Source: Paragordius varius (lineage: Eukaryota > Animalia > Nematomorpha). Taken from it: a DNA stretch of 64,000 nucleotides. The position numbers and the translations under genes are program-made. The notes beneath the pieces were generated by a model. The model was not told the DNA's origin, ran no database searches, and saw only the letters and a list, made by a program, of their open reading frames with translations. The stretch covers positions 1,674,001 through 1,738,000 of the forward strand of contig OZ176059.1 in NCBI GenBank assembly GCA_964247055.1, in the 5' to 3' direction. Positions 1 to 64,000 of this stretch are shown piece after piece. Numbering within the stretch: position 1 is the first letter of the stretch; the number at the start of each line of letters is the position of its first letter.

Positions 1-470
1 AAGTCACCTTGGGATTCTATTTACTGTTTCCAAATTATGACACATTTATCTAGTATCATTTATTGGTCTTTCTCATTGCTCATACACACCTATTGATTTT
101 TGTGATGGATGTTTCTATTTTTGTAAAGTTTCAGTTCCATCATCATTCAATAACTCTTGCCTTTTGGTGTCTTCGCAGTTGTGTGGCTTGCCAGAGCGCC
201 TATCATTTTTCACATGATATTACTTTTATTAATTCGAAACCATGTTACACATGTGTTAATCGATAGAGCATGTCCAATATGTTTCTTTCCGCAAACTTTG
301 GTTTCAACAACCATTTTCCTGATGACAATATTTCCACAAAATGTTCTTTTTCAGGCACAAAATTCGATTTGAATACTGAAGTTGCTATTTTTGGTGAGTG
401 AACTTAACTTGTGTGTGTTTTTCGATTAATTATAGAGGAACAAATGGGGTATGTTTCAAACTTTGACATT
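1..470 (-). pseudogene. Decayed mariner (Mos1-like) transposase N-terminus, truncated by the window edge
   Basis: Minus-strand frames give SNFVPEKEHFVEIL, HIGHALSINTCVTWFRINKS and KNDRRSGKPHNCEDTKRQELLNDDGTETLQK. These follow the mariner paired-HTH region (cf. Mos1 MSSFVPNKEQ...TCERWFQRFKSGDF...KEHGKPPKRYEDAELQALLDED), with stops and frameshifts. No TIR was identified. Confidence 0.7.
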
Positions 471-2472
471 TTCTTTTAATTAAACCGGTAAAAACTTATA
501 AAAACACTTGAGCTTGCCAAATTCATAATTAAAAATGTAGTTTTTCCAATTATTCATTGGCTTTATCCGAAAAATATGGGTCACATTGAGCATGAGGTAA
601 AAAACTGTATTTAAGCAATTTGGTGAAGAATTTTCGTTTTATCAAGTTACAATGGGTAAAACTTTGCATCAGATAATAGTTAAATATACATAATTTAAAG
701 ATTGGTAAGCGTCTAAAATGCAAAAACAATTTGAAATATTAGAAATCTATTATAAAATAATAAAAATGTTATACAATGTGTTTTCCGTTTTTTGTACAAA
801 TAGGCCCTTAATCCATTTATACCAATTTAGAGTTTTATATTTCACGTCACATACAAATCTATCATTTTCTCCTTCTTGAATCAAAATTATATACTTTGAC
901 AGCTCTACATTTCATACATAAATAGATATAAGGATTACCCTTTTGTTCGGATACCATTTTTTGACATATTCTTGGTATATAAGCGGGCTAAACCGTAGGA
1001 ACACGAGGGAACCACATTCATATATGGCTTCTGAGTCTTGAAACTGTAAAGCCTGTCTTAAATCCCCATACAATTTTTTGATTCCGTGAATCATGAGATA
1101 TATTCGAAAATCTCTAAAGCAAAAAGTAATATAAAAACACAAAATATAAAAAGTAAAAGATTTATATTTTTTATCGATAATGAAAAATCTAATTATAATA
1201 TTACAAACCTTTCGTTTGGGTCGCAAGTTAATGCATAGTGATGTAAATTGGTTGCAAAATAAATTATTAAATTGTTATTAAATTATATGTATTGTGTGAC
1301 TAAATAAAATTATATTTTTTGGAAATTATTTTGTATAATTTACCTGCTGTGTAAACTTCTAAATTTGTCGATATCGTTCATAACTTTTTGAAAGTTTATT
1401 GGGAGGGCAATTTTTAGTTCCGCAATTTCGGAGGTTTTTAACGTTGGAAACATGCGACGAAAGTAATTAATCCAATTTATCTACAAAACAAATGAAAATA
1501 TTTATGTTATTGCTCTTAAACATATTTTCTAAGATTTAGATCTAACGATATGAAATATTTTGTTAATGCTATAAAAAAATTTATTATCAAAAAAGTTAGA
1601 TGCGTAACAATGAGCTATTCCGATATATTGGCATACCATATTTCTCGATAAAAAGTTTAAGAAAAAATTTATATTTATTACATAAGGGGGGTTTATTTTG
1701 TTTCAAACCTAGCACTAAGAGCGCGGAACTTTATTGGAAACAATTGATCTCATTTACAATTTAGAATAATCTTATTTGCAAATTAAAAATTATTTTAATC
1801 TCAAAATATGATGTTGATTCTTAATGATGACTTTAATTAAGCCTGTCCAATATTTTCCATAATAATTTTATGGGTGTAATAATAGCCTTGGATAATGTAT
1901 AAGGATATAATCTTTTATGCATCGGTAGTATAAATAATTTAATAGCCTAAGCGTTTATTTGAACGCTTTCAAAATTTTAGGCGAAATTCTGCAGACCAAT
2001 GGATTCTTTCTTATTAAAATAATCGAGTCTCTCTTGTAAAACGAAAGGAAACCAAAATTTGGTACAATATATATAATTGTATACAAATAAATATAAAGAC
2101 ATGGTATTACGAATATCAAAATGTTGAATGCGGTAATATACTTTTTAAGTTTTTTTTGTAAGCTATCCAAAAAAATCGCATTTTTTCGCAATCGGGTCGT
2201 ATAAAAAAATAAATATTATCAGCGCTAAAATGTATGTATCATATAGTCATAAACCAATATAATAATAAGGTTTAATGATTAAGTATACAATGCAAGTTTT
2301 TTATTGATTATTGCCAGATAGCTAATGAAGCAAAGGTAATATAATTGGCCTATAGCTAATTTTTTGCTTTTAACTGCTGTTGTAATGCTCTTGCAGAGAT
2401 CATCTGGCAATATTTAATAAAAAACTAACACAGTATATTTATTCATATTGTATTAACACTTCGAATAAAATT

Positions 2473-2950
2473 GGGGTATCTAACCCCAGACAATATTTAA
2501 ATAGATATTTTGATAAAACTAGGTTCCAATTAAAATTTATGCTTCAATCCTGATAAAATTATATAAATAACCTAAAATATCTAAATAAAATTTAGTTTTT
2601 GGAAAAAAAATTCCGTCTCAAATTACTTGGACGCCATTGCTATTTTACAACATTTTTGCAAAATATCGTGTTTATTTGATTCTAAGCTTAAATTAAGTTT
2701 ACTTTTTTTTATTAAAATTACATTTAACATTAATATAGACAGAAAAATGGTATATTTTGCATTATTTTTGTATTTTGCTCACACATGTCATATTGGCCAA
2801 ATCTTTGAAAAAAATTTATAAAATATTTTAGAATATTATTAATTATATTTCGGTTCATTAATGTCATATAAGGAACTTTTGCCAGAGTTTTAATTTATTA
2901 CATATTATTTGAAATATTTATATTTAAAGCCTGGGGTATCTAACTACCCC
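2473..2950. mobile_element. MITE with GGGGTA...TACCCC termini
   Basis: Left end aatt|GGGGTATCTAACCCCAG, right end CTGGGGTATCTAACTACCCC|aatt; AATT lies on both flanks. A related terminus (aaattGGGGTATCTAAATACCCCAG) occurs at ~63931-63954. Confidence 0.55.
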
Positions 2951-3367
2951 AATTTAGATCTAAGAACCCAAATGAATACGTTGTATCCAAGTGTTAAAAG
3001 AGTAATGCGATTGAATTGGTAAAAACAAATTGAAATAGCGATGTTGCGGTGATATGTTTGATATGACTAATTATGTATAAAGAAAACCAAATAGTTTGTT
3101 GAAAAATATTTAAAGCCAATAAACCAAGCATATTTCTGGAGATATGCATTCTGACTAATTATTGTATACTTTTAAATACCTGCCTGTTATTTTAATTTCT
3201 TACAAATCGATGTAGGATAAAACTTTTATTTACCCATACTTTTAACTAACGCGGTCTAATATATGACGGTATTAAATAAATATTAATAAATATCGCCATT
3301 TTTATGGTGGGAGTTTCGCACTAAAGTACGATTAGTTTTAATCAATGTGAAATCAATTCACCAAAGT

Positions 3368-3558
3368 ACAATAAAAATTTAAATTATACAAAAAACGTAA
3401 AATTTAAAGTATGTTGCGTTGTGAATTGGTAGAACAATTATTATTTTACAATTGTAATTACATATAAAAAATTCATTAAAAAAAATTTGATTATTTTTCG
3501 AAAAAAATATTTGTCTTTAAGTTTTTACGTTTTGGCTTTATAATTTAAACTTTTACTG
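3368..3558. mobile_element. MITE family B, short degenerate copy
   Basis: Left tacaataaaaatttaaattatacaaaaaacgtaaaa and right ttttacgttttggctttataatttaaacttttactgta match the family B termini. Confidence 0.5.
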
Positions 3559-3794
3559 TATACTTGTATGGGATATTATTGTGCTTATGAAAAAAATCTT
3601 TTTCAGATAATTGTGTTTTTCAATTAAAATTTTTATACAAGCCAATGTGCGAAAATTGCCACATAAATGAAATATTTTTTAGTATTTAAACCGGATCAAT
3701 CATTTGAATATTTGTCACATTGAAGTTGTCATCTATCGATGCGCTATACATTACCCAAACCCTTTTTTATGATCTTCTTTATCGCAAGTTATAA

Positions 3795-4401
3795 TCTATA
3801 TATTTATAAAAATGGAAAATGCTGGCTTTGTGATCTGGTACAGGAAAACCGGTAGACCCATTCAAATCCAATCATCGAAAAAATATAATCATTAATGAAT
3901 GCCCCGACAATAGCTTCGCCCTTTTTTTGAAATAGGCCCCCAGTTCGGGCCCATCAGTGTGAAAAACGGGTTTTTTTGAAAACACAAGTCCACAAAAATC
4001 GTGTCTTTGAGACAATTTTCCGGAGAACGTGTTGGTCCATTCTATTTCAAATATGATTTTTATTTAGTTATTTTCGATTGCGCCAAACATAGTCGAGTCA
4101 CTTTTTTGATTTAGGCCCTCTTTTTACCCGCTCCCCCTGTAAAATGCTACCTTTTTCAAAAAACAAAGTCCACAAAAATATTTTTTTAAATCTCTTTTTC
4201 GACCAAGATATGAGACCGTAAAAATTCATATGAATGCACCGTTTTAAGATTCCTATGAGATCATAGCTATTAAATAATTTTTCGAAATAATCCACATATG
4301 TAGATCATTTTATTGTCCCTTTTTTCAAATAACCCCCCCCCCCCAAAAAAAAAGTCCGAAGGACTTCCTCGGGCTGCGTAGCAGCACGAGATTTCTGCTA
4401 G
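3795..4401 (+). mobile_element. Complete non-autonomous Helitron (607 bp)
   Basis: 5' A|TCTATATATTTATAAAAATG at 3795. The 3' end has hairpins AAGTCC-gaa-GGACTT (4352-4366) and CTCGGGCTGC-gta-GCAGCACGAG (4368-4390), then CTAG|T at 4398-4402. Inserted between A and T with no TSD, as Helitrons are. Confidence 0.8.
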
Positions 4402-4434
<33 letters not shown>

Positions 4435-4699
4435 CTTACCCAAGATTTTTTCATTTGTCCAATTTTAATTGTTTCTGTGTGTTCGGCGAAATTCTACATA
4501 ATTTATTAAATACAAAGAGTTGCTAATTAATTTTGTTTATCAAATAATGAAAATTCAAAACCAAAATAAATACAGTTTATCTGTAAAAGTAAGCGTGTTT
4601 TCATATACACATTCTTTTTTACTAAATATTTTTAAATTCTTTTATTAACAACGGAATTCCTTATTGAGATCCGAAACTAGTCTAATTGTTTTCAAAAAT

Positions 4700-4739
<40 letters not shown>

Positions 4740-4809
4740 CTTATATTTTTGAAAAAATTGGATCTATAACATATCAAGTTATTTTGTCACATTATACTTT
4801 TAAACAAAT

Positions 4810-6120
4810 TTAAGATAGATTGCATACCAGATATTTCAGTTCAAAATCTCTCAATCTATCTAGTAGTAAACAATCGTTTTCTGATATCCCTAATACATGG
4901 TAGGCAATAAAACTGTTAGTGGCTGTAGGCATTGGATGACGTTGATTAAACAATTTGAATGGTTTGATTATTTGTAAAGATTCAACATTTATTCCATTTG
5001 ACGGGAGGGATGTAGCAGGAGTTGTCGTTGATACCCGGAACAAGGCATCACGGCTCACATCAAAGTGTAACCAATATATAAGTTGTAAATCGTGTTGGAC
5101 CCATATGCTATCAAGATTAAAGGAGAGTCCATACGAATATCTATCCTCAATTACTTTTGTATGTGGACACTGCTTAGTAGAGGTTTGTGGTTCTTGTTGG
5201 GGACGATTAGGGTACCTAAATGGTGTAGCTTGCCGTGGTACACGTGCCAAATTTGATGATGATGTTGATGATAATTCCTTTGGTGTATCAATTAAACTTT
5301 TTCCTGATCCAGTAGATCGGTATCTTCGATCATACGACGGATTATACGGATTATATCCGTAATAACCCCCATATGATGGCGTTTGTTGAACCACAGGAGG
5401 TCTATAGTTTTGGAATAATTCACGTAAAGCATTTAGAGCTTGGATATGTGGATCTGGTTGTTGAGTATTGACGCCAGTTTGTTTATTTGGTTTTTCATCT
5501 CTCTCCGTTTTAATGTAATCATGACCAAAAAAATGTTTTAAATAATCGATTAAATCGATATCTAGGGCAGACGGAGACAATAGGTTTTCGTAGTTTTCTT
5601 TACCTAAAGCTACACATTGATTCTGAAATGTCCTTGCTAAATCCAAAAGGCTATTATACATATTATCATTGAACGGTTTTCTACTTGTAGGGTGAGTCAT
5701 AGGTTCTATATATCAAAATATGATTCAATCTACAATTTTACTAATGTATATTTAATATATATATTTATATATATACCATTTACAGTTCAAATTCACCCTT
5801 GAACAATTCAAATTCACCCTTGAACAATTCAAATTCACCTTTGAACAATTCAAATTCACCCTAAAAATAAATTACGTGTTTTTGAACTAATCTAACTCAT
5901 TATTAATATGAAATATATGTTTATGGTATAGTTTATTATTTTTTCAGTATTATTTTAATTTAAAACAAAATTTTTATTTTTTAAAAATATATAAAATATA
6001 GGTGTTTTTTAATCTTAAAAAACATATATTTTATTTGAGGGTGAATTTGAATTGTTCAAGGGTGAATTTGAATTGTTTAAGGGTGAATTTGAATTGTTTA
6101 AGGGTGAAATTGAATTGTAA

Positions 6121-6175
<55 letters not shown>

Positions 6176-6594
6176 TATTTAAAATTTATTACGTTTGAGT
6201 TTATTGTAGTAAATAATTTACAAAAGTTAGGCAAAACAACCTTTCATTTCCATAATCAAGTTAAACATTCGTTCCATAACCAGCGTCAATGCTTCTTCAA
6301 ATGCATTGAGAGTTCCATGTTTTGATAGAAATATGTGTTCCTCCAAAAAAATATCCATCCAGCCTTTGTAATTAGCGCAAGCATGAATGTAAAAATCGTA
6401 ACATATATTATCAGATCCATCAGTAATGATATCCGTTCGCCGTGTCACATTAACTAGTTGAGCCAGGATGTGGGGGTCAGGACTATCTTGTTTGGGCTCA
6501 TTTTCTTCATCTATAGGTTTACCATTGGATGGAGTATGTGCACTGCCATGATTAAGTTGTAATCTAAGTGGATGTATAACTGGTACCAATCCAC
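4810..6594 (-). CDS. Orphan protein, probable exons 6594-6241 and 5705-4810 (5' part not found)
   Basis: Two open frames, more GC-rich than their flanks. Acceptor tttag|GT at 6594, weak donor AAAG|gttgtt at 6240 and acceptor atatag|AA at 5705 join them in frame (MEMK-E-PMTHP). No domain recognised. Confidence 0.5.
5774..6125. mobile_element. MITE family A (TACCATTTAC termini with 21-bp subterminal tandem repeats)
   Basis: TIR TACCATTTACAGTTCAAATTCACCC followed by 3 repeats of TTGAACAATTCAAATTCACCC, mirrored at the right end; flanked by (TA)n. Confidence 0.85.
6124..6170. repeat. (TA)n microsatellite
   Basis: Long TA run; similar runs at ~4402-4433, 4706-4737, 24623-24645, 25527-25555, 29370-29393 and 39398-39424. 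Confidence 0.95.
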
Positions 6595-7622
6595 CTAAAC
6601 GCAAAAGATTTACTGATAAAATCGGAAACGAATATCAAAGTTATTTATCTGTTTTTAAATATATTATCGCATTAAATTGTTATAAATTTAAAAATTAAAT
6701 TAAATTTGATGACCTGAACCACATTATGAAGTTAAATTAAACTTATTTTTTATTGGATAAAAAAAACGCCATTAGAAGCATAAACAATGTTTTTATGCTT
6801 TTAATATGCGAAAAAACTGTTCAAAAAATTATTTAGATTTCACCGATATTATAAATTGTCCCTCCATTTCGAAAAAAAAATACAAATGCTTCCCTCGATG
6901 ATGGAACTACTTATGTAATAAAATATAAATTACAAAAATTTAAATTGATATTATAGAGACCTCCAATACTGAATATATACCATTTTTTGGTGGGAAGCAA
7001 CATTTTAACCAAACGTAACATTTTTTCAGATGAACGTAAAATTTTTCAAGCAAAGACTAATGAAAAAATTTTGGTTTTGTTGTTATGTTTGGTTGAAAAA
7101 ATTTTGCTTTTGCTAAAAAATGTTCTCTTTGCTTGAAAAATTTTGCGTTTGGTTAAAAAAATGTTGGGTAATATAATAAAATAAAAATTATTTTAACTTA
7201 AATATATGATATTATAGAATACTCCTGTCGATTTTATTTTAAACTTTTAAAACTATGTTTAGGCACCACAATAATATCATTGTGGGGCAAACACAGTAAC
7301 CAAAACTATTACAGGTCATTTCAGTTTTCAAATGACTAAAACGGTTTGTAATTAATATATCTGTTACCATATAAGTTTATTATACATTAAGGTGTATTTA
7401 ATGATTACTAGTTGGGCAACAACTAAATGTTGAATAAACAAATTTTGCATTTCATACATTACTTTGTTTATTTTATTCAATATTTTGTTGTTTCTTTCCA
7501 CGCCCTACTGTGTAGCATATTGCCAACTGTCGTGTAAAATAAGCAAACATTAAAATGCATACTGTGATTGAACGTTTTTTCCAATTTTCAAATGTAACTG
7601 ATACAAAACGAAAAACCTTATA

Positions 7623-7846
7623 CAGTCATGTATCCTTTATTTTATCAAAAATTTATTTTTTTTCCGTTAAATGGGTATAAATATTTGGTAAAGAAGAATG
7701 GAAAAACAAGAGCTCTATGGTATTAACAATATCATATTCATCAAAAAAGGATATAGTTTACCATAGAACTCTTGTTTTTCCATTCTTCTTTACCAAATAT
7801 TTATACCCATTTAACGAAACTTGATAAAATAAAGGATACATGACTG
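7623..7846. mobile_element. MITE family C (near-palindromic, CAGTCATGTATCC termini, TA TSD; Tc1/mariner-like)
   Basis: ta|CAGTCATGTATCCTTTATTTTATCAA ... TTGATAAAATAAAGGATACATGACTG|ta; almost the whole element is an inverted repeat. Confidence 0.85.
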
Positions 7847-8970
7847 TACAAGGATACAGACATGTAAAATAAAGCTAAGAACAATAAAAATGGGTACACG
7901 GACAAAACGTAAAAACTAACAGACAAATAATTTATGAAAGGATAATCTTTTAAATCAATTTTTCCCATATAAATTATTTATTTAAAATTTTAATTAACAT
8001 AATTTAATGTAATAATTTGCATTTCCATGCTTTATCCCAGAAAGATGAATTAAAATTGAATAAGGTTTTAAAGATGTATGGCAGTCCTATAAAAAATATT
8101 ATTTTGTCTGTATAATTTCATAATCTAAAAAACTCAAATTGTGAAAAATAGCCACGGTACTGTAATATAAGTAGTAACATGATGTTTAATTTAGTTTCTA
8201 ATATAATTAAAAGTTATTTGTATAGTAAAAATATTAGATGTAAACGTTTTCTATAAAATTTAAAAAATAATTTATTTATGTATTCAATCTAATATCGTTG
8301 ATCGAACTAACTTGATTGAATCTCCTTATGTTAATTAAATTAAATGGTTAATTTCGACATTCGATTCTGCATCTATAGAGGTTTAAATAAAAACTAACCC
8401 ATTAAATTATAAAATAATTTTAATCAACCAATATGTGCATCCTGTATTTTAATGTAAAAAAATCACAAATTAATACATACTACCGAACATGTAAATATAA
8501 ATTTCCTTTCGGACATTTTAAAGATCAAGATGGCTAAAAATAGCTTTAGTTAATGATAATAAATATAGTCACGTTAAATTCAACATATTATTTTTCAGGA
8601 AAAATATATAAAATATTTGTAACTTTTTACTGTAAAAATTTACGATAAATGCTAACCGTAGAGTGCCAGAAGGATTAAAAGACCAGCCGTTGACATATTC
8701 ATTATTACCATATCTTTCAGGAAAATAATAAATTTTAATTTTAGTTTCACACAAAAAGAAATTGAAAAATGTTTAAATAATTTTTATAAAAAGCTCAAAT
8801 ATTTATATGTAGGTGAAAATGAAAATTTGTTTTTATATTATTTATCTTATCATAGCAAAACATTTTAAGGTAACCAATCAAACAGTATAATAACCATTAT
8901 TTTATAGTCTTTATTTCTTCTGATCAATAAAGTGGTGGTTTTTTTATTGAAAAGTACACTAACCTTTAAC

Positions 8971-9113
8971 CTAAACATAGATTTGGATAACAGATCGGTA
9001 AATCACCATTTGATTTAGTATGTTTATATGATAGTTTTATTTCTAAACATATATTTGGATAACAGATCGGTAAATCACCATTTGATTTAGTGTGTTTATA
9101 TGATAGTTTTATT
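8971..9113. repeat. 72-bp tandem duplication (2 copies)
   Basis: CTAAACATAGATTTGGATAACAGATCGGTAAATCACCATTTGATTTAG... starts at 8971 and again at 9043 with very few differences. Confidence 0.9.
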
Positions 9114-10423
9114 GGTTATAATCAATAAAAAATGTTATTTATTGTTTTTCAGAGTTCGATATTGTAATTTTAACAACATAAATTGAGAGCCTATTATGTA
9201 CTATGTTAAACCTCTCTTTCCTTTTTTTATTGTGTTTTACATCACTAAGACAATAAAATTATTGGGTATTATTTTTTTATTAATTGTTGAATACACCATT
9301 AAAATATAAATTATAGAGAGAAATATTATTATTATTATTATATTATTATTATTATGAGAATATTAAACCTTACAAAATATATATAGGTAATTAAACATGA
9401 GCAGAAAAAAATAAATCTAAAAATTAACCATTTTGATGTACAAATGCATACTGTAAAAATATATATTCGTTTGGCCTAAAAATAATAAAATAGTTAAGGG
9501 TTTCTGGAACAAACGTTATGGTATAAAAAATAGGTTGCTTTAATTATATATATATATATATTAAAATATGGGGGGGGGGGAGGGGGGGGGAAACTGTTTA
9601 ATTGCTAGCTTTTGTTGTTTTTTACCATATACACTACTGTATTATAGTGTGTTTTTGACAACTTTACAATAATACCAAATGCAATATAAATAACTGAATG
9701 TGTGCCAGGTTAAGAGACTTCGATTTATTTAAAATTTGATATTGTTAATTAATACTAAAGAGTGCGGTTTGAAAAATGATGCGTGTTGTTTGGTATAGTC
9801 CCATTTCCGATTGCTAATAAGTGTTGTTGTGAAAAAAAATGTCTGCCAAGGTATTATTTTGCAAATGTCCCCCAGGCATATTTTTATATAAAGTTAACGT
9901 TCTAACATGATGCCATAGAATTTTTTAAGGCACGAATAGAATCTTTAAGTAGCTATACTCTAATCTACGGTTAAACCTAATGTTAATTTTCAGTTTATTT
10001 TTAAAATTTTAGTTTAATTTTCATGAATGTCAATAAAATTTAATTTAGATTCGTATAACCGAAAGCATAAAAGTTGGATATATATACGAATTCGATATGT
10101 GAAAACCCCAAGTCAAATAGTTGTGTCGTACTGATGAATGCTAACAAGCACGAAAGTGGTCTGCGATTACTATTGACGAAAGGCTTTCACATAGCGTTTA
10201 TAATTTCTGTTAATAAAAAAAACTTTCAATTGATTTCATATTTAATTTTCGTTTTTTATTATCTTACGGATTTAACAACTGTTAATACAGACAATGTTTG
10301 TCTAAAATCTTCGGAGAGTAATACCAAAACATATTTAAAAATCTCCCTCCTGTCGTGTTGTAACAATTGATTATGGGCCTCGAGTGATTTTTTACACAAT
10401 TGTACATTCATCCCATACAATTA

Positions 10424-10776
10424 TACCATTTACAGTTCAAATTCACTCTTGAACAATTCAAATTCACCCTCGAACAACGCAAATTCACCCTCGAACAATG
10501 CAAATTCACCCATATACAATTCAAATTCGCCCTAAAAATAAATTATGTGTTTTCGAACTGATAAAACTCATTATTAATATAAAATATATCTTTATCGTAT
10601 ATTCTATTATTTTTTTCAGTACTATTTTAATTTAAAACAAAATTTTATTTTTTAAAAACATAAAAAAATATAGGTAATTTTTAATCTTAAAAATATATAA
10701 TTTATTTGAGGGTGAATTTGAATTGTTCAAGGGTGAATTTGAATTGTTTAAGGTTGAATTTGAATTGTAAATGGTA
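10424..10776. mobile_element. MITE family A inserted in the Helitron helicase remnant, TA TSD
   Basis: ta|TACCATTTAC...GTAAATGGTA|ta; removing the element plus one TA restores the frame KVLQQCNI-IVWDECT. Confidence 0.9.
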
Positions 10777-11259
10777 TATATTACATTGTTGCAAAACCTT
10801 CCCTATGTCAGATGATTTTGACACATTACACATAATATCTTCATGACGCATATTTAATGGCAATTTAAGAGCAGAATGAGCCGTCCTTCCTCCGGATAAT
10901 AAGGTAGAAACTATCTCAGAAAAAGCTATAGCCAAAGCTATTTTTTTACTTCTGACAGTTGCCAATATAAACTTCAAAGGAAATGTTTTACCGGTGTCCG
11001 CCCTGGTGCATCCAAAAAATATATCCCACCAACATCATTAGAAATATCTCGCATAATTTTATCGTATATTATCTTCTGTTATTGTGTTAGTTTGGATAAA
11101 TTACAATTTTGATAGGATATAAACTCAAATTCATTAAAACTTTGTTCACGACGAATCTCTATATTATATGGAAATTCAGCATTCGATTTGGAGATGGAAT
11201 TATCAGTAGGCTAAGAGGCCGGTTTGATATCTCTAGACAAATGTCCTTAACTCAATTTC

Positions 11260-12120
11260 TACATAGTGGCGCAGTTTTTGCCGGGTAACGTGTTACCCAA
11301 GAGCAGGTATAAAAAAGCGTTGGGAAAAATTTTTGCCTTTATATGGGGAATATCTGGAATTATCATAGATTACATATTTTGCTATAAGTTCTTGGAAATA
11401 TTGCTTTAAAACTTAAAAAGTGTTCTATGGCGGCGCATTTTGCAGGACGTAAAATTTTACTTAGCGTCTCATAAAAATGACCCCCTATACTAAAATATTT
11501 GTTTTTTAAGGGGTATTAAATTTTTAGGCCCTTATTTAACTCACATAGTCTCATAGGTTTCTGAAATTCGACTCCAAAGACATGCTGTATATGGTGCTGC
11601 AGTTTTACACGGGTAGCCCTTTAACCAGGGGCGAAACAAAAACGCCCGACTAAAATTTTGCCTTAATTCGGGTAATACTTGTAATCATTATTAATTCCAT
11701 ATGCTCTGGTGGGATTTTCGAAAAATTGCTTCAATAAGTTATTCTATGGTGGCGCATTTTTCAGGGCAAGCGCTTAATTAAGGGGTAATTTAAAAAACCG
11801 CTCTACTTAAATTTTTGCCTTGGGTAATATTTCAAGCCCTTATTAAACTAATATATGGCCTGATAAGTTTTTTAAAATTGCTTCGAAAGTCACGCTGTAT
11901 CGATATGGCGGCGCAGTTGTAGGCGGGTAGCCCCCTACACAACGGCCAATAAAAAAATACCTTTGATAAAAATTTTTGCCTTTGGGATACCTTGAATCAT
12001 CATTCATTCCATATATTCTTAATAGTTTTTGGAAGAATGGCTTCAAAAATAAATATTAGTTCAATGATAGCGCATTTTTTAAGGCGTAAAGGGCCTAATG
12101 GCTAATTTAAACAAACCGCT
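11260..12120. repeat. Degenerate tandem array of six ~160-bp units, alternating A/B types
   Basis: Core G(G)CGCA(G/T)TTT at 11268, 11432, 11596, 11751, 11910 and 12069 (spacing 155-164). Odd units continue GCAG...GGGTA(A/G)C; even units continue GCATTTT. Confidence 0.7.
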
Positions 12121-13110
12121 CGAGTGAACTGGGGGCCTAATTCAAAAAAAGGGCAAAGCTATTGTCAGGGCATTCATTAATTATTATATTTTTTCCACAT
12201 TTGAATTCGAATAGGTCTACCGTTTTTCCGGAAACATATCACAAAGCCAGCATTTTACATTTTTATAAATATATAGATTATAAAGTGAGGAATATATAAT
12301 TTAGTTTTGAGATAAAAGAACTATATAAAACTGTTTTGTCGCCTTTTTTAAACCTTATATTAAATTATTGGGTGTAATTCCACGATTAAATTAAATTTAA
12401 CAATGATCAACAACAGAACATTGGTTAAATTTGCAATATTTTTTCATTCACCATGCGCTTCTAAACCGTTTATATGTTGTATAAAATTTTGACTTCATGT
12501 TACATAAAAAGAATAAAAGTTATTTTTTATGAACCTATTTTACATTTTAATAAGTGGGTGCATAATGTTTATGCGCCCGAATTTATAAAATATTTTCAAT
12601 ATATTCCATATTTCATATAATATTAGATTTCTTAGAGGTCTGGCTGGGGTCGTCACCTACCCAACGACTTGAGAGTATTTAATATAAACTTTTTTGTTCT
12701 ATAAAACTTAATGAATTTAATAAATTATTTGACAGACACTAAGGTTTATTAAAACTGTAAGCTATTTCGTAAAAATATTTCATCTACTGTCATTTATATG
12801 TTAGCCTGAATGTTTTAAAGGTAACAGAGTGTAAAATGAAAATTTTTATGCTTTATAAAAATATTTTCGTTTCACCGATCGTTAACATACAGTAAAATTG
12901 GAATCATACTAACAAAACTTAAAAACTAAAAGAAACATTAATATATTTTAGTTTTAAATTTTTTTAAATGTGACTCATCGTGAAAGATATAAAGATGTAA
13001 ATTTGTAATACGCTCAAATTATCATTAACACATCAAATCCATTACCCTTAAACATTTTAAATTCCGATATAAAAATAAAATGTCTTTTTGAAAAATAATT
13101 CTTATATTTA

Positions 13111-13397
13111 CAGTAAGAACCGAAATTGTACGCACAAAACGCAAAAATATAAAGACAAATATTTTTTTTAAAAAGAAAACCATACTTTAAAACCTTAATT
13201 TTTGCTATATAAAATATTTAATTACAATCGTAAACTACATAATTGATTGTGGTACCAATTTACATTTCTATTTTATATTTTGCAATTTAAAATAATCAGT
13301 TATATTTAAAAAAGATTTAAAAAATATGGTTGTCTTTTAGAAAAAAATATTTGTCTTTATATTTTTAAGTTTTGTCCGTATAATTTTAATTTTACTG
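13111..13397. mobile_element. MITE family B (~290 bp, CAGTAAAAAT.GAAATTATACGGACAAAACG termini, TA TSD)
   Basis: ta|CAGTAAGAACCGAAATTGTACGCACAAAACG ... TTTTGTCCGTATAATTTTAATTTTACTG|ta. Other copies at ~7885-8120, 15889-16183, ~20010-20268, 22265-22558, 53263-~53520, 53887-~54135 and 54349-54637. Confidence 0.8.
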
Positions 13398-14448
13398 TAA
13401 TTATATTTGTAAAACATGAAATTGAATTAAAAAACATATACGGGAAAAATATAAACTACGTCAAAAAAATTAATTAATATCTATAAATGAGTTAAATTAA
13501 CTTCAAAACCACATATTTTATTTTTAGGTGGAATTGAAATTTTTGAGGGTGAAATTAGAGTCATGAAGTGTAAACGGTATTTGAAATTGTAATTCAAGGT
13601 TTCAAAAAGTATGGCGTTGGCTTTATAAAAAATATTTGTCTCACAGTATTGTTTTATCCTTACAAATTTATTTTTTATTCTTAATACAGAGCAGTGATTT
13701 TTAGCAAAGGTTAGTGAAACGGTCTATCAAAATTGGTAATGATAAGTTTCTAAGATTAATCAGCCCGGAGGAGAGGTTATCGATCAGAAAAAAACAGGAT
13801 TATAATTTATTATGGGATTTGAAATAAAATAAATGTTGTCTTTTCATATATGGAAGGCAATCACCCACTAAAATATTTTTAAAAAGTTAATACAAAGCCT
13901 TTTATAATCAAATTCGAAAAATTGAAAAACCTTACCGATAACCCAAGTCAATGGTATCGATTATGCTAGGATGGTCTCAAAATGCTACTTTTATCAGGAT
14001 TAATATTACTTCCTTAATGAACAGAAAACCTCGTGAAAGTTACAAATTAATATGTGATGATGAGATTCGTTAATGAGCTATTAAAATATGGTTAACAATC
14101 ATATAATAATTATTAATTGGACTTATTGAAATTTAGCTATAATTGAATTTATTTGAAATATGAATTTTTGATGTATTAGTATTTGGCGAATGTTAAAACA
14201 AAAGTAAATGCCCTACGTTACCTTATGTAATAAAATGTTTAATAAGGCGTGTGAAAGGACAATATGGATACATACTGGTCAATTGGCCCTTAAAGTAGTA
14301 TTTAAACTTATATATAAGCTATCAGAAAATAACTTAAATTTAGTTTATGAATTGAACTAATTGAAAATAGTGAATAATCCTCGTTTAGAGTTACAAAGTA
14401 AATTTGGAAAATCAATTTTATGCCTAACTATTGTAAGAATGTTTAAAC

Positions 14449-14716
14449 CAGGGATGTTCAACACTTGGCCCTCCCTAAAATTTCTGCGGCCTGCGAGAAA
14501 TATATATACAAAATTTTACAAAATTTGAGTAAAAAAATATTTTCTTAAGGAAATTTTCTGATAAATCTTTCCGAATTCTGGCAATGAACTAGAAAAAAAT
14601 GTTAAAATAAATGGTAGTTTTTGCAGTCATAAGTCTAAAATCCAATAAAATATTTAATAATGCCCATATATTTTCCAAATGCGACCAGCAGCCAAGTCAT
14701 GTGTTGGACAGCTCTG
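14449..14716. mobile_element. hAT (Charlie-like) MITE
   Basis: CAGGGATGTTCAACAC ... GTGTTGGACAGCTCTG; 8-bp TSD GTTTAAAC/GTTTAAAT. Relatives at ~19816-20317, 22877-23143, ~26640-27112 and ~38365-38519; a right end lies at ~54320. Confidence 0.75.
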
Positions 14717-15888
14717 GTTTAAATTAACCAAACTTACACTATTATTAAATATAAAAAATTATAAAACCAAAATTATACTGTAATTTAAACGATTACAAGT
14801 TATTATATAGTTTAAAAATGAATGTAGTATGGATCTTTAACAAATATGGTTTTATGGATATTTTTATAATTTTAGTGCTCAATAAATTTGAAGAAGATGT
14901 CTATTTTCGATTTTGTTAAAAATATATTTCAGAATTTTTTATATAAAAATTATCTAACCTATCAAACACATTATAAAGGGGAAATTTTGATTGTTTTAGC
15001 GAAAATAAAATCAATCATTTTATTAAGTAAATATCAAACGAACTTTTTCTTAACCATTAAAAATTGTTTTTACTAGTTATGGGCAATAAAAAATGAAAAG
15101 GGGTATAACGTACTACAAAATTACACGTTAACCTTATAATGAAACAGATAACATTTTGTTAAATAACTTCCAAACAATATATACAAATTTAAACGTGTTA
15201 CTAATTTAACAATTTTATTGCAATGTTTATTTCAACAACATATATACATATATCATTGAGTTTAATGTTTGATGATGATTGATGTGAAATAAAAGTTTTT
15301 AGGTAGTAATTTTGGATATACAGTAACGAGAGCTCTTACTGGTATTGGTTTTTAATTGGGCAAAAGAATATTTAATTTACACGTCTGTTAACATGAATTA
15401 TTAGTTATATATTTGATTGTGAGGAAACAGTAATCAAATATAGAACTAATAAAATTAAAAATCTCATTCATGCTAACAGAAATGTAAATTAAATACCCAT
15501 TTAGCAATTTAAAATATTTGAAAGACCAATAAAGCTTCTATTTCTATATTAATCTCTCTGTTTTAACCGTTAATAGTTAAAAAATGTAAATTCTTGGGTA
15601 TAAGGGACCCATGTTTACCTCTTTTTTTGTCAATTGCTTTTTAATCTTTTGATCATAATCTTAACGCATGGATAAAAAACGTATGTAATAATTCAAAAAT
15701 GGTAAAAACGGCTTCCAATTTGAATGATATTTTTAAACAGACAGAATTTTTTTAGTGTTTTTTGCATCTCTATGCCGGCTAATAAATAAATAGTTATCTT
15801 TATTATCTCTTAAATTGATTTTTTTATACCAAGTAGGTTAAGTTTATACGTTTTTTTGACAGTCGCTATTTCGCCACTTTCAATATTA

Positions 15889-16183
15889 CAGTAAAAACTG
15901 AAATCATACGGACAAACGTAAAAATATAATGACAAATATTTTTTCTAAAATACAACCATATATATTAAATCTTGATTTATTTCAATATAACTCATTGTTT
16001 TTAATGGCAAAGCGTGAAATAGAGATATAAATTACTAACACAATCAAAATTCTATATTTTAAAATTGTAACTAAATAGCTTATATAGGAAAAATTAATAT
16101 TTATAAAAGTATGGTTGTCTTTTAGATAAAAATATTTGTCTTTATATTATTACGTTTTGTCCGTATAATTTCAAATTTTCCTG
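15889..16183. mobile_element. MITE family B
   Basis: ta|CAGTAAAAACTGAAATCATACGGACAAACG ... CGTTTTGTCCGTATAATTTCAAATTTTCCTG|ta. Confidence 0.8.
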
Positions 16184-16314
16184 TAATTACTTTTGTCTAT
16201 GCCCTTATTATCATAATTCTTTACTCAATATACGGTGCTTGCAGCTATTTTAAACAAATAGATAGGAGGGTAAGCGCTTGAAATAAAAAATATTAAACAT
16301 GTTTGGTTTATCCG

Positions 16315-19300
16315 TAAGGTGACCAGACGTCCCGCTTTTGGCGGGACAGTCCCGCTTTTTCACACTTTGTCCCGCTTCCTGCTACGTTTTTAAATGTCCC
16401 GCTTTTTCAAGATTATATAAAAAAAATTTTTTTAATAGAAATAAATTTTTTTTGTCCGTTTAAATTTTTTATCATTAAATATCTTTAAAATCTATTCAAT
16501 TTTAAATTAAAATTTTTATTTTAAATAAAAATATTTATTTTTTTCGAATTTATATCATGTGATTATACACTATACTTCCTACTACTACTGTCATTATTAT
16601 CAAAAAGCCAAGTTAATACCACACATCTCTAGATTAAAAGACAAATTGATACCACAAATCGGTACCTTACACGTTTATTTCACAAAATTAAGGTAATATA
16701 ATATTTATTATACTAATATTTTAGTTTTATTACTTGCCAACATTTTTAAAAGCCAAATTAATACCACAAATCGGTAGCTTAAAAGACAAATTGATACCAC
16801 AAATCGGTACCTTACACGTTTATCACAGAAAATTAAGGTAATATAATATTTATTATACCAATAGTAGTTTATAAATATGAGCACAAAAAGAGGTTGTAAA
16901 TTCAACGATGAATTAATGAAGGATTTTCCTTTTATTAAACGAAGAATGAATCATTTGTTAAATGTCTTATATGCGAGGGGGAATTCACCCTAGCACATGG
17001 CGGCAAGCATGATATTACAAAGCATATGGAAACACAGAAACATAAAAAATGTTTAGATATGGCGGCATCATTTTACAAAATGAGCGATTTTTTTGAAAAA
17101 CCGCTTTTGGAGAGGAAGAAAAGAATTTGGCACTAGCTGAGGGCGTGTTATCTTTTCACGCCGTTAATCACAATCATTCCTTTAGATCTATGGACTGTAC
17201 CTCACAGGTTATTTGCACGTTATTCCATAAAAAATTTACATGTGCCCGAAAGGCTGAAGCCATTGTGTGCATTGTCCTTTCGCCACATGCATTTTCTGAA
17301 ATACAAAAAAATTTGCTGAAAATTAATTCCATATCGCTATACTCTGATGCATCAAATGACCATGAAACAAAATTATTTCCCACTTTGATGAGATATTTTG
17401 ATTCAGAAACCGGAGTAAAAATTTAAATTTTAGATTTAATTTCCCTACCCGGTGAAAATTCCGAAATAATATTTACTTCAATAATGCAAAAAAATAATTT
17501 AAAATACAAAATTATCGTATATTGCGCTGACAACACCAATATGAACTTTGGTGGAAAAGCAAGGAGAGGAACAAAAAAATATTTTTCATAAATTAACAGA
17601 TAATCTTAATCAAAACATTATTGGCGTTGGGTGTGCAGCGCATATAATACACAACGCTATTCAAACAGCTGCTGATTTGTTACCCCTAGATGTGGAAAAT
17701 GTAGTTGTTAAAATATATTCCTATTTTTATATATATACGGTAGTGTTGAAACGCTTAAAGAATTCTGTGAAAATGCAGAAGTTCAATATCAAAAATGCTT
17801 GGATTATGTAAAACTCGTTGGTTAGCTTTTATGCCAGCTATCGAAAGAATTTTAAAAATGTATGATCCTTTAATCCTATTTTTTATCATAGGCCAAATGT
17901 CCTACAACTTTGGAAAGGTTTTTTGAAAGTGATTGTTCAAAAATATGGTTAGAATTCTTACATAATCAAGCTTCTCTCTTTCAAAATGTTATTAAATTTA
18001 TAGAAGGTGACAAAATTTCGACAATCGAAGTAGCCAATGAAGTTAGTAACCTAAAATTCCAATGTCAAGAACGGTTAGAAAATAATTTTATACCATTAAC
18101 CATCCGCAATATAATAAATAATTAGAAAAACAAGGCTTAATAAATCGCCAAGATATCCTGTACCATAAAAAATGTTTTATACAAACTGTAAAGATTATTT
18201 GGAAGACTGGACGACGCAATTCAATGAAATTGATCATTTTCATTGGATAACATTAAAATCAGAATTTAATTGGTGCGATGTTCAAAAATCATCTGATTAT
18301 ATCTGCTCCCGAAAATTCTCAAAAAGTCTTTAAGAAAATGATCTTTTTTCTGAACATTAGTTAAAGATATATTAATAATGAAAAACTTTTATGGACAAAG
18401 AAAAATATACAGAAGAAAAGAAATGGTTGGAAATTTTTCATCACCAACTATATAACATACAATAATATTTTAATAATTGTGGAATTCGCACTATCTTTAC
18501 TTGGAACCAACGCTGCTACTGAGCGCGTTTTTTCCACAGTAAATCAGGTGTGGACATCGGAAAAATCAAATTTAAATGTTGAAACTTTAAAGGACGTTTT
18601 ATTTGTCAAATATAATTTGACAAATTCTTGTGAAGACTTCTACAATATTTTAAAAAATGATGACAATCTGCTAAAACGCATTCACTCAAACAAAAAATAT
18701 ACCAAAGAATAAAATATTTTCTTTAAAGTTTTTGTGTAAAAAAATAAACAAATTCACGTAAAATATTGTATAAGTCTTCATAATTTGTCAAATTATATTT
18801 GAACACACAAAATGGCTTTTATTCAACATTTAAATTTGATTCCGTGTCCATACTTAATTTACTGTGGAAAAACGCGTTCAATAGCAGTGGTTCAGGTAAA
18901 GATAATGCAAATTCTACAATTAAAATAATATTGTATGGAACATAATTTGTTTAAAAATGATTATTTTAACCATTTCTATCCTACGTATTTTTTTCTGTTG
19001 TCCATAATATAAGTTTTCATTCAATATATTTATTTAATAATGAGACTTCATCAAATGTCATTGTGCACCGTATTGTCTTCCAAATAATCGTTTCTGTTTG
19101 TATAAAACATTTTTATACTCTGGCTATTCATTGAGCCTTGTTTTTCTGGATGCTTTATAATATTGCGATTAGGTAATGGTATAAAATTATTTTCTAACCT
19201 TTTTTGACTTGGAATTTTGACCTTTGTCCTGTGATAAAAAATAGGATTCTAGGAGATCACATTTTTATAAATATATCAATCGCTGGCAAAAGAGCTAACC

Positions 19301-19730
19301 AACAGTTCTACAATATTCAAGCATTTTAACATCTATATTTTCCACATCCAGGGGTAACAAATCAGTAGCTGTTTGAACGTTGTGTATCTGCCAATAATGT
19401 TTTGATTAAGATTATTCGCTAAATTGTTAAAAATATTTTTGTGCCGCTTCTTGCATCACCCAGCGCACTTTGTGATGATTTCGTCTTTATTATTTTTTTC
19501 TAGAATATTAAAATCACTTCACCCTTTGTTCGTGCACATGGAAATTTATTGAATAAGGTACAAACAACCTGTGAGGTACAAATTTTTTTATATTTATAAT
19601 GTATTTGTGTTAAAAATAAATAAATATTACAATAAATTTTTTGTATAAAAATTTTTGGTTGTACCCCCCAATGACCCACCCCCTTCTCAGATTTGTCCCG
19701 CTTTTTCCTTCAAAAAATCTGGTCACCTTA
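16315..19730 (+). mobile_element. hAT DNA transposon (Blackjack-like), decayed transposase
   Basis: Perfect 13-bp TIR TAAGGTGACCAGA/TCTGGTCACCTTA, perfect 8-bp TSD TTTATCCG and subterminal GTCCCGC repeats. Frameshifted transposase fragments at 16876-18712 include a zinc-finger-like N-terminus, GVGCAAHIIHN and the dimerization motif GTNAATERVFSTVNQVWT. Confidence 0.92.
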
Positions 19731-21174
19731 TTTATCCGTCATAAATCATATAATATAATTGTTTATTTTTATTTTATATCTGTATAACCATAATTATTCC
19801 ATTGATATTTTAGAGCAGGGGAGTTTAATACAAATGGCTTTGCAGGCCATATTTTTTGAAAAAAATCCGATCCACATTTAAAGAAAATTTAACGTGAGAC
19901 TTTAAAAAGTCTGCGAGGAAAACACAAGATACTTAATTATGTCACCAAGTTACCAAAAATTGGAAAGACTTTTGAGAAAATTTCGTGAATAAAATATACA
20001 ATAAAAATTAAAATTATACGGATAATAGAAAAATATAAAGACAAATATTTTTTATAAACAACCATACTTTTAAATCTTGATTTCTTTCAAACTATAAAGT
20101 ATAAAATAAGGATGTATATTGATGACATAATCAACTACCTGCTTTACCATTGTTATCAAATAATTTTAATAGGATAAATTAAGGTTTAAAAAAGTTTGGT
20201 TGTCTTTTGAAAAAAAAATTTCTTTTATATTTTTACATTTAGTCCGTATAATATCAATTTTTACTTTATGTTAAGCAATTTTCTAAATTTTCCGCAAGCC
20301 GTATGTTGAACATCCCCTTAGAGAGTAATTGTAGAAAAATGAGTTTTGATAGATTTAAACCAATCAACTTCAGGTTTTACTATTTAAAATATCAACCTCT
20401 CTTTAGACCAAAATTTAACAGTCAAAAACCAAAAAATAGTTAAATGGTCGTGTTAACAGAGATGTTAATGGAAATGTCCATTAGCAAGCATATTGTCCGT
20501 TTTTAATTGTTGGACCCCTTATGTACAAATTAGGCAGGATAAAGCAAAAAATATATACTTCCTTAAATGCCTTGTTATATATCTTTGTTAGCTAATAAAA
20601 AGACTTTTTTTTATTGTGAGAATCAAAATTTTTAGAGTAAACGCGGTTTCGACCATGTAATTTTCTAACGCCTGGGCTCATTATAGGGGAATGGTTAATT
20701 TAATTATGCCACTATTTATTTGCATCACTAAACCCTACGCATTTGCATTATTAAAGCAATTTCAGAAAATTTGCAGAGTAAAAAAAGCAAAATAAATTTT
20801 ACTTTTTATAATATACTTAGGGGGTATCGGCAAATTGATAGAAAGGGGGAGAATTCATTTCAAAAAAAATTTAGTAAAAAACGCCCTATAAGATTAATAA
20901 ATGCAAAAAAATAAAATGTCTAAAGAGCTGTGCTTGGATTTTCGATTCTAACTTAATTTTTAAAATATTTAGCGCTCCCAAATATACACGAATATAGGGC
21001 ATAATAGTTGAAAAGTATATTTTTTCAAAATGGATTTTTAAAGTTTAACGAAATTAAAAAATATAAATAAATTATAGCAAAAACTCACTGAAATTTTTTT
21101 CAGTCAAATTACGTTGAAACTTGCATATAATTATAATATATTTGGTTGGTTATTCCGAAGTCGTAAAAAACTTT

Positions 21175-21381
21175 TTAAATATAGTTTTCTATTGAATACC
21201 ACTTCTTTCTATGTTTTACCGCAACATTCAAATCGTTCAATGTCATCTTAGTCTTTACTTTTATAATGTCTAACCACCTCATTGGTGGTCGGCCTCGTTT
21301 CCTTTGTCTTTCAACCTTGCCAAACATTATTCCTTTCTCTAGCGAATTCGATCGCATGACATGACCAAAATATGTTAACAT
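21175..21381 (-). pseudogene. 3' fragment of an RTE/BovB-clade LINE ORF2
   Basis: YFGHVMRSNSLEKGIMFGKVERQRKRGRPPMRWLDII matches the RTE C-terminal consensus YFGHLMRR.DSLEK.LMLGKIEG.RRRGR.RMRWLD. Confidence 0.8.
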
Positions 21382-21663
21382 TCGTTTTAAATTATCTCAA
21401 AGATGTTTGATTGTTTTAGGATTTATTTCTGTAGTTAAGTTTCCATTCTTAAGCACTCAAAACTATACGTGGTGACCGGGAGAACAAAACAGTAGAGTAA
21501 TCCTTTTTTAGTTTCAACTCCTACGCCTTTTGTTTTTCAAAATCTTTATTAGTTTCAGGAGTTGAAGAGTCATCCCCGGAAATTATAGCACCCAAAAACT
21601 TTAATTGATTAACTACTTCTATTTTCACTTTATTTATAATAATTTTGGGCTTTTCTCCACATA

Positions 21664-21903
21664 CAGTCATGTATGCTTTATTTTATCAAAAATTTATTTT
21701 TTTCCGTTAAATGGGGGTATAAATATTTGGTAAAGAAGAATGGAAAAAACAAGAGCTCTATGGTAATTCTTAGACTTTTTTGATGAATATATTATTGTTA
21801 ATACCATAGAGCCCTTGTTTTTTTTTCCATTCTTTACCAAATATTTATACCCCCATTTAACGGAAAAAAATAAATTTTTGATGAAATAAAGGATACATGA
21901 CTG
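21664..21903. mobile_element. MITE family C
   Basis: ta|CAGTCATGTATGC ... GGATACATGACTG|ta. Confidence 0.85.
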
Positions 21904-22706
21904 TAATATTTTGGTTTTTTAGTAATATTAATGGTTTAAAAAAAATCCAAACACTGAGTGTACTTACATGGTTGATAACCTTTTTTTATTAAAAATATAT
22001 TTTACAAAAACCGCCAAAATCAAAAAATGTAGCTCCATAAATAATTTATTTTATAAGCATAAAAAGATTATATCATTAATACTCTTTATTAATTATTATC
22101 AATGAATAAATTAATTAGATGTTTGAGTTGTGTGGAAATATAATGCGAAATGTGGGAATTGATTATTGTAAAAAATAATTACTAATTCATTGCAATTGGA
22201 GTTAAAAACAAATAAAAAAACAACAAAAACATCTCATAAAAAATATTCAACAACAATCATCATACTGTAAAAATTGAAATTATACAGACAAAACGTTAAT
22301 AATTTAAAATATACATTATTTTAAAAAGCAGCCAAACCTTTAAAACCTTATTTTTGCCTATTTCAAATATATAATCACAATTGTTTAATAAAATAATTGG
22401 TTTTGTTAAAACTGTTCACATATCTATTTCATTCTTTAAAATTTAAAACAATGAGTTATATTAATGAATCAAGTTTAAAAAGGTCTAATGCGTTATTTTG
22501 AAAAAAATATTGGTCGTTATATTTTTACATTTTGGCTGTATAGTTTCAATTTTTCATGTAATATATAAGTAATATGCATAAAACAATCCACATTTTGGGT
22601 CACATCATAAATATATAATGTAGAACATTTAAACATTTTTTTAGTCTTTAGACTCAAGTAAGTCAGAATATGATAATTTATTTGTGGATATTATGGAATG
22701 ATGAAA

Positions 22707-25521
22707 TTAGTTATTTCCTGCACCAAATTTAGCCAAAGTACAAGCTGTTTGAGCATTAAGTTGACAGACACCGGTTATAACTGATACCAAGCTGGCCCTT
22801 AGTTGAGAGTTTGTGTTGGGATCGAAAAACTGTTTGTTGACCAAAAACAAAAGATTAAATCCAAATATATTTGGTTCAGGGGTGTCCAAAATACAGTTTT
22901 ACTAAACTTTATGTGCGGCCAATTGGCAAAAAAGTTGAAACTCCATAATTTGCAAAAATATAAACATAAAATTTTAGCACAATTGATATTTCTTACTTAA
23001 CATGTTTCCTATATAAGTCGTCTATATAATTGGCAATAACTAGAAAAAATTGTTGGGTTGGATTCGTATTTACAGTCTTATGTTTGAATCTAATATTTGA
23101 AATGCGGTAATCCGCAAAACCATTTGTGATATGGACACCCCTGAATTAGTTAAAATAAACATTATTTATAAATAAAATGAGAAAATGTTTCTAACCTTTG
23201 CAAGCGTATAAATTAGGTATTCAAGTTTTGCTTTGTATTCATTGTTTTCTGATAGCTGGTCATCGCTAGGGTTTAATTTGTTAGCTAATAATTTTCCATA
23301 TCCATCCTTTGTATCGTCCCTGTATGTTTGTTTATCATTGGGCACACGTCTAAAAAAATTCCCCCCCAAAAAAATATTTTAAATTTACAGTTTGTTCAAC
23401 AAATAGTATGTATAATAATGATAAAAAAGTAAAACTATTTTAAAGCAAAAGTAAATGGGATCATAGTATGAATTCAACCACAGCTATTAATATTATAAAT
23501 AAAAGTATTTTTTAAAACTATACGTAGTACGGAACACTTAATAGCCATAATTAAAAAAGATAAAAGTTAAATTATTTCAATTAAATTCAAAAACAACATA
23601 TTAATTTATATGAAAAAGCATACAAATTACATACATCATAGTTTAATATATAACAAATAGTATGTGTATATTCAAAAATTTTAAACCAAAATAAAACCTT
23701 TCGACCCAAAATTCAACCATTTTTTTCACGAAAACAACTTTAAAAAAAGTCAAACCAAACTTCTAGTATAATCCTTAGTTTTTTTAACTTTGCAAAAAAT
23801 TTATATAACTTAAGTGGACCTTGCGTCCTATAACAGCTCCGATTGTCGAAAAAAATTTAACATTATTGCTTTAAAATTATCATCAATTTGGACACAACTT
23901 GAGATTCCCAAAATATCCAAGATCATAACTCTAAATGATAACATAAGTGAAACCCTGTTTTAGTCTTACTAAAATAGTGCAAGATATGAGCTTACTCATT
24001 TATAAGTTTTGTTTATTTTAAAAAGCTAATTATCAGAGAGGATAGTTGTTGATGAGCACTATTCAAATGCAAAAAAGCTATATAAGACAAATAGCAGATT
24101 TCAAATTTTACAGAAAAACATACTTTAAAGATAAAAAATACAATTACGTGAAAGATGCAATTTCCTTTTTATTTTTTCATTATTTAATTCAATTGTTCGT
24201 TTGATTTTTTACCTTCTCCAGTCCAATGATATCATTTAAAATAACTCAGTGAATTCTTTTTAATAAATTATAAAAACACGGTTAAGTAACAATGCCATTT
24301 AGTCCATTTACTTTAATATAATATCCTACCAAATTAATAAATTAATTAATTATTGTTATTACGCAAAATTTGGAATCTCAGAATATTTTTCATTTAGGTC
24401 ATTTGCTGGAGAAGATGATTTTAGTTTGGGTAAGGTTTCATTTTCTTGAATTGTATCATCAGCATTACTCAAATTTAAATAAGAGTTTAAAGTTTGATCA
24501 AGTCGACGAATCTCACGTTTTAGGAATGTGTTTTGTTCCAATAAACGTATAACCTGGGCTTCACTGTCCCCAAGTTGGGCCGTGAGTTGATCAATGCGAC
24601 ATCGCTCAAATACCCTAATATCATATATATATATATATATATATAATACAGTCATGCATACTTTATTTTATCAAAAATTTATTTTTTTTCGTTAAATGGG
24701 GATATAAATATTTGTTAAAGAATGGAAAAAACAAGAGCTCTATGGTATTAACAATATCATATTCATGAAAAAAGTATAAGAATTACCATAGAGATCTTGT
24801 TTTTGTCCATTCTTTACCAAATATTTATACCCATTTAACGAAAAAATAAATAAATTTTTGATAAAATAAAGGATACATGACTGTAAGTAAAATAAAAGTT
24901 ATTTTATAAGCATAACCATAATTTAAAAATTTCTTTAAATATTTGGGAAAATCGGTATATAAATATTTTTCTTAACGACACGGTTTAAAATAACTTAGCG
25001 GGAAAACATTCTTATACCACTAGATGAAAAACTATATGCATTACTGTAATTTAAAATTTTATTTAATATAAATTGTTTATTATTCCTATATATATATATA
25101 TATCATACATGACAAAATAATTTTTATTATGAAAAATTTTTTTTATATAATACATCAATCGCTAAAATTACCCTAAATTGTTCGGATCCGTATTTGAATT
25201 ATAAGCATTAGTTGAACGAATTGATGGTATATTTGAACCATTACTATGAAGTTGTCTTCTTTGTGTGTTTGGCGTTATAATATGGTCGGAATTGGAAAAA
25301 CTGTTTTTTTTCCATTTATATAATATTATATTGTGATAGGTAAAATTTTATTAAATACATATAAAACAAAACACAAAAATTATAATTTATATATATATAT
25401 TTATAAAAATTTACTAAATCATTTTCTACCTTGTCTAATATATATATAAAAATTATAAGTTATATATATATATAAATAAAATATCTTAAAAATAATTTCT
25501 TAAAAATGCTTTTCTACCCTC

Positions 25522-25557
<36 letters not shown>

Positions 25558-28500
25558 CAATATTTTTATCATTAAAATGTCAAAAATTATTATTTCTCTA
25601 CTTTGAATTATCATCGTCATCTCCCACGGGTGTAAATGTGGGAGCAACAGACCCGTTATAACTGCTAGGGTTTGGCTTAAAATGATAATAATTTTTGTGT
25701 TGCGAAGACATTTCGGTTCGATCATCACTCTTTTTATCCGTAAATAATAAACGGTTTAGTATGTTTGATTGCGTTTCAAACTTTAAATTTTTCCCATTAA
25801 ATTTTTCAGCACAATTTTCATTGGTCCTACTACCATTTTTACATACATTATTTGGAGGGAATGGTGCGGTTGATTCAATTGTACTACTTGTGGAAGTAAC
25901 ATCCGCAAAATTATTGAAATATGAGTGGTGAGATAGAGTATAATAACTTTGTATAGGTGATATATCATTTGTTTTTGGGGGCTGGTGTTTAAATGGCTTA
26001 TTTCTAGATCGTTTTTGGTTTTTGTTGTAAGATTTGTGAACAGTTGAATCTAAATAAAATGTAGTTTAAAAAAATTTTATTTAAATGTCAATACCGAATA
26101 TTCTTAATCATGTTTAAATCAATTATTATTTCTTCTTATACTATTATTGTAATTATCTATCGATAAACCCAAAAATAGCGACCGATTTTCCAAAAACTCC
26201 GGCGAAAAAAAACACTTTGGTTTAACAAACCTTTTGGTTCATTCAATAGTTACAAGTGAACATTCCATCATAATGTAACTTTTCCTTTGGAATGGTTAAC
26301 AAAATATGAAAAAACAATGTTTACATATAAAGTCAAATTAGTATGTAGGTACATGGTGACTAAATAACATATTAATACCCAATTTCATCACGAAAAGAAA
26401 AATATGTTTGAAATTCTTGACAAAGCATTGCGAAAAAGGGGTAATATATATCCCATTAAAATACCCTACTTACACATTTTTAAAAAATAAGCACTTAAAC
26501 TGGGACAGACAGCAGACATTAGAGACGTTTAAAGAAAACCCACAAAAATTAATAATAAAGGCAAACGCTAAGGCTGACGCCAAAATAAACTATAATAATA
26601 TAAAAGAAATCGACATTTTCAAGATAATTCGCTTTTGAGCAGTGGTCCCAACACAAATATTTTCGCGGCTGATTTGATATATACCATTTACAGTTCAAAT
26701 TCACCCTCGAACATTCGAATTCCCCCTCGAATGATTCGAATTCACCCTAAAATAAATTATGTGTTTTCGAACTAAAATAACTCATCATTTATATGAAATA
26801 TGTCTTTAAGGCATAGTTAATTATTTTTTCAGTATTATATAATTAAAAACAAATTTTTTATTTTTCAAAAAATATATAAAAATATAGATTTTTTAATCTT
26901 AAAAAACATATATTTTATATGAGGGTGAATTTAAATTGTTTAAAGCTGAATTTGAATTATAAATGGTATATTTAGTGTTTTCTTCCCTTTATTTCAATTT
27001 AGGTTAATTCTATCTGGATAATCATAAAATTATGCTTATAATCCAATTTTTTATTTTTTTAACATTTTTTAAAACACTTTTACGTAGCAAAAAAACGTGT
27101 TGGATATCCCTGCTTCTTGGGTCACACTGACGCCAAAACCTAGCATCAAAACTGCCATGTGACTTGTCGAGACATTGAAATTTTAAGCAAATATCAATAT
27201 ATTTGAAACATCTGCTGCAGAGTATCAGCCTGGCAAATAGAAACTATTGAATTACTAAGCGCCTAGTATTTTGTTATCTACCAGAGGTAGGTAAAATTGT
27301 AATATGGAAGGACGAAACATATTAATTATACTTTGGTGGTTTGAGAAAGTCTCGCTATTCGGCTAAATTTAAAACCCAACTACACATTAGTCACCTGTTC
27401 CGTATTTTAGAGAAAATCCATGTGAATTAAGTAAGAAAGACTTTAATCACAGCATGAAAGTTTAAAGCAATTGTGTGAAGCTTGCAAATGCTCAGTAAGC
27501 CAATGATCTGAGTGTCAACAAATTGGCTAACAGTGCATCCCAGGAACAAGTTTATCCACGTTGGATTTGGCAAAGATAATTTAAAACAAATTTTGGTTAT
27601 ATAATAATATGATGTAATATCAGCACAATTAATAATAAATTTATTAATGAATTTTGTTAGATTCCTCTAACTTCTTCGGATCAACATAAAAATAAGATTA
27701 AAATAAAGATACAGAAAATCCATTAATAAATTTATTATTAATTGTGCTAATATTACAGCATATTATTGTAAAACATACCAATTCAGCCTAATCCATAAAT
27801 TTTGGTTAGTCGTCATCAATGCGTAGCTTAAACTATTAATTTTAATAAGACGATTAATGTGTTGCACATATCTATTGTATATGATTAGTTTGGATTTTCT
27901 AGTGCCGGACAATAACTGACATCACGCGTCTCATCTTTAAAGATATATATACCGCCTCATCTGCAACTAAATGGTGTTTTTAATCAAAGCGTGATACCGA
28001 TAAAATACCAAGGGGTTTAGCAAATCTCAATTTGTATATCGTTACACCTCCCGTATAAAATTAGGCATGAAAGAAAAGTTTCAAGAGAAAGATTCTTTAC
28101 TGGGGACACAAGACAGTATTTGTAATTTGTGAAATTTTTGACAAAAATACACCTTGAAAATAAATTTTAGGTAAAAGAAAGAATTAAACAGTCCTATTGG
28201 AAATCGTGAAAAGTAATGCGTAGGAGGAGTGTTAAGATTAGACGTTTCGTTTTCAACAGCACAAGACTAAACAAAAATTACGCCCGTTGACATTAATGAG
28301 GAAGTGCTGCGGTGTAGAGAAAGGTATTTCCTAGATAGTTTTGATAATCTCGATTTTACTTTCTTAGAATTGTTTATATTATGCTGATAATTAGTATATA
28401 TCGTCTAATCCATACATATTATACCATTTACAGCACAAATTCACCCTTGAACAATTCAAATTCACTCTCGAACAATTCAAAATCACCTTCAAATAAATAA

Positions 28501-29368
28501 GATTAAAAATTACATATATTCTTATATATTTTTAAAAAATAAAAAATTTGTTTAAAATTAAAAAATAATGAAAAAATAATAAACTATGCCATAAAGATAT
28601 ATTTCATTTTAATAATAAATTATATTCGAAAACACATAATTTATTTTTAGGGTGAAATTGAACTGTAAGTATCAGCTCAAATCACCCTTAAAAAGCACAC
28701 TAATAAAAAAACATGTTTATGGAAAATCATGTATTACTTATAATTTTTAAAAATTAACTTTTGTTTAAAGTTAACATAATGCAAAAAAATAATAAATGCC
28801 AAAAGTATCAATAATGAGTTAGATTATAAAAGATTTATATACTATTTACAATTCAAAATTACCCTTGAACAATTCAAATTCACCCTTAAACAATTTAAAT
28901 TCACCCTAAAAATAGATTGTGTTTTCGGGCTAATATAAATCATCAATAATATGAATATGTAAATTCTTAAGGCATAGTTTATTATTTTTTCAGTATTATT
29001 TTAACTTTAAACGAAATTTCATTTCATAAAAATATAAAAAAATATAGATAATTTTTAATTTTAAAGAACAAATAATTTATTTAAAAATGAATTTTCAATT
29101 GTTTAAGGGTTGTTCAAGGGTGAAGTTGAGGTGTAAATGGTATATCACCCATAATACTAAACATTATAATAAATTGATGTATTAACTTGTTTTGGAAGGA
29201 ATTTCATCTTGATCAAAGTTAGATGAGTCGTTCCGCAATAAATCTGGATCCTAATGTATAATATAAATTTATATATATCCTATTAAGTAAATATAAACTA
29301 AACATTTCTACATGAAATATGCAAAAAATGATGTAAAACTTTAAAATAACCAACGCAAATTATATAAT

Positions 29369-29399
<31 letters not shown>

Positions 29400-32300
29400 A
29401 TTATTTTACCATAGAATCAGGTGAATTGAGACCATAGGTTGCTGTTTTCACTGTTCTTATATCCAAAAGGTTATTAGTTGATGAATGTTGCTTAAAATGA
29501 TTATTTGATAATTTTACATCGTTAACAAGTCCATGATTAATTTTCGTATTCGTAAGGTGATGCATTATACGGAATTGTGAATCCAAGTATTTACGTAATA
29601 AATCCGTTTGTTTGCATTGTATGTGCCGTAAAATTGTTAATAATCTGATAAAAAAAAGAGCTAAAGAAATTTGAAAATTTAAAATCCTAAATTCAATAAA
29701 TAGTATGTATATCTGGTTATAATTGTTTAAAAGTCAAATAAAAATCTATAGTTTCGAATGAAATAACAAAATTTTAAAAAAATATGCCATTTTCATCTCA
29801 AATTAGTCATTTAACACTTCAAATAAGATTTTAAACATTTGCATTACCCTAATTTATATAATGTATTTATTTCGTAATCAAATATCATTTTATATTAAAT
29901 ATTTTCAAATCAACAACATTTTCCATCCAAAAAATTTTTTTTGTTTAAAATATTTTTTCGTATTTTAATGGACGAACTTGATATGTTTAAAAACCAATTT
30001 AAAGTGTTAAATGACCAATTTGAGGTGAAATTGGTATATTTCTAAAATTTTTTTATTTCATCCGAAACCATAGATTATAAAATTTAGCCCCGATTATAGA
30101 TGCCATCAAAAAATTAAAAAAATATTTAATATTTTTTTAAAATATCTCAACAACCATAAAATACTCATCCAGTTAATAAAATATAGTTTCTTAAGGAGTC
30201 ATTTATGATTGTAATTGGAATACATAGGATAACATGTCATTCAATAATTGTGTTATTAATATATCTCCTAATATTAGAAGGTTATTTTTATATCTTGTTT
30301 TCAAAAATAAAACCGTCTTTATTTTTATTGACTGATGTTTTAATTGACTAGAAGTTCGATTGACAGGGAAATATATATAGCATCATTCATAAAAATGTGT
30401 ATCCCCTATATTCAAAACCATGACGTAAAAAGCTTTTTCATAACAATTGCTAAATTATATTTTAAGATTCTTAGCCGACAATAAATAATGATTTAAGTCT
30501 TGCAAACATTGATGATAACGCCTGGCAATATTACAGGCAGCTTCTATATGAATACAATGGCTATCCATTACACAAAGACGATACATATATATATAAATGC
30601 GCAATAAATTGTACAAATATTATGATTATTTCTTCATTTAGAGGTGTAAAATTTGGTAAATACTTATTTCCATTTATGGCGCAAGTTATTTTTTCTATTT
30701 TATCCAAATTTTATTGAAAATAAACGTTAAACTCTGAATTTTAAGAAAATAATTTGTTATTTTGGTTATTTATTTGACTTACACGGCGTTTAACCCCATT
30801 TTGGATTCAACTGAGTCCTTAAGATTTTAATATATTTAAACAGATGTTGGAAATATATTATATCTATTATTGTTCAAGCGTTATAATATTAAAGTAAATT
30901 GTTTTAACTATAAATTATTTTTGATAATATTTGAGGCACAAAAAAAAATAAACGTTCGGATAAATATATTTTTATAAATTAAAATATTAATTTTGCTTAT
31001 CTCTATTTATATATATAATATATATAATCGTAGATAATTTTTTGATTAAACTTTAAAAAGCCAAAATTTATTTTTATGAATATTATGAGAAATAACATAA
31101 CATATCAAAACTATTAAAAAATAAAGCGTAATAAAACCAGAATTTAATAATTATACTATAGGTAATAAATAATTATGCTTACTTATTGAACAGGTTTTGA
31201 ATCGTCTGCAGCAAATAAAGTAAATCGTCTGATTGAATAAACACGCATACCGCATTTTGCAATGCGTTGGTTGTGGAAACATTGGTTATTTGATGAGTTA
31301 TATTTTTATTGTCCAATTTTATGCCATTCGATTCCCATTGTAAATCTGTTTGACATGATTTATGAAGAAGATTATTTATAAGCTGAGTGCCCAAATGACC
31401 CGATTTTAAGGTATTGTTATGTATTATATCATTGCAATATTGATTCTTGTTAACAGATGAATTCGAATACTGTGTGACGGATTGAAGAGTAGTGTCTGCG
31501 TTCGTTTGAGTGGATTTATGATGCACCTTGCTGGTATTATTGTTGTTCAAAGTTTTAATTTTAAAATCAATGTAGCTATTTTCATGAATTATATTTAAAT
31601 TATTGTCGGATATGTTTGAATTCAATCGTAAAGAATCTAATTGAGCGGTATTATTTAAAGGGGGTTTGGATAACATAGCTTGTACTTTGGTCTATACGTA
31701 ATTCGGTAAAAGATAATATTTATTTTTTGCAAAAATCGTTAGTATTGTTTATTCAAAGTTCAAAAGCAAAGAATATTAAAAAGATTTTGGATGATTCTGT
31801 CTAGTGATATAATGGGAACACTTGAGAAAAATCTAGATCATATTAAAGTCAATTGTACTTTTAATAAAACTGCATATTATCCAAAAGTATTACCTTTATA
31901 TTAAAAGCCAAAAACTATAATAGCTTTAAAAATTTAACTAAATATAATTGACCAATATGTTTTGAAAAAAAAATAGAGATTATATTTGACAATTAAAGGT
32001 ACGAATTTATATATTATGATATTTTGCAGATCTAAACATTTATGGAGAAAAATTAATAATTGGCAATTTAAAATGGTAATTTTTAATCCTTTATTTATTT
32101 ATTTATAATTACAAGATAAAATTCTTACTTTATAAGCATTATGAGCTAATTTGCACGATTCTAATTCCAAATGTAAATCCTTTATTTTAGATTCACACAG
32201 CAAATTTTGAGCATTGTGGTCTTTTTTTAATTGGTCTATCTGATTATTTATTTCGGTGAACTAATAAATAAAATAGTTAAAATTAAAGTACAGGATTGTT

Positions 32301-32958
32301 TGCTTGAATAAAAGTAGCACATACCTGTAAAGATTTCGTTATTTTTTCCTTTTCTAAATTATCAATTAACTTTGCCATTTCCTTGTTTTCTTTTACACAA
32401 TTTCGATGTTTTGCGTTAACGTTCTCTAGTATGTTGTCCTTTTCAACAATCGTTTGTGTTAATATATTAATTTGGTGTTTGTGATCGTCAATTTCTTTAT
32501 CCTTTGCAACATTAGTTTCATTGCATGCTTTAATTATTTTTTCATAATTTTCAATTTCCAAATCTTTAATTCGAAGCATCTCTAAGTTATCTTCGTTCTG
32601 ACCCATTTGAGAATTTAACCTTAACACCTGACTATTTAATCGGCCATTTTCAAGCTCTAAAATCTTTACCCTTTCTTTGATTGCGTTATATTCCTCGGGA
32701 TTTTTATCTTTCACACCATTGATATTAGTATAAGCGTAATCTTCAATATCGGTTTGTACTTCAGCAGTATTACATTCTGACTTTGATGCCTATGCATAAA
32801 AATTTTATATGAAACCTTTTGTTTATATGAGTTTAAATCCCGCTTCAGTGATATAGCTAAATTTTTTAACTTTTGGATTTCAATATTTTTGAGATCCAAC
32901 TCACTTTGCATGTGGGACCAGTTGTTTATTTGAAATGCCCAAAATCCGTGAGGTGTTT
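22707..32958 (-). CDS. GCC2: GRIP-domain coiled-coil golgin, GCC2/GCC185-like (5' end uncertain)
   Basis: Exons 32958-32816, 32789-32325, 31691-31183, 29644-29410, 29250-29187, 26049-25602, 24614-24363, 23349-23196 and 22829-22707: all GT-AG with consistent phases, ~795 aa. Contains LLEQNTFLKREIRRLD (cf. GCC185 LMEQIKLLKSEIRRLE) and a C-terminal LEYLIYTLAKFFDPNTNSQLRASLVSVITGVCQL (cf. GRIP LEYLKNVLLQF...ERLLPVINTMLQL). The gene symbol is tentative. Confidence 0.6.
24649..24883. mobile_element. MITE family C (intronic)
   Basis: ta|CAGTCATGCATAC ... GGATACATGACTG|ta; lies 35 nt from the acceptor at 24615. Confidence 0.85.
26682..26968. mobile_element. MITE family A, apparently nested in a hAT MITE (~26640-27112)
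   Basis: ta|TACCATTTACAGTTCAAATTCACCC ... GAATTATAAATGGTA|ta. Confidence 0.8.
27602..27768. repeat. Imperfect inverted repeat (small MITE-like)
   Basis: TAATATGATGTAATATCAGCACAATTAATAATAAATTTATTAATG versus CATTAATAAATTTATTATTAATTGTGCTAATATTACAGCATATTA. Confidence 0.7.
28422..28671. mobile_element. MITE family A, partly deleted right end
   Basis: TACCATTTACAGCACAAATTCACCCTTGAAC ... AGGGTGAAATTGAACTGTAAGTA. Confidence 0.7.
28840..29142. mobile_element. MITE family A
   Basis: TACTATTTACAATTCAAAATTACCCTTGAAC ... GTGTAAATGGTA|ta. Confidence 0.75.
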
Positions 32959-33129
32959 CTTAAAATGAATAAAAATAATTTATGGATATTGTAGATTAAT
33001 CTTTTTTAACATACATTTATCTTTTGGGTAGTTTTATATTACAGAGCGGTTGAACTTAAATATCTTTAAAAATATTTAAGGCATAAAGCCAAATTCAAAA
33101 CATGCTTTTTAGCTATGTCCATTATCAAA

Positions 33130-33370
33130 AATATGAAAAATGTAAAATTGTAAAATCCTCATCTCAAACTTTTTTCCCGCCATTTTTTTCTATATATTCT
33201 AATACAATAGGGACATCAACGTACATTATGGTTTGAATATGTAAATAATTAATCTCAGGCTAACAGCATTGATGTATATTGTTGTTAAAAGAGCTTTTCG
33301 TTTCGTTCAATCCTGTTTTGGGGCTGTCCCAATTTTAAACTCTAGAAGTTTGCAAAAATAAAAATCACAT
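33130..33370 (+). repeat. Dispersed repeat, second copy at ~60930-61150
   Basis: Shared AAAAATGTAAA.TTGTAAAA...CCTCATCTCAAACTTTTT...TATTATGGTTT...TTTTGG.G.TGTCCCAATTT; family not identified. Confidence 0.6.
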
Positions 33371-36300
33371 CTTTTTCTTCAATACATGATAACAATGTTT
33401 GATAAATAATCAAGTATTTCGCGAAATTAAGCATGGGGTATAAAAATATACCAATATGTAAACTATGATAAACAATAAAAAAGGTAAATTTTTAATATAA
33501 ATACTTTCAATACCATTTTTTTATTTATCAAAAATTGATTCTAATCTTTTTAAAAAGGTGGTATAAAAATTTATATTAAAAATAAAGTAAATTTTATTGA
33601 TAATACTAATCTGTTCTCTAAAATATATAGAAATATTAAAAAATATGTAATGGAGATTTATTTAAACCCTAAAGTAAAGCTTTTTATCATTAAAAATAAG
33701 CTAATGTGACTGGGTCATTTATTTATTAACCACTTAGGTTTCCCCTAATTTAAATGGCTGAAACACGTGTCCGAATCTGCGATACATATTTTTCAGAAAA
33801 CAAACCTGATCATAGATAATAGGTTTTTATAATTGATTTGCGGATAGTTAAAAGATAACGACGGAACCAGTTTTGTATTAGCCCCTAAGTTTAGTGCCTG
33901 CCATGGGAAAAGTTTTAGATCAATATGGCTTTGTAGCAAATTTTCTAGAAAGCGGTGGGTACATTTAAATTTAAAGGAATTTCTTTTATATGCCCAGGCT
34001 ATTTTTAAATGTCCTTAGTCCCATCCTCCGAATAACAAAAGAGATTCGTAGACTTTTCCGGTAAAGGGCAGGACCATTTAAATTAAATAGAAATTTTTTA
34101 TTTATTTATAGATGTACCAAGGGTGATTCAGCTATTATTTAAAAAAGAGCCTTAGTACCCTCTGACTCCCCTAAAAATATTTTAAACAAATATTGGTTTT
34201 AAAATAATTTATAGAGAAGGTGTGGGCTTATGCCAATTTTAGTTTTTTATTCAAATTAACTAAGCTGACAGCACAGTTTTTTGCATTTATTTCTTCAATT
34301 CAGACCCATCCTTGGGAAAGTGTGGTTTATTAATACTGTATTTAAAGCCATATTCTAGAGACGGTGTAGGGATCATTTAATGATGAATTTTCTATTTTTT
34401 AGAAATGTGCAAAGGGTAACTGGGTCGTTTTTTGAATTTGTCTCTCAATTAAGCGCCGCTTGTGTGGACATGGGGTTTTAATAATAGGCTGCTATTTTAA
34501 GGAAAAAGTTGCGGCTCATTGTATATTTTAATTTACACAGGATTCTCATAGAGCCTTTAGTTTTGGGTCTCACTAGTAAATTGAAAGAATTATTTCCATG
34601 ATGATATTTATTTTTTATATAAAACTTAAACATAAGCGAAGACTACACAAGTTATATAAAAAATATTTTGATATAATATATTTATTTTGATAGAAGTCTT
34701 ATGACAACTGATCCATAGCCGTTGCAAAATTAGCTAATATTATTTTGAAATTTTTGGTGGAAGCAAAACACTTTATTCCAAAAAATAATAACCAAAAAAT
34801 ATGTTAAAGGCACCAAAAGTCTCAAATTTTTGGCTCACTATAAAAAGCTAGTTTTCTCACATGAGAACCGAGATTGCGCGATACAATTTTTAATTTTTGT
34901 TAAATTATGACAGCAGTTACTAATTTATGAAAACAATACATATTTTGCTAAAAATTTAGTGGCAAATTTGTAGCACATTCGATGGTATCTTGAGGCTAAT
35001 GGAAACTTTATAAACACTTAAAGATAATAAAAAGCATCTTATCTATACAATTTGAAGATTATTAGCACCTCAGATTTTTGATTTTCATTACCTTTTCACT
35101 TTTTTGTTCTAGTTTACCTTTGGGTATTTATACCTCAGAGCTCAATTTTATAAATAAACTTTTGAAACTTTTTTAAGTTGAAATTAATTTCAAATAATAT
35201 TCTCTGTTTTAGATAAAAAAGCTTATATTTTTAACACTGACTTCTTGAGTCAATTGGTACAGCTCCAAAACACGATTAATACTAACAGGTTATATTCAAA
35301 TCGGAATATATTAAATTTTGCTGGCTTAAAATTAGTTATTTATATTTTCTAACCAATGTATCCATTTATTACCTGTTGCATTAGCGATTTGAAAAAATTA
35401 TAGGGAAGAAAAATGACGGAGAAAAGTTTAAAATAAGGTGTAATTTACAATTGTACATTTTTTTAGAAAAATTTGTATAATGCTCCTTAAGATAAAGGCA
35501 TAATTTTAAATTCGACTTAATACCTATATTTTTAAAGATATATAAATTTTTATCGCTCTTGGTTATAATACCACCCCAAAAGGTTATGGAGTGTTAAATT
35601 AAATCTCGAAAATTTTAAAAATTTAATTTATATTCACATGAATTCGAAAATCGATTTTTAATCGAAATCTTCGCCAGTATTTTAAAGATACTGATATAAA
35701 AATTTGTTTTGTAACGTTTTGACCATGCTTTAGAATACCAAAAAATACGCTTTAACAAAATTTTACTTAAATATAATTAAAATATGGTTTTTTAAAGTAA
35801 TTTATCAAAAAATTATAATAATGCCGGCATTATTGTCTGTGTTAAAAAACTATTATTTAGGAGTTTTTGACCTTATAAAAAATTAATAATATTGTTTTCC
35901 TTATTAAATATATTTTTTATTATCTATTGAGAAGCAATTTTGGTTTAAACACTTTAGTTTTCTAAAAATAAATTGATATAACGGGCGTTAATTTAGCGAA
36001 TATTTGATAATGAGCCAATACCACAAAGTCGAAAAACCCTCTTAAATAAATAACTCGTAACTAAAGCATCAGAAGAATTATATAATTTTTTATCAAATAA
36101 AAATTTTTGTTTTTAAGTTCTATCTTTCATTATCTAAAACAAATTTTTATATTTTGTAACCAAAAAAATTATCTCAACTTTCTCGTATATATATATATCA
36201 ATTCCGTTTCGGATGGTTTTAAAGTAGCGATTTATTGGTGTAAAGCTAACTTAGTCAAGAACCGATTTAAAGATTAAAAATTATTAATATTGTATAAATT

Positions 36301-39118
36301 GGTTGTTGATAATAGAATGTTTGTAAGTCGTTGCAATAAAATTTTCACAATGCGTTTATGAATATCCATCGTCTTTCTATATAAATGGTATACAAAGATT
36401 AATATTTTCAAATAAATATGATTTTTCCAAAATTATATTACACTACCCACTACCTTTTATTGCACTGAGCGACAAAAACGGGGATAAAACAATAATTGCA
36501 TATAAATCATATATCGTAACGATATCGAAATGATGAATGCGGGTTACCTAAAAATGTTATTTTTAATTTTTTGGCTATTAAGCCAAAATAATCATAGCAT
36601 TTTCATCGCAGATTGGGTTGAATAAAATACAATAGAGGAAAATGCGTTTCTGATGTTTGTATATATTGTAAATAAATAATAATTAATATAAATTTTTCGA
36701 GAAAGTAAGCTAAAATATGGTGGTACTCTGAGATCACATAACTATTTAATATATAAGGTGCGCAAAAATATTAATGTTTAAGCATTTTAGCTAAAAGGTT
36801 GATGATAATTATCGAAACGATAAGCATTTGAGATGCTAGAAAACAAGTATTATTTTAATTTTTCCTCAAAATTGGAAAATCTAGCGCGTCAAATTTTATT
36901 TATTAATGGGTATCATAAGAAAAAGGAGACTATTAGCGATAAAGATTGTAAATTTTTTCAATTCATTTAAAGATTTATAAGAATTAGAGCTAAAAATATA
37001 TATTTTGGTAACAAATTGGAATAAAAAAACTTGCTTTTATGCAGTAAAAGATTTTAATTATCATTTTAACTATAAATAATATACATTTTCTATGATTAAA
37101 TAAATTTACCCAATATAACGCGTTTAAAAAGTGATCTAAGCCCTATACAAAAAACTATCAATAATATGTAACAAAGCGGAAGTAGCGTATAAATTACAAC
37201 CTCATTAAAATTATAAACAATATTTACAATTCGATGAAAGGACATATATAATCTCAATTTTTCATTTGATGAATTTTCAGAAATTGTCAAATATTTTGGC
37301 GCCATTTAAATTTTGATCTCCCAGCTTTTGGGCATAACCTTAAATCAAAAAACTCGATCTTCGGATCAAATTTTGTAATAAAAATTTATAATATATATGT
37401 TAAGAATTGATTAAATAATATTAGAACTTCTCGCTTTGGTGCAAATCATCGAAAAATGTTAATATGAAGCATAGAGCTTTTTGTAAACGCAATATATCGG
37501 GTTAACATGTTCAATGTTACATAAATAGCTAAAATAAAGATTTTGTTCTTTTACAGCAAAATAGCGAGCCATTTATTATTTGACTAAATTTTAGTTCTTT
37601 TAAATCCTTAAATAATCTTTTAAAATAATCTTGGTATTTTTTGTATAAAATTTTATGACACTTTTAACAAATTTAGTTGACCTAATGTGAGAAAAAAATG
37701 AGATTTTTTATTTTGGTTAATAGCAGAATTTATTTTTTCAAGTGTGTTAATATTATCATCTCGATATTTTATAATATAAACATTTATTTAACCGTATTTT
37801 TGCCGCAAAATAATTGCCCAATATTTCGCGCTCAAAAAATAATTTCAATATAATGTAGAAAAAGTATTTAAAAATTTGCACTAAAGCAGAATAGGTTATA
37901 TTATCCCCATAATATTTGATGCACAACTCGATCTGATATAGGATTTTTATGTCCAAAATCAAGTTTGATTGCCTAGGGGGCCATTTTAGATTTTGATCTC
38001 GGCTGAGCACAAAAACTTCATAAATAAAAAAACCTATTTAAGTTATTCCGCATCAAATATTTCAAAATGTTTAATTCACATATATTGATGATTGAAATTA
38101 AACGCTATAAACTGGATTAATCATTATCCCGAAGGTCTTACATCAAGCGATATAGTTATTTTTTTGTACAGTGTATATTTTTATTGACATTTGGTACTGC
38201 ATTAGGGTTACTTAATGGTTAATGTTTTGCAAATTTTTCAATTCTATTGTTTTAGGACGATAGCCAATAGTATATATATGTCAAACTGGGAAAATTAAAG
38301 TTGAATTGACAAACAAAAAGGTTGTCTATAAATATAGAATGGACTTTGCAGAACATGCTTGGAACAGGGTGTCCAACACCCTTTGGCGCAAAAAGAAAGT
38401 AAAAAATTGGATTTAAATGAAAAATTTACGATGATTTAGAAGAGATTGAGCTTATAATAAATAAAAAATAACTAAAATTATCAAAGAGGTCCGGGAAGAC
38501 ATTTGTATTGAACACCCCGTGCCTTAAAATTGCATTAACAAAAAATAAAATCATAAAGGAATTCCTAAAATTATTTTAAAAACAATACCCTAAATAGAGA
38601 TGATGGATATATCATAACATGAAAATTTTATGACAATAATATACGCTTATTTTATTTATTTAATTTTATAAAATATGCGTAAATAGAAACCATATATTAA
38701 TAAATTTTTATTTTTGGAGATTTTAAACGCAGAGAGATTAATTCATTTTTAATAATTTGATGAGGATTCCCTGATGGAATCGAAACTAGCCATTAAGAGT
38801 TGAATATAAATCAGGTCAGCATCTGTCTCGATTCAAATCGGGGTAATTGACGACGCTAGACTTTTTCAATTTTAATAAAAAACAAGCATAAATAAGAGTA
38901 GGGACCGGCCTTAGTAGTTATTTAAAATAATTCAATACAAGATAATAGAGTCACTATGTCCCCCAATCTGAATCGAAGTATTAAGGATAAAATATAATAA
39001 ATTTATTTAACAACGAGAGCATTTAACATTTATTAATATCAGAATCAAAAAATTCAACAAGTTTGTTTTGATGTGTAAAATAATTTTGAAAGCTTCCTTG
39101 CTTGTGAAAAGAAAACAA

Positions 39119-39223
<105 letters not shown>

Positions 39224-39289
39224 TTAAATGACATTAATTTAGTACAAAACTTAAATTTCGATTTAAAAAATATAAGGAAACGTAATTAC

Positions 39290-39381
39290 CCCCAATAATG
39301 TCTCAAACCACGATGGCAATGAATCTTTTTCAATCTTTCCAAGTCCTCACGCAATTTATTATCCAAATTGTTGGACAAAAG
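39290..39381 (-). CDS. RPS18: 40S ribosomal protein S18, exon 4
   Basis: [30 protein letters not shown]; aaatag| acceptor and |gtaatt donor. Confidence 0.97.
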
Positions 39382-39393
39382 CTATTTGTAGTA

Positions 39394-39425
<32 letters not shown>

Positions 39426-39457
39426 TCGAATTAGGGTAATTTTTAAAATTGACATAC

Positions 39458-39559
39458 CTGAGTATCCTTTCCATCCTTAATATCCTTCTGACGATTGAGA
39501 AACCATACAGGGATTTTGTAATCCTTAGGGTTTTGCATTACATTCATAATCTTGTCGAC
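39458..39559 (-). CDS. RPS18: 40S ribosomal protein S18, exon 3
   Basis: [34 protein letters not shown]; attcag| acceptor and |gtatgt donor. Confidence 0.97.
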
Positions 39560-39733
39560 CTGAATAGAGGACGTACACAAACATCAGGAATATATATTTC
39601 ATAATAGTAAAAGCACAATATGTATGTATCGCAGAATTGATAACCAAATTTTGCTTGTGAGATAGATGAAGTATAATAATATGAGTGATGAAAAATGTTT
39701 AAATATATAGGGTATTAGTAGCTTGGTAAGTAT

Positions 39734-40014
39734 AAAACGATGAGGAAAATAAAATAAAAACAGCAGGATGATGAGACAATAGCTAACTAGAGGTTATGTA
39801 TTTTTAAACATTGTCTAAAACTTTTTTGATCTTCAACCGGTACATAAATCTGTTTACACTTGTTACCGCTGGTGTTTACAGTAGTTACCTTTATTAATAC
39901 CAATAATAATTTAGCATCAAAAAAGTTTTAACCACTATGAATTAGCAATGTTAAAAAATACATAACCTCTAGTTAGTTATAGTTTCAACATCCTGCTGTT
40001 TTTATCATCGTTTT
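39734..40014. repeat. Long imperfect inverted repeat (MITE-like) between the frizzled stop and RPS18 exon 3
   Basis: Arms ~39734-39830 and ~39916-40014 (AAAACGATGA...TAAAAACAGCAGGATG...CTAACTAGAGGTTATGTATTTTT.AACATTG...TAAAACTTTTTTGAT). Confidence 0.85.
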
Positions 40015-40116
40015 GATAATTCGTAATTACTATCTTGTTCTTTTTATAGCTACCAAACTATTGACGCCTTATATTTATCATATTAAACTCATATTATCTT
40101 CATCGTGATTTAATTA

Positions 40117-42834
40117 CTATACAATTTTTGGCATGGGTACAACTGAGGGGTGAATACCACCAATGTTATGATCAAAAGAAACTGTGTCATTTAATAGGGC
40201 GGCACCCTGTTCGCTGTGATTAAATAGAGTAACACCTCCGCCCTCCATCATAATGGGGCCAGCAGGTGTTAAGGCACGGGGAGTGAAACAACAAAATCGG
40301 CGTAAAACGTTTGATATGAGAGTAGGAAAATTTAAAGGACCTTTATTATTATTATTATTGTCAATGATTTGGTCATCAGCATCATTGCTAAAATAATCAT
40401 TTGGTTCATTGTTGTAGGGTTTTTTGAAAGAACAAAAATATCGCCAGGAGGAAAGTGTTTTAGCTGACCAAACCCAAAAACCTGATGATATACCCGCCAC
40501 AAAACACATGAGATACTTGGTTGCAAAAATGATAAAACTTGGACGCTCCTGATATTCATTGTATAAATGTGTAAAATATATGGCATGAGGGTGTTCTAAA
40601 GGTAAAATGGATGCATATGGACACGATGAAGCAGCGAAGTATGGGTTTGATAAAATCTTTAATTGAGAGCCCTTAGAGCCAATTTTGAATGGCGGTGAGA
40701 AATGGTCCGATGAAAACAGGGCCGATTTACCCAACAAAAAATCTGTCGCACGGTTATCTGGTTGAATTGGTGAACAGACACGATTAATCCACCACCAAGC
40801 CGTCCATCTGTCATACCTTAAGCGCTGATAGAAAACACAAGCAAGGTAAATTATAGCTGGAAACATGTATAAACAAGAAAATATTCCAATCCGTATCATG
40901 AGTTTTTCCAATCGGTCCGTTTTAGCACCATCATTTTTCATAGCTTGACGTATGCGGAATACACTAATGAACCCGGCTAGCAAAAAAGTTATCCCGCAAA
41001 CCATGTACACAAGGATTGGTATAAGTAAAAAATATTTAGCAGCATCCATATCAGTCAAACCTATGAAACAAACACCAGAGAGTGGATCACCTTCGACCCG
41101 ATGCACAGCTATAGCGGCAATAGTTTTGATGAGTGGAGCCGTCCAAGCTGCTGTATGAAAATATTTTGAGTAGGCACCAATAGCTTCCTGGCTCCATTTT
41201 AGGCCTGCGGCAAGGAACCAGCTTAGAGCCAAAACCACCCACCACATGTGAGCAGACATAGTGGCAAAGTAAAGGATTGCAAATGTCGCAACACAACCTG
41301 TGCGTCGCGATTTAGTTGGCAGCAAACTATTTTGTGCCGTTGAATAATTATTATGATGCATAGTCGCACCCGTGCCCAAGGAAGAAATATCGGTTAATCC
41401 ACGATTTATAATTTTTATATCGCCCAACAAAGAGTAAGGAAAATTGGCCGCGGCTTGCTTAACACCAAAGGGGGAAGAATGATCCATATCATGAATGCTT
41501 TTAAAAGTTATCCCACCAAGTGTTGATGAAGCATACAGAGATTCACATGACAATCGCTGGTCCAAAAATATACCACATACATATATGAGTGAAACAATAA
41601 AATAACAACCGGCAAGATATATAATCGGTTTTTCCGGATACCGAAAACGACTTTTATCAATAAAATACGTCAATAGGGTAAAAAGGGTAGAGAAGAGGCA
41701 TAATGTTGCCCAACACGTTATCCAGACACGAGAAAACCGTTGTTCTTCCAATGTAAAAAACCATGCAGTAGGTTCACAGGGTGTAGCGCAATTGGGAACA
41801 GGATACCCTGCTATATTTAAAATATATTTGTGACTTAAATCATGTTTATAACCTTCATGATATGTCCTCAGCACAGGTGGACAGGCAAAGGGATACACGG
41901 GTGCTGGGGCAACACCGGTTTTATATAAAGGGACGCTAGATTTTTGATTGTTATGCAGTTCATCTGGTTTGAATGGTAAAATTTTGTCAACCTTGTCCTG
42001 ATTAACATGATGCTTTTCCGCACCAATATTATTGGTAAATACATTAAGGGAAGATGGTGGTACAAATTTAGAATCGGTCGGGCCCATTTTATCTTTACCA
42101 TCGTGGTCTGAGGAGGCGTGGACAAATAAATTTGTATCAACTTTTGGACCACCCATTTGCCGAGAAATACTTTCTGTTCCCGCCGTAATAGAGGGAACTG
42201 GCTTTTTGTTTTTGTTGTTTGATGTGCCATAAGTATTACCGATATGGCTATCATCATCGTCGTCAGATTGAGTAACATTTTGGCCAACACAAAGTTCACC
42301 TGAACGCGGAAATTTTTCACAGTTAAACCCGGATGGCCAATAAAAATTGAATTCCATCATGAGCTTTTCGCAACCATTCTTGGCTGAGTAACACAGCGAT
42401 CGGCACGGGGGTATAGGTCTGTCCATTATAGTGCACACGGGAACGTATATGGAGCATAGAAACAGATTTAGATCAGGACTGCATTGTACCTTAACCAGGG
42501 GAAAAAATTGATTGGCCTCTAACCCGGCCTCTTCTTGTGTAGCATGACCCTTAAGGTTAGGCATAATTGTCATATTGTATTGTATACCCTGGCACAATGG
42601 TAATGTAATGGGTTGACACTTGTCATTCTTAATGGCTAAATTATTATTACTATTAATGTTGTGGTTGGCTGATGGTGAGTTTTGATTTCCCGTAAGTGAT
42701 GATGATGATGATTGTTGGGAGGCAAAAAGCATTTCAGCTTTGTATAATGTATCAATCGTAAACAAATAAAACAGGACGGTATAATAAAAAGTGTAGTGGG
42801 AATATGTTGATACAAGTTTATACGAGGGAATCAT
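40117..42834 (-). CDS. fz: Frizzled-1/2/7-type Wnt receptor, single coding exon, 905 aa
   Basis: N-terminal hydrophobic stretch; 10-Cys CRD ([33 protein letters not shown]...[18 protein letters not shown], close to Drosophila Fz); 7TM core ([42 protein letters not shown]); KTxxxW motif KTLSSW. Confidence 0.96.
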
Positions 42835-43480
42835 TGTGAAAGGTGATTCAGAAAATCTTAAAGAGAATCAATCCAATAACTTAATTTTTTTCAATTTGGA
42901 AACGTAATGGATTGTATGAATTAAATGGTTATTTTTATAAAAAATATAGCGAATAAACAGGATTATAGTTAGAAGTAATTGCTGTTAAGGATATATATTG
43001 ATTTATGTGTGAAAGCTTTTTTTTCATCTACTGCAATTATCCAAAGAATAGTAGGAATGAAAAAAATATAATGCTGATCCTAGCTTTTTATTTCTCGTTT
43101 ATGTTTAGAAAGCATATGGGATTCAAAAAATTTTTGGACAAATATAATACATATGTGGCTGGAATTCAACAAAATTCAAAAAATATTTTTGGCAAAGTCA
43201 TAATATCCAAAATGACCATAAACAAGAAAATAACAAAATTCACATGTTTTTGGAAAAATATTATTTTGTGAAAAATATAATAAGCAGGAACAAACCTAAC
43301 AATAAAACGAATGTGTGTATGAGTGTTTACTAGTCTCCATGTAATAAAGCAAAAAAATGCACATAAACTAAACAAAAGAAAGAAGGGGGAGAGAAATGGC
43401 TATCTATATTGAATAGAGTATTAGTAAAAACAATGCAGATTAGGGGATACAAACAAATATGTAAACAATATAAAAAAATA

Positions 43481-43642
43481 CAGTAGCGTATGCAGTAAAA
43501 GATTGTTAGTGCAAAATAATCTTAATAGGGGGATATTATGGATAAGTTTATAAATAGGACTTTAATATATGAAAATTGTCCCCTTGTTTTGTGTTTATTA
43601 AGATTAGTTTGCACTAACAATCTTTTACTGCATACGCCACTG
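43481..43642. mobile_element. 162-bp MITE with TA TSD
   Basis: ta|CAGTAGCGTATGCAGTAAAAGATTGTTAGTGCAAA ... TTTGCACTAACAATCTTTTACTGCATACGCCACTG|ta. Confidence 0.85.
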
Positions 43643-45565
43643 TATATAATTACAAAAGAAATGTAAACTAATTACACTTAAGGGTGTAAAAATCAATGCA
43701 GAGTTAAAATATATTACCAGCTCAAACAGTATAAAATTGAGCTTTAATATATTGTTACCACTTTTAACATGGGCACCTAAAAATCTAAGTTTAAGAATCA
43801 TATATCATTCAATAGCTTTTCCCAATAATGAAATGTAAATGAGGTTAAGGAACTAGAAAAAAAATAATTCTAATTTTTCTAACATTGGCCAAAATGAATA
43901 AATCGCATTTTTGTCTCATATTGGGACGAAATAGAATAGAGAAGTGACAATGGAATCCTATTTATTAATATATAACAAAGATTATCCTAAACGCAAAATA
44001 TTATCAATAAAGATTATCAATTTTTTAAAGGTCCTTGAGGGACTAAGAATCAGAGCTAAAAAATTGCATTCATGTTATGCTTTAAAAGTATGTAATTTTC
44101 ATTTTAACCGTTATATATTTTTATTACACCGAATATATCGCGTTCCATTCAATATATATCATAAATATCCCAAAAGTTCGACTCACTTTATGATTTGGGA
44201 AATTTTTATGCCCAAGCCGGTAGATATAGCTAAAATGTTATTAAAACGCTCAATTACAACTTGGGGTAAAAAAACACTAAATTTAAAAACTGAGTCAGTA
44301 AATCTTTTTTATAAATTTCCACTTTAAAGCAGGTTATTATATAATTTCTTTTATAAGAGTTAAGTCATTTTTGGAATGCGATATATTTAAACTCTAATTA
44401 TATATTTAATAATGGAAGTTAGCCAAAGTCCAATTTTATATCTTTAATTCCTGTAAATCCCTCAAGATCCAAAAGAATCGTATCTTTATCAATATTTTGT
44501 GTCTAGAAATCTCCTTAAAATTTCGTTAACGCGTTTATTTATTTATTGTATTTAATTTATTCAACATAATGTGGAAAAATGCGATTTTTTTGATTAATAT
44601 TAATCAATTTAAAATTTTTGTCTAGAATTCTAACCGCCAATTTAATTTAGGTTTTTATCCGTAAGCTTTGAGCTATCGAATGATATTAGATTCATAAACG
44701 TGCAGCGTAATGGGAAATGAATGAAAAAATAAACTAGGTTTACATAAAAAAGTCAAGCAAAGATGTGGTATTTTTTTGTAGTTATATAGCTTTATGTTGG
44801 AGTAATACACACTTTTAAACTCGCCTCAAAACTTTTTTATCTTTAACAAATACTATTTTACCAAGAATGCATGGTATTAATATATGAGTCAGCCCCTGCA
44901 TTAAATCCCTGGTAATTATACCAGGGCCTTAAATGTCTATTTTTAGAATGTGTATTAATTATATACATTTGCACATGTGTTGAACAGGTATGCCATATTG
45001 GTGGGCATTATATGGTGTAAAGGCTCTTGTAACAATATATTATTTGGTGCTATAATTTTTTTGGTGATAACCAGTATTTCCAAAAGATCTAGCACAAAGT
45101 TTGAAAAAAGGAATTTGAAACGGATGGAAAACAATGTCATGTGGTGCTTATATATATAGCATAGCCTAATTACAGTCGCGATGAACGATATAATTATCGT
45201 GAAAAGTAAATTTTTCAACATTACACACTCGATTTCTCCGTATAATTAAAAATATTTGTAATGTAAATTCAAACGTACCATTTACAAATTAAAACTTGGC
45301 TTCCATTTAACAAAGTATTTATTGTAATCGATTAAAATATATTAGATATGCATAAAATCGGACAAATGCTAAAAATTCCCCAAAAAATAATTTTTAATAA
45401 GATAACCATATACAGAACTAAAAAATATTAGGGATAAGACTAATAGGACTACGCTACTCAATTGTAGATGTCATAATTTAATTCAACTTATTGCTTATAA
45501 TAACTAAATAAAATGTATAATTAAAATTTTAGGTAATTATAAAGGTATGTACAATATAAAGTTAC

Positions 45566-45652
45566 TTCTTCATTAGTCAACTCTCCAGCACGCTTAGATA
45601 AATCTACACCAGCTTTTTTGCAAACTATTGTAGAAAATCTACGGCCCATACC
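45566..45652 (-). CDS. RPS18: 40S ribosomal protein S18, exon 2
   Basis: [29 protein letters not shown]; donor |gtaact. Confidence 0.96.
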
Positions 45653-45675
45653 CTAAATTTTATAATTCGCAATAC

Positions 45676-45777
45676 TTTTATTGAGGTTAATGCATACATA
45701 ATCTTTACTTTACCATCAATATTTGTGTTCATCAATCGCAAAATATGCTGAAATTTTTCAGGTAAAATTAGGGACAT
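45676..45777 (-). CDS. RPS18: 40S ribosomal protein S18, exon 1
   Basis: [34 protein letters not shown]; the five exons join to an uninterrupted 153-aa uS13. Confidence 0.96.
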
Positions 45778-45812
45778 GCTGAAGGCTTATACGTATGGGA
45801 AACGGTGCTTTT

Positions 45813-45819
45813 GAGAAAG
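45813..45819 (-). promoter_or_regulatory. Candidate 5' TOP/TCT-type start site of RPS18
   Basis: CTTTCTC 42 nt upstream of the ATG. C-initiated pyrimidine tracts are typical of ribosomal protein transcription starts; position here is inferred only. Confidence 0.4.
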
Positions 45820-47205
45820 TGTGAACAGATGATATATTATTTTAAAATATTTGCATTTTAGGCATTATACTAATAACAGCATTCTTTTAATTTTACATAT
45901 TCAAAAATTTACAATTAAACTATTCTTTTATTATATATTTACCAATAATAGTTTGGAGCCTTATTCTGTACCATTTATCTTGAATAAATATCCAAAGAGT
46001 ATTTTAGCCAAAAATAATAAATTACTTTGCAAATCAATTTAAAATTTCTAATTAAAACCCTTTATTGAAAATATTTATTGCCAAATTTTGCTGTTAGATA
46101 ACCAGTTGTTTGGGTTAGAATTTTATATTTTAACCGCAATCTCTTTCAGTAAAATAAGAATATTATGGTGCTTTTAGTTTGGCGAGTGGTATAAGAAAGT
46201 TATTGTCACTTTTGTGGCAATCGCTCGATGTAAGAAAGTTTTTGGTAAAAGCTCAATGATCCGAAAAAATTATAAATATATTATTTCAAAAATTACACCA
46301 TTTATGTTTTGGTGTTGGACTCTCTTTAGAATGAGCTTTCGATTGCTAAAATGCTAGAAATTCGGAAAATCCTATTAATATATCCATATTTAATATCAAA
46401 AAATATATTTAAAAAAATTATTTTGTTGAAACTTTAATTTTTAAAATTTAATTACCGATTCCTTTTATATTGGGTGGGGTGATAAAAAAGTCGCACTTGA
46501 CTTGTAAGCCAAGCGTGGCAAGTTGAGCAAGATTACTTAAGCCAGTAAGTGTACACTTGAAGATCGGTGATTAAAAAACACTTAAGTTAAGTTTTTTGCT
46601 TATGAATGTAACTTTTTTTACCACCCAATTCAAACTATGCGGGGAATGTTTTGAAATTTTACAACGAAAATTTATAGATTAAGGTAACAAAGAATAAACA
46701 CCCAATACAATATGCATTTATTGAATTACTCAAAGTTACTTATGTTAAAATAAAATATATTAAGATTTTTTCAAATATTCAACTTTATACCTATAGTTTT
46801 TAAGAAACCATTCGCCCTTCAAACACTCTTATAATATTATACTACAAGTTTAACATAATACAGGTATAATACATATAAAATTTTAGATTATATCTTAATT
46901 AATTATTTTAAGCAACATTAGTCTCACTAAATAACAATTGCGCTAAAACAATTTAACAAAGGTATATTTGAGGGCAGGTGATATCTGTAAAAATACAATT
47001 TAAATTCAAGTAAAAATATTTGTATAATTATATAGATTGTTAAACGTTAATAAACGTATCTACTTTGATAGGAAGCACCCTGAACAACTTTTGTCATTAA
47101 TCCTGTATATCTAATTAAAGTTAATTTATTTTTAAAAATACATATATAACCTTTTAGATTATAGATTTTAAAAAATATCCTTCTATTTGTTATCTGATTA
47201 CAGAA

Positions 47206-48131
47206 ATGTACATGAACAATTTCAAAAACAAATCGGAGCGCAAAAAAATAGAGTTGCAACATATGAAACGTTTGTTAAAATTTAATGATGAAAGCATCGA
47301 TTTTATAACTTCACAAATTTTCCCTAATGATATTATTAAAAAAAGAGGCGGCGCACTATCACCTAGATGTTGTGTGGAGATTTTCCTCCGTTACATTATC
47401 GGCCCCGGATTTCAGAGTGGTGTTGCTAATGATTTTGGTGTAGAACGATCAACCGTAACTAAAACAGTATCCAAAGTAGCGGAAAATTTTTTTGACATTG
47501 CTCATAAATGGATCCGATTTTCATCTGACCAGTTTCAACTAGAAGACGCTAAACAATGTTGGCAAAAGAATCATAAGATGCCAACAGTTATCGGTGCCAT
47601 AGACTGTACTCATATCGACATCATGAGGCCTAAGGAATTTGGTGACGAATATATTAACCGAAAAGGCCGTTATAGCCTTAATTGTCAATTTACCTGTGAC
47701 GGTGATGAATTTATAACGAGTTTAAACGTTAAAATGCCGGGAAGCGTTGATGATAGCCGGATTTTCCGCAAAAGTATAAAGGTTCCTTTTTAGCCAATAC
47801 CAATGCGGCACTATTGGGTGACAGTGGGTATAAAATTACTCTATATGTAATAACACCATTTAAAAACCCTAACAACCTTTTACAAACGAAGTTTAATACA
47901 TTCCATGCTAGAGAAAGAATAGTCATTGAAAGGCTATTTGGTCAACTCAAACGCAGGTTTTTCATATTGCATAATGAAATGCGAGTCCATTTGGATACCG
48001 CAGTAAATATTATTGTAAGCTGCGCCGTTCTACATAACATGGCTAAATTTTTAAAGGATGATTTTGATATAGATGATGTAATATCAATTGATTTAGATAA
48101 TATTAAAAACGATGATGATTGCGAAGATTAA
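47206..48131 (+). pseudogene. Harbinger (HARBI1-like, DDE_Tnp_4) transposase, frameshifted near 47790
   Basis: VIGAIDCTHIDI, YINRKGRYSLNCQ, PGSVDDSRIF, then in another frame LGDSGY...FNTFHARERIVIERLFGQLKRRF...CAVLHN. Confidence 0.9.
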
Positions 48132-48328
48132 GACAATATGGATAGTGCTTTGACAGACGAAAGAATCTCAGGTCAACAAAAAAGAGATAACATTGTAATG
48201 TATTAAAAGCATTAAATTTATTATAAATATATTTGCTAAAAATATTGATTCGTATGGATTATATATATATATATATTAATTACATTTTAATATTGGATTG
48301 CATTTTGAAAAGTTATAATAAATTTATT

Positions 48329-49267
48329 TCATGAATTAAAATTATTGAGTTTATGTTTCTCCAGCAGTAAAACTTCTTTCTGAAGCAGTAATACTTCATA
48401 ATGAAGCTCCAAAACTTTAAATTGCATATTGGCTATAGTATTTTGGGACACCTTTTCTGATTCTTTATATATTTTTTTATTTGTAGTTGGTCGCGGCACG
48501 GATGTACCTATAATATAAATTAAAATTGACATTTTTATTACGTCTATACCTTTAATATCGAGATTAAAAAAATCAAAGTTACAATTGTAGTATAAATGTA
48601 TAAATATATGGATGATGTCTTACAAGGAATATCATCGGCAATCGTAACGATACCACATTCTTTACCACCAGGAACATTAATATGCACTGGATTATGTTCG
48701 TAATCCATAATATCCAACATAACCTTCTCATGGGGTAATAACACAATTTTTTTATTACCTATGTAAATAGGTAGATAAGGATTTCAACTAAAAATAATAT
48801 TAACCGAGACTTAGGTGTTTTTATATTTTTTGTGAATGAAATCACGTTTTGTGATGTTAAAAATTTCGAACATTCTTGCTAATTATTATTAACTTTGTAT
48901 TAAAAATACCCCTTAGCATATTTCCTAAGTCATAAAAAATAATGGGCATAGTGAAATTGCCTTGATTATGATAAAAAAGGGTAAGCCCGTTATAAATAAT
49001 ACCTGTTTGACGAATATCCATCTTCTTCTTAAGAGTTGTTTTGATATTTTGCGACATTTTTTTCAATTGAGAAATATTATTATCTTCCCCAGTGTCCATC
49101 ACGAATTCCTGGTGTATGTCTCTCCATTCTGCTTCACGTTTTGCTTTTGATTTTGGGAGGACTTTTGCAAATACAATGGGATATCTATTAAACATAGGTT
49201 AGGAATAAAAATATAATAAATTTAAAATTTACTTTTTTAGAATTTCCACTAACTTATCTCTATTCAT
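48329..49267 (-). CDS. Harbinger Myb/SANT-like DNA-binding protein (spliced; may be decayed)
   Basis: ATG at 49267; a 48-nt intron (49232-49185) gives MNRDKLVEILKKYPIVFAK...AEWRDIHQEF...QLKKMSQNIKTTLKKK. Further exon-like frames at ~48720-48620 and ~48510-48329 end in a coiled coil (LELHYEVLLLQKEVLLLEK). Confidence 0.7.
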
Positions 49268-49757
49268 GAAAAGAATAGAGAATTTTAGCTAATTAAAAAA
49301 CGAGTTGATATAAAAAATACTTATATAATATTAAAATTAACTTTTATGATTAGCGGTTAGTTGACATGTGTTATGATAAAAGCAAATTATTTTTTTGTAT
49401 GTGTATGTTATATCAATATAAATCAAATACCTTAAAAATTTTGCTTGATTTAATACTATTCATTTACTTCATTTGTTAATTTTTATTGCTAGACTTTTCT
49501 TGTCTTTTTTTGATGAAATTACTCGGAGTGCAATTAGTTTCTATAAAATAAATATTAAATATAAACTTGTGATTTCACATTTTGTACAGCTTTTCCAAAC
49601 TTTCATTCTCTTCACTTTGAATAGGTAAAATTAGCCAAAATTAGCAAATAAACAGACCAAAGGTTCCAATTACATATAAAACCTAAATTATATACATAAA
49701 AAGTTACTAAAATATTTTTTTCTCATATTTTTGTATATGTCAAGTGTGCCCTATACC

Positions 49758-52196
49758 TAAGGTGACCAGACGTCCCGCTTTTGGCGGGACAGTCCCGCTT
49801 TTTCACACTTTGTCCCGCGTCCCGCTACGTTTTTGAAATGTCCCGCTTTTTCAAGATTATATAAAAAAAAATTATCCGTTTAAATTTTTTATCATTAGTT
49901 ATCTCTAAAATCTATATCAATTTTAAATTAAATTTTTTTATTTTTAATTAAAAATATTTATTTTTTTCGAATTTAAATCATATTTTTATACACTTTGCTT
50001 CCTATTCCTACTGCCAACATTTTCAAAAAGACAAATTAATACCACAAATCTGTAGCTTATACGTTTACTTCAGAAAATTAAGGTATTAAAATATTTTTTT
50101 ATACTAATATTTTAGTTATATTACCTGCCAATCTTATCAAAAAGACAAATTAATACCAAAAATCGGTAGTTTATACGTTTACTCCAGAAAATTAAGGTAA
50201 TATTTTTTTAAACTAATATTAGTTTAAAAATATGAGTACAAAAAGAGGTTAATAATTCAACAATGAATTAATCAAAGAATTTCCTTTTATCAAAAAAACG
50301 AAGAATGAATAATTCATAATGTTCTTTATGCGAGGGGGAATTCAGCCTAGCACATGGCGGCAAGCATGATATTACAAAGCATATGAAAACATAGAAACAT
50401 AAAAATTATTTAGATATGGCGGCATCATCTTACAAAATGAGCGATTTTTATCGAAAAACCGCTTTTGGAGAGGAAGAAAATTGGCACTAGCCGAAGGCGT
50501 TTTATCTTTTCATGCGGTTAATCACAATCATTCAGATCATGGATTGTACCTCACAGATTATTCGTACCTTATTCAATATAAAATTACATGTGTCCGTACA
50601 AAGACTGAAGTCATTGTATGCAATGTCCCTTCGCCACATGCATTTTCTGAAATACAAAAAGATTTGCTGAAAATTAATTTCATATCGCTATACTCTGCTG
50701 CATCAAATCACTTGGAAACAAAATTATTTCCCACTTTAATAAGATATTTTATCCAGAAACCGGAGTAAAAATTAAAACTTTAGTACTATTTCTCTCGGTA
50801 TTTTTACTTCAATAATGAATATTCTAGAAAAAATAATTTAAAAAACAAAATAATCGCATATTGCGCTGACAACACCAATACAAACTTCGATGGAAAGCAA
50901 GGAGGGGAACAAAAAATATTTTTCATAAATTAGCAGATAATTTTAATCAAAACATTATTGGCGCTGGGTGTGCACTATATTACACAATGCTATTCAAACA
51001 GCTGCTGATTTGATATCCCTAGATATGGAAAATGTAGTTGTTAAAATACATTCCTATTTTTATATATACACGGTACGCGTTGAAACGCTTAAGGGAATTC
51101 TGTGAAAATGCAGAAGTTCAATATAAAAAATTCTTGGATATTGTAAAACTCGTTGGATAGCTCTTATGCCAGCTATCGAAAGAATTTAAAAAATGTATGA
51201 TCCATTAAAATCCTATTTTTTATCACAGGACAAATGTCCTACAACTATCGAAAAGTTTTTTGAAAGTGATTCTTTAAAAATATAGTTAGAGTTTCTACAT
51301 AATCAAGGTTCTTTCTTTCAAAATGTTATTAAATTGATAGAAGGTGGCAAAATATCGACAATCGAAGTAGCCATTAAAGTTAGTAACCTAAAATTCCAAT
51401 GTCAAGAAAGGTTAGAAAATAATTTTATACCATTAACCATTCGCAATATTATAAATAATTTAGAAAAACAAAGCTTAATAAATCGCCAAGATATCCTGTA
51501 CCATATAAAAATGTTTTACACAAAATTTAAAGATTATTTGGAAGACTGGACGGTGCAATCCAATGATCATTGGATAACATTAAAACCAGAATTTAATTGG
51601 TGCGATATTCAAAAATCTTTTGATTACATCTGCATCTCCCAAAAATTCCCAAAAAGTAATCTTTCAGAAAATGATCCTTTTTCTGGAGAGTTATAAAATA
51701 TATTAATAATGACAAACTTAAATTATAGACTACAAAAAATAAAGTAGAAAAGAAAGTGTTAGAAATATTTTATTATTTTGAAACAAACTATGTTCCATAC
51801 AATCATAATTTTAAAATTGTGGAATTGGCACTATCTTTAACTGAAACCAACGCTGCTACTGAGCGCGTTTTTTCCACACTAAATCAGTTGTGGACATCGG
51901 AAAAATCAAATTTACATGTCGAAACTTTTAAGGCCATTTTATCTGTCAAATATAATTTGACAAATTCTTGTGAAGATTCATATTTTAAAAAAGAATGACA
52001 ATCTGCTAAAACGCATTCCCTCAAATAAAAAGATATACCAAAAAATAAAATATTCATATATATTTATAATATATTTGTGTTAAAAATAAATAAATATTAC
52101 AATAAATTTTTTGTATAAAAATTTTTGGTTGGACCCCCCATGCTTCCCTTTCTCAGATTTGTCCCGATTTTTTCTTCAAAAAATCTGGTCACTTTA
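49758..52196 (+). mobile_element. Second hAT (Blackjack-like) copy, nested in the Harbinger
   Basis: TAAGGTGACCAGA ... TCTGGTCACTTTA with perfect 8-bp TSD CCTATACC. Collinear with 16315-19730 but lacks that copy's 18720-19590 segment; the transposase is frameshifted. Confidence 0.92.
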
Positions 52197-54348
52197 CCTA
52201 TACCACACTTGCAATTTCTTCAAGCTTTTCTTCACCATATGATTTTTTATCACCTTCTGTTCAAGTTTTCTTGCTTGACTTAAGTGCCCTAATGTTAATT
52301 TTGTTTTATCACATGAACATGACTTGAAAAACTTGTAAGCCAAGTCAAAAAAATTTTTTTATCACCTCACCCATTATATTAAAGCTTTATTGAACCGGTA
52401 TAAAATCCTAAAAGCTATTATATAACCGTTACATTTAAGAATGCTTGACATTTCTATCACCTTACAAATTTAATTTGACTTCAATATTAGGTGATTTTTG
52501 TACAAAAACAATTTATAAATAATATTATTATGAAAATTAACGGATTTTTAATCGAAATTTTGAGGCGATAGAAACGTTTTGCATCGTATTATAAAAGTAT
52601 TTTTATAATAACTTAAAACGTTTTTACCCCATGCTTTAAATTACGATACGCTTCAACCAATTTTTCTAAAAATTGAATTTTTGAACAAAGAATACATTTT
52701 TAGTTCAAAAATATTTTTTTGATACTATAATCTAGCCTATATGAAATAATATATTGCAAAATTTGGCATTTTTGCGTTAGCCTATTTTAAAGAAGGGCGA
52801 ACATTTAAAACTGTCGGAGACCACATCTAAAAATTAAATAGACTTTCTACAACTATTCTGCTTTTTAAGTACATGATATATTTGGATGATATTTTTTGAA
52901 ATAAAATATAAAAAACTTTATATATATCATAATGTGCGTTAATTTTTCGATTTAACGATATCGTCCAATTACCAAATCAGTCTAAATAACTTTCATTTAG
53001 TCCTCGTAAAGAGAGACCTGAATCTAGCTATCAGAATATACATACTTGATCAGGATATTTTTACACCCCAATTATGTGTGCAGTCTAATTATATAGATAT
53101 CATAATATATGTCTTTTAATTTGAAAGGCGACTGATTTTATAAAAATAATTATGTTTTATTTAAGCCCAACGTAGTTTGGTTGTTTCAAGAAGTTTCTTG
53201 TGGATATATTTGAAAATAAAAACATATCTAGTTTTATTTCAGATTACACAATCACTTATGTACAGTAAAAATAGAAATTATACCAACAAAACGTAAAAAT
53301 ATAAAAACAGATATTTTTTGCAGACCATTTATATTTTTGAACTTGAATTATTTTATGTAACTCATTGTTTTAAATTGCAGAGTAAGTAGAGATGTATCAA
53401 TTATATATTTTCGTTTAATTAATGGATTTAAATAGCAAAAATTAAGGTTTAACAAAGTATGGATATCTTTTGGAAAAAAATATTAGTCTTTATTCGTTGT
53501 GTCTGAAATTTTAATGTAAATATGCATTAAGTTATAATTATATACAGACAAAAAGTAAAAACTTAAAAACAAATATTTTTTTATAAATTACACCATATGT
53601 TTTATTTTATTTTCATTTACTACATCGTTTTATAAGTTGCAAAATATGGAAAGTAGATATAAATTGATTACAAATTTCCTCGTATATTTCAATATATAAA
53701 TATATATATATAAAATATTCAAAAAGCAGTGATTTATTTATATAAAAAATTTTGTCGTTTAGTTTTGAGTTATGTCTGTATAATATCAAATAAAACTAAA
53801 ACAAGGGAGACTTTCCGTGCGACCCACGAAAAATTGGGAAATTCATCATTTGCAAGAAGCTTACAAAATCTTAATTTAGATAAATACAGTAAAAACTGTA
53901 ATTATACGGACAAAAATTAAAAATATAAAGACAAATATTTTTTTTTAAAAGACAACCAATAATTTTCACATTAATTATATAATTACAATTGTAAAATTAC
54001 ATATCAATTTTATACTTTGCAATTTCAAACAATGAGTTATCTCTTTATAAAAATGAAGTTTAAATAAGCATGGTTATTGGAAAAAAACATATGTCTACAA
54101 TTCTAAGTTTTGTCCGTATAAATCAATTTTTATTGTATGTCTTAAACAATATTTTTAATTAATCTATCCAATTGATTGGCAAAGAAGTAAAAAAAATTGT
54201 TATATTGTGTTCAGTATTATGTTTATAATTTAATATTATGTTTAAAATAAATAATTTATAAAAACCCATATATAATTGCGAATATGCTGCCCGCTAAGTC
54301 ATTTGTGTTGGACACCCCTGGACTAATTATGATTTTTCTAATGATTTA

Positions 54349-54637
54349 CAGTTAAAATTGGAATCATACATACAAAACGTTAAAATATAGAGAGAAATAT
54401 TTTTTTCTAAAAGGCAACCATGCTATTTAAATTTTGAATTATTTTTATATATCTGATTATTTAAAACTGCAAATTGTATAATGGATAGTGTTACCAATAA
54501 ACATCTCTATCTCATACTTTAAAGTTTTTAACAATGAGTTAAATTTTGAAAAATTAAGGTTTCAAAAAGTATGGTTATCTTTTGGAAAAAAATTGTCTTT
54601 ATATTTTTATGTTTTGTCCGTATAATTTCAGTTACTG
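54349..54637. mobile_element. MITE family B
   Basis: ta|CAGTTAAAATTGGAATCATACATACAAAACG ... TTTTGTCCGTATAATTTCAGTTACTG|ta. Confidence 0.75.
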
Positions 54638-55081
54638 TAATATCTTATATATCAAAATTTTGGTTCAAAAAAGGCGTTGGTTTTTATTTGTATTTATATC
54701 CTTATTATAATAAAAATATAAGGAAACCTAAAAAGCAATAAAATTTAAAATCAAGGACTAATGCTCATTAGTTCAACTTATTTGAAATTTACGAAAAATC
54801 TAGCTAATTAATAAAAAATAAGTGTTGTCTTTAAGTACAAAGTATCAAGTTTGGTAGGAAAAATGTTGAATTTAAATGAAAAAAAGGGTATTTATACGAA
54901 AAACACCAAAATATGAATAATATAACATTTATTAAGGGTAATACATGTAACAGATGTGGGCGAAATATATAAACGTACACTTTTAAATATTACAAACCTG
55001 AAAAAGAAGAACAAAAAAAGAAATTATTTTTAAACAAAATTAATGATAAAAGTAAGCATTAAAACAATCTGATACGATAAA

Positions 55082-55307
55082 CAGTCATGTATCCTTTATT
55101 TTAGCAAAAATTTATATTTTTTTCGTTAAATGGGTATAACTATTTGGTAAAGAATGGCAAAAACAAGAGCTCTATTTAACAATATCATATATTCATCAAA
55201 AGTATAAGATTACTATAGAGCTCTTGTTTTTTCCAATCTTTACCAATTATTTATCTCATTTAACGAAAAAAATATAAATTTTTGCTAAAATAAGGGATAC
55301 ATGACTG
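55082..55307. mobile_element. MITE family C
   Basis: CAGTCATGTATCC ... GGATACATGACTG|ta (left flank is AA rather than TA). Confidence 0.8.
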
Positions 55308-55538
55308 TAATATATCTATAATTTATAACTATTGAATATATGGTGGTGAGTGCGCGAACATATATATACGGATATTCAAACAAAAACATGTATGGAAAAA
55401 CAATTATATTGTAATGTAAAATAAATATGGTAGAATTATATAATTCTTTTAAAGTCAAAAAAAAGATTTAACATGTTTAAGATTATAATAGGAATAAAAT
55501 AGCAGAAAAGGGATATTAGTTTCATATTAACTTTAAAA

Positions 55539-55755
55539 CAGTGGTATACCCGACCCAGAAAATGGGCTTCATAAAAGCATTTATAACAGAAATTAGATCT
55601 GAGACTTTAATTTGAAAACAGAATAAAGATTAGCATTTTTTAAAGCTTTGAATAAGAGGAATCGATGGCCGTACAAAATTAGCTTAAATGATTTTTAGGG
55701 GGGCATAAAATATTTTGACAAGGGGCGCCTTGACAAAAAAGGTTGGAGACCACTG
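55539..55755. mobile_element. hAT MITE
   Basis: CAGTGGT ... ACCACTG with perfect 8-bp TSD CTTTAAAA. Confidence 0.8.
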
Positions 55756-56297
55756 CTTTAAAAAGTATTTAAAGACTGATTTGTGGTATCATCAAGAAAT
55801 TAATGAATTGGTTTAATTAAAACATATGTAATATATAACAAGCAAAATATAATTTTATCTATATAACAATAATAAGAATAATTTGTTCAATTCAAGAATA
55901 ATAAAATATGGGTAACGGTATAATTTTGACGAAAAAAAACATAAAGAATCATTAGGGTTATGAAAAATAAGCCGGAAACAAAAGGTATTTATAAAAAGTT
56001 AACATTTGGATAAGATAGGATAACGGATCCTAACTAACCATATAATGTTATAAGTAATAATATATCTAACACGTAATAAAAACGAAATGGATTCATGTAT
56101 ATATATGCAACAAAGAAATAAACTAAGAGGTTATACCAGGCTAACAAAAATAAATTGAATACATTTGTATTTTATCAAAAAACCATTTCTTTTATCAAAG
56201 CTCTCCCTTTAACGATATAGAGGCGGTCGACCAACAGTATTTTATAGGATTAAAGGCTATTTATAATCAGTATTTTTAAGACAATTTCTGGTCATAT

Positions 56298-57472
56298 TCA
56301 TTTATAATTAGTTTTGGGGCTTGACAGTTTCTTAGTTTTACCATGAGTGCTTGTGGTTAGAAAAGATGTGCAAGGAGTAACGGTACTGCTTGCACATGTT
56401 TTCGTTACCGCAAGCGTGGTTGTAGGACGATGTATTAGGGCATCATTCACGAATGCCAATACATTGTCGTACGGAGACCAGTATTGAGGCTGGTAAAACG
56501 CTAAACTCCGAAGGGGTATATCCAACGTTTCAGCCATCTCATCCGTCGTGTAAGATGGGGCACAACATGTGCTATTAATAGATGTACTAGTTTGAGTATT
56601 TGTTTTGTTAGCGGATCTAACATTCTTATGGCTCAGAGTGGTACTCAATGTATTACCTCCTAATGTAGATGTTCCCGTAAATACAATTTTTCCAGCTTTG
56701 GGTAAAACAAATGTCGAATTCGTGTTATTACTACCGGTGCTAACGGGATAACGCAGTTGCGGAACAGATGGCATCGCCAAATTTGTCAACGTTTTGTTTG
56801 TCGTGTCATATAAAAATGTGCTATGGTAGTTAGAATTAGGGTAAGATTTGTTCGCTCCTGGTAACAATGGAATTGTGTGTAAGGAAGAAAGTTTTGCGGG
56901 TGGTTTATTTTCATTCATAATATTGTGGTGACTATTGTAATAGGGATAATAATTATATGATGATGACGCAGTTGTTGAAGGCGGAAATAGCGTAGCGTTT
57001 TGTTGCAATTGTTGCTGTTGTTTTTGTTGTAAAATCATGTAATTATGTTGCCAATGTTGGGTAAGTCGTGACAGGGTGGGATGTTCAAAGGGATGATGGG
57101 CTTGGACCGAAGAAACTAAACCGTCAACAGGATTATTAGTGGTTAAAACGATGTCACTCCTCGTGGTGCTCATACTATTAAAGGGTAATGGGAAGTAGGT
57201 GCTATTACCATAAGAAAAACTCGGTGGAGACGAATTTGGATTCGAGATATTTGTTGAAGTGCTATTGCTGGTTGTTGTTGTTGTCAGACTAAAACACGCT
57301 AGGGCACTCAAAACGTTGGCATCCTGTGTAACAGGACATGAACCATTATTGTAACGATAAACGTAAACGCGAAAATCTTTGCTAGCAACAACGACAGAAT
57401 CCTCGGCTAGTATGGCGACATCAAAGCACTGTGCATGTTTGACTTTGCTCTCCAATGCATCCAACAAATTAC
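56298..57472 (-). CDS. brat: Brat-type TRIM-NHL protein, exon 2 (last NHL blade plus long low-complexity tail)
   Basis: Acceptor tgttag|GT; LLDALESKVKHAQCFDVAILAEDSVVVASKDFRVYVYRY matches the Brat C-terminal blade; the frame stays open to TGA at 56298. Confidence 0.9.
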
Positions 57473-57828
57473 CTAACATTAGTAAAAAAATAAATACATT
57501 GACACAAAGGAGAGAAAGAAAACGGTGAACGCATGGCAAAATTTGATAAATCAATTTTAATCACGATTTTTAAGCGAATTAATACAAAAAATTTGTCAAA
57601 TGAATATGCATTTGAATCAGTTTTCGTGTTATACCATTATGATGAAAAGGATTTTAATTATGATTAACAAATGATAAAGTAATATGGGGGCTTTATTGTG
57701 ACTTATGGCATATAATTATTGACTAAAACGAAATTCAATAAGTCAATATAAAGTAATTATTAACAATTTAATTTAAACCGCGTAAGTTTTAAACCCTAAA
57801 TTAATAAGAAAAAAAATATTAATTTTAC

Positions 57829-60448
57829 CTTGTTGATCAAATATTGTGAGATTGAAATTATTGTGATTATCAGCAACTATTAGACGACCCGTATAGTACT
57901 CAATGCCAACTCCTATGGGGTAATTAGTAAGTCCTGGTGCACCAATTTGTCGCAAATATTGGCCAGTGTAATCAAACACTTTAACACTGTGGGCCCGATT
58001 ATCACTGATAAAAATCTCCTGTTTATTGTTGACTGCCAAACCGTTTGGGAATTCAAGGTGTTTAGAGCAACCAAATTTGTGCACAACATCCCCTGTCCTG
58101 CTATCAAATATAACCACTCGCATCACCTTGCATTCCACAATGACAACTTTGGCATCATCGTCAACCGCTACGCCCCGCGGATGTTGCAAGATATCGGCCC
58201 CAAATTTCCGAACAAATTGGCCCGTTTTGGTGAAAATTTGGATTTGATGGGTTGGACTTCGTTCTGTAACGACAATATCACCGCTAGCTCGAACCGTCGC
58301 CACACGATTAGGGTAAAGTAATTGGCCATCACGTTTCCCACACTCACCAAACTGGTACTTAAAACGGCCTTCACGGTCAAAAATTTGGATTCTATGGTTA
58401 TTAGTATCAGCAACGATAATGTCACCTTGTGCGTTAACTGTTACACCACTAGGCTCTGTAAATTGACCATCAAGCAATCCAAACTCCCCAAATTTGCTGT
58501 GATAAATCATTTTTCTACGTTTAATTTGAACATTTGGAGGTTTAACATCAACATCCAGGTTGTTGGTACAATAGGCATCGCCCTCCACTGTAGCCGCATT
58601 TTTTAAGCTGTTAGATGGGTTATCAAGGTTAGCTGAAAGGGATGGTGGGAGAAAACAAAAATTTTCACCATTAAATATCGGTGGATTGGGATACGCATTT
58701 AACATTGCTAAAGTATCGCTTTTTATCAGTTGATCACCCAAAATAGTTGAGGGAGAACACACTTTTATATTACCAGTAGTGTGGTCTTGACTATTGAAAG
58801 AAGTTGTACCATTTAATAAGCAGTTCCTTTTAGCATCATTACTTAACTCGAGCGTGATCCCATACGTTGACGAATCATTATTTTGTATCCAAAATTTTTG
58901 TAGCAAACGATCATGCCGTGACGTCTCAAAACACATGTTATCTTTAACATGTCCAAAGGCATTCTTAACAACATTCGGTATGGCTGGTGAATAGGTTATA
59001 AATTCAATATCATAATTTAGTATATGTTGGGCAACAAGATCAGGTGATACATAAAGAATCCAAGCTACATCAGAAGTAAGAAGAGGTTTAAGCTTTTCCA
59101 TAGCTTCATTCATCATATCCTCGTTCTTGCCATTAACATCATGATTGTTAAGAGATAAGTTTGTGGTTCCATTATTGTTGTTGGTAGAAGTAACATTATT
59201 TATTTCAACTGAATTTAGCGATGATTTGCCAACATAGTGTACAAAGTCTTTAGACCGCTTCGAGAGTTCACGCAACTTTTGACTGATTTGGGCCAGCTTT
59301 GCATGCTTTGTCACATAAGATGATTCAATCTCCTTCAACACATCACTCTTCCGGGCTTCAATGGCATTGTGAAAACTCATAGTGGCATCCCCAACATCCC
59401 TTTTAGCTTGTAGGTATTGACCATTCAATTGATTTGTCGTTTTCTCCACATTTTTCAAAATGATATCATACTCAAGCAGACGGTTATTGATAACGTCAAT
59501 GGCTGCCTTAGATTTATCGTCTGAGCTACTAATATTATTACCTATTGTGTTAATTATTACATCATTTGTTGAATTTGATGAATTGATATTGTGATCTTTG
59601 TTAACATAACCGCCGTTTGAAATGAGTGATGACACCTCGGTATTCAAGGTTTGTTGTTGTTTTACGGTAGGATTATTTGGTAAAGATGGCACGTTTAAGG
59701 CGATACCGTCATGACCTGCTCGTAAATGTTCGTTAGCAAAACAGAGTGGACACTCTATGACAATGTTACAAGTATTACAATAATGCCTATAGGATTCATT
59801 TTGTACTGGGTGCTTTGGACATTTGCCCGTTGGTGGCGTGCTAAATTGCGATGATGATACTTTTTCAAGTTTTTCAGCATCGTTTGAGGTAATAATGTTA
59901 TTATCTAGGGAAGTTGATGATATACCATCAGTACTTATATTATCATCCATATCATGATGAGGAAAATCGCTATTGTGTGGCCTATTATTGCCGTTGTAAA
60001 AAAAGGATTGCCATAGTGCTTTAGTCATTAAGGCTTGAAAACCACCCTTCTCCGTAAATATGGGAGTTGTTTGATGACAAATTGGACAAATGATTAAGGA
60101 TGATTTATTATTATTATGGCCAATAAAAAAATCTTGTGGGCCAGATGAGTGTGCTTCAAGGCAAATCGAGCATAATTGATGAAAACAAGATAGTATACGA
60201 ATATGATTTGGATCGGTTTCTAAAGAGCTATTTTCTTCAACATTACAACCTGGACATTTCCATTTAGTGGCGATGATTTGATGGTCTGCCAACTTTTCAC
60301 CGTTATTTTTAACATAATCGTAAAAATCTTCAGTTTTACCTAATATATATAACATAAACTGTATACTTGTCGAATTAGCTAAGCTGTTAATAGTGTCTCC
60401 ACACCAAAGAAGCAACTTGCTGTTTGAATTAATGGCACTGGAGGTCAT
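57829..60448 (-). CDS. brat: Brat-type TRIM-NHL protein, exon 1 (RING, B-box, coiled coil, NHL repeats)
   Basis: KRRKMIYHSKFGEFGLLDGQFTEPSGV...VTERSPTHQIQIF...VECKVMRVVIF...ADNHNNFNLTIF is Brat/NCL-1-specific. Donor CAAG|gtaaaa at 57828 and a 356-nt intron give a 1264-aa spliced product. Confidence 0.93.
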
Positions 60449-63400
60449 ACTTGATTATAATAGAAATAGATGCTTTATAATGATAAAAATAAAGAAAACG
60501 GAAAACAATTAAACGAGTAACATTTTAAACGGGTAACAAAAATGCACAGGGAAGTAATCAAATCACACCATAAAAACTAATTTTTTGAATAATTCATTTC
60601 AGCACAATATGTATGGTTGTCTCGTTTGAGCACAACTGTTTTTAATAATTTAAACTTGTTATTCCGCAACATGAAACATCTAAAATTTTGGCACAGGATT
60701 TATTTAACACTAGGCCATAAATATAACATAAGATATTTTGCTTTGATCTCGTCTTTAATAATTGGTTTACTACCAATCTATAGTAAACTAAAATTTAATA
60801 TATTTAACATTTTATCACCGGGTAGTTTAATATCCTATAGCGATTTGAAAATTTGAATATCTTTGTGTTTAAGGTATTAAGCCGAATAAAATATACTCTC
60901 TTTGGTTTTTTCGGCGCATTATGAGAAGTTTTTTAAAAAATGTAAATTTGTAAAAATACCCTCATCTCAAACTTTTTTGCCGCAATTTTCTTCCATAAAT
61001 TTTTTTGAATCGTTATTACAACCAGCCAATGTATATTATGGTTTAAATGTAAACAATTAATACAGCAAACATATATCTTGATTTTAATATCTGCTATTCG
61101 TTTTAATTTTGGAGGTGTCCCAATTTCATACTACACAAGTCAAAAAACTGTAAATATATATACATTTAATATATGCTTGATAATTGAATTTTAACGAAAA
61201 TAACTCTTAAAAACTATATTTTATTTATAAAACTGAGCTCTAGGTACCCCAAAAAGTAAATTAAAACAAAAAGAGAATAGGTAATAAATTTTCTAATTTT
61301 AAATGTCGGTTCCAAAAGTTAAAAAGTTTTAAATCTGTGTGAAAATAATTCCATATAAATAAAGGCGAAGGATGCGAGATTAGAATCGGGGGTTGATGAA
61401 AAAAGTATTCTGATAGAAAGATTTCTTCAAAGCTATGTGGTTTTGTTTTGGCCCTTAGTGATATAAGATTTTATACAAATTTGTGCCAAGTGCTCCATAT
61501 CAGAAAACGGCGAAATTTGACCACATTTTAGTTCTAAAATTTTTTGATGAAACAATGCTCCATTCCGAAAAACATCACAAAAATATATTTTATAAAAGCA
61601 AAACAATATAAGTGTTTTAGTTTTTAGATGTAAACTCCGAAAGTCACGCAAAAATGCCGGAATTTTGCGTTAAAATTTTTATATAATGCTAAATTTTGGC
61701 ATTAAAACCTATTTTTTTAAAATTCAATAATTTTAGAAAAATTGAATTATTATATAAATTTTGTTGGAGCACACTTCCTCCTATTTTTGGGGATGATCAA
61801 AATTCTATAAAATCGCTCAAAAACATTTTTTCTATGATGTGATGATGCACAATTATTTTTCATTCAAATATTCGGTTGCCCCTAAATCTATGTCAAATAT
61901 AAATTGTGTTTTAATAAAAATTTGAACAAAATTGGAAGTAAACGAATATTTATAAAATTCTAAAGCGATCGAAAGGTTCAAAATCACCAAATATAGAAAA
62001 AATGTTTTTACAATATCTCAAATCTTTTTATACCGTTTCCATCATACCTAAAAAAAGGATTATTTTCGCTTCAACAAAATTTTGATAAAAACTAAATTTT
62101 TATAAAAAGTATGCATTTTTTAAAATTTATTTTTTATCGTGCAATAAGACATTTTTTTATCAAAAAAATTTTTCCGTTTAAGAAGAGCAAAAAAATTAGG
62201 ACTTTCGGATCCCACATCTAAAACGTAAAATTTTTAAAGCGTTTTGCTTTTGATAAAATATATTTTATTGTTATTTTTCAGAATGAACATTCTTTCATCA
62301 TAAAATTTTATTAATAAAATGGGGTAAAATTATGTTGTTTTCTGATATTAAGCGATTACCACAAAATTGTAATAACTTTCTTATATCACTCGTAAGCCCC
62401 AAAAATAAAATAATCATAAGATTCCTGATACATTTTTCTATCGTAATATATAAATCATCATGAAATTTGTACACTGAATATTTGCTAAATATTGACATCA
62501 GAAAAATTTCCCAAAAATTTAATAAAAAATATACAGTGCAGAGTCTCTTTTTACCTTTATTATTAAACGGTATGGACTTATATAATTAAACATGTAAATT
62601 CAACACCTTTTTACCGAAAAATGAATGTACTGCTTCAACATAAATTTGAAGGTGAATGAATTGATTATCATAGTATTTATGAAAATTGTTATAATATTTT
62701 AAGATTTTTTACGGTTTCAATCATGCCTCAAAACAGTATAAATTACGCTTTAACAGAATTTGGCAAAATTCGATTATCGAATATGTATTATTTGAAAAAT
62801 TATGTTATTATAGAGTGTTATTGCCTCATCATTTTCGCCTTAAATGGCGAAAAAAATTGGGGCTTTCGAAGACAAGATGTAAAAAAATATTTTGCATTTT
62901 TTTCTATTTAGGATACATAGTCATATTTATTTAATTAAAGCATTTGGCTTATATAAAAAAATATTTTAAACAATATAGCGACTTTCACTTGTTATATGGA
63001 TTAGCACAAAAGTGTATAGCTTTTTTATATCACTCGTAAAGGCCAAAACTATGACACCATGATGAATCTGACACATTTTACAACCAGAATATATAAAATT
63101 TAACAGAGTATTTTATACTCCCCGTTGAAGGCAGTGTAATATGCGCTTGTTTTGTATTTAACGAAATTGAGGATTTACCACAAAATTATTCCAATAAGAA
63201 AATGTATCAGGATTATCATGGCCTTACATTTTTAAGAAAGTTATTTATACTTATGTGGTCAGTTCTCCAAATCAAAAAATGACAAAATTTGCGCACATTT
63301 AGAAATATAATTTTTTTTGTTGAAAGCTAAATACTTATTATCATAAACTGCTTATAAGAGAAGACAATATTTTTAAAAATATTATAATTTTTATATTTGG

Positions 63401-64000
63401 GCTCCGAGAGTCCTGAATTTTTTTGCTCTTCTAAAATGGTGGATCACGTAAATTAAACGCAAAAATGCCGGGATCGAGTGTGAAAAATTTAACTATATAC
63501 AAAATTTTGAAATTAATAAAAATATTTTTTGAAAATGCATACATTTTACAAAAATTTATTTTTTGGCAAAATTTTGTTAAACAATATTCTTGATGCATGG
63601 AAGATACGGTTAAAACCCTAAAGATATTATAAAAAACTATTTCTATATAATTTAATGATGCTGAAAATTTCTATCGCTTCAGAATTTTAACACTTGGAAA
63701 CAACATCAGTGTCCTTCTATACAAATTGGGGTATTGGCTACGCCAGGCCTGTTTACAAATACTTTAAAAAGTGTCAAAGAAATCACACCATGGCTATTTT
63801 TTCACTTACATAACATTATTAAACCGAAATAAATAAAAATATTTATTCACGCGTCAACGTGACATGTGTGGAATGGTATATTTATAAATAATGCAAAAAA
63901 ACCGCTTTTTCTATTTCGTTTATTTGATTCAAATTGGGGTATCTAAATACCCCAGACTAAATTTGAGTTAAGATTTTTAAGAAAGTACTGAAAACGGTCC

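Follow-up and report, generated by a model that had tools for sequence, protein, structure and literature searches.

The RPS18 locus and its second intron

The window analysed here, 64,000 nucleotides of the Paragordius varius genome (contig OZ176059.1), contains the gene for ribosomal protein S18 (RPS18, uS13) and, within the second intron of that gene and on the same strand, a frizzled gene (fz) (Table 1). Re-reading of the sequence confirmed to the base all of the coordinates given in a preliminary description of the locus. The RPS18 model encodes 153 amino acids and its five exons cover the Pfam Ribosomal_S13 domain end to end and in order, with 137 of 153 residues identical to uS13 of another horsehair worm, Gordionus sp., and 115 to 123 of 153 identical to the proteins of other animals. 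Removal of intron 1 is required because the reading frame is otherwise lost. A genome-wide search found each RPS18 exon once, making this the sole copy in the 110.6-Mb genome, and a compact RPS18 paralog, which had been raised as a possible alternative source of the mRNA, was looked for there and not found.

Intron 2 is an extreme length outlier beside the other RPS18 introns of 23, 76, and 92 nt, and it is also out of scale, as had been proposed, with the compact ribosomal protein genes of the same genome, where RPL3 and RPS3A each span only ~1 kb. The fz open reading frame lies wholly within this intron and overlaps no exon. RPS18, a single-copy gene, is interrupted after codon 63 by an ancient intron of phase 0, and an intact fz gene lies in this intron in the sense orientation.

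Table 1 Features of the RPS18/fz locus, in the order in which RPS18 is read (positions refer to the window).
Feature	Position	Strand	Description
RPS18 (uS13) exon 1	45676..45777	-	102 nt, codons 1-34, begins at ATG; Pfam Ribosomal_S13 positions 1-21; 91% identity with Gordionus exon 1
RPS18 intron 1	45653..45675	-	23 nt, GT..AG
RPS18 exon 2	45566..45652	-	87 nt, codons 35-63; Ribosomal_S13 positions 22-50; 83% identity with Gordionus
RPS18 intron 2 (host intron)	39560..45565	-	6006 nt, phase 0, GT..AG; donor GTAACT; acceptor a pyrimidine tract followed by CAG
fz 5' flank	42835..45565	-	2731 nt, from exon 2 donor to fz ATG; single-copy except for one MITE; 38 sense ATGs
Palindromic MITE in fz 5' flank	43471..43652	.	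57-nt inverted arms; 40 or more copies in the genome, with identities of up to 98%
Frizzled gene, intronless, Fzd1/2/7 type	40117..42834	-	905 amino acids plus stop; Pfam Fz and Frizzled domains; same strand as RPS18
Very stable hairpin between fz stop and RPS18 exon 3	39754..40005	-	60-nt arms, 92% complementary; single copy in genome
RPS18 exon 3	39458..39559	-	102 nt, codons 64-97; Ribosomal_S13 positions 51-83; 85% identity with Gordionus
RPS18 intron 3	39382..39457	-	76 nt, GT..AG; contains a (TA)n run
RPS18 exon 4	39290..39381	-	92 nt; Ribosomal_S13 positions 85-113; 90% identity with Gordionus
RPS18 intron 4	39198..39289	-	92 nt, phase 2, GT..AG
RPS18 exon 5	39119..39197	-	79 nt including stop codon; Ribosomal_S13 positions 115-128; 100% identity with Gordionus
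Likely RPS18 poly(A) signal AATAAA	39029..39034	-	84 nt past RPS18 stop codon

The nested frizzled gene

The nested open reading frame matches the Pfam Fz domain (E 2e-33) and Frizzled domain (E 1e-106), with the match to the seven-transmembrane (7TM) Frizzled domain broken into three stretches by inserts. Its closest relative is the nested fz of Gordionus (P0008), and its named matches are frizzled-1, -2, -7, and 'Frizzled1/2/7', which are the basis for its assignment to the Fzd1/2/7 type. Alignment with the Gordionus and Priapulus proteins shows that ten cysteines of the cysteine-rich domain (CRD) are invariant (C73, C81, C118, C127, C134, C144, C148, C155, C172, and C182), as are K792, T793, and W797 of the KTxxxW motif that follows the last membrane helix. 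In Frizzled proteins this motif binds Dishevelled. The reading frame is intact, and the CRD cysteines, the 7TM core, and the KTxxxW motif are all conserved, features that it shares with the Fzd1/2/7 receptors of other animals, along with the single exon seen in Priapulus. The protein differs from those receptors in being far longer (905 compared with about 570 amino acids), in carrying lineage-specific inserts in the linker, in an extracellular loop, and before TM7, part of which are common to Gordionus, and in ending with PKIV rather than an ETxV-type sequence such as the ETVV of the Priapulus tail. Only two frizzled genes were found in the genome, and the second (C4), a distant paralogue with 28-40% identity, is also intronless. 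The nested gene is the one Frizzled gene of Fzd1/2/7 type in this genome.

The intronless reading frame had been taken to suggest retroposition into an old intron. The intron is indeed old, as described below, but a retrogene origin of fz is not supported, on two grounds. The genome holds no intron-bearing parent or close source copy, the only other fz being the intronless C4 paralogue, and there has been no intron loss relative to the Priapulus orthologue, whose gene occupies 1821 nt and encodes 606 amino acids, which corresponds to a single exon. Because the Priapulus orthologue is intronless too, the lack of introns in fz is not evidence for retroposition. No flanking direct repeats were found around fz, where AT-rich DNA and saturated divergence would have erased such marks, and the route by which the gene entered the intron, as a DNA move or as a retrocopy, is no longer readable.

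Conservation and age of the arrangement

Gordionus sp., a distantly related horsehair worm of another genus that was assembled independently, has the same RPS18 exon sizes and intron positions; its intron 1 measures 37 nt, and its intron 2 (3855 nt) likewise houses the fz orthologue. Agreement of this extent goes well past anything that chance would give. Together with the coordinates and domains described above, this synteny bears out the proposal that fz is genuinely nested in RPS18 intron 2 on the same strand. The public Gordionus uS13 protein (P0376) is a five-exon model in which exon 2 is joined to exon 3 across fz, a junction that may rest on either the RNA-seq or the protein hints with which that annotation was built. 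Between the two genomes, RPS18 is only 44% identical at third codon positions, with a pS of 0.86. With most of the protein unchanged despite this divergence, both halves of RPS18 have therefore been constrained over a long time, and RPS18 and fz are both intact and under purifying selection. The nest is old because synonymous sites are saturated between the two species, and the arrangement was already in place before the two lineages diverged.

The RPS18 introns themselves reach further back. The position of the host intron, after codon 63, is shared with the mollusc Pomacea, in agreement with the preliminary description. Introns also occur in both Pomacea and the anemone Exaiptasia at the position of intron 1, after codon 34, and at that of intron 4; the 87-nt exon is found in Pomacea, and boundaries after codons 34, 97, and 128 are found in Exaiptasia. 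In Priapulus, no RPS18 gene lies within 10 kb of the fz orthologue.

Non-coding DNA of the host intron

A genome search showed that intron 2 is single-copy DNA except for one MITE. The segment between exon 2 and the fz ATG presumably holds the fz promoter and regulatory DNA. Comparison of this flank with Gordionus gave no conservation above shuffled controls, and hence no promoter marked by non-coding conservation. On the other side, 557 nt separate the fz stop codon from exon 3, and the hairpin in this segment (free energy -110 kcal/mol, z -12.6) encloses an AATAAA at 39895-39890. Large hairpins lie near the 3' end of the nested gene in both species. Palindromes like this hairpin are common in the genome. 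Roughly ten further AATAAA hexamers occur in intron 2, in which no depletion of poly(A) hexamers, no pairing of the intron ends, and no special anti-termination device was found, and an Rfam search of the intron found no snoRNA. In Gordionus, the interval from the fz stop codon to exon 3 is just 255 nt long and includes one ATTAAA, so that transcription of fz may continue into exons 3-5 of RPS18; the RPS18 gene of that species has an AATAAA 81 nt past its own stop codon.

Expression of the two genes

The locus is a real and old host/nested pair, and we consider it reasonably probable that its two genes are transcribed as separate units and that the long intron with the gene inside it is spliced in the ordinary way. 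Against this reading stand the lack of a promoter marked by non-coding conservation and the short fz 3' flank of Gordionus. In this model, RPS18 and fz would be two distinct RNA polymerase II units. Transcription of RPS18 would start just upstream of exon 1 and pass through fz, the whole 6-kb intron 2 would be taken out by ordinary cis-splicing, and the mRNA would end at the AATAAA about 84 nt past the stop codon. A separate promoter, located in the 2.7 kb of unique sequence 5' of the fz ATG, would drive fz, probably at a level far below that of RPS18 and in particular tissues, and the fz transcript would end somewhere in the 557 nt that precede exon 3. Host transcripts could escape the fz poly(A) site either because the site is weak or because splicing outruns it, as would hold for the other ~ten AATAAA hexamers. 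Intron 2 would be long only because of the gene and the control DNA inside it, while the gene-free introns have shrunk to 23-92 nt, and the intronless state of fz would be ancestral.

A shared promoter is a less likely arrangement, to which we give a minor share of the probability. Here both mRNAs would begin at the RPS18 promoter and most transcripts would splice out intron 2, while in a minority exon 1 or 2 would be spliced to an acceptor close to the start codon of fz, or the RNA would be cleaved and polyadenylated after fz. Output of fz would then be tied to transcription of RPS18, a coupling that the preliminary description had put forward as one possibility, and the start of RPS18 would form an upstream open reading frame. 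In favour of this arrangement, the same genome has an intronless Myt1-type kinase gene nested in the sense orientation, like fz, in intron 1 of the ribosomal protein gene RPS11. The kinase reading frame begins 70 nt past the exon 1 donor, which suggests promoter sharing, and an unspliced RPS11 transcript would give a 21-codon upstream open reading frame that closes 16 nt ahead of the kinase ATG. In contrast, fz begins 2731 nt past exon 2 here and 1431 nt past it in Gordionus, with 38 and 16 sense ATGs in between, and the 2.7 kb leaves room for a promoter of its own. An acceptor-like TCTCTTTAAG does lie 22 nt 5' of the fz ATG, and if it is joined to exon 2 the frame stops after two codons, but this site is weak and is missing in Gordionus. 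Moreover, an upstream open reading frame of 63-65 codons is poor for reinitiation, and a Wnt receptor would have no obvious need for ubiquitous transcription at the level of a ribosomal protein.

Downstream genes of nematode operons use spliced-leader trans-splicing, and Nematomorpha is the sister group of nematodes. An operon-like arrangement, in which the primary transcript of RPS18 would yield fz mRNA through trans-splicing of a spliced leader to a site 5' of the fz ATG, nonetheless appears very unlikely. The nematode SL1 RNA model (Rfam RF00198) had no match, with the limit that a control search with RF00198 matched nowhere either, and a rotifer-type leader also had none. No conserved acceptor precedes the fz ATG, and in neither species does an acceptor with a strong pyrimidine tract occur within 200 nt of that codon. 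A search of one library of papers returned none connecting spliced leaders with Nematomorpha.

It is still more improbable that each half of RPS18 has a transcript of its own and that the two pre-mRNAs are trans-spliced to each other, so that no transcript crosses fz. Any problem of interference would then vanish, and splicing between transcripts has precedents in Drosophila mod(mdg4) and C. elegans eri-6/7. However, the RPS18 halves are collinear, lie on the same strand, and have an ordinary donor and acceptor; no promoter-like gap occurs 5' of exon 3, with only the 255 nt after the fz stop codon available in Gordionus; and the mollusc has an ordinary cis-spliced intron at the same position. 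Finally, a misassembly of two loci, or an RPS18 or fz pseudogene, is close to refuted: nothing was found in its favour except the odd layout, whereas an independent assembly of another genus has the same layout, the assembly has no N bases or gaps in 38000-47000, each RPS18 exon is unique, and both reading frames are intact and constrained.

Comparison with other nested genes

Sense-strand nesting is regarded as costly, since the two genes can interfere with each other's transcription and the host transcript can be polyadenylated too early, and the cost should be highest where the host is essential, single-copy, and heavily transcribed. The preliminary description had held nested genes to be mostly antisense, which is overstated: in mouse and human, sense and antisense orientations are 'broadly similar', and premature polyadenylation of the host has been documented for some mammalian host/nested pairs (Genome Res 2024, PMC11694760). 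Like those pairs, RPS18/fz consists of a complete gene in a long 5'-proximal intron, in a sense orientation that is common among them. It differs in its host, a very small ribosomal protein gene that is presumably transcribed at a very high level and has other introns of 23-92 nt, and in that the pair has been kept in a compact 110-Mb genome across saturated synonymous divergence. For imprinted nested genes, the studies cited in PMC11694760 are described there as finding that, when the nested gene is expressed, the host is polyadenylated prematurely upstream of it (Wood 2008; Cowley 2012). Although fz likewise sits in a host intron, truncation of its host would cost ribosomal protein output from a single-copy, essential gene, and the retrogene origin is not supported for fz. 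The case is new and unusually clean, while host/nested gene pairs as such are already known.

Ribosomal protein gene introns are also home to snoRNA genes, sense-strand passengers whose products mature from the spliced-out intron and which can do without a promoter or a poly(A) site. The fz gene is a sense-strand passenger of the same kind of intron, but is a 2.7-kb protein-coding gene. With the RPS11 kinase, it raises the prospect that nesting is common to genomes across the horsehair worm lineage, of which the published genome papers searched make no mention. More speculatively, and with the balance against it, these animals could regularly place intronless genes on the sense strand within introns of housekeeping genes, ribosomal protein genes included, as a conserved layout for expression in which the host promoter feeds both products through a choice between splicing and retention with polyadenylation, or in which 3' hairpins mask the nested poly(A) signal in host transcripts. 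If so, RPS18/fz would be one case of a lineage-wide system and not a lone accident.

For annotators of compact genomes, the locus is a warning that a gene model for a ribosomal protein may extend across another gene and still be correct. Two genomes have retained the pair over a very long period, and their other introns rank among the shortest in animals. The locus offers a natural, compact test case for how the polymerase and the spliceosome pass a complete gene, with a span of 6.7 kb in P. varius and of 4.4 kb in Gordionus.

Structure of the nested genes

The gene for ribosomal protein S18 (RPS18, uS13) consists of five exons, and its second intron holds an uninterrupted frizzled (fz) open reading frame (ORF) of 905 aa on the strand of the host (see table). 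The exons match, in order, positions 1–21, 22–50, 51–83, 85–113, and 115–128 of the Pfam Ribosomal_S13 profile, all four introns (23, 6006, 76, and 92 nt) begin with GT and end with AG, and there are no assembly gaps across the RPS18/fz stretch. The exon/intron model, the Pfam domains, and the gap-free DNA therefore bear out the same-strand nest of the preliminary description exactly, down to its exon and intron coordinates.

Coordinates of the RPS18/fz nest and related features (window positions unless a locus is named)
Feature	Coordinates	Strand	Remarks
RPS18 exon 1	45777-45676	-	102 nt, begins at ATG
RPS18 exon 2	45652-45566	-	87 nt
RPS18 exon 3	39559-39458	-	102 nt
RPS18 exon 4	39381-39290	-	92 nt
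RPS18 exon 5	39197-39119	-	79 nt including stop
RPS18 AATAAA	39029-39034	-	84 nt past stop
fz ORF	42834-40117	-	RPS18 intron 2
fz 3′-end hairpin	39754-40005		60-nt arms, single copy
MITE	43471-43652		180-nt palindromic, 57-nt arms
Truncated DDE_Tnp_4 ORF	47206-47793	+	Harbinger/PIF-type remains
Myb/SANT-like ORF	48857-49195	-	Harbinger/PIF-type remains
418-aa ORF	56298-57554	-	Ser/Thr/Asn-rich, no Pfam match
891-aa ORF	57773-60448	-	single exon, NHL repeats
Gordionus RPS18 exons	L006 8344-8445, 8483-8569, 12425-12526, 12570-12661, 12706-12784		mapped here
Gordionus RPS18 AATAAA	L006 ~12866		81 nt past stop
Gordionus fz	L006 10001-12169		same strand as RPS18
Gordionus fz hairpin	L006 12140-12280		spans fz stop codon
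Second frizzled	L007 (G000:C4:10398500-10404500) 1634-4324		single uninterrupted 896-aa ORF
RPS11 exon 1	L011 (G000:C3:220000-229500) 4815-4826		four codons (MADQ)
Kinase ORF	L011 4897-6420		507 aa, strand of RPS11
RPS11 S17-domain exons	L011 7289-8143		same strand

ORFs surrounding the RPS18 exons are at most 56 aa long in the window and at most 63 aa in Gordionus sp., too short for retrieval of full-length proteins. Searches were performed with one exon at a time or with an alignment of RPS18 exon references (A3), and exons were joined only locally, for translation and identity counts. Exon 3 returned mostly mis-spliced RPS18 models from representative proteins, one of which (P0357) served only as a scaffold in A3, the remaining rows being exon references. 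Each exon occurs once in the whole assembly (110.6 Mb, 44 contigs), which contains no further member of the Ribosomal_S13 family. The possibility that a compact paralogue supplies the mRNA fails, as there is no second RPS18 in the 110.6 Mb, and this copy is presumably the working one.

The length of intron 2 does stand out as had been noted, both within RPS18 and beside RPL3 and RPS3A of the same genome, which span ~1 kb each in their entirety. A 6-kb intron beside one of 23 nt in a single gene is unusual. The short intron 1 (45653-45675), in a single-copy gene whose reading frame is lost unless it is spliced, has a counterpart of 37 nt in Gordionus.

The fz product matches two Pfam domains, with E = 2e-33 for the Fz cysteine-rich domain (CRD) and E = 1e-106 for that of the Frizzled membrane part, and its named relatives in protein searches are frizzled-1, -2, and -7. 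In an alignment with the Gordionus and Priapulus proteins, the ten CRD cysteines, the seven-transmembrane core, and the KTxxxW motif are all invariant. The 110-Mb genome has only two loci with a Frizzled domain, the nested gene and one on contig 4, and the same search gave no separate match for Smoothened. With only 28–40% identity to nested fz, the contig 4 gene is a separate paralogue, neither parent nor twin of fz. Public assemblies hold no record of the exact fz protein.

The same nest in Gordionus

The closest relative of fz is a protein from Gordionus sp. (P0008; 414 bits, with the runner-up at 318 bits), with 47% identity overall and 54% in the membrane part; protein searches found no fz or RPS18 proteins from other horsehair worms. 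At the Gordionus locus (L006; GCA_954871325.2, OX940783.2, about 36,531,016-36,535,456), fz lies within an annotated 153-aa Ribosomal_S13 gene at 8344-12784. The RPS18 exon sizes (102/87/102/92/79 nt) and intron positions are those of the window, the introns measuring 37, 3855, 43, and 44 nt, and the public uS13 protein (P0376) is identical to our five-exon model. The annotation was made with BRAKER1/2 and TSEBRA, which combine RNA-seq-trained and protein-hint predictions, and the exon 2–3 junction may rest on either. Misassembly, which had been raised as grounds for rejecting the nest, fails because this independent assembly has a matching layout and the RPS18/fz stretch is gap-free; an artefact of any kind is extremely unlikely.

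The two RPS18 proteins are identical at 137 of 153 positions, compared with 115–123 of 153 for other animals, while at third codon positions identity is as low as 44% (pS 0.86, saturated). No conserved non-coding blocks rose above shuffled controls in the introns, promoters, or 3′ flanks of the two species. The saturated third positions and the loss of non-coding similarity therefore indicate that the nest was kept through a long separation. Such deep conservation is unusual, and both halves of RPS18 and fz have been under purifying selection all along.

The RPS18 AATAAA keeps its position between the species, without conservation of the surrounding sequence. Pyrimidines and an AG lie 1–2 nt 5′ of the RPS18 ATG in both (TTCAG-C-ATG, window 45778-45790; TTTTAG-TT-ATG, L006 8330-8343), and might act as a trans-splice site or as acceptor for a 5′-UTR intron that has escaped notice. 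In RPS18 of Exaiptasia and Pomacea, an intron directly follows the ATG instead. An N-terminal extension of Gordionus fz, 5′ of the annotated ATG, was considered and is not conserved.

Age of the host intron and of the intronless state

In the mollusc Pomacea, an 87-nt RPS18 exon encodes codons 35–63 and gives an identical phase-0 intron after codon 63. This shared position makes the host intron ancient, as the preliminary description had supposed. Exaiptasia, an anemone, has introns in common with the window's RPS18 after codon 34 and after codon 97, and the window's phase-2 intron in codon 128 is present in both Exaiptasia and Pomacea. The intronless state of fz had been taken to suggest retroposition into this intron. 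However, the Priapulus Fzd1/2/7 orthologue likewise has just one exon, its 606 residues being encoded in 1821 nt; the intronless state is therefore ancestral and has no bearing on retroposition. No RPS18 lies within 10 kb of the Priapulus gene, and the nest itself arose in the lineage leading to horsehair worms, once Priapulus had branched off. RPS18 and the frizzled genes presumably reside apart from each other in Drosophila, C. elegans, and vertebrates.

Transcription of the nest

Judged from anatomy alone, RPS18 and fz are probably two independent transcription units. The fz promoter would lie within intron 2, where there is ample unique DNA upstream of the gene, and RPS18 would be spliced at host splice sites of an ordinary kind. 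From the exon 2 donor to the fz ATG there are 2731 nt with 38 sense ATGs in the window, and 1431 nt with 16 in Gordionus. With so long a stretch and so many ATGs in between, fz is unlikely to be translated from transcripts that start at the host promoter.

The main alternative, that fz shares the host promoter and is released by alternative processing, seems to us unlikely. It has a possible parallel in the RPS11 locus of the same genome, where a protein-kinase ORF begins 70 nt past the first-exon donor on the host strand, upstream of the S17-domain exons. When read unspliced, the RPS11 start opens a 21-codon upstream ORF that ends 16 nt 5′ of the kinase ATG. The position of fz differs from this case, since it occupies intron 2 at a long distance from the donor. 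That such nests recur in the lineage is itself unusual. Within 200 nt of the fz ATG, neither species has an acceptor whose pyrimidine tract is strong.

Release of fz by spliced-leader processing is decidedly improbable: a rotifer-type leader and Rfam SL1 gave no match, although the SL1 control likewise went unmatched, and a literature search found no paper on spliced leaders in Nematomorpha. Trans-splicing of separately made RPS18 halves is very unlikely.

The fz stop codon lies 557 nt from exon 3 in the window and 255 nt in Gordionus, with an AATAAA at 222 nt past the stop in the former and only an ATTAAA at 18 nt in the latter. Sense AATAAA is not depleted in the intron of either species (11 observed versus 6.6 expected, and 10 versus 5.8). 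Pairing of the intron ends, which could draw the splice sites together, does not exceed chance (z −0.65 and −0.92).

In both species a very stable hairpin at the 3′ end of fz encloses a poly(A)-type hexamer (window, −110 kcal/mol, z −12.6; Gordionus, −40.7 kcal/mol, z −8.0), and the two are without sequence similarity. Palindromic elements are so frequent in the window (~16 loci with inverted repeats of at least 43 nt within 400 nt, ~1 per 4 kb) that coincidence is plausible. The hairpins are a lead at most. Several of the inverted-repeat loci (5757-6123, 10419-10778) have a GGGTGAATTTGAATTGT-type unit in common.

Intron 2 is otherwise ~6 kb of single-copy DNA except for one MITE, which has at least 40 genomic copies of up to 98% identity and looks like a member of a recently active family. 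No snoRNA or other Rfam family was detected in the intron, and Rfam searches over 36000-49000 gave one chance-level miRNA match, outside it.

Comparison with known nests and neighboring features

Host/nested pairs as such are well known, and the new part would be nesting that is lineage-wide, if it holds. In mouse and human such pairs involve more than one-tenth of genes and favor long 5′ introns (PMC11694760). The statement that nested genes are mostly antisense was too strong, since the bias towards opposite orientation in these species is only slight (PMC11694760). Unusually, fz is hosted by a ribosomal protein gene that is both compact and present in a single copy.

Harbinger/PIF-type remains lie immediately upstream of RPS18. 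A DDE_Tnp_4 gene precedes RPS18 in Gordionus, too; synteny with the window's Harbinger-type ORF was rejected, the two lacking similarity. Further away, the 891-aa ORF appears by eye to be zinc-finger-rich and to resemble TRIM-NHL proteins, and the 418-aa ORF follows next on the shared strand. Large genes in this genome are frequently single-exon.
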